Assembly (NCBI GenBank): GCA_045602525.1
Contig: JAZSBS010000076.1
Span: forward strand, 1-44,618
Source of the DNA: Acutalibacteraceae bacterium
GTDB lineage: Bacteria > Bacillota > Clostridia > Oscillospirales > Acutalibacteraceae
Direction: 5' to 3'
DNA: 44,618 nt
Part shown: positions 1-44,618 of the stretch, piece by piece
Position numbering within the stretch: the stretch's first letter is position 1
Layout: the number at the start of each line of letters is the position of its first letter
The notes under the pieces: generated by a model
What the model saw: only the letters and a program-made list of their open reading frames with translations
Told to the model about the DNA's origin: nothing
The model's database searches: none
Translations under genes and position numbers: made by a program

Positions 1-1
1 T

Positions 2-952
2 AACGGCGTTGTGTTTAACCCACACCCCAATGCAATCGCAACATCAAACTATGCGGTTGACCTTGTAAACCGCGCTAGCAAGGCTATGGGCGGTCCTGAA
101 ATTCTTGTTTGCTCTATGAAAAAGCCCACACTTGAATCTGCCGCAATAATGCAGTCGCATCCTCTTATCCGACTGCTTGTTTGTACAGGCGGTCCCGGTG
201 TTGTTAAGGCTGTACTTTCTTCGGGTAAAAAGGCCATCGGCGCAGGAGCCGGTAACCCACCTGTTATAGTTGACGATACCGCAGATATCCAGAAAGCCGG
301 TAAGGATATTATCGACGGCTGCACATTTGATAACAATCTTCCTTGCATTGCAGAAAAAGAGGTATTTGCTTTTAGAAATATCGCGGATGAGCTTATTTCT
401 GTAATGCTCAAAAACGGCGCGTATATGATTGACTCTGCACAAGCAACAAAGTTGGCTAGCATAGTTCTTGTTGAAAAGACCGATAAAAAGGGTAATGTTC
501 GTAAAATAGTAAACCGTGACTGTGTTGGTCGCGATGCAAAGGTTATCCTCCAAAAACTTGGAATAACTGTTAGCGACGACATCCGTTGCATTATCTGTGA
601 AACCGACTTTAACCACCCATTTGTTCAGGAAGAGCTTATGATGCCTATTCTTCCGATAGTTCGTGTTGATAATATTGATGAGGCTATAGACCTTGCTGTT
701 AAGGCAGAACATGGCAACCGCCATACTGCGCATATGCATTCTAAAAATGTTGACAATCTTTCACGCTTTGCACGTGAGGTTGAAACCACAATTTTTGTTA
801 AAAATGCGCCTTCTTACGCGGGAATCGGCTTTGGAGGCGAGGGTCACGCAACCTTTACAATTGCAGGACCCACAGGCGAGGGCATAACCTCAGCCCGTAG
901 CTTTACCCGTCAGCGTCGTTGCGTAATGGCAGAAAGCTTCCGAATAATTTAA
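2..952 (+). CDS. CoA-acylating aldehyde dehydrogenase (EutE/PduP-like), 5' end cut by window edge
   Basis: The frame is open from position 2, so the listed start at 11 is an internal GTG. It carries the FDNNLPCIAEKE catalytic-Cys motif typical of microcompartment-associated acylating aldehyde dehydrogenases. pduL follows 12 nt downstream. Confidence 0.8.
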   Translation, partial: NGVVFNPHPNAIATSNYAVDLVNRASKAMGGPEILVCSMKKPTLESAAIMQSHPLIRLLVCTGGPGVVKAVLSSGKKAIGAGAGNPPVIVDDTADIQKAGKDIIDGCTFDNNLPCIAEKEVFAFRNIADELISVMLKNGAYMIDSAQATKLASIVLVEKTDKKGNVRKIVNRDCVGRDAKVILQKLGITVSDDIRCIICETDFNHPFVQEELMMPILPIVRVDNIDEAIDLAVKAEHGNRHTAHMHSKNVDNLSRFAREVETTIFVKNAPSYAGIGFGGEGHATFTIAGPTGEGITSARSFTRQRRCVMAESFRII

Positions 953-964
953 GGAGTTATAACG

Positions 965-1612
965 ATGAATGATAATTTGGTTGCCGAGATTGTCGGCAGA
1001 GTAATGGCAGAGCTTGGAAACAGCGGTGCAAACGGTCAAAACGATACCGTTCCCGTTGGTGTGTCAAACCGTCATATACATCTATCTACCGCTGATTTAG
1101 AGACACTTTTTGGCGTAGGATATCAGCTCACTCCAATAAAAGACCTGTCACAGCCAGGTCAGTTTGCTTGCAAAGAAACCCTTACAATTGTGGGACCTTC
1201 ACTTCGTCCTATAGAAAACGTGAGAGTATTAGGTCCTGTTCGTAAGGCATCGCAAGTAGAGATTTCACGCACAGATTCTTTTACACTTAAGGTTAAACCA
1301 CCGGTAAGAGAGTCAGGTGATATAGTAGGCTCTGCTCCTATAACCATTATAGGTCCTAAAGGAGTTGTAACATTAAAAGAAGGCTGTATAATCGCTAATC
1401 GACATATACATATGAGTACCGACGAGGGAGCACAGTTTGGATTATCAGACGGTCAGTATGTGGATGTAGAGGTCAACGGAGAACGTCGTACAAAGTTTTA
1501 TGATGTTCAAGTGCGTGTTCATAAGGATTTCCGTCTTGAAATGCACATCGATACCGATGACGCCAACGCTGCAGGGATAGGAAACGGAGCAAAGGTTAAA
1601 ATTGTAAAATAA
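965..1612 (+). CDS. pduL: Phosphate propanoyl/acyl-transferase PduL
   Basis: Two repeated halves each carry the PduL signature (VSNRHIHLS and ANRHIHMS). An AAGGAG RBS lies upstream and a terminator follows. Confidence 0.85.
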   Translation: MNDNLVAEIVGRVMAELGNSGANGQNDTVPVGVSNRHIHLSTADLETLFGVGYQLTPIKDLSQPGQFACKETLTIVGPSLRPIENVRVLGPVRKASQVEISRTDSFTLKVKPPVRESGDIVGSAPITIIGPKGVVTLKEGCIIANRHIHMSTDEGAQFGLSDGQYVDVEVNGERRTKFYDVQVRVHKDFRLEMHIDTDDANAAGIGNGAKVKIVK

Positions 1613-1639
1613 TAACAAATATTAACAAATAACAGTAAC

Positions 1640-1669
1640 AAAAAGCAATCGCAATGCGATTGCTTTTTA
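1640..1669 (+). terminator. Intrinsic terminator after pduL
   Basis: Hairpin gcaatcg/cgattgc at 1645-1663, followed by TTTTT. Confidence 0.7.
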
Positions 1670-1740
1670 CTTTTTTGTATGGTACAATATCCTTAACTTT
1701 GTGCAAGTGCTGACTCTTGTCAGCTGAAGGAATAGGTGCT

Positions 1741-3198
1741 ATGGAAAAAAATTTAGATATTTGGTTTATAACCCCACAAAAAACAATGCGTACAAGGGAG
1801 TATAACCCCTTTACACCAAGAGAAAGTTATAATATTTATGTGGCTCGTAATGCCACAGAAGGCTGTCAGATGTCTATTTTGTCAAAGTCGGGCGCGCGTA
1901 AAAATATGAGTATTGAGGTTGTGAACGATACAGATGCAGGCTTTACCGTGGAATTACTTCGAGAGCATTACGTTGACTGCGACGGTGCGCTTTATCCCGA
2001 TCCCATAGTACCGAATGATAATAAATTTGACCTTGAAGAGTGGAAGAATGTTACATATCTTATCAATATTGTAACTACACCTGATACAAAACCCGGTTGT
2101 TACGGGATAAAGGTGATCCTTCGTGAAGGCGATGAGGTTTACGGTGAATATAATGTATGGGTAACTGTATGGAATTTTGAGATTGACCATAGCAAGCTGA
2201 TGGAAACCGCATTTGGTATGGAGCATAATTACCTTGAGCAGATTTGCAAACCAGATGATATTAACGCGCTTTATAAAAAGTATTACGATTTCATGTTAGA
2301 GCGTTATCACATCTGCGCAGGCTTTTTACCCTACGATGTTCTTGACCCAAGAGCCGACGAGTATATGAACAATCCCACGGTTACATCATTTCGAATTCCT
2401 TATGACGGAAAGCCTGAAACAATTACCGCTTACTATAACAAATTAAAAACCAATCCTGATTGGCTTAAAAAGGGATATTATTACGTTGTGGATGAACCGC
2501 AATGTATGGAACATTATGACCGTATAGAACGGGCTTATGAAAATATTGAAAAGTACCATCCGGGTCATGCACAGGTAGTACCATTTTATATGAATCCACG
2601 CGATGGCGAAGGCAAGCGCGCTATAGATCTTCTTGCCCGTCACTGCAAGGTCTGGTGCCCTAAAATCAGTTTGTTTAAAGATGATTATATGGGCGAATTT
2701 ATGCTCGAGCGTGAAAAGTTGGGTGACCGCACATGGTGGTACTATTGTTGGGAACCCGGTCTGCCTTACAGTAATGTGTTTATTGATATGGAAGGCTTTT
2801 ATCAGCGCACTATCGCATGGCAGCAGTATCTGTATGGTATAAATGGTATGCTTTATTGGTCGGTAAACTGGTGGAAACATGGCTCCCCCTGGGATGTAAC
2901 CGCTACAGTACCCGAACTTTCCAACTACTGTTTTGGTGACGGTTCTCTGCTTTACAACGGCGACAGAGTAGGTATTGATGGACCTGTTGGTTCGTTACGT
3001 ATGGAAATTTTACGTTATGGTATTGAGGACCATTATATGTTTGGTCTTGCCGAAAAGGCTTTTGGCCGCGATTATATAGTAGGCGAGATAAGCAAAATTA
3101 CAAGTAGCGTTTATCGTTATCACGATGCACATTGGATGCTTGATGAGGTTCGCAAAGATATTGGTAACAAATTAAGCGAATATTATAGCAATGAATAA
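1741..3198 (+). CDS. DUF4091-like / glycoside-hydrolase-like protein, copy 1 (no signal peptide)
   Basis: Start moved to ATG 1741 (MEKNLDIWF), matching the start of the paralog. The W/Y-rich C-terminal region (WWYYCWEP, LYWSVNWW) resembles the DUF4091 family as I recall it. Confidence 0.5.
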   Translation: MEKNLDIWFITPQKTMRTREYNPFTPRESYNIYVARNATEGCQMSILSKSGARKNMSIEVVNDTDAGFTVELLREHYVDCDGALYPDPIVPNDNKFDLEEWKNVTYLINIVTTPDTKPGCYGIKVILREGDEVYGEYNVWVTVWNFEIDHSKLMETAFGMEHNYLEQICKPDDINALYKKYYDFMLERYHICAGFLPYDVLDPRADEYMNNPTVTSFRIPYDGKPETITAYYNKLKTNPDWLKKGYYYVVDEPQCMEHYDRIERAYENIEKYHPGHAQVVPFYMNPRDGEGKRAIDLLARHCKVWCPKISLFKDDYMGEFMLEREKLGDRTWWYYCWEPGLPYSNVFIDMEGFYQRTIAWQQYLYGINGMLYWSVNWWKHGSPWDVTATVPELSNYCFGDGSLLYNGDRVGIDGPVGSLRMEILRYGIEDHYMFGLAEKAFGRDYIVGEISKITSSVYRYHDAHWMLDEVRKDIGNKLSEYYSNE

Positions 3199-3210
3199 TT
3201 TAAGGACAAG

Positions 3211-3246
3211 ACTCTGCTTTGTTTTTAGCAGAGTTTTGCTTTTTGA
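3211..3246 (+). terminator. Intrinsic terminator after DUF4091 copy 1
   Basis: Hairpin actctgc/gcagagt followed by a T-rich tract. Confidence 0.65.
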
Positions 3247-3332
3247 AAAAAGTATATTGTTTTTTAATATTTCTTATGTTAAAATACTAATAATAACCAT
3301 TAAAAGCATTTAGTATGAGAGGGTTTCCGGAT

Positions 3333-4796
3333 ATGGAGAAAAATTTACACGTAATGTTTAATGCTCCCGAAAAAAAGGTGTTGCCTAAAACTTGTCAACC
3401 TTTCGGTAGAATAGAAGGTTTTACTGTTTGCGTAGCGCAAAATGCTACCGAGGGTTGTCAATTTTCAGTGCTTTCAAAACAGGGCGAGCGAAAAAACATG
3501 AAAATAGAGGTTATAGACAATACCGATGCCAACTTTACTGTGGAGTTATTGCGTGAACATTATGTAAGCTGCGAGGGAGCTTTGTGGCCTGATCCCGTAG
3601 TGCAGGATGATGGACGTTTCGACCTTTCCGAGTGGAAAAACGTAACATACCGCATTAATATATCTACAACACTAGATACAAAACCGGGTGATTATGGGCT
3701 TACAGTAGTGCTTTATGAGAACGATGAGGTTTACGATGAATATCAACTTTGGGTTCGTGTTTGGAATTTTGCAATAAATCCCGAAAAATATATGGAAACC
3801 AACTTTGGTATTGAAGATGAATGGCTTTTCTTAAGACACAAAACCGACAATCCACAAGAAGTTTATAAAAATTATTATGATATGTTGCTTAATCGCTATC
3901 ATATCTGTGGAAGATATTTGCCATATAATATTTTGGATTCCAGAGCAGATGAATATCTTAACAATCCAAAGGTTACAAATTTTCACGTGCCTGCTAAGGA
4001 TATATCAGACGCCAAGATGGTAGCGTACTATAACAAACTTAAAACAAATCCCAAGTGGCTTGAAAAGGCTATGTTTTATACGGTTGATACACCTAAGAAC
4101 ATGTCAGATTATGCGCGACTGGAAGATTCTTATAATTGTATTGAAAAAATATTCCCAGGTCATAAACAGGTAGTACCTTTTTTTACGGATCCATATGACG
4201 GTGGCGGCGTCAGAGCTGTTGACCTGCTTGAAAAATACAATGTTGTATGGTGCCCTAAAAGTGTCCTTTACAAAGATGAATGGTTTAAATATTATATGAG
4301 TGAGCGCAGTAAAAAAGGCGAGCGTATCTGGTGGTATTGTTGTTGGGAGCCACCGCTGCCTTATGCTAACCTGTTTATTGATATGGAAGGCTTTTATCAC
4401 CGCGTACTGCTTTGGCAGCAATATCTGTACGGAGTAAAGGGATTTCTTTATTGGAATACTACGCACTGGATTGATGGTGATCCATGGGATGTGACGACCT
4501 CTGTGCCATATCTTTCTCACTATTGCTTTGGAGATGGCTCGCTGTTTTATAACGGTGACCGTATAGGACTTGACGGACCGGTTGGTTCCGTGCGTTTGGA
4601 GCTACTTCGTTCGGCAATAGAGGACTATCATATGTTTGAGCTTGCGGAAAAGATTTTTGGTAGAGAATATGTTGAAAGTCAGATAAAGAAGGTAACCACA
4701 AGCGTTCGCGAATACAATGACGACCATCGTTCTCTGGCGCGTGTACGTATTGAAATAGGCAATAAATTAAGTGAATATTATGATTCGTTGTGCTAA
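3333..4796 (+). CDS. DUF4091-like / glycoside-hydrolase-like protein, copy 2 (tandem paralog)
   Basis: Start at ATG 3333 (MEKNLHVMF). It is collinear with copy 1 over its full length, with more than half of positions identical by eye. Confidence 0.5.
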   Translation: MEKNLHVMFNAPEKKVLPKTCQPFGRIEGFTVCVAQNATEGCQFSVLSKQGERKNMKIEVIDNTDANFTVELLREHYVSCEGALWPDPVVQDDGRFDLSEWKNVTYRINISTTLDTKPGDYGLTVVLYENDEVYDEYQLWVRVWNFAINPEKYMETNFGIEDEWLFLRHKTDNPQEVYKNYYDMLLNRYHICGRYLPYNILDSRADEYLNNPKVTNFHVPAKDISDAKMVAYYNKLKTNPKWLEKAMFYTVDTPKNMSDYARLEDSYNCIEKIFPGHKQVVPFFTDPYDGGGVRAVDLLEKYNVVWCPKSVLYKDEWFKYYMSERSKKGERIWWYCCWEPPLPYANLFIDMEGFYHRVLLWQQYLYGVKGFLYWNTTHWIDGDPWDVTTSVPYLSHYCFGDGSLFYNGDRIGLDGPVGSVRLELLRSAIEDYHMFELAEKIFGREYVESQIKKVTTSVREYNDDHRSLARVRIEIGNKLSEYYDSLC

Positions 4797-4802
4797 CAAA
4801 AC

Positions 4803-4838
4803 AAACAGGCCTCTGCTTTTAATTGCAGAGGTCTGTTT
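4803..4838. terminator. Bidirectional terminator between convergent genes
   Basis: Long hairpin aaacaggcctctgc/gcagaggtctgttt with A/T runs on both sides. Confidence 0.75.
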
Positions 4839-4839
4839 G

Positions 4840-5772
4840 TTAAGCATTATCTATTTTCTTTTTGAAAAATTCTGGTGTTTGCGCAAGCACAATTGCGGCG
4901 AATACAAGTAAACAACCTGCAATTTCATTTCCCTTTAGCGCATTGCCTGTAATTATCCAACCACCAATTGCTGCAAATACGCTTTCAAGACTCATTGAAA
5001 GCGATGCTATTGCAGGCTCGGCATATTTTTGACCAATAATCTGTAACGTATATGCAATACCACTAGAGACTACACCCATATACAAAACTTCGGGTATTAC
5101 CGATACGATGTCTGATATGCTTATTACATCAAGTTCAAATATAAGTGACATTATACCCGACACGATACCGCAGAATACAAATTGAAATGCCGAAAGTCTT
5201 ATTCCGCCCACCACATCACAATACTTATCAATAACAATAATATGTAGCGAAAAGGCAAAGGTACAACCAAGCACCAGCAAATCGGCAATATAAAATCCAC
5301 TTGCGCCCTCAAACAGACAAAGCATATAAAAACCACCGATTGCTACAAGAGATGCAATCCAGACTATAATTGGTACACGCTTTCGGGCAAAAACCGAAAG
5401 CAATGGTACAACTATTACATAAAGCGCAGTAATAAATCCGGAGCGTGCTTCTACCGGTGCGCCATCAGGATAGGCGGCGATACCAAATTGCTGAAAGTTG
5501 GTTGAAATTGCAAGCACAATGCCGCACACAGCGCCACCTGTTAGCAACAATTTTTTATCCATAGTTTTTGGTACAGGCACATAGTCTTTGTTCTTAATAG
5601 ACATAATTGCCATAAAGCCAAATAAAAACAGGGCGCCAACAAAAGAGCGAATACAGTTAAACGCAAACGGAGGTATCTTATCCGCAGCACGATTTTGCAC
5701 CACAAAGGCAAGGCCCCAAAGCAGTGCCGCAAGGCATAGGATAAGGCTGCCTTTTAAATTACTTTTCTTCAT
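4840..5772 (-). CDS. DMT superfamily (EamA-like) transporter
   Basis: About 10 predicted TM helices. The N-terminus LCLAALLWGLAFVVQ is typical of EamA repeats. It overlaps the tex stop by 14 nt. Confidence 0.75.
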   Translation of the reverse strand: MKKSNLKGSLILCLAALLWGLAFVVQNRAADKIPPFAFNCIRSFVGALFLFGFMAIMSIKNKDYVPVPKTMDKKLLLTGGAVCGIVLAISTNFQQFGIAAYPDGAPVEARSGFITALYVIVVPLLSVFARKRVPIIVWIASLVAIGGFYMLCLFEGASGFYIADLLVLGCTFAFSLHIIVIDKYCDVVGGIRLSAFQFVFCGIVSGIMSLIFELDVISISDIVSVIPEVLYMGVVSSGIAYTLQIIGQKYAEPAIASLSMSLESVFAAIGGWIITGNALKGNEIAGCLLVFAAIVLAQTPEFFKKKIDNA

Positions 5773-7924
5773 TTAACTTTTCCTTTCTCATAGTAAGAGA
5801 AATACGTTTTTTGGCGTTATCCACCGACAATACCCAGACGGTGACAATATCTCCAACCTTGAGCACCTCTGACGGATGCTTTATATAGCGGTTTGTTATC
5901 TGAGAAATATGCACAAGACCGTCCTGATGAACACCGATATCGACAAACGCGCCAAAGTCAATAACATTGCGCACTGTACCCGTAAGCTCCATACCCACCT
6001 TCAAGTCTTCCATACTCATTATATCCTGACGAAGCATTGGAGGAGGTAGTTCGTCACGTGGGTCGCGACCCGGTTTTTCAAGCTCTTTTGCAATATCTAA
6101 AAGGGTAGGCACGCCTATACCAAGTTCATCGGCAAGACTTTCGGCTCCGCGGGTTTCTACTTGCTCTGAAATACCATTTATCTTACGGTCGACAATATCT
6201 TTTTCGTTAAATCCGCAAAGCTTTAAAAGTTTACCTGCGGCATCATAACTTTCGGGGTGAACACTGGTGGAATCAAGCGCTTTTTTGCCTCCTATAATGC
6301 GCAAAAAGCCTGCGCATTGCTCGTAAGCTTTTGGTCCCAACATAGAAACCTTTTTAAGCTGAGCGCGGTCGGTAAATATACCGTTTTCTTCGCGGTAGGC
6401 GACAATGTTTTTTGCTATTGACTGGTTTATACCCGATACTCGTGATAACAACTGAACAGATGCGGTATTAAGATCAACACCTACCGAGTTAACGCAATAT
6501 TCTACAACGCCATCAAGGCTTAAGGCCAGTTCTTTTTCAGGCATATCGTGTTGATACTGACCTACACCAATAGCTTTGGGCTCTATTTTTACAAGCTCTG
6601 CCAAGGGGTCTTGCATACGGCGAGCGATGGATACGGCACTTCTAAGTGCTACGTCAAACTGTGGAAATTCTTCAGCAGCAAGCTTAGATGCCGAGTACAC
6701 ACTAGCGCCCGCTTCGCTGACCACCATATAGTTAAGTCCATCGTCAATTTCTTTAATAACCTCGGCGGCAAAGCACTCGGTTTCGTGGCTTGCAGTGCCG
6801 TTTCCTATTGCAAAGGTGCGGACATTATGTTTTTTAACAAGGTTTTTAATTGTTTTTTTGGCTTCTTCAATTTTATTATGAGGAGGTACGGGGTAGATCA
6901 CGCCTGTATCAAGCACCTTTCCTGTGCCATCAACAACGGCAACCTTACAACCTGTACGATAACCCGGGTCAAGACCTATAGTTACCGTATCTTTTACGGG
7001 CGGTTGCATAAGTAGTTGTTGTAAATTTTGCGAGAATACTTTAATTGCATCGCGACTCGCCCTTTCGGTAAGCGCATTTCGCATTTCGCGTTCAATTGAT
7101 GGGAATATAAGTCGTGTATAGGCATCCTCTGCAGCTTCAATTACAGCTGCTGTACAGGGTGAACCCTCTTTTATATGGTCGCGGCTAATAATAAACATCG
7201 CTTTATCACGATCAAAATCCACCGAAACCTTTAAAAATTCTTCCTTTTCACCACGATTTATTGCAAGTACGCGGTGGTTTGCAATTTTAGCCAACGGCTC
7301 GCGATAGTCGGCATACATTTCATAAACATCAAGCTCTTCACCTGCCGCTTTTACTACGAGAATACCGTGCACCATACAAACAAAACGCATACGTTTGCGT
7401 ATATCAGCATCATCACTTATCATCTCGGCAATAATATCCTTAGCGCCCTGTATCGCATCCTCGGCGGTTTCTACGCCCAATTCGGTATTTATAAAATCTT
7501 CCGCTAAAACGATGGGATCTGCACTGTCGGGAGATTGAGCATATATTAAATCAGCAAGGGGGGAGAGTCCCTTTTCTTTTGCTGCAGATGCACGGGTCTT
7601 ACGCTTTTTCTTGTAAGGACGATAAAGGTCATCAAGTTCGGTAAGGGTCTGTGCGGCATCAATAGCTGCAGCCAATTCTTCTGTCAAGGCATCTTGTTCT
7701 GCAATTGCCGTTTTATATTTTTCGGCGGTCTCCTGCAAATTGCGTAAATATACGAGTCTTTCGGATAACGCACGTAAAACCTGGTCGTCAAGACTGCCTG
7801 TCACTTCCTTGCGGTAACGCGCTATAAAGGGCACGGTATTACCCTCGTCAAGCAGTTTAACGGTGTTTTCGACCTGCCATAATTTCAAATTAAGCTCTGC
7901 TGATAGTTTTTCTGTGATATTCAT
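5759..7924 (-). CDS. tex: Tex-like transcription accessory protein (YqgF/HhH/S1 domains)
   Basis: The N-terminus VPFIARYRKEVTG is a hallmark of Tex. The C-terminal S1 domain reads GTVRNVIDFGAFVDIG. Length is 721 aa. Confidence 0.9.
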   Translation of the reverse strand: MNITEKLSAELNLKLWQVENTVKLLDEGNTVPFIARYRKEVTGSLDDQVLRALSERLVYLRNLQETAEKYKTAIAEQDALTEELAAAIDAAQTLTELDDLYRPYKKKRKTRASAAKEKGLSPLADLIYAQSPDSADPIVLAEDFINTELGVETAEDAIQGAKDIIAEMISDDADIRKRMRFVCMVHGILVVKAAGEELDVYEMYADYREPLAKIANHRVLAINRGEKEEFLKVSVDFDRDKAMFIISRDHIKEGSPCTAAVIEAAEDAYTRLIFPSIEREMRNALTERASRDAIKVFSQNLQQLLMQPPVKDTVTIGLDPGYRTGCKVAVVDGTGKVLDTGVIYPVPPHNKIEEAKKTIKNLVKKHNVRTFAIGNGTASHETECFAAEVIKEIDDGLNYMVVSEAGASVYSASKLAAEEFPQFDVALRSAVSIARRMQDPLAELVKIEPKAIGVGQYQHDMPEKELALSLDGVVEYCVNSVGVDLNTASVQLLSRVSGINQSIAKNIVAYREENGIFTDRAQLKKVSMLGPKAYEQCAGFLRIIGGKKALDSTSVHPESYDAAGKLLKLCGFNEKDIVDRKINGISEQVETRGAESLADELGIGVPTLLDIAKELEKPGRDPRDELPPPMLRQDIMSMEDLKVGMELTGTVRNVIDFGAFVDIGVHQDGLVHISQITNRYIKHPSEVLKVGDIVTVWVLSVDNAKKRISLTMRKEKLNEEK

Positions 7925-8055
7925 ATTAAAACTCCGTTTTAAAACTTTTTAGGATATTATACCATAAAAGGTTATAATTAGTAAATAATATTATTGCTTT
8001 TTCGACAAGAAAAATGTATAATACTTATGTATGTATAAAATTATGGAGGAAGTTA

Positions 8056-8796
8056 ATGCTACAGCTTAAAAATATTTCTTTTTCGGCTGAAAACGAAGAT
8101 GGCGTAAAAGAAATTTTAAAAGATATTACAATGGATGTCGATAACGGTTTTCTTGCTATAACTGGGCCTAACGGCGGTGGTAAGTCTACACTTGCAAAAA
8201 TCATTGCAGGTATTATAAAACCTACAAGCGGTAAGATTTTGCTTGACGGTGAGGATATAACCGACCTTTCTATTACCGAACGGGCCAATAAAGGTATAAG
8301 CTTTGCTTTCCAACAGCCTGTACGCTTTAAAGGAATCACGGTTAATGACCTTATCCGACTTGCATCTGGTAAAGAGATAAGTATGTCAGAGGCTTGTGAT
8401 TATCTGTCACAGGTTGGTCTTTGCGCACGTGATTATATAAACCGCGAGGTTAACGCATCGCTTTCTGGCGGTGAGCTTAAAAGAATTGAGATTGCTACCG
8501 TTTTGGCACGCGGCACAAAGGTATCACTTTTTGACGAACCGGAGGCAGGAATCGATCTTTGGAGTTTTGGCAACCTCATAAATGTTTTTGAAAAAATGCG
8601 CGAAACGCTGGGCGGTTCTATTATTATAATTTCGCATCAGGAACGTATTCTCAACATTGCGGATAAGGTTGCAGTGCTGTCTGCAGGCGAACTTAAGTCT
8701 TACGGTAACCGTGATGATATATTGCCCGAATTGTTAGGAAAAACAAATGCTGTTTGCCCTGTGCTTACTAATAATATGAAGGGGGCACAGTCGTGA
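8056..8796 (+). CDS. sufC: SufC-like Fe-S cluster assembly ABC ATPase
   Basis: Start moved to ATG 8056, behind a GGAGGA RBS. It has Walker A GPNGGGKST, signature LSGGELKR, and Walker B LFDEPEAG. The stop overlaps the next gene as GTGA. Confidence 0.7.
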   Translation: MLQLKNISFSAENEDGVKEILKDITMDVDNGFLAITGPNGGGKSTLAKIIAGIIKPTSGKILLDGEDITDLSITERANKGISFAFQQPVRFKGITVNDLIRLASGKEISMSEACDYLSQVGLCARDYINREVNASLSGGELKRIEIATVLARGTKVSLFDEPEAGIDLWSFGNLINVFEKMRETLGGSIIIISHQERILNIADKVAVLSAGELKSYGNRDDILPELLGKTNAVCPVLTNNMKGAQS

Positions 8797-9710
8797 ATAA
8801 TATCGAAAAAGATTTACTTAAAATAATTGCTGATATGGATGGAATACCAGAGGGCGCTTTCAATATCCGCGCTAATGGTACACTGGCCCAACGCCACACA
8901 ACATCTAATGTCGATATTCGCAACAAAACGGACAAGGATGGTATTGACATAATCATCCGTCCGGGCACCAAGGGTGAGACTGTGCACATACCGGTCATTA
9001 TAAGCGACAGCGGTGTAAACGATTTGGTGTATAATGACTTTATAATCGGTGACGATGCCGATGTTGTTATTATGGCAGGCTGCGGTATTCATAACTGTGG
9101 AGACAATGAGTCGCGTCACGACGGTATACACACATTTTTTGTTGGCAAAAACGCAAGAGTTAAGTATATTGAGCGTCATTATGGCGAAGGTGATGGCGCG
9201 GGCGGCAAAAATATGAACCCCACTACCGTTGTCAATGTTGCTGAGGGCGGTTATATGGAAATGGAAACCAGTCAGATAAAGGGTATTGATAATACCTGTC
9301 GTGTAACTCGCGCGACGTTGGCTGATGATGCTACACTTATTATTCGAGAAAAGCTTATGACACACGGTATACAGCGCGCCGAGACCGACTTTTCGGTTGA
9401 TATGAATGGCGAAAATTCAAGCGCAAATGTTGTATCGCGTTCGGTAGCCTGCGACAACTCGGTGCAGATTTTCCGCTCTAATATTAACGGAAACAACAAA
9501 TGTACAGGTCATACAGAGTGCGATGCTATTATTATGGATAGCGCGCGTGTCAGCGCTATACCTGAAATCAGCGCAAACCATATTGATGCATCTCTTATTC
9601 ACGAAGCGGCAATCGGCAAAATCGCGGGCGAACAGCTTATAAAGCTTATGACCTTAGGTCTTACTGAGCAACAAGCTGAAGAGGAAATTGTAAATGGCTT
9701 CTTAAAATAA
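8793..9710 (+). CDS. SufB/SufD-family Fe-S assembly protein
   Basis: It is translationally coupled to the sufC-like gene. The beta-helix-like repeat composition and the C-terminal LIHEAAIGKI...EQLIKLMTLGLTEQQAEEEIVNGF motif are typical of SufBD. Confidence 0.65.
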   Translation: MNNIEKDLLKIIADMDGIPEGAFNIRANGTLAQRHTTSNVDIRNKTDKDGIDIIIRPGTKGETVHIPVIISDSGVNDLVYNDFIIGDDADVVIMAGCGIHNCGDNESRHDGIHTFFVGKNARVKYIERHYGEGDGAGGKNMNPTTVVNVAEGGYMEMETSQIKGIDNTCRVTRATLADDATLIIREKLMTHGIQRAETDFSVDMNGENSSANVVSRSVACDNSVQIFRSNINGNNKCTGHTECDAIIMDSARVSAIPEISANHIDASLIHEAAIGKIAGEQLIKLMTLGLTEQQAEEEIVNGFLK

Positions 9711-9767
9711 AATTATATTGATTATTTTGTAATAAAATGGTATTATCTATATGAAAGGGGATTTTCT

Positions 9768-10526
9768 ATGAGTGCTGATATTTTGGTTTCGGCTTCAATT
9801 GTTACCTATAATGATATCAGCCGTGCACCCGACACTGTTCAAAGTGTGGTTGAAAACACAAAAAGATACCCCTTGAAGCTTTATGTCATAGATAACAGTT
9901 CTACCGATGGTACGGCTGATTTGATTGAAAAATCGGGACAAGCTGTTGTTATAAGACAAAATAAAAATATAGGTTTTGGCGCGGCGCATAATGTTGTGTT
10001 AAACGAGGAACTTGGCAAGTACCATTTTGTTATAAATCCTGACATAACATTTGACTCTGATGTGATTTCGGATATGGTAGACTATTTCGAAAGTAATCCC
10101 GAGCTTATTATGGCAATGCCAAAAATACTCAACACCAACGGAACAGAGCAGAAATTACCGAAAGAACGTCCAACCTTTAAAAGACTGTTTCTTGGCAGAC
10201 TGTCCAATAAAATACGAAGTGAGTATGTGTGGGCGGACAGAGATGTAACAGAGCCTACCGAAATAAACTTTTGCACAGGTTGTTTCTTTTGTATAAGAAC
10301 AGATATTTTCAAAAAGCTTCTTGGCTTTGATAGACGGTATTTTATGTATCTTGAGGATGCTGATCTTGCGCTAAAGGCTAAGAGTAAGGGCAAGGTAATG
10401 ATTTTGCCGCATTTTAGTGTTACTCACGCTTGGGAGCGTGAGAGTTCAAAAAGTTTGAAATATTTGTTTATTCATATAATTTCTTGCTTTAAGTTTTTGT
10501 TTAAGTGGAGGGGAAAATACAAATGA
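9768..10526 (+). CDS. Family 2 glycosyltransferase
   Basis: The N-terminus VSASIVTYN...IDNSSTDGT and the later YLEDADL (DXD-like) motif are typical of GT2 rhamnosyl/glycosyl-transferases. rfb genes lie directly downstream. Confidence 0.75.
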   Translation: MSADILVSASIVTYNDISRAPDTVQSVVENTKRYPLKLYVIDNSSTDGTADLIEKSGQAVVIRQNKNIGFGAAHNVVLNEELGKYHFVINPDITFDSDVISDMVDYFESNPELIMAMPKILNTNGTEQKLPKERPTFKRLFLGRLSNKIRSEYVWADRDVTEPTEINFCTGCFFCIRTDIFKKLLGFDRRYFMYLEDADLALKAKSKGKVMILPHFSVTHAWERESSKSLKYLFIHIISCFKFLFKWRGKYK

Positions 10527-11416
10527 AGATAATGATTACAGGCTGTCACGGTCAGTTGGGTAACGAGCTGCAGTCGATTCTTTCAAGCGGCAAAAGCGAG
10601 ATAGGCGCGGCACCCGCGGCTGTGCTCGGTGCCCAAATTTTGCCCGTTGATATCGACACGCTTGATATTTCCGATATGGCTGCTGTAAGCGAATATGTAA
10701 ATAATAATCACCCTGATGTTATAATCAACTGCGCGGCTATGACCAATGTTGACGGCTGTGAAAGCGATTATGAAACAGCATTCAAGGTTAATGCATTAGG
10801 CGTTAAGAATTTGGCTGTCTGTGCTGAAAATATCGGCGCAAAGCTTATACACGTATCTACCGACTATGTATTTGCAGGTAATGGCAAAAGACCTTACTGC
10901 GAGTGGGATAAGGTAGACCCGCAAAGCGTTTACGGCGCATCAAAGGCTTTGGGTGAAAAGTATGCCTTAAGCTATTGCAAAAAATCATTTGTTGTTCGCA
11001 CGTCATGGCTTTACGGCTATATTGGCAAAAACTTTGTAAAAACAGTGCGCCGTGTAATTAAGTCAAATGGTGGCATAGGTGTTGTATGCGACCAACGCGG
11101 CAACCCCACAAACGCAAACGATTTAGCCCATCACTTGCTCAAGCTTGCAGTAACCGAGGAATATGGTATCTATCACTGCACGGGTGAGGGAGAATGCTCA
11201 TGGTACGACTTTGCGGTTAAAATTGCAGAATATTCAGGGCTTGGTGATACGGTTACAGCTTGCACTACCGAAGAATACAATGTGAAATTCAATGTACCAA
11301 CCAAAAGACCGGAGTATTCATCACTTCGTAACTTGGCGCTTGAATGTACAGTCGGCAATGAAATGCGCGATTGGCAGGAAGCCCTTAAAGAATATATTTC
11401 AAAGGTGGAGGACTAA
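10523..11416 (+). CDS. rfbD: dTDP-4-dehydrorhamnose reductase
   Basis: Start at ATG 10523, behind a GGAGGGG RBS. Motifs: MKIMITGCHGQLG Rossmann fold, STDYVF, YGASK. Confidence 0.85.
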   Translation: MKIMITGCHGQLGNELQSILSSGKSEIGAAPAAVLGAQILPVDIDTLDISDMAAVSEYVNNNHPDVIINCAAMTNVDGCESDYETAFKVNALGVKNLAVCAENIGAKLIHVSTDYVFAGNGKRPYCEWDKVDPQSVYGASKALGEKYALSYCKKSFVVRTSWLYGYIGKNFVKTVRRVIKSNGGIGVVCDQRGNPTNANDLAHHLLKLAVTEEYGIYHCTGEGECSWYDFAVKIAEYSGLGDTVTACTTEEYNVKFNVPTKRPEYSSLRNLALECTVGNEMRDWQEALKEYISKVED

Positions 11417-11420
11417 GAAA

Positions 11421-12488
11421 ATGAAAACCTATTTAGTAACAAGCGGCGCAGGCTTTATCGGCTCAAACTTTGTCATCTATATGTTAAATAAATATGATGA
11501 CGTAAAGATTATCAACGTAGACAAGCTTACCTATGCCGGTAACCTTGAAAACCTTAAGAGCGTTGAAAATAATCCCCGTTACAGCTTTGTGCAGGCCGAC
11601 ATCTGCGACAGAGAGGCCATCTCTAAAATTTTTGCAGAAAACGATGTTGACTATGTTGTAAATTTTGCAGCAGAAAGTCACGTTGACCGTAGTATCACAA
11701 ATCCCGAAATATTTGTTAAAACAAATGTTGAGGGTACGGTTAACATGCTTCAGTGCGCTAAGGTTGCATGGACTATTGGTGACGACCAATACAAAGAGGG
11801 TGTAAAATACTTACAGGTATCTACCGATGAAGTTTATGGTTCTTTGGGTGAGACCGGTTACTTTATGGAGACCACGCCACTTGATCCACACTCACCATAT
11901 TCATCGTCAAAGGCATCTGCCGATTTCTTTGTAAAGGCATTTGGCGATACTTATAAATTCCCCATCAATATAACACGTTGTTCAAACAACTATGGTCCGT
12001 TCCAGTTCCCTGAAAAGCTTATTCCGCTTATTATGAATAACACTTTACAGCACAAAGACCTTCCTGTTTATGGTGACGGTATGCAGATTCGTGACTGGCT
12101 TTATGTTGAGGATCACTGTAAGGCGATTGATATGGTTATCCGTGGTGGCAGACTTGGTGAGGTTTACAATGTTGGCGGTCACAACGAAAAGCCCAATATA
12201 TTTATCGTTAAGTCAATTATTGAATATATCAAAGAAAACGTTCACGAAACCGTTGGCGAGCATATGATAAAGCACGTTACCGACCGTAAGGGTCACCACC
12301 GGCGTTATGGCATTGACCCACAGAAAATTAAGGACGAACTCGGTTGGTATCCTGAAACCTGCTTTGAGGTTGGTATTAAGAAGACACTTAAGTGGTATCT
12401 CGACAATAAAGAGTGGTTTGACAACGTAACAAGCGGTGCTTATCAGAAGTATTACGATACAATGTATAGCGGAAAAGAGGAACTTTAA
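11421..12488 (+). CDS. rfbB: dTDP-glucose 4,6-dehydratase
   Basis: Start at ATG 11421 (MKTYLVTSGAGFIGSNF). It has STDEVYG and YSSSKA catalytic motifs. The listed upstream extension overlaps rfbD. Confidence 0.9.
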   Translation: MKTYLVTSGAGFIGSNFVIYMLNKYDDVKIINVDKLTYAGNLENLKSVENNPRYSFVQADICDREAISKIFAENDVDYVVNFAAESHVDRSITNPEIFVKTNVEGTVNMLQCAKVAWTIGDDQYKEGVKYLQVSTDEVYGSLGETGYFMETTPLDPHSPYSSSKASADFFVKAFGDTYKFPINITRCSNNYGPFQFPEKLIPLIMNNTLQHKDLPVYGDGMQIRDWLYVEDHCKAIDMVIRGGRLGEVYNVGGHNEKPNIFIVKSIIEYIKENVHETVGEHMIKHVTDRKGHHRRYGIDPQKIKDELGWYPETCFEVGIKKTLKWYLDNKEWFDNVTSGAYQKYYDTMYSGKEEL

Positions 12489-13042
12489 TGGGTAAGTTTA
12501 ACTTTATTAAAACCTCTATTGACGGTGTTATTATTGTGGAACCTACTGCTTACGGTGACAGCCGCGGTTACTTTATGGAAACATATCAGAAAGAAGATTT
12601 TAAAGCGGGCGGTATTGATATTGACTTTGTTCAGGATAATCAATCAATGTCTACAAAGGGCGTGCTTCGCGGTCTTCATTTTCAGATAAACTATCCGCAG
12701 ACCAAGCTTGTGCGCTGTGTTCGCGGCGAGGTGTTTGATGTTTGTGTGGATTTGCGTGAAGGCTCACCCACTTTTGGTAAGTGGGAAGGCGTTATCCTTT
12801 CTGCTGAAAACAAGCGTCAGTTTTTGGTTCCAAAGGGCTTCGCACACGGTTTTGTAGTGCTTTCTGATGAAGCAGAGTTCTGCTATAAGGTTGACGACTA
12901 CTATCATCCGAACGATGAGGGCGGTCTTATGTGGAATGACCCTGATATTGGCATTGAGTGGCCAATTCCTGCAGATGTGGAAATTAAGCTTTCCGATAAG
13001 GATAAGGTGCAACCACCGTTCAGTGAATATAAGAACAAATAA
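12488..13042 (+). CDS. rfbC: dTDP-4-dehydrorhamnose 3,5-epimerase
   Basis: Motifs DSRGYFMETY, RGLHFQ and PKGFAHGF are classic RmlC. The start overlaps the rfbB stop. Confidence 0.9.
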   Translation: MGKFNFIKTSIDGVIIVEPTAYGDSRGYFMETYQKEDFKAGGIDIDFVQDNQSMSTKGVLRGLHFQINYPQTKLVRCVRGEVFDVCVDLREGSPTFGKWEGVILSAENKRQFLVPKGFAHGFVVLSDEAEFCYKVDDYYHPNDEGGLMWNDPDIGIEWPIPADVEIKLSDKDKVQPPFSEYKNK

Positions 13043-13052
13043 TTAAATAAAA

Positions 13053-13096
13053 AAACCTCCCTTGGTTAAACTAATCGTGAAGGGAGGTTTTATTTT
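13053..13096 (+). terminator. Putative terminator after rfbC whose 3' arm is also the SD of the next ORF
   Basis: cctccctt (13056-13063) pairs with aagggagg (13080-13087), followed by TTTTATTTT. Confidence 0.5.
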
Positions 13097-13279
13097 ATGC
13101 AAAAAGGAACAATGATGTCTTTTGTGAAGGGCGTAGGCGCAGGTATGATAGCAGGCGCTGCCGCAGTGGTTGCAGGTAAGATGATAATGCAGGACAAACA
13201 CAATGTTTCAAAAGGCTCTGCCAAGGTGGTAAAGGCTGTAGGTGAAATAGTTGACGGAGTGCAGACGATATTCAAATAA
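13097..13279 (+). CDS. Small hypothetical protein with a glycine-zipper hydrophobic segment (60 aa)
   Basis: A strong AAGGGAGG SD lies 9 nt upstream. The GVGAGMIAGAAAVVAG segment is present. It sits between two terminators. Confidence 0.5.
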   Translation: MQKGTMMSFVKGVGAGMIAGAAAVVAGKMIMQDKHNVSKGSAKVVKAVGEIVDGVQTIFK

Positions 13280-13310
13280 AGCAATATCTTATTCGAATAT
13301 AATATAACTA

Positions 13311-13355
13311 AAAAAATCAAAGCACCTGCTAATTAACAGCAGGTGCTTTGATTTT
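13311..13355. terminator. Bidirectional terminator
   Basis: Hairpin atcaaagcacctgct/agcaggtgctttgat, flanked by an A-run and a T-run. Confidence 0.8.
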
Positions 13356-13372
13356 AATTGTGTATTGTGAAT

Positions 13373-14290
13373 TTATTTTGCTTTTCTTTCCTTGTACATA
13401 ACCCACAACGGACCTGATATAAACAGGGAGGAGAAACAGCCTGATATCAGACCGAACACCATAGGAATTGCAAATGAACGCAGTGTTGTAAGACCGTAAA
13501 TTTCAGATACAACAATTATTGTAAGCACCGCGCAAACAGTTGTAACAGTGGTAACAATGTTACGTACCAATGTGTTAGATACACTCTTATCCATATTGTC
13601 AGAGAGTGACATATCGGGATAAAGGTGCTTGTTTTCACGAACACGGTCGTAAATAACAATTGTATCGTTGAGTGAATAACCGAGTATTGTAAGCACTACT
13701 GCCATAAAGTTCATATCTATTGGTAATCTGAATATTACGCATATGAAAAATGCGGTAAGAAGGTCGAGGATAAGTGCGCAGAATGCGGTAAGGGAAGCTG
13801 ACACACCGCCAATTTTTCTAAATCGAATACCAATGTAAACTACAACCAACACAGCCGTTATAAGCACTGCAACCAAGCTCTTTGCAAAGAAGCTGCCTGC
13901 TATAGTGGGGCTTACCGAGGTGGAGTCGTAAAGTTCAACTTTGTTATCGGTAAACTTTTTTTGGAGCGCTTCAGTAATATTTTCCTGAATTTCTGCCGAA
14001 ACAGAATCCCTACCTACAAGGGTGATTACATAGGAGTTAACGTCACCAGTAAGAGAGGTGTTTTTGCTAACGCTGAACTCCTTATCAAGAGCGGTAGCAA
14101 CGGTATCTTTAAAATCTTTTTCAGCAATTTCGCCTTCGTAAGAATATGAAATTTTTGTACCGCCGCTAAAGTTAATGTCAAGCTTGGGTCCGAAAACTAC
14201 GGTCATAACTATGCCTGCAATAATTAAAATTGCATAAGCAATAACTGATATTTTAAACCATTTTTTAGTATTAATTGTTTTATTAGCCAT
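13373..14290 (-). CDS. secF: Protein translocase subunit SecF
   Basis: It has six-TM SecF topology and the GYSLNDTIVIYDRVREN motif. It overlaps the secD stop. Confidence 0.85.
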   Translation of the reverse strand: MANKTINTKKWFKISVIAYAILIIAGIVMTVVFGPKLDINFSGGTKISYSYEGEIAEKDFKDTVATALDKEFSVSKNTSLTGDVNSYVITLVGRDSVSAEIQENITEALQKKFTDNKVELYDSTSVSPTIAGSFFAKSLVAVLITAVLVVVYIGIRFRKIGGVSASLTAFCALILDLLTAFFICVIFRLPIDMNFMAVVLTILGYSLNDTIVIYDRVRENKHLYPDMSLSDNMDKSVSNTLVRNIVTTVTTVCAVLTIIVVSEIYGLTTLRSFAIPMVFGLISGCFSSLFISGPLWVMYKERKAK

Positions 14291-15665
14291 TTTTCTTACC
14301 TCCGTAAAGAGCAGGATTTCGCATAAACTTAAGCTGTGAAATGCTCTTAATCATAGCTTTAGAAGCAAGAACACCCATAACAAGATTGAATATTACGCCT
14401 ATAAGCAATGTATAGCCAAATGAGTATATAGAGCCTGTTATCGATGAGCCAAAGAGTGACATAACGGGTGAGAATATGGTGCCCCAGAAGCTGTCAGGTG
14501 AGCCAAAAGCGCCCATAAGAACGATTGACACAATGACGATGGTTACATTACCGTCGATAATTGCGCTAAGGCTGTTTTTATAGCCCAAAGCGATTGCATT
14601 ATCAATTGTTTTACCACGTTTAAACTCATCGCGGATACGCTCTGCCGCAATAACGTTACAGTCAACACCCACACCGACTGAAAGGATAATACCTGCAATA
14701 CCGGGTATTGTAAGCGTAAAGCTTTGCGCACCTGGGAAGAAGCCCGAAATACAAGCAATAGAGCCTGCAAGCTGACCAAGCAATGCAATAGCCGCAACAA
14801 CACCGTTTACACGATAGCGTGCAATCATTATAAGACATACTATTCCAAAGGCTATAGCGCCTGCAACAAGCATAACGTTAAGCGCGTCAGATCCCAGAGA
14901 AGGAGAGATAATCTGTAGCTTGCTTTCGTCAACTGTAAGTGCAAAGGGAAGCGCACCTGCATTGATTTTGTTAGCAAGATCAATCGCTTCTTCGGTGCTT
15001 GCCATACCGTCGATATAAGCCTGACCGTTTGTGATAACGGTGTTTACGGTAGGTGCCGAAAGCATTGTATCATCCATCCAGATAGAGATGGTCTGTTGAT
15101 AATATGTCTGCGTAGCGGTAGCAAACTTTGCGGCGCCTACATCTGTAAGCTCGAGCGCTACAATAGGCTTGGTTGTATCCTCGGGGTGAACCGCCGCATA
15201 CGCCTGTTTGATATCCTCTGAGCCTTTAAGAATGACATTGGTGTTATCCTGATTTGCACAGAAGGTAAGCATCGCGGTTTCGCCTAATTCCTGAATAGCA
15301 GACTGCGCGTCAAATTCGCTTTCGCCTGCTTTCCACGGGAAGCGTACTATAATCTGATGATTACGGCTGTCGGCATAAACCTCATAGTCGGTGATATTGT
15401 TGTTTACAAGACGGGTCTCGATAACGGCTTTAGCCGAATCCATATCTGCATCTGTAATTTCAACATCCTCGATATCGGGTGCAAAAACAGCTTCTACACC
15501 ACCGCTGATATCAATACCCCAACGAATATCGTTAGCACCCTTTACATAAACCTGTCTGATGTCACCGTAGTAATTCTCAACACCAAAGAAAGCCAGATAT
15601 GTAAGGGCTAAAATCAGCGCGAGGATTACAAAAAAGGTCGACTTACGGGAAGTTTTAGACTTCAT
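14283..15665 (-). CDS. secD: Protein translocase subunit SecD
   Basis: It has an N-terminal TM, a large periplasmic-type domain, and a C-terminal 5-TM bundle with GIILSVGVGVDCNVIAAERIRDE. Confidence 0.85.
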   Translation of the reverse strand: MKSKTSRKSTFFVILALILALTYLAFFGVENYYGDIRQVYVKGANDIRWGIDISGGVEAVFAPDIEDVEITDADMDSAKAVIETRLVNNNITDYEVYADSRNHQIIVRFPWKAGESEFDAQSAIQELGETAMLTFCANQDNTNVILKGSEDIKQAYAAVHPEDTTKPIVALELTDVGAAKFATATQTYYQQTISIWMDDTMLSAPTVNTVITNGQAYIDGMASTEEAIDLANKINAGALPFALTVDESKLQIISPSLGSDALNVMLVAGAIAFGIVCLIMIARYRVNGVVAAIALLGQLAGSIACISGFFPGAQSFTLTIPGIAGIILSVGVGVDCNVIAAERIRDEFKRGKTIDNAIALGYKNSLSAIIDGNVTIVIVSIVLMGAFGSPDSFWGTIFSPVMSLFGSSITGSIYSFGYTLLIGVIFNLVMGVLASKAMIKSISQLKFMRNPALYGGKKNG

Positions 15666-15745
15666 TTTTTTGAAACCTCCAATTTGTTTGTATGTGATTA
15701 ATATATTATACTAAAATACGGAAATAAAGTCAAATTAAATTAAAG

Positions 15746-17020
15746 TTATTCCTCAATCAGTTTTTCAAGTGCTGCAACCTTAACCGACGCGCAAAGAATA
15801 ACAGCCGCTGTTTTTATTTCGTCAGCGCTTGGATATGTGGGCGCTATACGAAGGTTTGAGTCCTCGGGGTCAATGCCATAGGGATATGCCGCACCTGCAG
15901 GTGTTAAGATAAGTCCTGCATTTGCACAGAGTTGTTCAACGCGTTTTGCACATCCCGGCAATACGTAAAGACTGATAAAATAACCACCCTTAGGATTGGT
16001 CCAATGCGCGATGCCCGTACCTTTAATACGCGCGTCAAGCTCGTTAAGCACGCTTTCAAACTTTGGTCTAATAATGTCAGCGTGTTTTTTCATATGCTCG
16101 TAAAGGTCGTCAACATTTTTAAACATACGCGCGTGGCGAAGTTGATTAAGTTTGTCAGGACCGATGGTCTGGAACTTCATACGGCTTTTTAGAATAGCTA
16201 CATTATTATGACTGCCTGCCGCTACCGCCACGCCGGCACCGGGGAAGGTGATTTTTGAAGTAGATGCAAATATAATTGGTAAATCGGGGTTACCTGCTTT
16301 TACACATTCATCATAAATGTTAAGAAGCTTGTCGCCCTCATCATAAAGATCGTGAATACAGTAAGCGTTATCCCAAAAGATTTTAAAGTCTTTTGCAGCG
16401 GGTTTAAGATTTGCAAAGCGACGTACTACCTCGTCACTGTAGGTTGTGCCTTCGGGATTGGCATATTTTGGTACGCACCAAATACCCTTTACCTTTTCGT
16501 CCTTTACGAGTTCCTCTACCTCGTCCATATCGGGACCGTCAGCATTAAGCTTTACAGGGATGAGCTGAAATCCAAAATACTCAGTTATGGCAAAGTGACG
16601 GTCGTAACCGGGGGCAGGACATAAAAACTTGATGCCGTCTTCGCGACCCCAAGGCTTGCCGCCCAAGCCATGTGTCATAGCCTGTGCTATTGTGTCGAAC
16701 ATCATATTAAGTGAGGAATTACCACCAACAATTATTTGGTCAGGTTCGAGTCCTAAAATTTCACCGAAAAGATTTTTAAGCTCACAAAGACCGTCAAGGC
16801 CGCCGTAGTTGCGGCAGTCGATACCATCAATGTTTTTAAACCCTGTATCATTACCGACAAGGTCAAACATCTTTTCGCTTAAATCCATATTGTCGCCACC
16901 GGGTTTACCGCGTGACATATCAAGTGTTAAATGCAACGCGCGAAGCGCCTCATATTCGGCTTTTGCCGATTTATATTCAGCGTTCAGCTCGGTTTTACTC
17001 ATCTTTAAATAATCTGACAT
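15746..17020 (-). CDS. PLP-dependent aminotransferase (class I/II fold)
   Basis: Start moved to ATG 17020, behind a GGAGG RBS. The LDMSRGKP motif and SKITFPGAG (a plausible PLP-lysine context) are typical of this aminotransferase subgroup. Confidence 0.65.
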   Translation of the reverse strand: MSDYLKMSKTELNAEYKSAKAEYEALRALHLTLDMSRGKPGGDNMDLSEKMFDLVGNDTGFKNIDGIDCRNYGGLDGLCELKNLFGEILGLEPDQIIVGGNSSLNMMFDTIAQAMTHGLGGKPWGREDGIKFLCPAPGYDRHFAITEYFGFQLIPVKLNADGPDMDEVEELVKDEKVKGIWCVPKYANPEGTTYSDEVVRRFANLKPAAKDFKIFWDNAYCIHDLYDEGDKLLNIYDECVKAGNPDLPIIFASTSKITFPGAGVAVAAGSHNNVAILKSRMKFQTIGPDKLNQLRHARMFKNVDDLYEHMKKHADIIRPKFESVLNELDARIKGTGIAHWTNPKGGYFISLYVLPGCAKRVEQLCANAGLILTPAGAAYPYGIDPEDSNLRIAPTYPSADEIKTAAVILCASVKVAALEKLIEE

Positions 17021-17113
17021 ATGAAAACCTCCAAGGGGAAATAACAAAAAATGTATACTAAATATATAATATAATATATTTTACGCTGTTTTTCAAGTAC
17101 CAATTAAAAATAC

Positions 17114-17142
17114 TTGACAAATATTCTGTCGGGTGGTAATAT
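17114..17142 (+). promoter_or_regulatory. Sigma-A-like promoter of the trpB leader
   Basis: TTGACA (17114-17119), a 17-nt spacer, then TGgTAATAT as an extended -10 (17134-17142). Confidence 0.65.
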
Positions 17143-17149
17143 AATTTCA

Positions 17150-17417
17150 TATTAAAAACCTACGATTAAGAATAGTAGCCTGAATAAAAACTTTCAGAGA
17201 GCGGCTGTTGGTGGAAATGCCGTAGCGGAAATTCTGGCGAATGGACTTATGAGGGCGACCGAAAGGGCTTTTGCCTTAGTAGCAGTCGACGGGAGCACCC
17301 GTTACAGTGCGGCTTATATGTTGGTATAAGTGTGAGGCGGATGATTTTTTCATCAATCAGGGTGGCACCGCAGGATTTTATCTTGTCCCTTAATTTATTT
17401 AGGGATGGGATTTTTTT
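17150..17417 (+). promoter_or_regulatory. T-box leader (tRNA-Trp specifier) with terminator/antiterminator
   Basis: Stem I carries AGAGAG and GGTGGAAA elements. UGG is followed by A at 17242-17245, with a second UGG at 17235. The conserved T-box sequence AATCAGGGTGGCACCGCAGG lies at 17355-17374. The terminator pairs atcttgtccct with agggatgggat and ends in T7 (17381-17417). Confidence 0.85.
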
Positions 17418-17495
17418 ATTTATGATATTGCTTACAAAACGATGGCGTAGTTTGTTTTAACTGCCCAAACAATTAAAATTTAAGGAGAAACAACT

Positions 17496-18716
17496 ATGAA
17501 ACTAAATAATGTAGATTTTGATACCTATTTTAACAACTACCCCGACAAAAACGGATATTTTGGAAAATACGGCGGCGTTTATATTGAGGATAAATTAAAA
17601 GACGCTATGGCAGAAATTACCGAGGCATATTATTCAATTTGTCAGTCGCGTAAATTTATTGCCGAGCTTCGTAGAATCAGAAAAGAATTTCAGGGCAGAC
17701 CTACACCCGTGTCACATCTTGAAAGACTTTCTGATGCGTTAGGTGGTAAGGTTCAGCTTTATGCAAAGCGTGAAGACCTTAACCATTCGGGTGCGCCCAA
17801 GTTAAATCACTGTATGGGTGAAGCGCTTTTGGCAAAATATATGGGCAAGAAAAAAATCATTGCCGAAACAGGCGCCGGTCAGCACGGTGTAGCGCTTGCT
17901 ACTGCGGCTGCTTACTTTGGACTAGAATGCGATATCTATATGGGTAGCGTTGATATTAAGAAACAGGCTCCAAACGTTGCGCGTATGAAAATTTTGGGCG
18001 CAAACGTTATTGAGGTAACGCATGGTCTTGCAACACTTAAAGAGGCGGTTGACGCGGCGTTTGACGCTTATAGCAAGGAATATAAGGACTGTATTTACTG
18101 CATAGGTTCGGTATTGGGTCCTCATCCGTTTCCAATGATGGTGCGCGATTTCCAAAGCGTTGTTGGTATTGAGGCGCGTGAGCAGTTTATTGAGATGACA
18201 GGACATTTGCCATCGGCAATCGTAGCATGTGTTGGCGGTGGTTCTAATGCGGCGGGTCTTTTCTCGGGCTTTTTGAATGACCCTGTTGATATTTACGGTA
18301 TTGAACCACTTGGTCGCGGACCAAAGCTTGGTGACCACGCGGCAAGTCTTAAATATGGTACAGAGGGTATTATGCATGGCTTTAACAGTATAATGCTTAA
18401 AGACGAAAATGGCGAGCCGGCTCCTGTTTACTCGGTAGCGAGCGGTCTTGACTATCCATCATCTGGTCCCGAACACGCATTTTTACAGGATATTGGTCGT
18501 GTTAAGTATGATGTTATTGACGATGAAGAAACGATTGACGCGTTCTTTAAGCTTGCTCGACTTGAGGGTATAATCCCCGCAATTGAGTCTTCACACGCTG
18601 TGGCTTACGGTATGAAGCTTGCAAAAACAATGGATCACGGCTCTGTGCTTATTAACCTTTCGGGTCGTGGAGATAAGGATATGGACTATGTAATTGAAAA
18701 TTACGGGATTCGCTAA
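17496..18716 (+). CDS. trpB: Tryptophan synthase beta chain (stand-alone, no trpA in window)
   Basis: Motifs [17 protein letters not shown] (PLP lysine context), [15 protein letters not shown] and SGRGDKD are present. It lies directly downstream of the Trp T-box. Confidence 0.85.
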
Positions 18717-18742
18717 TGCATAATTCATAATGCACAATTAAC
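18715..18742 (-). repeat. Tandem heptamer array, 3-4 units of RTGMATT, read on the minus strand
   Basis: The minus strand reads gttaatt gtgcatt atgaatt atgcatt. It is inverted relative to the array at 19317-19344, and a 19-nt core matches at 18/19. Confidence 0.6.
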
Positions 18743-18889
18743 TAATGCAACAGCACATGCTATAGTGATATAGTAGGTGGTATAATTCATTGTTTAAGAT
18801 TCCTCGTCACTTTCTGCAGAATGACAAACCAATTTGGACATATCTATAAATCTGTCATCTCAAGTGAATAAATATTTAAAATTTAAAAC

Positions 18890-18928
18890 GCAAAACTGCG
18901 ATGATGTATCATCGCAGTTTTGCTTTTT
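18890..18928 (+). terminator. Strong intrinsic terminator, 172 nt downstream of the trpB stop
   Basis: A 15-bp perfect stem gcaaaactgcgatga/tcatcgcagttttgc, loop tgta, then TTTTT. Confidence 0.85.
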
Positions 18929-18956
18929 CTTGCATTGAGTTATGTCGCAATAAAAC

Positions 18957-19015
18957 CCACATATGTGGCAATACTATTTTACAACACTTGTGTTCATATG
19001 TCAACACTTTTGTTG
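18957..19015. promoter_or_regulatory. Cluster of palindromes upstream of the XRE gene (candidate operators)
   Basis: ccacatatgtgg (18957-18968), aacacttgtgtt (18983-18994) and caacacttttgttg (19002-19015). The last two share the CAACACTT..TGTTG core and their centres are 20 bp apart. Confidence 0.35.
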
Positions 19016-19046
19016 TAAAAAATGATATTGTTTTATTGGTGATTTT

Positions 19047-19268
19047 ATGTATTATAATGAAATTATTCAATTTGAACGTGAAACACAAAACAAAACTCAA
19101 AAACAAGTTGCAGAATATTTAGGAATAAAGCAACAACAATATGCAAGATATGAAAAAGGTATAAATTTAATGCCTATAACTCATTTAAAGAAAGTTTGTG
19201 AATATTTGGAATTATCAGCGGATTACGTTTTAGGTTTACCCAAAAATTTACCATATCCTAAAAGATAA
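19047..19268 (+). CDS. XRE-family helix-turn-helix transcriptional regulator (73 aa)
   Basis: The Cro/CI-type HTH reads KTQKQVAEYLGIKQQQYARYEKG. It has a GGTGA RBS and its own terminator. Confidence 0.8.
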   Translation: MYYNEIIQFERETQNKTQKQVAEYLGIKQQQYARYEKGINLMPITHLKKVCEYLELSADYVLGLPKNLPYPKR

Positions 19269-19275
19269 ACTACTA

Positions 19276-19310
19276 GGCTTTGCTTTTGATATAAAGCAAA
19301 GTCTTTATTA
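19276..19310 (+). terminator. Intrinsic terminator after the XRE gene
   Basis: ctttgcttt (19278-19286) pairs with aaagcaaag (19293-19301), followed by a T-rich tract. Confidence 0.6.
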
Positions 19311-19316
19311 TATAGT

Positions 19317-19344
19317 GTGCATTATGCATTATGAATTGTGCATT
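19317..19344 (+). repeat. Four tandem heptamers RTGMATT
   Basis: Reads gtgcatt atgcatt atgaatt gtgcatt. It lies immediately upstream of the -35 of the yfhO-operon promoter. Confidence 0.6.
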
Positions 19345-19353
19345 GATTACATC

Positions 19354-19382
19354 TTGAATATTAAAGTTTTATTTGGTATAAT
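19354..19382 (+). promoter_or_regulatory. Strong sigma-A-like promoter of the yfhO operon
   Basis: TTGAAT (19354-19359), a 17-nt spacer, then TGgTATAAT (19374-19382). Confidence 0.7.
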
Positions 19383-19419
19383 AACTTTTAATGATATCTA
19401 AACGATAGAGGTGAGCAAA

Positions 19420-22038
19420 ATGACCTTTTCACAAAGCAAGCAAACATTACTTAAACCCCAAAAAGAAAAGCGACTGTTTACATTTGTTGTAGCGCTTTTT
19501 ACGGCGGCTTGTCTTTTTGTGCCTTATATGGTAATGAGTGAAGGTTATTTCACCTTTTATGGAGATTTTAATGTTCAGCAAATACCTTTTTACCAGATGT
19601 GCCATGCGGCTATAAAAGAGGGTAATATAAGCTGGAACTGGCTTACCGACCTTGGTTCTGATTTTGTAGGCTCGTATGCTTTCTATCTGCTTGGTAGTCC
19701 TTTTTTCTGGGTAACATTAATCTTTCCAAACAGTTTTGTACCGTATTTAATGGGACCGCTGCTTGTTTTAAAATTCGCTTTTGCGGCGCTTACGGGGTAT
19801 TTATATATCCGCCGTTTTACAAAGACAGCGTATGCCGCAAGTCTTGGCGGTTTGCTTTACGCTTTTTCCGGATTTTCGATATACAACATATTCTTTAACC
19901 ATTTTCACGAGGCGATAATCGTCTTTCCGCTATTATTGCTTGGCGTGGAATTACTGCTTACCGAAAACCGCCGTGGTGTTTTTGCGTTGGCAGTTGCTTT
20001 CTGCGCAATTGTGAACTACTTTTTCTTTTTTGGAATGGTAGTATTTTGCGTAATATATTTCTTTGTACGACTGGGCTCCAACGCAATAAAGGTGAAATTC
20101 TCTCGCTTTTTGGTGTTCTCATTTGAGGCGGTTTTGGGATTGGCTCTTTCGGCGGCATTGCTTGTACCTGCGCTTAATGCTATTATGGGAAATGAACGTA
20201 TTTCTAGCATTCTTATGGGTTGGAATGGAATTACTTACGGCAAAGAACAGATATATCTTAATGTTATACAATGCTTCTTCTTCCCACCTGACCTGCCTGC
20301 GCGTCCTGTTTTCTTTCCTGAGGCTAATGTAAAATGGTCCTCCTTGGGCGGTTGGCTGCCCGTGTTTAGTATGACAGGATTTTTCACTTGGTTTAAGCTG
20401 CGTGAAAAAAGCTGGTTAAAGAGGGTCTTGGCAATTTGTGTGCTTTGCGCATTGGTGCCAATACTTAACAGCGCATTTTACGCTTTTAATACGTCATACT
20501 ATGCGCGCTGGTTTTATATGCCTGTGCTACTTATTGCTCTTGCTACTGCAATGCTTACCGAAGATAAGTCGGTCGATTTTTCCTGTGGTTTACGTTGGAC
20601 TACGGCAATCACACTTGCATTTGTGTTGGTTATCGGATTTTTCCCACAAACCGTTAAAAGCGGGGAAGAAGAAAAAATTATATTTGGTCTTTACACCCAA
20701 AGCGAAAACGGCATGTATATTGCGCGTTTCTGGATAACCAGCCTGATAGCCCTTGTATGCTTGCCTATGCAGAAGCTGCTGTTTGAAACGCTTAAAACCG
20801 ACCGCACAAAATTTTATAAGGGAGCTATTGCCTGCGTTTGCATAATATCTATCCTTTACGGCAATGTGTTTATAGCGCTTGGACGCACACATTCTTATGA
20901 AATTGAGGATGTTATGATTGACTCGCTTATTGAAGGCGAGGTATATTTTGATGATGAAAGCGAATTCAGAATAGATGTTTACGATGGTGTTGACAATACG
21001 GGTATGTATTTAGGATATCCTACTATAAATGCATTTCATTCGGTTGTGTCACCGTCTATTATGGAATTTTATGATTATATTGGAATCGAACGCTCGGTTG
21101 CAAGCCGACCCGATACCGATTATCCTGCCATACGCTCACTGTTGTCTGTAAAGTATTTGATTAACCGTACCGATGGTGACAGCTTTGTGGACGAAGACGG
21201 TAAAACTCTGATGCCCGATTATGAATATATAAAAACCAGCGGCAATTATTATGTCTACGAAAACCAAAATTACGTACCGTACGGTTTCTCGTATGATTAT
21301 TATATGAGTTATGATTTTTGCGACGAATACAGCGAGTCTACTCGCTCACGTCTTATGCTGAAAGCCGTACTGCTTACCGATGAACAGATTGAAAAATATA
21401 GCGAATATATGTCTGACATAGAGGATTTGCAGTACGCAGGTCTATATAATGAGGGCACTATCACCCTAAGTCTTACCGATACGGCAATGGCTGCTGATGC
21501 CGCCGCATTGAAAGAAACTGCGGCCGATAGCTTCAGTGTTGATAATAACGGCTTTACCGCATCTGTTACTCGCGATAGGAAATCACTCGTGTTTTTCTCT
21601 GTTCCCTTTGATGAGGGTTGGACTGCGACGGTCAACGGTAAGGCGGTAGAGGTTGAAAAGGTAAATGCAGGCTTTATGGCTGTGGCAGTGGATGCGGGTG
21701 TATCGGAAATACGTTTTAATTATTGCAACACAGGACTCGGTCTTGGTACGACGATAACACTTGGTGCTGTGCTGATATTTATAGTTTATATACTTGCAAG
21801 CCTGATATATATTAAAAATCATCCTGCAGAAACTGAATATCCCGAGGGCGAAAGGTTGCTTGAAGCGTGGCGTGCCGACGATATAGCCGAGTCGGTGCTT
21901 GATGCTATTGATGACATACCGATTAAAAGCATTTTAGACCGTCTTGACGACCAACCTACAACACAGAACAACGAGATTATAGGCGGCTTTAAGATAGACG
22001 AAAACGCATTCAGTGAGGAGAATGAAAATGAAGCTTAA
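19420..22038 (+). CDS. YfhO-family polytopic membrane protein (GT-C-like glycosyltransferase family)
   Basis: Start at ATG 19420, behind an AGAGGTGA RBS. The N-terminus FYGDFNVQQIPFY, many TM helices, a large extracytoplasmic domain and one terminal TM fit the YfhO architecture. It also has an acidic C-terminal tail of about 85 aa. Confidence 0.75.
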   Translation: MTFSQSKQTLLKPQKEKRLFTFVVALFTAACLFVPYMVMSEGYFTFYGDFNVQQIPFYQMCHAAIKEGNISWNWLTDLGSDFVGSYAFYLLGSPFFWVTLIFPNSFVPYLMGPLLVLKFAFAALTGYLYIRRFTKTAYAASLGGLLYAFSGFSIYNIFFNHFHEAIIVFPLLLLGVELLLTENRRGVFALAVAFCAIVNYFFFFGMVVFCVIYFFVRLGSNAIKVKFSRFLVFSFEAVLGLALSAALLVPALNAIMGNERISSILMGWNGITYGKEQIYLNVIQCFFFPPDLPARPVFFPEANVKWSSLGGWLPVFSMTGFFTWFKLREKSWLKRVLAICVLCALVPILNSAFYAFNTSYYARWFYMPVLLIALATAMLTEDKSVDFSCGLRWTTAITLAFVLVIGFFPQTVKSGEEEKIIFGLYTQSENGMYIARFWITSLIALVCLPMQKLLFETLKTDRTKFYKGAIACVCIISILYGNVFIALGRTHSYEIEDVMIDSLIEGEVYFDDESEFRIDVYDGVDNTGMYLGYPTINAFHSVVSPSIMEFYDYIGIERSVASRPDTDYPAIRSLLSVKYLINRTDGDSFVDEDGKTLMPDYEYIKTSGNYYVYENQNYVPYGFSYDYYMSYDFCDEYSESTRSRLMLKAVLLTDEQIEKYSEYMSDIEDLQYAGLYNEGTITLSLTDTAMAADAAALKETAADSFSVDNNGFTASVTRDRKSLVFFSVPFDEGWTATVNGKAVEVEKVNAGFMAVAVDAGVSEIRFNYCNTGLGLGTTITLGAVLIFIVYILASLIYIKNHPAETEYPEGERLLEAWRADDIAESVLDAIDDIPIKSILDRLDDQPTTQNNEIIGGFKIDENAFSEENENEA

Positions 22039-22288
22039 ATGTAATTTTGTAATCAATAATGTGGCAGGTGAAACGGTTGCCGTGACGGTTGGAAACAGTG
22101 ATTTCAATGGCTATATAAAGCTTAATGAAACAGGCACGTTTATCTTTAAAATGCTTAAAAATGATACCACCCGCGAGGATATTATAAAAGCTTTGATGAA
22201 AGAGTACCCTGATGCCACCCACGAGGCTGCTGTCGAGAGTGTTGACGAATTGCTACAAAAACTTGATAAGGCAGAGCTTTTGGTATGA
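22028..22288 (+). CDS. PqqD-family small protein (RiPP-recognition-element-like fold)
   Basis: MKLKCNFVINNVAGETVAV...FNGYIKLNETGTFIFKML...EDIIKALMKEY...VDELLQKLDKAELL follows the typical clostridial PqqD pattern. GAGGAG lies 8 nt upstream of ATG 22028. It overlaps the yfhO stop. Confidence 0.7.
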   Translation: MKLKCNFVINNVAGETVAVTVGNSDFNGYIKLNETGTFIFKMLKNDTTREDIIKALMKEYPDATHEAAVESVDELLQKLDKAELLV

Positions 22289-22743
22289 AAACCTACGATA
22301 TAAATGCGGTGGAGGAACAGCTTAAAACACAACACAGCGCTGCATATCTTACCAGTGGAGCCAGTATGCGACCACTGCTGCGCACTCATAAGGACATTGT
22401 AGTTATAGTAAAAGCGAAGCATCCGTTAAGTGTAGGTGATGTTCCGCTTTACAAAAAACACGGCGTAGAAAAACTGATACTGCACCGCATAATCGGTGTA
22501 AAAGAGGATGGAACATATATTACGCGCGGCGATAATACCTATCACAAAGAATATATACCTCAAGGTGATGTTGTAGGTGTAATGACCGCCATTTATAGAG
22601 GTGGCAAGTATATTGATTGCGCGACTTCCAAGAAATATAAAATTTATATAAAGTTAAATAAATTTTTCTATCCTTTAAGATGGTTCTGGAAAACCAAAAT
22701 CCGCGCAACTCTGGGTCGCATAAAAAGAAAAATTATATCATAG
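22285..22743 (+). CDS. S24/S26-family peptidase, SipW/ER-type (Ser/His) signature, no TM segment
   Basis: SGASMRPLL is the nucleophile box. LHRIIGV replaces the usual KR(V/L)IG box. RGDN is also present. It forms an ATGA overlap with the pqqD-like stop. Confidence 0.65.
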   Translation: MKTYDINAVEEQLKTQHSAAYLTSGASMRPLLRTHKDIVVIVKAKHPLSVGDVPLYKKHGVEKLILHRIIGVKEDGTYITRGDNTYHKEYIPQGDVVGVMTAIYRGGKYIDCATSKKYKIYIKLNKFFYPLRWFWKTKIRATLGRIKRKIIS

Positions 22744-22755
22744 GCGGGGGTTGTT

Positions 22756-23766
22756 TTGAAAAAAATAAAACTACTCTTAACAGTGCTTTGTTGCGTATTG
22801 TGTTTATCCGCATGTGAAAGCAATATGGGTATAAAGACAAGCAGTAGTCAAAGTGATAGTGTGTCTGTACCACAAATTTCGTTGCCTGAAAATGAAAATA
22901 GTAGCGAGGCGGAAATTACAGTACAAACAAAACCTATACAGGCGGTGATGCCACAGACTGTAGACATCGGTAAAACAATAGCGGTAACAGGAAAACTTGA
23001 AAGCGCTGAATATTCAGGTAAAATTACCGAGCTACAAAGTATATTAAACGATTATTCGCGCAATATTTCGCTTTCGATTTATTCGGTAGACGGTTCAAAA
23101 GGCCTTTATTATAACACCAAGGCGGAGATTTTCGGAGCTTGCACCGTAAAGGCGGCATACACGCTTTATGCTTGTAAACAAATGGAAAATGGGAACGGCA
23201 ATTTAAGCGTGTCTCTTACATATGATGAAAAGCATTATGAACCCGGCACAGGCGATATGCAGTATTCACCCTTTGGTACGGTGTTTACTATGGAAACTGC
23301 GCTGCATAAAAGTATGTCGATAAGCGATAATGTTGGTTATTTGATGGCGGTAGACCATTTTGGACGCGACGGATACAATAACTTTATAAGTGAAATGGGT
23401 TGCGACTCTCTTCAGATAAAACCAACCGTGTGGAGTTTGCGAACAAAGTCGCAGGACCTTGTGAAGTTGTGGTGTGAAATTTACAATTATTTTCAGACTA
23501 ACACCGAGTATTCAAGGTTTTTGTATAATAGTTGCACTAACACGGCGGGCAATTATGCCACAGCCGCCTTAAGCGGTGTGGACTATTCCCACAAGCAAGG
23601 TCATAACAGCACGGGCGACTGGTTATCCCTTAGCGACGCAGGCATTGTGTGGAAAGGCGATACGCCATATATTATCGCAATTCTTACCGATGCCCCGGGT
23701 CCGTCAGGCTACGATGCAGGTGTGTTTGCACAGATAATCCAAATAGTACATAATGACTTATTTTAA
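22756..23766 (+). CDS. Lipoprotein with class-A beta-lactamase / serine-hydrolase-like domain (SxxK position reads CTVK)
   Basis: TTG start behind a GGGGG RBS. The lipobox is LCLSAC. SISDN matches the SDN loop and HKQG matches the KxG box. FGACTVKAAY aligns with the STFK region of class A enzymes. Confidence 0.55.
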   Translation: MKKIKLLLTVLCCVLCLSACESNMGIKTSSSQSDSVSVPQISLPENENSSEAEITVQTKPIQAVMPQTVDIGKTIAVTGKLESAEYSGKITELQSILNDYSRNISLSIYSVDGSKGLYYNTKAEIFGACTVKAAYTLYACKQMENGNGNLSVSLTYDEKHYEPGTGDMQYSPFGTVFTMETALHKSMSISDNVGYLMAVDHFGRDGYNNFISEMGCDSLQIKPTVWSLRTKSQDLVKLWCEIYNYFQTNTEYSRFLYNSCTNTAGNYATAALSGVDYSHKQGHNSTGDWLSLSDAGIVWKGDTPYIIAILTDAPGPSGYDAGVFAQIIQIVHNDLF

Positions 23767-23770
23767 AAGA

Positions 23771-23798
23771 AAAATCCTTGCCGCTCGGCAAGGATTTT
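23771..23798. terminator. Bidirectional terminator
   Basis: Hairpin aaaatccttgccg/cggcaaggatttt. Confidence 0.8.
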
Positions 23799-23801
23799 GT
23801 T

Positions 23802-25073
23802 TTATGATTTGGTTTTCGATTTTTTTGCTTCTTCCTGTTTAATGCGATAGATTTCCTCTGTCGCAAAGGCGAGCTTTGTTATCACGTTTTGTTTTGTGGG
23901 ATAGCAATAAAACGAGTCTTTATCGGTTGAAATATCAACACAGTCGAACGGTTTTATATAACAGTAATCATACTCTATGTGCAAAGCACTTTGACCGAGC
24001 GGCTTACGTTCAATACGGTAGTCCTGTCCTCGATAATGTCCGGTAAGTGTGAAGCCTTCGTTTATATTGTGTGTGAGTGTTGCATCACCCAGATGTAAAA
24101 ATCGCCAACAGCGCGGCAGTGAATAAACGTCAACCTTATCTTCAAAACGGTATGTACCATTTTCGATTTGCTTGCGTACCTCACCGCGTTCCCAAGCGAA
24201 CCAATCGGGCACGTGGCTAAACTCTGTTTCACCGGCATTTGCTTGCAAATTACCGTTCTCAAGTAAAGTCCAACGCTTGCCGCATTCTTCACAAAATATT
24301 TCTACACCACTTGATGCCATTTTGTGTTCAGTTTTACAAGCGGGGCACTGGTAAAGAATTTTGTGTAAACCTTCTGCGCGGAAGGGTTCGGTTATTTTAA
24401 TACCGTTTTCTTTTTGATAACGGTATTCGTCATACTCGAGAGATTCACGTACTACATTGTTTATTTCCTCCACCGACATTTTTTCAACATCTTCAGCAGT
24501 AAGAATTTGTGTAAAAGTAGTATGTAGCGGAACTTTACGCGCGCGTCTGAAATTCCAGAAAGGTGTGCGCAGGTGATTGCCGCGATGCACAATACAGGCA
24601 ACAGGTACCTTGTTCATTTTTATGAGTTTACCTATGGCTTCGGGCAGTATTGCGGTGGTACCGTCGGGGCTGTAACGAGCCTCGGGGTACATACAAAACA
24701 CATCGCCTTTTTGCAGTACACGACGTATAGATTTTACAAGGTGCAAATCGTTTGTAAATTTGCGCTTGCAAATAGCGCCAATAAGCTCCATAAGCCACGG
24801 TCTGCGATAGTAGCCGTCAATAGATACAACGTTGTTTATTCTATGCGGATAGGTAGCTATTGCCGCAAGCTCAAAATCCACAAAATACTGATGATTGCTA
24901 AGCAGTATATAGGGTGGTTTTAAATTTTCGGTATTTATCTTTTCAATCGTATATTTTTGACCTATAAGCACTATTTTGCTCAAAACCCAAATAAGCCAGG
25001 TTATAATACGTGGCTGACGAATAGGGTATTTTGCTGTGTTATAACTTTTTTTATTTCTATAATTAACCTCCAT
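23802..25073 (-). CDS. Lysophospholipid (PlsC-like) acyltransferase with a C-terminal zinc-ribbon-containing extension
   Basis: HX4D motif NHQYFVD. YPEARYS is the FPEGTRS-like box. The later CPACK...CEECGK is a CxxC-CxxC pair. Confidence 0.7.
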   Translation of the reverse strand: MEVNYRNKKSYNTAKYPIRQPRIITWLIWVLSKIVLIGQKYTIEKINTENLKPPYILLSNHQYFVDFELAAIATYPHRINNVVSIDGYYRRPWLMELIGAICKRKFTNDLHLVKSIRRVLQKGDVFCMYPEARYSPDGTTAILPEAIGKLIKMNKVPVACIVHRGNHLRTPFWNFRRARKVPLHTTFTQILTAEDVEKMSVEEINNVVRESLEYDEYRYQKENGIKITEPFRAEGLHKILYQCPACKTEHKMASSGVEIFCEECGKRWTLLENGNLQANAGETEFSHVPDWFAWERGEVRKQIENGTYRFEDKVDVYSLPRCWRFLHLGDATLTHNINEGFTLTGHYRGQDYRIERKPLGQSALHIEYDYCYIKPFDCVDISTDKDSFYCYPTKQNVITKLAFATEEIYRIKQEEAKKSKTKS

Positions 25074-25083
25074 AAAATCCCCC

Positions 25084-25812
25084 TTAATTTTTTGTTTTTT
25101 TCAGTTTGTTAATAATAAAAATCGGTGTGTACATTATAACAAGCACAATTGGCAAGAGTATCGGAAATGCCCATTGGTGAGAGCCAAAAATATTTTCAAA
25201 GAGCACCAAAAAGCTTATGTCGTCAGTCCGCATTAAAAACATAAAATTTGTATCGCACAGGAAATTAACACCCAGCACCACAACGCCCATACAAACAAGT
25301 AAAATCAGGCATTTTGGTGCCATTTTGATGTCGGGTTTTATATCGCCACCTACCGTTAGCATAATTGGATAAATTGCTAAAAGAATATGTATGCTAAAGC
25401 TGTGTATATGCATAAAGTTACCGGGGGGTAATGCCGTCCACGACGGAGTAAGAAGTGCTATAACACCTGCAGGAATACATATCGCATATAAAAAGTTATC
25501 AATAACCTTGGGTTGTTTAAAAATGTGGAACGCCACCAAAAACACGTTTATACTGCACAAATGAAGTGGCAGATAACTGTGCTGATATCTGTCACCAATA
25601 AAAAGGAATACCCATTTCCATGCTTCGTCAAGCAATATAATACTTGCCACAACTATGCGCATAATATTGCGCGTCTTTGGTGACAACTTACGATAAATAA
25701 TTGATACTGAAATCGCCAGAATAATAAAAGCCGCAAGCCATATTAAATGAGTTTTGCTAAACAGACTAAAACCCATACCTTCTTTAATGGTTTCAACGGT
25801 ATCTAAAAACAT
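25084..25812 (-). CDS. YwaF/TIGR02206-like integral membrane protein, paralog 1
   Basis: Start moved to ATG 25812, behind a GAGGTGGG RBS. It aligns end to end with paralog 2. The listed upstream extension overlaps the pncA-like gene. Confidence 0.6.
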   Translation of the reverse strand: MFLDTVETIKEGMGFSLFSKTHLIWLAAFIILAISVSIIYRKLSPKTRNIMRIVVASIILLDEAWKWVFLFIGDRYQHSYLPLHLCSINVFLVAFHIFKQPKVIDNFLYAICIPAGVIALLTPSWTALPPGNFMHIHSFSIHILLAIYPIMLTVGGDIKPDIKMAPKCLILLVCMGVVVLGVNFLCDTNFMFLMRTDDISFLVLFENIFGSHQWAFPILLPIVLVIMYTPIFIINKLKKTKN

Positions 25813-25926
25813 ACATCCCACCTCAAAAATAATATTAACACAAAAAGCGCCAAAAGTCACTAAAAAAATCGTGGTTGCTATGTGTTTTTTTAAGGTGTAT
25901 AATATTTTAAAAAAGGAAGTGTTTTT

Positions 25927-26451
25927 ATGAAAAAGATTTTGGTTGTAGTAGATATTCAAAACGATTTTGTTGACGGTGCGCTTGGCACACCCGAGGCTGT
26001 TGCTATAATTGATAATGCTGCCGAGAAAATCAAAAATTTTGACGGCGATATTTTTGTAACATATGATACGCATTATGAAAATTATATGGGTACTTTAGAG
26101 GGCAAAAAATTGCCTGTGCCACACTGTATAAAGGGGACAGACGGTTGGCAGTTGAATAGCAAAATCGCCGATGCGTTAAATAATAAAAAATATAAAACCG
26201 TAGAAAAATTAACCTTTGGCTCGGTTGAATTACCCGAGCTTGTTAAAGAGGTAATTGGCGATGATACCGCCGAGATTACGCTTATAGGTCTGTGCACCGA
26301 TATTTGCGTGGTATCAAACGCGTTGCTACTAAAAGCAAATTTATTGGATTGCGAAATTTTTATAGATGCCTCTTGCTGTGCCGGTGTAACGCCCGATACC
26401 CACAATGCCGCGCTTGAAACTATGAAATGTTGTCAGATAAATGTGATATAA
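25927..26451 (+). CDS. pncA: Isochorismatase-family hydrolase, nicotinamidase-like
   Basis: Motifs VVDIQNDF, PVPHCIKGTDGWQL and LIGLCTDICV (catalytic Cys) are present. Confidence 0.65.
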   Translation: MKKILVVVDIQNDFVDGALGTPEAVAIIDNAAEKIKNFDGDIFVTYDTHYENYMGTLEGKKLPVPHCIKGTDGWQLNSKIADALNNKKYKTVEKLTFGSVELPELVKEVIGDDTAEITLIGLCTDICVVSNALLLKANLLDCEIFIDASCCAGVTPDTHNAALETMKCCQINVI

Positions 26452-26487
26452 AATTACTCGGTGCTGTTTTCAGCACCGAGTAATTTT
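26451..26487. terminator. Bidirectional terminator
   Basis: Hairpin attactcggtgctg/cagcaccgagtaat with flanking A and T runs. Confidence 0.8.
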
Positions 26488-27238
26488 ATGTATTGACTAA
26501 TTCTTTTTGTTTTGCTTTTACCTTTTTGACTTTATTTACAATAAGTATCGGCAGTGCCATTATAAGCATAATTATTGGCAAAAGTATGGGGAACGCCCAT
26601 TGATGAGCGCCGAATATATCTTCAAAAATTTGTAAAAATCCAATGCCCGCGGTATTCATCAAGAACATAAAGTTCTGATCGAAAGCAATGTTAAGTATAA
26701 GCGCAGGTATAGCAAAACCTATCAGCAGTAATATACATTTTGGCATTGCTTTAAGGTCGGGTTTTAAATCACCGCTTGCCACCAAAACAAATGGATACAG
26801 CACTAAAAACATATGTATCACAAAACTGTGTATATGAAAATAATTTAGGCAAGGCATATTGGTCCAGTCGGGAGTAAGCAGTGCCAACATAGCGCCGGGA
26901 ATACCTATGTAATACAAAAAATTTTCAACTGCTTTAGTACGTTTAAATATACAAAACGTTATAAGCAATACGTTTATACCGCAAAGATGAAACGGCATAT
27001 GACCTATACCAAAGTCGCCAATTGCCGCCGCGACACAGTTTTTAATGGTTTCCATAGCAATAACCGTTACAGCAATCGCTATGCGCATAACATTGCGTTG
27101 CTTTGTGCCAAGCTTTCGGTAAACTATAACGCTCACCGCACAAAGCAAAATAAAAAGTCCAAGCCACAAAAGATGTGTAGTATCATAAAGCTTAAAACCA
27201 ACGCCCTCAGGCATTTGAGTCTCTGATAAGAAAAACAT
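26486..27238 (-). CDS. YwaF/TIGR02206-like integral membrane protein, paralog 2
   Basis: Start moved to ATG 27238, behind the same GAGGTGGG RBS context. About half of positions are identical to paralog 1 by eye, for example HLCGINV, FHIHSF and GAHQWAFPILLPI. Confidence 0.6.
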   Translation of the reverse strand: MFFLSETQMPEGVGFKLYDTTHLLWLGLFILLCAVSVIVYRKLGTKQRNVMRIAIAVTVIAMETIKNCVAAAIGDFGIGHMPFHLCGINVLLITFCIFKRTKAVENFLYYIGIPGAMLALLTPDWTNMPCLNYFHIHSFVIHMFLVLYPFVLVASGDLKPDLKAMPKCILLLIGFAIPALILNIAFDQNFMFLMNTAGIGFLQIFEDIFGAHQWAFPILLPIIMLIMALPILIVNKVKKVKAKQKELVNT

Positions 27239-27326
27239 AATTCCCACCTCAAAGGCATAATAACACAGATATGGCAAAATGTCACTAAAAAGTTTAAAAA
27301 TCGTCATTTTTTGCGCTATGGCGTTG

Positions 27327-27355
27327 TTGACAAATTTTTGCCATAGGTATATAAT
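27327..27355 (+). promoter_or_regulatory. Consensus sigma-A promoter of alaS
   Basis: TTGACA (27327-27332), a 17-nt spacer, then TATAAT (27350-27355). Confidence 0.7.
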
Positions 27356-27395
27356 ACCTGTGTATGTTTACTTTATAGAAATAAAGGTGTTTATT

Positions 27396-30005
27396 ATGAA
27401 ATGGATGTCACTTAACGAACTTCGTGAAAGGTATTTATCATTTTTTGAATCAAAGGGTCACCTGCGTCTTGGCAGTTTTTCTTTGGTGCCAAATAATGAT
27501 AAATCATTGTTACTTATAAACTCGGGTATGGCTCCTATGAAAAAGTATTTCACAGGCGAGGTAACCCCACCGCGTAACCGCGTTACCACCTGTCAAAAGT
27601 GTATTCGTACGCCTGACCTTGAGCGTGTTGGTATAACTGCGCGTCACGGCACGTATTTTGAAATGCTTGGTAACTTCTCATTTGGCGATTACTTTAAGAA
27701 CGAGGCTATTCCGTGGGCTTGGGAATTTTTAACAAAAGACCTTGAAATTCCCGAAAATCTGCTTTGGCCCTCTGTTTATGAAGAGGATGACGAGGCTTAT
27801 GCATTGTGGCGTGACGTTATTGGTGTGCCCGAAGAACATATTGTAAAGCTTGGTAAGGCAGATAACTTCTGGGAGCACGGTACAGGTCCTTGCGGTCCTT
27901 GTAGCGAGATTTATTTTGATCGTGGCGAAAAATACGGTTGTGGCAGCCCTGACTGTAAGCCTGGTTGCGAATGCGACAGATATATGGAAATCTGGAACAA
28001 CGTTTTCACCCAGTTTAAAAATATGGGTGACGGCACCTATACTGAGCTTGAACACAAAAACATTGATACAGGTATGGGTCTTGAGCGTCTCGCTTGCGTA
28101 ATGCAGGGCGTTGATAATATGTTTGAGGTTGATACCATACGTAATATACTTGATAAGGTTTGTGAAATTTCAGGCAAAACATACGGACAGGACCAAAAGG
28201 TAGATGTTTCTATCCGCGCTATTACCGACCACGCGCGTGCTTCTACCTTTATGATAAGCGACGGTATTATTCCTTCAAACGAGGGTCGTGGCTACGTGCT
28301 TCGTCGTCTCATTCGTCGTGCTGCCCGTCACGGACGTCTTATCGGTATTGACCGTGCGTTCCTTGTGGAAATGGTAGAAGCCGTAATACGCGAAAACGCT
28401 TCGGGTTACCCTGAACTTGTAGACAAGCAAGAGCTTATTAAAAAGGTTATCGCCAACGAAGAAGCAAGTTTTTCAAAGACTATTGACCAAGGTCTTACCA
28501 TTCTTGCTGACCTTACAGCAAACGGCGGTACACTTTCGGGTGAAGATGCATTCCGCCTATATGATACCTACGGTTTCCCACTTGACCTTACACGCGATAT
28601 TCTTGCAGAAAAGGGCATGACCGTTGACGAGGATGGCTTTAACACTCTTATGCAACAGCAACGTGAAAAGGCTCGTAACGCTCGTAAAGCATCTGACGGT
28701 GAGAGCTGGAGCAGTGACGGCATTAACTTTGACGATATTGTCGCTACCGAATTCTTGGGTTATACACAAAATGAGTGTGAGGCTACCGTTCTTGACATAG
28801 TTGTTGAGGGCGAGCACGTATCTTCGGCAATGGCAGGTCAAAAGGCTATTGTTGTGCTTGACAAAACCGTTTTCTATGCTGAAAGCGGCGGTCAGGTAGG
28901 CGACAGCGGTGCTATTACAGGCTTTGATGTTGTTGATACCAAAAAGACCGTAGACGGCATATTTACTCACGTTGGCACTGCAAATGATACTATTTCGGTA
29001 GGCGATAAGGTAAACGTTAAGATTGACATTGCTCGTCGTGAGGCTATCCGCCGTAATCATACTGCGGCTCATCTTTTGCAAGCGGCTTTACGTCAGGTGC
29101 TCGGCACCCACGTTGAGCAGGCAGGTCAGCTTGTAAATGATAAGGCAGTTCGTTTTGACTTTACACATTTTTCAGCGTTAACTGCCGAAGAAATCGAGAA
29201 GGTTGAAACGCTTGTAAACACCGCAATTCTTGACGGCATTGTAGTTGACAATCGCGAAATGCCAATTGACGAGGCACGTGCACTTGGCGCTATGGCACTC
29301 TTTGGTGAAAAGTACGGTGATATTGTTCGCGTTGTAAAAGCGGGCGAATTTTCAACCGAGCTTTGCGGTGGCACACACGTTGACAACACAGGTAAAATCG
29401 GTCTGTTTAGAATTATATCTGAAAGCGGGATTGCGGCAGGTACACGCCGTATCGAAGCATACACAGGCTTTAATGTTGTAAATCTTATAAATCACTATAA
29501 ATCATTGCTTACCGACACAGCGACTACACTTAAAATTGGTAATATCGAGGATGTGGCTACTAAGGCTGCGGCTACTGTAAAGCAGATGAAAGAAGACTCT
29601 AAAAAGATTGAGTCACTCGAGGCAAAACTTGCTTCGGGCAAACTCAATGACCTTATGGCAAATGCGACAGAAGTAAACGGTGTTAAGGTTGCTACTGCTA
29701 AATTTGACGGCACAGCACCTGATGAGCTTCGTAAGATGATTGATACTATTAAGGCCGAAAATGATGATGCTGTTGCAGTTTTGGCGGCTGTTAATGGCGA
29801 AAAACTAACATTTTGCGCAGGTGTTGGCAAAGCAGCACTTTCAAAGGGCGCACACGCAGGTAACATTGTACGCGCAGTAGCCCAGATTGCCGGCGGTAAC
29901 GGTGGCGGCAAGCCTGACAGCGCTATGGCAGGCGGTAAAGAAATTGCGAAAGCCGACGAAGCTTTAGCTGCAGTAAGCTCTATCGTTGAAGGTCAGTTGA
30001 AATAA
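27396..30005 (+). CDS. alaS: Alanine--tRNA ligase
   Basis: Start at ATG 27396 (MKWMSLNELRERYLSFFESKGH). Motifs FTNAGM-like SGMAPMK, the WNNVFTQF motif, the editing-domain HTAAHLL, and the C-terminal DHHA1-like GGGKPD are present. Confidence 0.95.
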   Translation: MKWMSLNELRERYLSFFESKGHLRLGSFSLVPNNDKSLLLINSGMAPMKKYFTGEVTPPRNRVTTCQKCIRTPDLERVGITARHGTYFEMLGNFSFGDYFKNEAIPWAWEFLTKDLEIPENLLWPSVYEEDDEAYALWRDVIGVPEEHIVKLGKADNFWEHGTGPCGPCSEIYFDRGEKYGCGSPDCKPGCECDRYMEIWNNVFTQFKNMGDGTYTELEHKNIDTGMGLERLACVMQGVDNMFEVDTIRNILDKVCEISGKTYGQDQKVDVSIRAITDHARASTFMISDGIIPSNEGRGYVLRRLIRRAARHGRLIGIDRAFLVEMVEAVIRENASGYPELVDKQELIKKVIANEEASFSKTIDQGLTILADLTANGGTLSGEDAFRLYDTYGFPLDLTRDILAEKGMTVDEDGFNTLMQQQREKARNARKASDGESWSSDGINFDDIVATEFLGYTQNECEATVLDIVVEGEHVSSAMAGQKAIVVLDKTVFYAESGGQVGDSGAITGFDVVDTKKTVDGIFTHVGTANDTISVGDKVNVKIDIARREAIRRNHTAAHLLQAALRQVLGTHVEQAGQLVNDKAVRFDFTHFSALTAEEIEKVETLVNTAILDGIVVDNREMPIDEARALGAMALFGEKYGDIVRVVKAGEFSTELCGGTHVDNTGKIGLFRIISESGIAAGTRRIEAYTGFNVVNLINHYKSLLTDTATTLKIGNIEDVATKAAATVKQMKEDSKKIESLEAKLASGKLNDLMANATEVNGVKVATAKFDGTAPDELRKMIDTIKAENDDAVAVLAAVNGEKLTFCAGVGKAALSKGAHAGNIVRAVAQIAGGNGGGKPDSAMAGGKEIAKADEALAAVSSIVEGQLK

Positions 30006-30010
30006 ACATT

Positions 30011-30835
30011 ATGAAAATTAAATTTTTAGGTACTGCGGCGGCCGAGGCATTTCCGGCTATGTTTTGCGATTGCGAAAATTGCAAAAAGGCAAGAGCTCTT
30101 GGCGGTAAAAATATTCGCACACGCTCACAAGCTTTGATAGATAACGATTTGTTTATAGATTATTCGAGCGATACTTATTATCACGTGATAACGCATAATA
30201 TAAATCTCTTAGATATTAAAAGTGTTCTTATTACCCATATACACGATGACCATTTTTATCCAAATGATTTAAACTGGATGGCAAGGGGTTTTTCAATGCC
30301 TCCTGAGGATTGGCACGGTATTACGGTTCACGGTAGCGTGGATATTGAAGTACTGCTTTCTGAAATAGTGGCAAATTCGCGCGAATATTTAAAATGTGAA
30401 TCACATCCTGTGTTTAAACCTTTTAAAGTGGACGATTATACCGTAACCGCACTTAAAGCAACACATGGTACTGAAAATCCGTATATATACATAATTGCCA
30501 AGGATAATAAAACACTTTTCTATGTGCAAGATACAGGCTTACTGCCCGAAGAAACATGGGAATATTTAAGGAACAGTAATCTCTATTTTGATGCGGTTGT
30601 AATGGACTGTACAGCAGGCACTACAGATATTAGTTATTCGTCCCATATGGGCTTGCCACGCAACATTAAAACACGCGGTCAAATGTTTGAAGTGGGTTTG
30701 GTTGACAGCAATACCAAATTTGTACTTAATCATTTTTCACACAATGGTGGAGATGCTGTGTATGATGAATTTGAACCTATTGCAAGGAAAAACGGTTTTA
30801 TTACTTCTTATGAAGGTTTAGAAATAGAAATATAG
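30011..30835 (+). CDS. MBL-fold metallo-hydrolase (PhnP-like)
   Basis: It has the HIHDDH metal-binding motif and an N-terminal CDCENC cluster. Confidence 0.7.
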   Translation: MKIKFLGTAAAEAFPAMFCDCENCKKARALGGKNIRTRSQALIDNDLFIDYSSDTYYHVITHNINLLDIKSVLITHIHDDHFYPNDLNWMARGFSMPPEDWHGITVHGSVDIEVLLSEIVANSREYLKCESHPVFKPFKVDDYTVTALKATHGTENPYIYIIAKDNKTLFYVQDTGLLPEETWEYLRNSNLYFDAVVMDCTAGTTDISYSSHMGLPRNIKTRGQMFEVGLVDSNTKFVLNHFSHNGGDAVYDEFEPIARKNGFITSYEGLEIEI

Positions 30836-30846
30836 GAGAATGAAAT

Positions 30847-31188
30847 ATGTCTGATTGTCTATTTTGTAAAATAATTGCAGGGGATATACCCTCTACCAAG
30901 GTTTATGAAGACGAGTGGGTTTATGCTTTTTTAGATATTGACCCACAAGCGCCTTTTCACGCAGTAATAGTGCCAAAGATACACGTTGCATCTGCGGCTG
31001 AAATAACTGCAGAAAATAGTCATTATATTTCAAAAATTTTTGAGGCTGTGGCTAAAATCGCAAAACAAGAAAATCTTGAAAAAGGTTTTCGTGTTGTAAA
31101 CAATTGCGGTGAAGATGGCGGTCAAACAGTAGGTCACATACATTTTCATCTACTTGCACGCCGCTATTTACAATGGCCTCCAGGTTGA
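30847..31188 (+). CDS. HIT-family (histidine triad) nucleotide-binding protein
   Basis: CLFCKII at the N-terminus and the HIHFHLL triad. Confidence 0.85.
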   Translation: MSDCLFCKIIAGDIPSTKVYEDEWVYAFLDIDPQAPFHAVIVPKIHVASAAEITAENSHYISKIFEAVAKIAKQENLEKGFRVVNNCGEDGGQTVGHIHFHLLARRYLQWPPG

Positions 31189-31207
31189 TGGTAAAGGAGA
31201 AATAAAT

Positions 31208-31747
31208 ATGTCTGAATTCTATACTATGAAAATTGCAGGACTTGAGCGTAAGCTTGAAAAATTTCCTGTAAGCGACAAGCTTGATATTGCCGCATTTATA
31301 ATCTTTGGTGACGTAGAGCTTACTATTGCCGGTTGCGCAGAGCTGCTTAAAAAGGTTCCTGAGTTTGATGTTGTGCTTACTCCAGAAGCTAAGTCTATTC
31401 CTATGGCCTATGAAATGGCTCGTCAGAGTGGCAAGCCATACATAATTGCTCGTAAGGGTGTAAAGGTTTATATGCGTAATCCGCTTGAGGTTTCAGTGCG
31501 TTCTATTACAACACAAAACGAACAGCATTTGTACTTAGGCGAAAACGAGGTAGAGCAGATAAAGGGCAAGCGAGTGCTTATTATCGATGACGTTATCAGC
31601 ACAGGCGAATCACTTGCCGCTGTGCGCGAACTTTTAAAACAGGCAGACGCCATCGAGGCCGCCGCTTGCGCATTCTTAGCCGAAGGCGATGCCGCTGACC
31701 GTGATGATATAATATTTTTGGAAAAACTTCCTTTGTTTTTTAAATAA
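31208..31747 (+). CDS. Phosphoribosyltransferase family protein (type I PRTase)
   Basis: Start at ATG 31208, behind AAAGGAG. The PRPP loop reads VLIIDDVISTGESL. Confidence 0.7.
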   Translation: MSEFYTMKIAGLERKLEKFPVSDKLDIAAFIIFGDVELTIAGCAELLKKVPEFDVVLTPEAKSIPMAYEMARQSGKPYIIARKGVKVYMRNPLEVSVRSITTQNEQHLYLGENEVEQIKGKRVLIIDDVISTGESLAAVRELLKQADAIEAAACAFLAEGDAADRDDIIFLEKLPLFFK

Positions 31748-31758
31748 GAGGTGTGAAT

Positions 31759-32325
31759 ATGGACACACTAAACCAATTTGAAATAGGTATTCTTGATTTT
31801 ATTCGTGAAACCTTTTCTTGCAAATTTTTGGATTACTTCTTTGTAGGCATTACAAGTCTTTCAAATAAGGGCATTTTTTGGATAATTTTGGCAGTGATTT
31901 TACTTTGCTTTAAAAAGACAAGAAAAACAGGTATTTGCTTGGGTGTTGTGCTTCTTATCGGCGAGATTGTCGGCAACCAAATTCTTAAAAAGATTTTTGA
32001 AAGACCTCGCCCATATATTGTAAATCCTGATATAACACTTGTTATTGATAAACTTTCTTCATTTTCTTTTCCGTCGGGACATTCACGTTGTGCGGTTGAG
32101 TGTGCTGTAGCCATTTTTTATAACAACAAAAAATGGGGAATTGCGGCAATCGTGGTGGCAGCGCTGACCTGTCTTTCAAGACTTTATCTTTATGTGCATT
32201 ACCCGACTGATGTTTTAGCGGGTGCGGCACTTGGCGTAATTGACGGTTTGCTTGCAATATTTATTGTTAAAAAGGTTGGCGAATACACAAACAACCGAAA
32301 ATCTAAATTGAGACAGGAGAAATAA
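31759..32325 (+). CDS. PAP2-family phosphatase (undecaprenyl-diphosphate/phosphatidate phosphatase-like)
   Basis: Motifs KxxxxRPRP (KKIFERPRP), PSGHS, and a third-motif-like VHYPTDV are present. It has several TM segments. Confidence 0.8.
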   Translation: MDTLNQFEIGILDFIRETFSCKFLDYFFVGITSLSNKGIFWIILAVILLCFKKTRKTGICLGVVLLIGEIVGNQILKKIFERPRPYIVNPDITLVIDKLSSFSFPSGHSRCAVECAVAIFYNNKKWGIAAIVVAALTCLSRLYLYVHYPTDVLAGAALGVIDGLLAIFIVKKVGEYTNNRKSKLRQEK

Positions 32326-32326
32326 T

Positions 32327-33415
32327 ATGTTAAAGAGAATGCTAAAAGAACGCGATTTATTACCTATTTTAAAAATGAATGACGGTAGCCCCGTTACAGT
32401 AGAAAATTGGCGTGAGCGCCGAGCTGAAATGCTTGACGATTTGCAAAAATATTCTTATGGCTACACTCCCGATTGTTTAGGTGAGGGTACGGGCGAAGTG
32501 ATTTTTGAAGATAAAATTGCCTATGCCGGTAAGGTAACCGAACAGCATATAAACATTACCTTTAATACGCCAAACGGACCGTTTACATTTTATAGTGAAT
32601 TATATATTCCAAATGCTGTAGAAAAACCACCTGTATTTTTAAATCACGCATTCCGTCGAGTACCCGATAGATATATACCGGTAGAGGAAATTACCGATCA
32701 GGGTTTTGCGTTGTTTGTTATGGTTTACAAAGAGGTTGTAAACGATAACCATTACGGCGATTTTTCTGACGGTATGGGAAAAATGTTTGGAGTAGAAAAT
32801 CCACGTGAGGATAAAACACAGTGGGGCAAAATTGGTATGTGGGCGTATGCTGCATCACGCGCGCTTGATTACCTGTTAACGCGCAGTGATATTGATGCCG
32901 AGCATACTGCGGTTATCGGTCACTCACGTCTTGGCAAAACAGCGCTTTGGACCGCCGCACAGGATGAACGTTTTTGGTGTGCAATATCAAACGATTCGGG
33001 TTATGGCGGCGCCGCCACCTCAAAGCACGGCACAGGCGAAAAGGTAGACGACTTTTTAAAGTGGGGCAGTTGGGATTGGTTTTGCGAAAACTTTAAGGAT
33101 TATCAGGGTAAAGAGGACGATAAGCCTTACGACCAAGCACATCTTATAGCATCTATTGCGCCGCGTCTTGTTTGTGTAGGTTCGGCGGTAGAAGATTGGG
33201 CCGCTGACCCCGTGTCAGAGTTTTTAACCTCACTTCACGCAAGTACGGCTTGGGAGATTTTGGGCGAAAAGGGACTTATTACTCCCGATAAAATGCCCGA
33301 AGTAAACGACCACTTAACCGAAGGTAACATAGGCTACCACCTACGCGCGCACAGACATTTCTTCTCGCGAGAGGATTGGAATTATTACATTAAGTTTTTA
33401 AAATCAAAATTATAA
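32327..33415 (+). CDS. Alpha/beta hydrolase, glucuronoyl-esterase (CE15)-like
   Basis: The GHSRLGKTALW nucleophile elbow resembles the CE15 GCSRxGK motif. There is no signal peptide. Confidence 0.45.
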   Translation: MLKRMLKERDLLPILKMNDGSPVTVENWRERRAEMLDDLQKYSYGYTPDCLGEGTGEVIFEDKIAYAGKVTEQHINITFNTPNGPFTFYSELYIPNAVEKPPVFLNHAFRRVPDRYIPVEEITDQGFALFVMVYKEVVNDNHYGDFSDGMGKMFGVENPREDKTQWGKIGMWAYAASRALDYLLTRSDIDAEHTAVIGHSRLGKTALWTAAQDERFWCAISNDSGYGGAATSKHGTGEKVDDFLKWGSWDWFCENFKDYQGKEDDKPYDQAHLIASIAPRLVCVGSAVEDWAADPVSEFLTSLHASTAWEILGEKGLITPDKMPEVNDHLTEGNIGYHLRAHRHFFSREDWNYYIKFLKSKL

Positions 33416-33453
33416 AAACACAGTGGATGGCTATTTTCCATCCACTGTGTTTT
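33416..33453. terminator. Bidirectional terminator
   Basis: Hairpin acacagtggatgg/ccatccactgtgt with flanking A and T runs. Confidence 0.8.
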
Positions 33454-33469
33454 ATACACATCATTGCTA

Positions 33470-34540
33470 TTATAATACTATCAGATTTTTATCACTTTTG
33501 GTAAGATTTATGCATCCGTTTTGGGTAACATATACCATATCCTCAATTCGAACGCCAAATTTGTTTTCAAGATAAATACCGGGTTCTACAGTGACAACAT
33601 TACCCACTTGCAGTGTGGCATTGTTGTTTGGACTAAGATTTGGCGCTTCGTGAACATCTATACCGACGCTGTGGCCAAGTGCATGGCCGAAGCAACCCTT
33701 GTATCCGGCATCATAAATTATATCGCGTGCGATTTTGTCAATATCACCGCAAACCGCATCCGCTTTAATGACATCTAGTGCGGCAAGCTGTGCCTTAAGT
33801 GTAGTGTCATAAACCTTTTTCTGTTCATCGCTGATACTGCCAACTGCTACAGTACGTGTCATATCACTGCAGTATCCACCCACAATGCCACCAAAATCCA
33901 TAGTAATGAAGTCGCCTTTTTCAATCTTTTTATCGGTAGGAACACCGTGAGGCAGGGAAGAGTTTTTGCCAGATACCACAATAAAATCAAACGATACACC
34001 CGAGGCGCCAAGGCTTCGCATAAAAAATTCCATATCAAGCATAACCTCGCGCTCGGTTCTGCCGACAGTAATACGAGGTAATATGTAATCAAAGGTTTGG
34101 TCGGTGAGGGCCTGCGCCTGTTTAATTAGCTGAAGCTCGCCCTCGCATTTTACGGCGCGCATTTCGTTGAGCTTTAAATCCAATATATTTTCTTTGGATA
34201 TTTTAATATCATTAAAAACATCGCATAAGTATTTATAATGTGAAAGGCTTACATTTGAGGCTTCGACAAACACAAGTTTAATTTTTTCTTGTTTTAAAAA
34301 CTCATAAATTCCCTTGTCGCCCTTGTCATACAGCACAACGTTACAACTGTCTACTGCGCCTTTTGCTTTTTCAAAGTATCTGAAATCTATAAAAAACACA
34401 GCCTTTTCACGCGTTACAACAACAGTACCTGCACTTGAATTAAAGCCTGTAAGATAAAATCGGTTGGCGCCGTTTGATATCAAAAATGCCTCGTTGTCTT
34501 TTAAGTTTTCTTGTAAACTTAAAATGCGATTTTTAATCAT
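33470..34540 (-). CDS. M24-family Xaa-Pro aminopeptidase/dipeptidase
   Basis: Motifs DFGGIVGGYCSDMTRT, GHALGHSVGIDVHE and VEPGIY are present. AGGTGA RBS. Confidence 0.8.
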   Translation of the reverse strand: MIKNRILSLQENLKDNEAFLISNGANRFYLTGFNSSAGTVVVTREKAVFFIDFRYFEKAKGAVDSCNVVLYDKGDKGIYEFLKQEKIKLVFVEASNVSLSHYKYLCDVFNDIKISKENILDLKLNEMRAVKCEGELQLIKQAQALTDQTFDYILPRITVGRTEREVMLDMEFFMRSLGASGVSFDFIVVSGKNSSLPHGVPTDKKIEKGDFITMDFGGIVGGYCSDMTRTVAVGSISDEQKKVYDTTLKAQLAALDVIKADAVCGDIDKIARDIIYDAGYKGCFGHALGHSVGIDVHEAPNLSPNNNATLQVGNVVTVEPGIYLENKFGVRIEDMVYVTQNGCINLTKSDKNLIVL

Positions 34541-34703
34541 TTTATCACCTTAAAAATTTATTTACATAAATCGGTCAAATTTTTAAAAATTTAAGAATAT
34601 AATAAAGATAACGGAAAGAAATTTCCACGCTATGTACATAAGCCGATGTCGCGGCAATAGTCGTGAATAAGCCGACGGTAAGTGTACGACTACGGCATAG
34701 TGT

Positions 34704-34748
34704 TAAAAAACCACTTGGGCGCAATTCAAATGGCGAATTGCGCCCAAG
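34704..34748 (-). terminator. Intrinsic terminator of the thrH-like gene
   Basis: Hairpin cttgggcgcaattc/gaattgcgcccaag at 34714-34748. The minus strand has a T6 run at 34705-34710. Confidence 0.8.
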
Positions 34749-34754
34749 ACCATT

Positions 34755-35354
34755 TTATAAAGCTTTTTTAATAGCGTCAAGCAGTTCGTCATACTCTTCA
34801 AAGGCTGGGAGCTCAGGGTAATCCGATTTTATCTTATCAGTAGATTTAAAAAGAAATCCTGCTTTGCTGGCGAGTATCATACCAAGGTCGTTAAAGCTGT
34901 CGCCTGCGGCTATTGTATCAAATCCGCAAGACTGAAGTGCGCGAACGGTGGTAAGTTTTGACTTTTCGCAGCGCATTTTATAGCCTGTAATCTCGCCATT
35001 TTCAGCAACCTCTAAGGTGTTGCAGAAAATGGTTGGCATTCCAAGCTTTCTCATAAGGGGAGCCGCAAACTGTTCAAAAGTATCACTTAAAATGATTACC
35101 TGCGTAACACTTCTTAGTTCATCTAAAAATTCTTTAGCACCATCCATAACGTCAATTTTTTCAATAACCGCCTGAATTTCTTTAAGACCTAAATTATGCT
35201 CTTTTAAAATATCAAGACGGTATTTCATAAGCTTGTCATAATCGGGCTCGTCACGGGTGGTACGCTTGAGTTCGGGTATACCAACCTCGTTTGCAAAGGC
35301 TATCCAGATTTCAGGGACTAATACGCCCTCCATATCCAAACATACTACATTCAT
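34755..35354 (-). CDS. thrH: HAD-family phosphoserine phosphatase / homoserine phosphotransferase, ThrH-like
   Basis: The N-terminus VCLDMEGVLVPEIWIAFA closely matches the ThrH N-terminus as I recall it. ILSDTF and AAGDSFND motifs are also present. Confidence 0.7.
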   Translation of the reverse strand: MNVVCLDMEGVLVPEIWIAFANEVGIPELKRTTRDEPDYDKLMKYRLDILKEHNLGLKEIQAVIEKIDVMDGAKEFLDELRSVTQVIILSDTFEQFAAPLMRKLGMPTIFCNTLEVAENGEITGYKMRCEKSKLTTVRALQSCGFDTIAAGDSFNDLGMILASKAGFLFKSTDKIKSDYPELPAFEEYDELLDAIKKAL

Positions 35355-35381
35355 TTTTATTACCTCGTTTGTGAAAGAATT

Positions 35382-35831
35382 TTAAAGAAGATATGTGGGA
35401 AGATCGTGATCCTTTATGCAAAGAACACGGAATTTTTCTTCGTGTATATTGTTGGCCTTTTCGACCACTTTTGTTTTTAAAAGCTCTGCATAAAGATTGT
35501 TTGCGTCACGCTTGTTTTCTATATTTATAACAACCGCATCAATCTGTGTAAAGCGTAATTCTTTTGCGACGTTATAACGGCGGTAGCCGTCTATAAGCCA
35601 CGCTTCACCCTTGATGGTTACAGCCACTAAAACGGGGCAGAGTATACCGCGCTTTTCAATGCTTTTCTTTATGCTTTCAATATCATCGGGCGCTTTTGCG
35701 ACCGATAAAGCGCCGATTTTGTCAATCGGAAAGCTTGTAATACTGCCAATTGCAGAGTTGTTTGTGTTTTGAGTTTTAACCGCGGCGGTTGAGTTTACCG
35801 CGCGGGCTATACTGCTTTTACCTATTGACAA
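35382..35831 (-). CDS. ParB N-terminal-domain-only protein (about 149 aa)
   Basis: The likely start is TTG 35831, 9 nt after GAGGAGG. ILCPVLV...WLIDGYRRYNVAKEL resembles the ParB/Srx box (GERRxRA region) with Y in place of E. There is no HTH or dimerisation domain. Confidence 0.5.
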   Translation of the reverse strand: MSIGKSSIARAVNSTAAVKTQNTNNSAIGSITSFPIDKIGALSVAKAPDDIESIKKSIEKRGILCPVLVAVTIKGEAWLIDGYRRYNVAKELRFTQIDAVVINIENKRDANNLYAELLKTKVVEKANNIHEEKFRVLCIKDHDLPTYLL

Positions 35832-36609
35832 GTGAAACAACCTCCTCGGTGAGTGATTTATATTCCTTAGCGCTGCGTGCAGACGGCTTGTATGCGGCTA
35901 CAGGCAGTGATGAATCCTGCGCCCATTCGATAGAACTATCAGTGCGTATGTAGTTTTCAAAAAGATGAACGCCATCGGTGTTTTGCAGTGTTTCAATGGT
36001 CTGTTTGAAATAATTTTTGCGTGAATCAACCTTTGTTACCGCAACACCAAGTAGTGAAAGTTCGGGGTTTATCTGCTTTACCGTACCAAAAAATTCAAAC
36101 ATATTAGCAAGACCGAAAAGTCCCCACGGACTTGCTTCAACAGGGATTACAAGGTAATCAGATGCACAAAGCATATTCATAACCCAACCGCCAAGCGTTG
36201 GCGGCGCATCCATTAAAATAAAGTCGTAATCGCCGCTATCTTTAACGTTTTTAAGGCAGTTTTTAAGAATAAGCTCGCGTTGCCATTTTGAAAAAAGGTC
36301 AAACTCAATATTGCTCATAAGACTTGAAGACAGCACCATATCAAGACCGTCGTACTTTGTGGGTGTTATGTAATCGTTAATAGCTTTTTGATTGGTTACA
36401 GCAGTGTAAATGTTGTTGCCACTTTGAGCCGATGCTAATACTTCATCCTCTGAAAAGAGTGACAGTGATAAATTCATCTGCATATCGCCATCTATCAGCA
36501 ATACCTTATAACCCATTTTAGACAGCTCATATCCAACATTACAGCAGGTGGTTGATTTGCCACTGCCTCCCTTGTTATTAGCAAAACAAATTGTAACGGT
36601 TTTTTTCAA
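35818..36609 (-). CDS. ParA/Soj-family ATPase
   Basis: Deviant Walker A NNKGGSGKST and Walker B-like FILMDAPP. The likely start is TTG 36609 (MKKTVTICF), 10 nt after AAGGAG. GTG 36618 is an alternative start. Confidence 0.8.
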   Translation of the reverse strand: MKKTVTICFANNKGGSGKSTTCCNVGYELSKMGYKVLLIDGDMQMNLSLSLFSEDEVLASAQSGNNIYTAVTNQKAINDYITPTKYDGLDMVLSSSLMSNIEFDLFSKWQRELILKNCLKNVKDSGDYDFILMDAPPTLGGWVMNMLCASDYLVIPVEASPWGLFGLANMFEFFGTVKQINPELSLLGVAVTKVDSRKNYFKQTIETLQNTDGVHLFENYIRTDSSIEWAQDSSLPVAAYKPSARSAKEYKSLTEEVVSLVNR

Positions 36610-36738
36610 GGCAAACACGCTCCTTTACTATATATATTATATTTTTTATATATAAAAGTCAACAGTTTGTGGTTTTATTTTTTGTCGCAATTCACATCTG
36701 GAATTGGTTTTTCGTAATATATATAGGGGTGAAAATTC

Positions 36739-37155
36739 ATGAAATCCACAAACTGTAACCGCCGTGTAGAATGTGCATTTATTGCTGTTGCCGCAAGTAT
36801 TATTGCGGGTATCGTTGCAGCGATTGCGCAGTTTACCGCTATTATAACCTTGACACCTGTGTTTTATATTGTTGCATTTGGTGTTGCCGTGTTACTTCTT
36901 GCAATATTGTTAGGAATGGCTCCTCAGCTTTGTTCGGTAACACAGCGAAACTATTGTGAATCTAATGTAACGCTACTAACCGTTGGCATTTTGGGTACAA
37001 TATTTACGTCTGTTATACTGCTCGCTGTAGGCTTTGCCGCAACAAGTGTTTTGGGTGCCATATTTGTAGGTTTGCTTGCCGCTTTCTTTACGCTTATGGT
37101 GACATCGGTTGTTTGTACAGTAAACTGCACCACAGATAACTGTTCATACAACTAA
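36739..37155 (+). CDS. Hypothetical 4-TM membrane protein with Cys-containing termini
   Basis: It has four long hydrophobic segments. The N-terminus carries CNRRVEC and the C-terminus CTVNCTTDNC. A terminator follows. Confidence 0.45.
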   Translation: MKSTNCNRRVECAFIAVAASIIAGIVAAIAQFTAIITLTPVFYIVAFGVAVLLLAILLGMAPQLCSVTQRNYCESNVTLLTVGILGTIFTSVILLAVGFAATSVLGAIFVGLLAAFFTLMVTSVVCTVNCTTDNCSYN

Positions 37156-37170
37156 TTAGGACTAATCTTT

Positions 37171-37210
37171 AAAAAAATCCGATTGTGCGTTTGTAACAAT
37201 CGGATTTTTA
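37171..37210 (+). terminator. Intrinsic terminator
   Basis: Hairpin atccgattgt/acaatcggat followed by TTTT. Confidence 0.75.
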
Positions 37211-37276
37211 ACATTTTGTATTATTTGCAAAAAAAGCGGCAAAGATATTATCAGTATTAAAAATGGAGGAATTTTT

Positions 37277-38623
37277 ATGTCTAAAAAATTATTATCTCTT
37301 ATACTTTGCGCAACTTTACTTTTATCGCTACTATCACTTGCGGGCTGTGGTGAAAGAGGTAGTGCTGATGTGTACTTTTTGAATTTTAAACCCGAGTCAG
37401 CAGATGTATATCAGGAAATTGCGAAAAAATACCAAGAGGAAACAGGTGTTTCAGTAAAGGTGGTAACTGCCGCCGCCAACACCTATGAACAGACCTTAAA
37501 ATCAGAGATTGCAAAGCGAGGCGCGCCAACAATTTTTCAGGTTAACGGACCTATAGGTTACCAGTCTTGGAAAGACTATTGCCTCAACATAGAGGGAAGT
37601 GATTTTGCAAAACTGTTAAGTGACGATACGCTTGCTATTCGTGATGCAGAAGGTAACGGCATTTATGCTGTACCTTACGTAGTAGAAGGCTATGGAATTA
37701 TTTATAACAATGCGGTTATGAAAAAGTATTTTGCGTTAACAGACAAAGCCACCAATATCAATAGAGCAGATGAGATTAATAGCTTTGAAACACTTAAAGC
37801 TGTGGTCCAAGATATGACCACTCATAAGAATGAACTTGGAATAAAGGGTGTATTTGCCTCAACTTCACTTTCAAGCGGTGAGGATTGGCGTTGGCAGACA
37901 CATCTGCTTAATGTACCGCTTTATTACGAGTTTATGGGCAGTGAGGATTATACCGACCCCACAATCGCGGGTCTTAATGCAAAAGAGGTAGCGTTCAGAT
38001 ATGCGACAAACTACAAAAACCTTTTTGACCTATATATAAACAATTCCGTAACCGAAAAGGGATTGCTTGGCTCTAAATCTACAAGTGATTCTATGGCAGA
38101 GTTTGCTCTGTCTCAGGCTGCTATGGTACAAAACGGCAACTGGGCATGGTCGCAGATTAAGGACGTAAACGGCAACACAGTAGCCGAAGATGATATCAAA
38201 TTTTTACCGCTTTATATAGGTGTCGAGGGAGAAGAAAAACAGGGACTTTGCATTGGCACGGAAAATTATCTTGCCATAAACAAAAACGCAAGCGAAGACA
38301 GTCAAAAGAAATCACTTGATTTTTTGTATTGGCTTTTTAGTAGCGACACAGGCAAGGATTACGTAACAAACAAGCTTGATTTTATTACGCCTTTTAACAG
38401 CTTTAGCGAGGACGAGCTTCCGAACGATCCGCTTGCACGTGAGGTGGTTCGCTATATGAATGATGAATATGTTAATACTGTGCCTTGGATATTTACTTCA
38501 TTCCCAAGCGATGTATTTAAAACCGAAGTAGGTGGCGCGTTGCTTGAATATGTGCAGGGCAATAAAGAATGGGTAGAAGTAGAGAACACAGTGAAATCAA
38601 TGTGGAAGAGTGAACGAGAGTGA
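37277..38623 (+). CDS. Sugar ABC transporter substrate-binding lipoprotein
   Basis: Lipobox LSLAGCG. It has family-1 solute-binding protein length and composition. Two MalFG-type permeases follow. Confidence 0.8.
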   Translation: MSKKLLSLILCATLLLSLLSLAGCGERGSADVYFLNFKPESADVYQEIAKKYQEETGVSVKVVTAAANTYEQTLKSEIAKRGAPTIFQVNGPIGYQSWKDYCLNIEGSDFAKLLSDDTLAIRDAEGNGIYAVPYVVEGYGIIYNNAVMKKYFALTDKATNINRADEINSFETLKAVVQDMTTHKNELGIKGVFASTSLSSGEDWRWQTHLLNVPLYYEFMGSEDYTDPTIAGLNAKEVAFRYATNYKNLFDLYINNSVTEKGLLGSKSTSDSMAEFALSQAAMVQNGNWAWSQIKDVNGNTVAEDDIKFLPLYIGVEGEEKQGLCIGTENYLAINKNASEDSQKKSLDFLYWLFSSDTGKDYVTNKLDFITPFNSFSEDELPNDPLAREVVRYMNDEYVNTVPWIFTSFPSDVFKTEVGGALLEYVQGNKEWVEVENTVKSMWKSERE

Positions 38624-39465
38624 GAATAGCCTCTAAAAAATGGCTTGCCGTATTTGTACTACCTACCTTTATCGCGTTTTGCATAGCCTTTTTAGTGCCG
38701 TTTATAATGGGGCTTTATCTGTCGTTTTGTGAATTCAGAACGGTAAGTGACGCACAGTTCGTAGGACTGCAAAACTATATACGGGCGTTTAGCGAAAACG
38801 GTGATTTTATAAATTCGCTGTGGTTTACAGTAAGGTTCGCCTTTACGGCAGTTATAAGCATAAATGTTATAGCTTTTTTATTGGCGTTGTTGCTGACGCG
38901 TGGCATACACGGTACTAATCTGTTTCGCACGGTGTTTTTTATGCCAAACCTTATAGGCGGTATAGTGTTGGGTTATATATGGCAATTAATTATTAACGGT
39001 ATTTTATATAATTACGGATATTCCATCACCTCGAATGCCATCTTTGGCTATTGGGGATTGGTGGTGTTGATGTCTTGGCAGATGATAGGTTATATGATGA
39101 TTATCTACATCGCAGGTATACAAAATATACCCACCGCTATACTTGAGGCGGCACGTGTGGACGGCGCGGGGCCTCTGCGTACATTGTGTAGTATTATAAT
39201 ACCGTCGGTTATGCCTTCGATTACTATTTGCTTGTTTCTTACCATTACCAATTCGTTTAAGCTTTTTGACCAAAATTTAGCCCTTACGGCAGGCGCACCG
39301 TCAAAACAGACACAAATGGTGGCGCTTGATATATACAACACCTTTTACGGAAGGATAGGAAGCGAGGGCGTAGGACAGGCGAAGGCAGTAGTTTTCTTTA
39401 TACTTGTGGCGGCTGTAGCGCTGTTGCAGTTGTATTTTACCCGTAGTCGCGAGGTTGAAAATTGA
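38620..39465 (+). CDS. Carbohydrate ABC transporter permease (MalF-like)
   Basis: Six TM helices and the EAA loop AILEAARVDGAGPLRTL. It is GTGA-coupled to the upstream gene. Confidence 0.8.
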   Translation: MRIASKKWLAVFVLPTFIAFCIAFLVPFIMGLYLSFCEFRTVSDAQFVGLQNYIRAFSENGDFINSLWFTVRFAFTAVISINVIAFLLALLLTRGIHGTNLFRTVFFMPNLIGGIVLGYIWQLIINGILYNYGYSITSNAIFGYWGLVVLMSWQMIGYMMIIYIAGIQNIPTAILEAARVDGAGPLRTLCSIIIPSVMPSITICLFLTITNSFKLFDQNLALTAGAPSKQTQMVALDIYNTFYGRIGSEGVGQAKAVVFFILVAAVALLQLYFTRSREVEN

Positions 39466-40298
39466 TGAAAAAAGTAAGATTTTCAAACATTTTAACATTT
39501 GTATTTTTGATAGGGTTAAGCTTTGTATTTCTAATTCCCATAATAACAGTGCTGACGAATTCTTTTAAAGATAAGTTTTCTATAAGTCAGACACCGTTTG
39601 TGTTTCCAAATTCCGACACCTTTGCAGGTGTTGAAAACTATATAAACGGTGTAAATGATACGGGCTTTATATCGGCATTTTTTTGGTCGTTATTTATAAC
39701 GGTAGCTTCTGTGGCGGTAATTGTTTTGTTTACGTCAATGACCGCTTGGTATATAACCCGAGTTAAAACACGCATAAACCAAGTGCTGTATTACTTGTTT
39801 GTATTTTCAATGATTGTGCCTTTTCAGATGGTTATGTTTACAATGTCAAAGATTGCAAATATATTAAGTCTTGATAATCCATTTGGACTTATTTTAATAT
39901 ATTTAGGTTTTGGTGCAGGGCTTTCGGTATTTATCTTTTCGGGATTTGTAAAGTCAATACCGCAAAGTTTGGAGGAAGCGGCAATTATAGACGGCTGCAA
40001 TACACTGCAGACCTTTTGGCACGTGGTGTTTCCGATTTTAAAGCCTACAGCCATAACGGTTGCTATTCTTAATACAATGTGGATATGGAATGATTATCTT
40101 TTGCCATACCTTGTTATTGGAAGTGATTATAAAACCATACCGATTGCCGTGCAGTATTTAAAGGGTGGATATGGCTCGGTTGATATGGGCGCCATGATGG
40201 CTATGTTGGTGCTTAGCATTGTACCAGTGGTTATATTTTATTTAAGCTGTCAGAAATATATTATAAAGGGTGTGGCCGCCGGTGCCGTTAAGGGATAA
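39465..40298 (+). CDS. Carbohydrate ABC transporter permease (MalG-like)
   Basis: EAA loop LEEAAIIDGCNTLQTF. ATG 39465 overlaps the upstream TGA. Confidence 0.8.
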   Translation: MKKVRFSNILTFVFLIGLSFVFLIPIITVLTNSFKDKFSISQTPFVFPNSDTFAGVENYINGVNDTGFISAFFWSLFITVASVAVIVLFTSMTAWYITRVKTRINQVLYYLFVFSMIVPFQMVMFTMSKIANILSLDNPFGLILIYLGFGAGLSVFIFSGFVKSIPQSLEEAAIIDGCNTLQTFWHVVFPILKPTAITVAILNTMWIWNDYLLPYLVIGSDYKTIPIAVQYLKGGYGSVDMGAMMAMLVLSIVPVVIFYLSCQKYIIKGVAAGAVKG

Positions 40299-41766
40299 AA
40301 AATCAGAAAGATACAGCGGTGTGCTGTGCGCGATTTCTTCGCTGCCGTCAGTTTATGGCATAGGAAGTTTGGGAATAGAAGCCTATAGGTTTGTGGATTT
40401 TTTAAGCGAGGCAAAGCAACATTTTTGGCAGATATTACCGTTAAATCCTTTAGGTGAAGGAAATTCGCCGTACAAATCATCCAGCACCTTTGCGGGCGAA
40501 ATACTTTATATTGACTTGGATTTTTTGGTGCGCGACGGGATTCTTTCGGCAGACGTTATAGGCAGATGTGACTTTGCGCAGAATGTAGATTATAATGCAG
40601 TGCGAAAATTTAAACTGCCGCTACTGCAAAAAGCGGCAGAATGCTTTGACACAAGTAATAAAAATTATAAAAAATTTTTAAATGATAACGATTTTTGGTT
40701 AGATGATTACGCGATTTTCGAAGCGGCACTCAAGGTGTACCAAATACAAAGGCTTACACAACTACCCGACGGCATAAAGTACAGAGTTCCGGATGCTTTA
40801 GAGAAATTTAAAAAGAGTTATGAATGCGAAATAAATTTTTATAAAATAACACAGTATTTCTTTTTCTGTCAATATTATGAGCTAAGACGCTATGCCAACC
40901 AAAAGGGCATAAAAATTATAGGAGATATTCCGTTTTATGTATCACCTGACAGCGCAGATGTTTGGGGAAATCCCGATGACTTTAAGGTTGGTCGTGATTT
41001 TACACCTACGATAGTGGCAGGTGTGCCGCCCGATGTTTTTTCAAAGGACGGTCAGCTGTGGGGAAATCCGATATACAATTGGGAGAATTTAAGACAAAAC
41101 GGATACCGCTGGTGGCTTCTTCGTCTCGGTTTTTGCAGAGATATGTATGATGTACTGCGTATAGACCATTTTCGCGCCTTTGCAAATTATTATCAAATAC
41201 CATACGGCAGTAAAAGTGCGGTAACGGGCGCTTGGGTTTGCGGTGAGGGCGCGGTGTTTTGGGATAAAACACGTGATACAATAGGCGAGATAAATATAAT
41301 TGCCGAGGATTTAGGCGGTGAGGAAGACCCCGATGTAATTTCGCTTTTAAAACATACCGATTTTCCTAATATGAAGATATTACAGTTTGGTTTTACAGGT
41401 GATATGAACAATCCGTTTTTACCGCAAAATTACACATACAATTCGGTGTGCTACACAGGCACGCACGATAACGACACTTCGCTTGGTTGGTATAATTCTG
41501 CCACAACAAAGCAACGAGTTATGTTTAATACAATTGTACGCAATAACGCAAACTGTGTATCACACGATATGATACGCGAGTTATCAAAATCACAGTCAAA
41601 GCTGTGTATAATTCCTATGCAGGATTTATTATGCCTTGACTCGAATGCGCGAATGAATACACCGGGCACAACAAAAGGCAACTGGCAATGGCGTATGAGT
41701 AAGGATGATATAAATAAGGATAATGCAAAACTACTAAAAAAGCTGACAAAAGAGAGAAACAAATAA
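40270..41766 (+). CDS. malQ: 4-alpha-glucanotransferase (amylomaltase)
   Basis: Motifs RYSGVLCAISSLPSVYGIGSLG, FWQILPLNP, RIDHFR and AEDLG are present. The start codon is uncertain (GTG 40270 or GTG 40282). Confidence 0.9.
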   Translation: MWPPVPLRDKKSERYSGVLCAISSLPSVYGIGSLGIEAYRFVDFLSEAKQHFWQILPLNPLGEGNSPYKSSSTFAGEILYIDLDFLVRDGILSADVIGRCDFAQNVDYNAVRKFKLPLLQKAAECFDTSNKNYKKFLNDNDFWLDDYAIFEAALKVYQIQRLTQLPDGIKYRVPDALEKFKKSYECEINFYKITQYFFFCQYYELRRYANQKGIKIIGDIPFYVSPDSADVWGNPDDFKVGRDFTPTIVAGVPPDVFSKDGQLWGNPIYNWENLRQNGYRWWLLRLGFCRDMYDVLRIDHFRAFANYYQIPYGSKSAVTGAWVCGEGAVFWDKTRDTIGEINIIAEDLGGEEDPDVISLLKHTDFPNMKILQFGFTGDMNNPFLPQNYTYNSVCYTGTHDNDTSLGWYNSATTKQRVMFNTIVRNNANCVSHDMIRELSKSQSKLCIIPMQDLLCLDSNARMNTPGTTKGNWQWRMSKDDINKDNAKLLKKLTKERNK

Positions 41767-41790
41767 AACGCCCGTTGCAACGGGCGTTTT
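41766..41790. terminator. Bidirectional terminator
   Basis: Hairpin aaaacgcccgt/acgggcgtttt. Confidence 0.8.
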
Positions 41791-41792
41791 AT

Positions 41793-42509
41793 TTATAGTG
41801 CCTCTATTAATTTTTTTGCTGTCTGATAGCGATTGTCTGGGCTTATATCGGTGCATTTTTTTACAATTTTGCTTGCCTTTCCGCACGCCAATATTTCACT
41901 TGGGTGCTTGCCTGTAAGCATCACGTTAAGTAGCACACCCATAGCATAGATATCTGTTCGCGCATCGCTACCTGTTACACCCAATTGTTCGGGTGAAGCA
42001 TAACCCACAGTACCCATTATAACGGTATCTTTTGTATTTGCCGATACCTTTCGCGATATGTTAAGGTCGATTAAAACAACCCGACCATCATCTGAGATTA
42101 TTATGTTTTCAGGTTTAACATCGCGGTGAACGATGTTGTTTTTGTGCAAAATTTCAAGCGCGTTGCAAACAGAAACAAGCACTCGCTTTGCCCCACGGTA
42201 TCGGTAGATGCCGCTTTTCATAACATCGGCAACCGTTATGCCGCTAATAAACTCTTCTAAAACAATCTGACCGTCGGCAAGTGTTACCGCGTCATATATT
42301 TCGGGTAGGTTTTCGGCATTTATGCCACACAAAATTTCATATGCCGTAACAGACTTGGGGAAACTACGCAGCACTAAATCGCGGTTTAATTGCTTGTGTC
42401 GTAGTCGTAAGACCTTGCAGTCGTTTTTATCGGCAAGTACGCATACCAATCGGTAGATTTCGAGCAGTTTTTCTATGTATTGCCCGCGTGTAAGATTTAA
42501 ACCTTTCAT
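41793..42509 (-). CDS. Hanks-type Ser/Thr kinase-like protein, catalytic domain only (atypical)
   Basis: HRDVKPENI, GTVGYASPE and DIYAMG are intact. DLN stands in place of DFG, and there is no GxGxxG loop. It forms an ATGA overlap with the upstream gene. Confidence 0.7.
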   Translation of the reverse strand: MKGLNLTRGQYIEKLLEIYRLVCVLADKNDCKVLRLRHKQLNRDLVLRSFPKSVTAYEILCGINAENLPEIYDAVTLADGQIVLEEFISGITVADVMKSGIYRYRGAKRVLVSVCNALEILHKNNIVHRDVKPENIIISDDGRVVLIDLNISRKVSANTKDTVIMGTVGYASPEQLGVTGSDARTDIYAMGVLLNVMLTGKHPSEILACGKASKIVKKCTDISPDNRYQTAKKLIEAL

Positions 42510-43537
42510 TTAATTTCGCCGCCGTTCCATTCCTGATATATCGCGCCATATTTGCCTACTATATTTCGGTAATAATAAAACGCAAAGGTTTTACAGTCGC
42601 GAGCGCAATGTATGGTTAGTGTTCCTGTGCGATTTGACACATCGGCAAAGGCGGTTTCAAATATGTTTATAGTTGTACCGCGTAGATATATATCGGTTAG
42701 ATTGTAACAATCTGAAAAAGCGTTTTGCCAAATGGTTTTTACCGTAGAGGGTACAACAACCTTTTTAACTGTACTGCTGATAGCGGCATCGCAAAAGGCA
42801 TTAGGCATAATAGCGCCAACTCTTTTGCCGTCGATTTCTTCGGGTATGTTGTATATTCCATCACTTGCCGCACAAGATACGCCCGTTATAACTATAACAT
42901 CCGTAATCGGCTGCGCGGGAATATTGCCTTCGGTGTAGCAATCGGCGGCAACAGCATCGCGGTAGGTGTAAACTGCCTCGGTTGGCGTGGTGATTTCTTG
43001 ATTGCTATCTTGTTCCTCAGAATTTTGAGTGTTGTTATCATTTTGCTGTGGCTTGGATTGCGAGGGAGTCGTTGTGGTTGTACTGCTTGACGAGCCGCTT
43101 GCATCGCTGCCTTGCGAACTGCTGGCAGATGACGTTTTATTGCCGCTGCTTTCAGGCTCTGTTACTGTGCCGTTACTGTTATTATCTTCGGTGTCAGTTT
43201 TTGATGAACCATCGGTTGCGGTATTTTCATTTGCATCATCACTTGTATTATCGCTTGACAAAATATTGCTTGTATATGACGATGTGTTTACGGGCGTTGT
43301 TTCGCTATATGCCGAGGTATCGCCTGAATTGTTATTTACCTCATTTTTGCTTAAAGCAAATATTGTTATGGTGAAAGCAAATACAAGCAATAAAAAGGCG
43401 GCAAGTACATACAGCCACATTTTGTTATCTTTTTGTTGGTTTTCAATTTTCTCTTTTTCTTGTAAAGGGGACATACAAAACACGCAAAAGCGGGCGTTAT
43501 CCTCTATATCAGCGTGACAAAACGGACATTTTTTCAT
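42506..43537 (-). CDS. Zinc-ribbon / single-TM / Ser-Thr-Asn-rich linker / BspA-type leucine-rich-repeat protein
   Basis: The N-terminus reads CPFC...CVFC, followed by one TM (LYVLAAFLLLVFAFTITIFAL). A low-complexity linker of about 120 aa follows. The C-terminus carries IPxxV..I...AF repeats. Confidence 0.6.
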   Translation of the reverse strand: MKKCPFCHADIEDNARFCVFCMSPLQEKEKIENQQKDNKMWLYVLAAFLLLVFAFTITIFALSKNEVNNNSGDTSAYSETTPVNTSSYTSNILSSDNTSDDANENTATDGSSKTDTEDNNSNGTVTEPESSGNKTSSASSSQGSDASGSSSSTTTTTPSQSKPQQNDNNTQNSEEQDSNQEITTPTEAVYTYRDAVAADCYTEGNIPAQPITDVIVITGVSCAASDGIYNIPEEIDGKRVGAIMPNAFCDAAISSTVKKVVVPSTVKTIWQNAFSDCYNLTDIYLRGTTINIFETAFADVSNRTGTLTIHCARDCKTFAFYYYRNIVGKYGAIYQEWNGGEIK

Positions 43538-43545
43538 TCTTTTAT

Positions 43546-43968
43546 TTACCCCAAAGTATCTAAACCATATTCGTATAATATCTCGTTAATTTCAATTACT
43601 GACAAACCTTTACATATCCCGTAAAGCACAATGCTGTCGAAGGGGAGCTTTACGTAAAGCGGTGAATAACCCGCCGTTTTAAGAAGTGTTTGCATCTGGT
43701 CAATATTAAGCTTCATAGCGATAGCCAGACATAAAAGCTTGTTGCGTTCGGGTACGCGAAGCCCCGAAAAAATCTGATATCCGTAAACCTCACTCATTTC
43801 AGCCGAACGAATAATTTGCGATTTTTTAAGGTTGTGTTTTGTGATTAGTTCATCTAAAAGCTGGGATAAGTCCTTATTAACCATATAATCTTTATTTTCA
43901 TCATAAAAGGTTTTAAAATCGGGGCAGAGCCCTAACTCTTCCACAATTTTTGACGTATCTTTAACCAT
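43546..43968 (-). CDS. XRE-like HTH domain protein (about 140 aa)
   Basis: Start moved to ATG 43968 (MVKDTSK). The HTH-like segment is LKKSQIIRSAEMSEVYGYQIFSG. It is the first gene of the three-gene operon. Confidence 0.55.
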   Translation of the reverse strand: MVKDTSKIVEELGLCPDFKTFYDENKDYMVNKDLSQLLDELITKHNLKKSQIIRSAEMSEVYGYQIFSGLRVPERNKLLCLAIAMKLNIDQMQTLLKTAGYSPLYVKLPFDSIVLYGICKGLSVIEINEILYEYGLDTLG

Positions 43969-44122
43969 TTTCTCACCACATTTCAAACTGTAATCATTAT
44001 AATAAACAAGCCGTGCTTTGTCAACTTTCAACAAAACACGGCATTTTTCTTTTTTTATGCTGACAGCATAAGACTTTTTTGAATTAATGTATTACATTTA
44101 ACACAAGAACGGGGGTAACCAA

Positions 44123-44380
44123 ATGGAAAAAATCATAAGTAAACTGTTTTCTGATTATCTTTCTGAGCAAAACATAGCATCCGAACCGGTCTATTCTTCT
44201 CTCGCAAAGGGCGCATTAGAAAAAGAAAAAGAACTCAGAAACAAGCTAAACGAGGAACAAACAAACTGTTTTGAAGAATTGTTTGAACTGACGTCACAAA
44301 TACATTTTTTAGAGGTTAAGGATGCGTTTTTTAGCGCCTGTAAATTAGGGGCCAAAGCCTCAAAAGAATTTATTACTTAA
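44123..44380 (+). CDS. Small hypothetical helical protein (85 aa)
   Basis: GGGGG RBS. It resembles small proteins often found beside XRE regulators on Firmicute mobile elements, as I recall them. Confidence 0.4.
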   Translation: MEKIISKLFSDYLSEQNIASEPVYSSLAKGALEKEKELRNKLNEEQTNCFEELFELTSQIHFLEVKDAFFSACKLGAKASKEFIT

Positions 44381-44615
44381 GTTCTTGTTCGAGTTTTTTA
44401 TATTCGGGTGTATCAAAAAATTCCATTACGGTAATTTCAAGCCCATCACAAATCTTTTTAAGGGTTACTATACCGGGATTTTTGCTCTCGCCATTCAAAA
44501 TGCTTTTAATGGTAGCTTGCGGAATACCGCACATGTAGCTCAGAGCATTCGGTGTAATTTTACGCTCGCGACAAAGCTCATAAATTCTGTTAACTGTAAA
44601 TTCGCAAATCCCCAT
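44373..44615 (-). CDS. XRE-family HTH transcriptional regulator (80 aa)
   Basis: The HTH reads ITPNALSYMCGIPQATIKSILNG. The start codon lies 3 nt from the window end, so the upstream context is not visible. Confidence 0.7.
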   Translation of the reverse strand: MGICEFTVNRIYELCRERKITPNALSYMCGIPQATIKSILNGESKNPGIVTLKKICDGLEITVMEFFDTPEYKKLEQELK

Positions 44616-44618
44616 ACT

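Follow-up and report, generated by a model that had tools for sequence, protein, structure and literature searches.

A candidate bipartite leader peptidase within a yfhO operon of an Acutalibacteraceae bacterium

The YfhO/GtlB/PgfM1/PgtC2 group encompasses GT-C enzymes of Firmicutes, and the YfhO-type family is known to glycosylate LTA and WTA, as well as Ser/Thr-rich linkers in proteins, outside the cytoplasm (PMC5836110; PMC12041528). The lasso B1/B2 systems, such as TbiB1/TbiB2 and the PadeB1/B2 of paeninodin, harbor a discrete PqqD-fold RiPP recognition element (RRE) immediately upstream of a protease, to which it is sometimes fused. HprK-like proteins and NTP_transf_5 also accompany lasso clusters in Firmicutes (PMC7533575). 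HprK-related/PqqD systems are defined in silico by NCBIfam as the SynChlorMet cassette (ScmC/ScmD) and the HPr-rel-A system. The final point of reference is the ER/archaeal-type signal peptidase I (Sec11, SipW; MEROPS S26B). Here, we deal with an operon (Table 1) in a 44.6-kb stretch of DNA, referred to as the window, in which a YfhO-family protein is encoded together with a PqqD-like RRE, an S26-like peptidase and a lipoprotein. On balance, we favor the reading that the RRE and the peptidase make up a bipartite leader peptidase of the Ser/His/Asp type, an analogue of lasso B1/B2 that has been orphaned in a yfhO operon.

Table 1. Features of the operon, with positions in the window
Feature	Position	Strand	Basis
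Promoter, sigma-70-type with extended -10	19354..19382	+	TTGAAT-17-TGgTATAAT, promoter scan
yfhO, YfhO-family GT-C-type membrane glycosyltransferase (predicted), 872 aa	19420..22038	+	PF09586, conserved ATG
YfhO 73-aa acidic C-terminal tail, coding region	21817..22035	+	Hydropathy, motif conservation
pqqD-like gene, 86-aa RRE	22028..22288	+	PF05402
TM-less S26B-like (Sec11/SipW-type) Ser-His-Asp endopeptidase, 152 aa	22285..22743	+	Motifs, predicted fold
Lipoprotein, class-A beta-lactamase/PBP-like fold, 336 aa	22756..23766	+	PF13354
Bidirectional intrinsic terminator hairpin	23771..23798	.	12-bp stem, T-runs on both strands

The first-pass annotation had described four co-directional, tightly coupled genes between one promoter and one bidirectional terminator, and the sequence check bears out this layout in full. 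The promoter was recovered by a promoter scan, and both of its hexamers and the TG are kept in 11/11 aligned relatives from the YfhO-linked clade described below. The terminator is a hairpin that also serves a convergent acyltransferase gene. The junctions are likewise as described. The pqqD-like gene, with its ATG at 22028, overlaps the last 11 nt of yfhO (stop codon, 22036-22038) and is preceded by the RBS GAGGAG 7 nt upstream; this overlap is kept in 10/11 relatives. The pqqD-like stop overlaps the peptidase start as ATGA (22285-22288), and a gap of 12 nt then leads to the lipoprotein gene, which starts with TTG. One correction concerns the start of yfhO, which the ORF lister had placed at GTG 19411. 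It was moved to the ATG at 19420, as this start and its RBS, GAGGTG, are conserved in relatives.

The YfhO protein matches PF09586 with 274 bits (E = 3e-81) and also gives partial, sub-threshold matches to PgfM1 and PgfM2. Its function as a glycosyltransferase is predicted from family membership alone: it would take a sugar from undecaprenyl phosphate as the carrier and attach it to an extracytoplasmic acceptor, which would be teichoic acid or else Ser/Thr-rich linkers in proteins. Hydropathy indicates around 10-12 N-terminal hydrophobic segments, a hydrophilic domain of ~290 aa and a final TM at residues 781-799. The acidic tail that had been noticed after this last TM is indeed present (21 D+E against 5 K+R), although it is 73 aa long rather than ~85, and it contains the conserved motifs YPEGxxLLxxW, KSILDxLDE and GGFKID. 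The K/R-rich flank following the TM would place the tail in the cytoplasm. The tail had been put forward as a docking peptide for the PqqD-like protein, an idea that now looks unlikely. Against a leader HMM it scores no better than its own shuffles (p = 0.5-0.7), and its alignment to the leader family with hhalign has a probability of 0.6%. Moreover, six YfhO orthologues (L002 and L082-L086), 60-67% identical, carry the same tail with neither the pair nor the lipoprotein adjoining them, so it was not for a PqqD/peptidase partner that the tail evolved. The acidic tail is thus independent of the pair.

The product of the second gene had been called a PqqD-fold RRE, and it passes the profile search (PF05402, 57.8 bits, E = 1.4e-15). 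Its AF2 model (pLDDT 86.5) has a beta3-alpha3 topology, and its best matches in the PDB are the lasso B1 proteins TbiB1 (5v1u, leader-bound, TM 0.71) and 6jx3. The NCBIfam lasso_PqqD models score below cut-off (39.4 bits vs 70).

The third gene product had been described as a TM-less S26 peptidase. A hydropathy scan finds no TM, and the likeness to S26 stands by motif and fold; by profile, the protein has no match in Pfam and, with each S24/S26 model tried, falls short of the curated threshold (TIGR02228, 45.8 bits vs 51.85). The assignment to S26B is made from the invariant S-M-x-P, H-R and G-D-N motifs, which align to SEC11A, together with the predicted fold. Residues G25, S27, M28, P30, H67, R68, G82 and D83 are invariant among 81 diverse homologues, in a family of 2,921 representative clusters. 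The AF2 model (pLDDT 95.3) consists of a beta-barrel and a C-terminal helix (116-151), and the top Foldseek matches are SpsB, SEC11A, SipA, UmuD' and LexA. The E-values of these matches are only ~2e-3, and the presence of LexA, UmuD and the lambda repressor among them, along with the profile scores, would also fit a self-cleaving or regulatory S24-like protein in the style of LexA/UmuD, or an inactive scaffold, with the PqqD-like protein as a generic small partner. We regard this as very improbable, however, as the Ser-His-Asp residues, invariant in the 81 sequences, have the Sec11/SipW arrangement and do not form the Ser-Lys dyad of S24, and the protein is devoid of a DNA-binding domain. In addition, the obligate RRE partner, the natural fusions and the adjoining conserved-leader precursors seen in relatives point to an external peptide substrate.

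These relatives were surveyed through their gene neighborhoods, at 80 loci in other species. In 69 of these loci, the ORF immediately preceding the peptidase gene is a PqqD ORF, and the two are naturally fused in P0264, P0270, P0309 and P0386; the conserved unit is the PqqD+peptidase pair. It is accompanied by HprK-like proteins (49 loci), NTP_transf_5 (18), rSAM/SPASM RiPP maturases (10) and ABC exporters (6). In 13 loci, the pair is adjoined by small precursors, 14 in all, which share the leader (Y/F)xKPxMEVIxL...DV(I/V)xTS, ending in T/A-x-S and followed by Cys-rich or acidic cores. The pair had been read as part of an envelope module; the survey, which shows it elsewhere with RiPP partners, does not support that reading.

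As the first-pass annotation had observed, genes of the radical-SAM, YcaO, lanthipeptide, lasso and peptide-exporter kinds are absent from the 36 window ORFs scanned, a set that omits several window ORFs within 30011-44034. The small-ORF search that it had suggested found no leader-type ORF in the window, and neither a precursor-like ORF nor another substrate for the pair appeared within 10 kb to either side of the operon in 11 relatives (12 clade loci in total, ~20 kb each). If it is an orphan leader peptidase, the pair therefore lacks its peptide, which counts against this reading.

The YfhO-linked loci number only 12, all from Acutalibacteraceae-like MAGs, and form one monophyletic clade; yfhO and the pair became linked once. 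This clade is nested among loci linked to rSAM/HprK genes (L002, L024, L038 and L005) and isolated pairs (L007 and L027). Within it, the pair has dN of 0.12-0.26 with dS >1 (for the pqqD-like gene, dN is 0.13-0.22 with dS saturated), and both genes are under purifying selection. The beta3 residues of the RRE are invariant across the clade. Such constraint would also be expected if the pair served a RiPP cluster to which it is not linked but which lies in the same genome, comprising a precursor and HprK-like/radical-SAM maturases, with the position behind yfhO supplying only a promoter. In L007, the sister locus, the pair already stands apart from any maturase, amid housekeeping genes, and a candidate leader-type precursor is located on the opposite strand at a distance of 1.7 kb; L002 has a complete cluster 8 kb from a yfhO orthologue. 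The absence of a precursor-like ORF from the 12 clade loci speaks against this arrangement, which we consider distinctly unlikely and which is in any case a sub-case of the favored explanation rather than a true alternative.

The fourth gene encodes a lipoprotein, which had been called beta-lactamase-like. The fold family (PF13354, 89.7 bits; also aligned to PDB 3cjm) and the lipobox (L17-S18-A19-C20, followed by an S/T/E-rich linker of ~50 aa) are as expected, but C-T-V-K replaces the S-x-x-K of class A enzymes, so that a Cys stands in place of the serine. C-T-V-K, SDN and K-Q-G are conserved across seven orthologues. The gene is missing from 4/12 clade loci (L042, L046, L049 and L081), making it a facultative member of the operon.

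It had been proposed that all four genes form an integrated envelope module, in which the cytoplasmic RRE docks on the YfhO tail and the peptidase trims or regulates it, or in which YfhO glycosylates, outside the cell, a peptide that has been matured by the pair, the lipoprotein being one more partner. The single promoter and the two overlaps are kept across a clade in which synonymous sites are saturated, and the yfhO-pqqD-peptidase trio is unbroken in 12 genomes while flanking genes have been rearranged. Predicted topology would put the tail in one compartment with the TM-less pair, and the lipoprotein has a linker of the Ser/Thr-rich kind that YfhO-family proteins can glycosylate. HprK/PqqD/peptidase/NTP_transf_5 modules also border directly on polysaccharide-synthesis genes in at least three other lineages (capsule-type loci or glycosyltransferases, in Ruminococcus, in L031/L041 and in L020/L070), a hint at a recurrent envelope connection. 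Against this, the four genes are not co-conserved: the yfhO linkage arose once, the pair occurs without any YfhO in 68/80 loci, the six same-tail orthologues have no adjoining pair, the lipoprotein is dispensable and the tail does not resemble a leader. Such a module is consequently unlikely, and a real link of the pair to glycosylation remains a minor possibility. The family calls and the tight coupling of the first-pass annotation stand, whereas its functional hypothesis is weakened, two of the findings that it had itself listed as contrary having been made. It is only weakened because the trio has remained whole, and its genes coupled, even as synonymous sites became saturated. Conserved operon membership of this kind (an 11-nt overlap, a single promoter, an unbroken trio) usually reflects shared function, which counts against the orphan explanation.

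In the favored reading, that of an orphan leader peptidase, the operon is a lineage-specific assembly of three units, each of which occurs independently in other settings. The 3' end of yfhO would have acquired an RRE/peptidase cassette from precursor/HprK-like/radical-SAM clusters once, in an ancestor shared by a single Acutalibacteraceae-like clade. The neighboring maturases and precursor would then have been lost, with the cassette kept by purifying selection. In the cytoplasm, the RRE would bind the leader of a ribosomal peptide, and the protease would then cut after a small residue, in keeping with the -3/-1 rule of signal peptidases, given the T/A-x-S at the end of the leaders found in relatives. 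The division of labor would be that of lasso B1/B2, and the lipoprotein would represent an optional third unit with a Cys-variant beta-lactamase fold. We propose that the present substrate of the pair is encoded outside the window.

In comparison with the known systems, YfhO has the strong PF09586 match and the architecture of the YfhO/GtlB/PgfM1/PgtC2 enzymes, but the window subfamily carries a conserved 73-aa acidic tail, and no GT-A (CsbB/GtrB-type) or GtrA flippase gene adjoins it. The RRE most resembles leader-bound TbiB1, and the wider pair family shares HprK-like proteins and NTP_transf_5 with lasso clusters. However, the fold of the window protease is that of S24/S26, with Ser-His-Asp as its catalytic residues, in contrast to B2, a transglutaminase-like Cys protease; the window lacks a precursor, the lasso_PqqD models stay below cut-off, and the neighbors of the 80 loci include no conserved lasso-cyclase-like family, the one large recurrent neighbor checked being CapD. 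As in the HprK-related/PqqD systems, relatives of the pair lie beside HprK-like P-loop proteins and radical-SAM/SPASM enzymes, whereas the window has no HprK-like gene. Weak matches to ScmC, HprK_rel_A/B, ScmD and PqqD_rel_X occur, all scoring far below the curated cut-offs. With Sec11 and SipW, the peptidase shares aligned S-M-x-P, H-R and G-D-N motifs, a matching fold and, through the leaders of its relatives, whose ends are compatible with the -3/-1 rule, a possible cleavage rule. It differs from them in scoring below the family cut-offs, in having no TM anchor, with the cytoplasm as its expected location, and in possessing a long, amphipathic and basic C-terminal helix and an obligate RRE partner.

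In our best reading, the operon in this window contains an orphaned leader-peptidase cassette, RRE-guided and S26-like, whose union with a yfhO operon took place one time only, within a single clade. The ORF listing for 19354-23798 contains four genes, all co-directional, encoding YfhO, an 86-residue PqqD-like RRE protein, a 152-residue S26-like peptidase and a lipoprotein. The first-pass annotation had described four tightly linked genes with one promoter and one terminator, and all of these elements are present in the sequence. The junctions it had claimed are likewise confirmed: the pqqD ATG, preceded by the ribosome-binding site GAGGAG, lies 11 nt ahead of the end of the yfhO stop codon (22036-22038), the pqqD stop overlaps the peptidase start as ATGA (22285-22288), and the lipoprotein gene begins with TTG after a gap of 12 nt. 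Comparison with the relatives in the clade, which comprises 12 YfhO-linked loci including the window, identifies ATG 19420 as the conserved yfhO start codon. No Rfam element was found within the operon, and no precursor-like small ORF upstream of or inside it. Elsewhere in the window, a T-box leader precedes a TrpB-like gene, and a small Xre-type HTH gene stands between that gene and the yfhO promoter, enclosed by two strong hairpins. This HTH gene looks like a window-specific insertion, because it is absent in 11 of 11 clade relatives. Two tandem GH123-like paralogues and two TMEM164-family membrane-protein paralogues, the latter placed around an isochorismatase-family gene, are also encoded.

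Coordinates of the features discussed, in the window and in loci of other genomes (L-numbers)
Feature	Location	Position	Remark
GH123-like paralogue 1	window	1717-3198	
GH123-like paralogue 2	window	3315-4796	
T-box leader	window	17153-17393 (+)	118 bits, gathering score 93
TrpB-like PALP gene	window	17496-18716	
Strong hairpin	window	18890-18923	
Xre-type HTH gene	window	19047-19268	
Strong hairpin	window	19275-19304	
Promoter	window	19354-19382	TTGAAT-17-(TG)TATAAT; promoter scan
yfhO	window	19420-22038 (+)	
pqqD-like gene	window	22028-22288 (+)	
Peptidase gene	window	22285-22743 (+)	
Lipoprotein gene	window	22756-23766 (+)	PF13354 89.7 bits, cut-off 22
Bidirectional hairpin	window	23771-23798	12 bp; sequence scan
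TMEM164-family paralogue 1	window	25084-26073	
TMEM164-family paralogue 2	window	26486-27307	
TPP riboswitch	L002	1551-1667 (+)	55.6 bits, gathering score 54.3
Secreted C-x-x-C-G repeat protein	L002	4389-7007	no Pfam family
Secreted C-x-x-C-G repeat protein	L024	5609-7279	no Pfam family
Secreted C-x-x-C-G repeat protein	L038	5155-7008	no Pfam family
Precursor-like ORF	L009	8222-8371	
Precursor-like ORF	L077	8866-9006	
YfhO-PqqD "fusion" ORF	L051	7137-10004	955 aa

The assignment of the 86-residue protein to the PqqD family passed the profile check (PF05402, 57.8 bits against a cut-off of 23.4). Its AlphaFold2 model (pLDDT 86.5) has strands at 6-12, 15-21 and 29-32 followed by helices at 34-43, 49-59 and 65-81, and this beta-beta-beta-alpha-alpha-alpha order is the winged helix-turn-helix topology of an RRE. 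In Foldseek searches, the model is closest to two lasso B1 proteins, 6jx3 and, at TM 0.71, TbiB1, whose structure (5v1u) includes the leader; ThcOx, McbB and PqqD come next.

The peptidase belongs to a large family, with an exhaustive phmmer search yielding 2,921 representative clusters at 50% identity (E <= 1e-3), whose members are mostly of about 150 residues. An alignment of 81 sequences shows no variation at G25, S27, M28, P30, H67, R68, G82 and D83 and almost none at N84, and these motifs align to the S-M-x-P, H-R and G-D-N of human SEC11A. This is the Ser-His-Asp set of the ER, archaeal and SipW-type signal peptidases. Of the family calls made at first pass, YfhO, PqqD and beta-lactamase2 were borne out by profiles, whereas the peptidase has no Pfam match at E <= 0.01 and scores 45.8 bits with TIGR02228, under the NCBIfam cut-off of 51.85. 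In the model of the peptidase (AlphaFold2, pLDDT 95) a beta-barrel leads into a C-terminal helix of 36 residues (116-151), which is basic and amphipathic, and hydropathy reveals no transmembrane or hydrophobic segment. Its best PDB matches, all of clan SF, are SpsB, SEC11A, SipA, UmuD', LexA and lambda repressor, the first five with a Foldseek probability of 1.00 and TM scores of 0.45-0.52. We class the protein as a membrane-less, S26B-like endopeptidase, presumably cytoplasmic, and not as a canonical signal peptidase.

The first two homologue searches returned only uncultured Clostridia MAGs, at 68-99% identity, and these say nothing on co-conservation because their surroundings are fully syntenic. 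A genome scan that took one genome per GTDB species and a motif-selected alignment gave 80 loci, from Ruminococcus, Acutalibacteraceae, Oscillospiraceae, Christensenellales, Lachnospiraceae, Eubacteriaceae and Sarcina, in which ORFs were called and searched with the window proteins and the neighbours clustered. A PqqD ORF lies directly upstream of the peptidase gene in 69 of the 80 loci. Near the peptidase gene are found an HprK-like P-loop protein (49/80), NTP_transf_5 (PF14907; 18/80), a radical-SAM/SPASM RiPP maturase (10/80) and an ABC exporter (6/80). Natural single-chain fusions with PqqD at the N-terminus also occur (proteins P0264, P0270, P0309 and P0386). From these neighbour counts and fusions it follows that the pair is a conserved functional unit whose usual company is RiPP-like. 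The pairing of PqqD with an S26-like peptidase, as first proposed, is real and widespread, but its usual partners are of RiPP type and YfhO is a minority one, found in 10 of the 80 loci; the lipoprotein is near the peptidase gene in only 6, and co-conservation of all four genes did not hold up outside one clade. The literature searched contains no description of YfhO with PqqD, nor of a PqqD plus S26 peptidase pair. Among other homologues of the peptidase, P0336 has a C-terminal GNAT acetyltransferase domain, and P0283 gives a weak N-terminal match to a lamin-tail domain (25.6 bits, short of the 34.3 set as cut-off).

Small ORFs adjoining the pair share a leader of the form (Y/F)xKPxMEVIxL...DV(I/V)xTS, in 13 loci in all. 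Eight such precursors, upstream of radical-SAM genes, were recognized by inspection (L002, L009, L022, L024, L038, L043, L048 and L075), and an HMM built from them added another six, spread over five loci (L023, L053 with two, L007, L077 and L041). Their cores are Cys-rich where a radical-SAM/SPASM gene is present, and Cys-free and acidic where there is none, as in L077 and L041, which have the HprK-like gene, and in L007, an isolated pair. At the leader junction Ser always occupies position -1, and T, A, V, I, L or C occurs at position -3, which fits the -3/-1 rule of signal peptidases, and we therefore infer cleavage there. By analogy with lasso B1/B2, the RRE would bind such a leader and hand it to the protease, which here has an S26 fold. 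A cluster of true lasso type was considered and set aside; no cyclase was seen, no cyclase-like or B2-like protein turned up among the conserved neighbours, and c40, a large protein that recurs near the pair, proved to be a polysaccharide enzyme resembling CapD. Another neighbour cluster, c45, is a secreted Cys-repeat protein without a Pfam family. In three lineages a gene for a large secreted protein, with repeated units that contain C-x-x-C-G, directly precedes the precursor/radical-SAM/PqqD/peptidase cluster. In the window itself the lack of RiPP enzymes noted at first pass stands: Pfam scans of 36 window ORFs found no radical-SAM or other RiPP maturase, HprK-like protein or NTP_transf_5, the remaining scanned ORFs being housekeeping or sugar-metabolism genes, and the leader HMM has no match in the window or the clade loci.

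The YfhO protein matches PF09586 at 274.3 bits (cut-off 28.5). Hydropathy gives multiple transmembrane segments over 23-490, a hydrophilic stretch over 491-780 and a transmembrane segment at 781-799, which agrees with the family's polytopic N-terminal domain, large and here presumably extracytoplasmic hydrophilic domain, and C-terminal transmembrane segment. Enzymes of this family cooperate with a GT-A that forms C55-P-sugar and with a GtrA-type flippase, but genes for neither adjoin yfhO in the window; a 252-residue GT2 is encoded 9 kb upstream, beside rml genes. The acidic tail, in which a docking peptide for the RRE had been proposed, is indeed acidic (21 acidic against 5 basic residues), though it comprises 73 residues and not about 85. 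It carries the conserved motifs YPEGxxLLxxW, KSILDxLDE and GGFKID. To the eye, its YPEGE..LL..W..DDIAES resembles the leader YEKP.MEV..L..DVITAS, a likeness that was rejected: hhalign gives tail against leader family a probability of 0.6%, with the leader HMM the tails do not outscore 3,000 shuffles (p = 0.5-0.7), and the DDIAES part is not kept within the clade. Moreover, a search seeded with the YfhO of L002 retrieved a large orthologue set, at 60-67% identity to the window protein and with the same tail motifs, and in L002 and five further contexts (L082-L086) no PqqD, peptidase or lipoprotein gene adjoins yfhO. Four of these five have no close co-directional gene downstream, and yfhO of L086 has an unrelated DUF2975 gene 3 nt behind it; the L002 orthologue ends its own transcription unit, since a TPP riboswitch lies directly downstream, ahead of an unrelated gene. 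The tail thus belongs to the YfhO subfamily independently of the pair. An apparent YfhO-PqqD fusion in L051 is no true fusion but a frameshift inside the yfhO tail, seen in one MAG and probably due to an indel in the assembly or to a mutation of recent date.

The 12 YfhO-linked loci all fall into one clade of the neighbour-joining peptidase tree, nested among L002, L024 and L038 (precursor, HprK-like, radical-SAM, PqqD and peptidase genes), L005 (HprK-like) and the isolated pairs L007 and L027. The isolated pairs were rejected as hidden clusters, the neighbours in L007 being SpoIIGA, SigE, ECF component, MetK and GltD-like genes; its leader-type ORF lies 1.7 kb from the pair on the opposite strand. 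The syntenic order of the clade is SecDF, AspAT, TrpB-like, yfhO, pqqD, peptidase, acyltransferase, TMEM164-like, isochorismatase and AlaRS. The promoter and the overlapping yfhO/pqqD junction are kept within the clade; the yfhO stop falls inside pqqD codons 3-4, and outgroup PqqD proteins likewise start MKLKY. The lipoprotein gene is absent in L042, L046, L049 and L081, and L049 and L055 carry an inserted FAD oxidoreductase gene behind that of the peptidase. Against the window, dS is saturated (>1), and dN, at 0.13-0.22 in pqqD and 0.12-0.26 in the peptidase gene, is similar to that of yfhO, and the two genes are therefore functional.

The lipoprotein is a separate small curiosity. Behind its lipobox comes an S/T/E-rich linker, variable and some 50 residues long, and in the window protein and all 6 orthologues aligned C-T-V-K replaces S-x-x-K, with Cys for the nucleophile Ser, while SDN is intact and K-Q-G stands in place of K-T/S-G. 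The protein could be a variant with a thiol nucleophile, or one without catalytic activity. In streptococci, YfhO-family enzymes glycosylate the Ser/Thr-rich linkers of membrane-associated proteins (PMC12041528). By analogy, YfhO might O-glycosylate the lipoprotein linker, an idea that requires neither RRE nor protease.

The yfhO-pqqD-peptidase trio is unsplit throughout the clade, and that it stayed intact through so much divergence is real evidence for an envelope link. In a large Ruminococcus group the HprK-like/PqqD/peptidase/NTP_transf_5 module stands directly ahead of Wzz-CpsD-GT2-GT4-Wzy or Wzx genes. Such modules, with or without NTP_transf_5, are repeatedly directly adjacent to and co-directional with capsule/EPS-type polysaccharide genes: Wzz some 1.2 kb behind the gene of the peptidase (L010, L017, L025, L028, L036, L045, L060, L061 and L065), Wzx at +31 to +167 (L015, L016, L019 and L054), CapD at +40 (L031 and L041), or the module directly behind GT2, at -30 and -382 (L020 and L070). 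With about three independent lineages of this kind, plus the YfhO clade, the pattern is suggestive. The trio might be a genuine functional unit, in which a recognition and protease pair of RiPP type was recruited to regulate or supply a GT-C glycosyltransferase of the envelope, either by processing the conserved cytoplasmic tail of YfhO or by maturing a peptide that is then glycosylated outside the cell. If true, this would tie RiPP machinery to surface-glycan assembly, echoing the modules that stand ahead of capsule-type loci in Ruminococcus and other Clostridia; we consider it unlikely. The integrated envelope module first proposed keeps a small probability but is not supported by the comparative evidence: the YfhO linkage is confined to a single clade, the same tail occurs without the pair, and the lipoprotein is optional.

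For envelope biology the orphaned-cassette reading is mainly cautionary, as a tight and conserved YfhO operon had a single origin and may be no more than a relic of history. The cassette family is more interesting than the yfhO linkage, being large and without a description in the literature searched, and the pair with its conserved leader provides a new anchor for RiPP genome mining, with a testable cleavage rule, T/A-x-S. The family, which also has natural fusions, would belong to a known type, the bipartite RRE-dependent leader peptidase.

Compared with known systems, a RiPP gene cluster holds a precursor together with one or more maturases in the same locus, a definition outside which the window operon falls. 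Class A beta-lactamases use the Ser of S-x-x-K as nucleophile, which the lipoprotein lacks despite its PF13354 match, and bla_class_A of NCBIfam gives it 33.8 bits against a cut-off of 200. With signal peptidase I of type S26B the peptidase shares the catalytic motifs and the S24/S26 fold, but it lacks the membrane anchor that puts the active site of those enzymes at the outer face, and its profile score is below cut-off. The RRE, in turn, is below the cut-offs of the NCBIfam lasso_PqqD models for lasso B1 (39.4 against 70 bits, and 31.9 against 80). The likeness to lasso B1/B2 lies in an RRE that guides a leader to a protease and the difference in the S26 fold, so that the pair would represent a second architecture for RRE-guided leader removal, with a membrane-less Sec11/SipW-like serine protease where the lasso pathway has the B2 cysteine protease.
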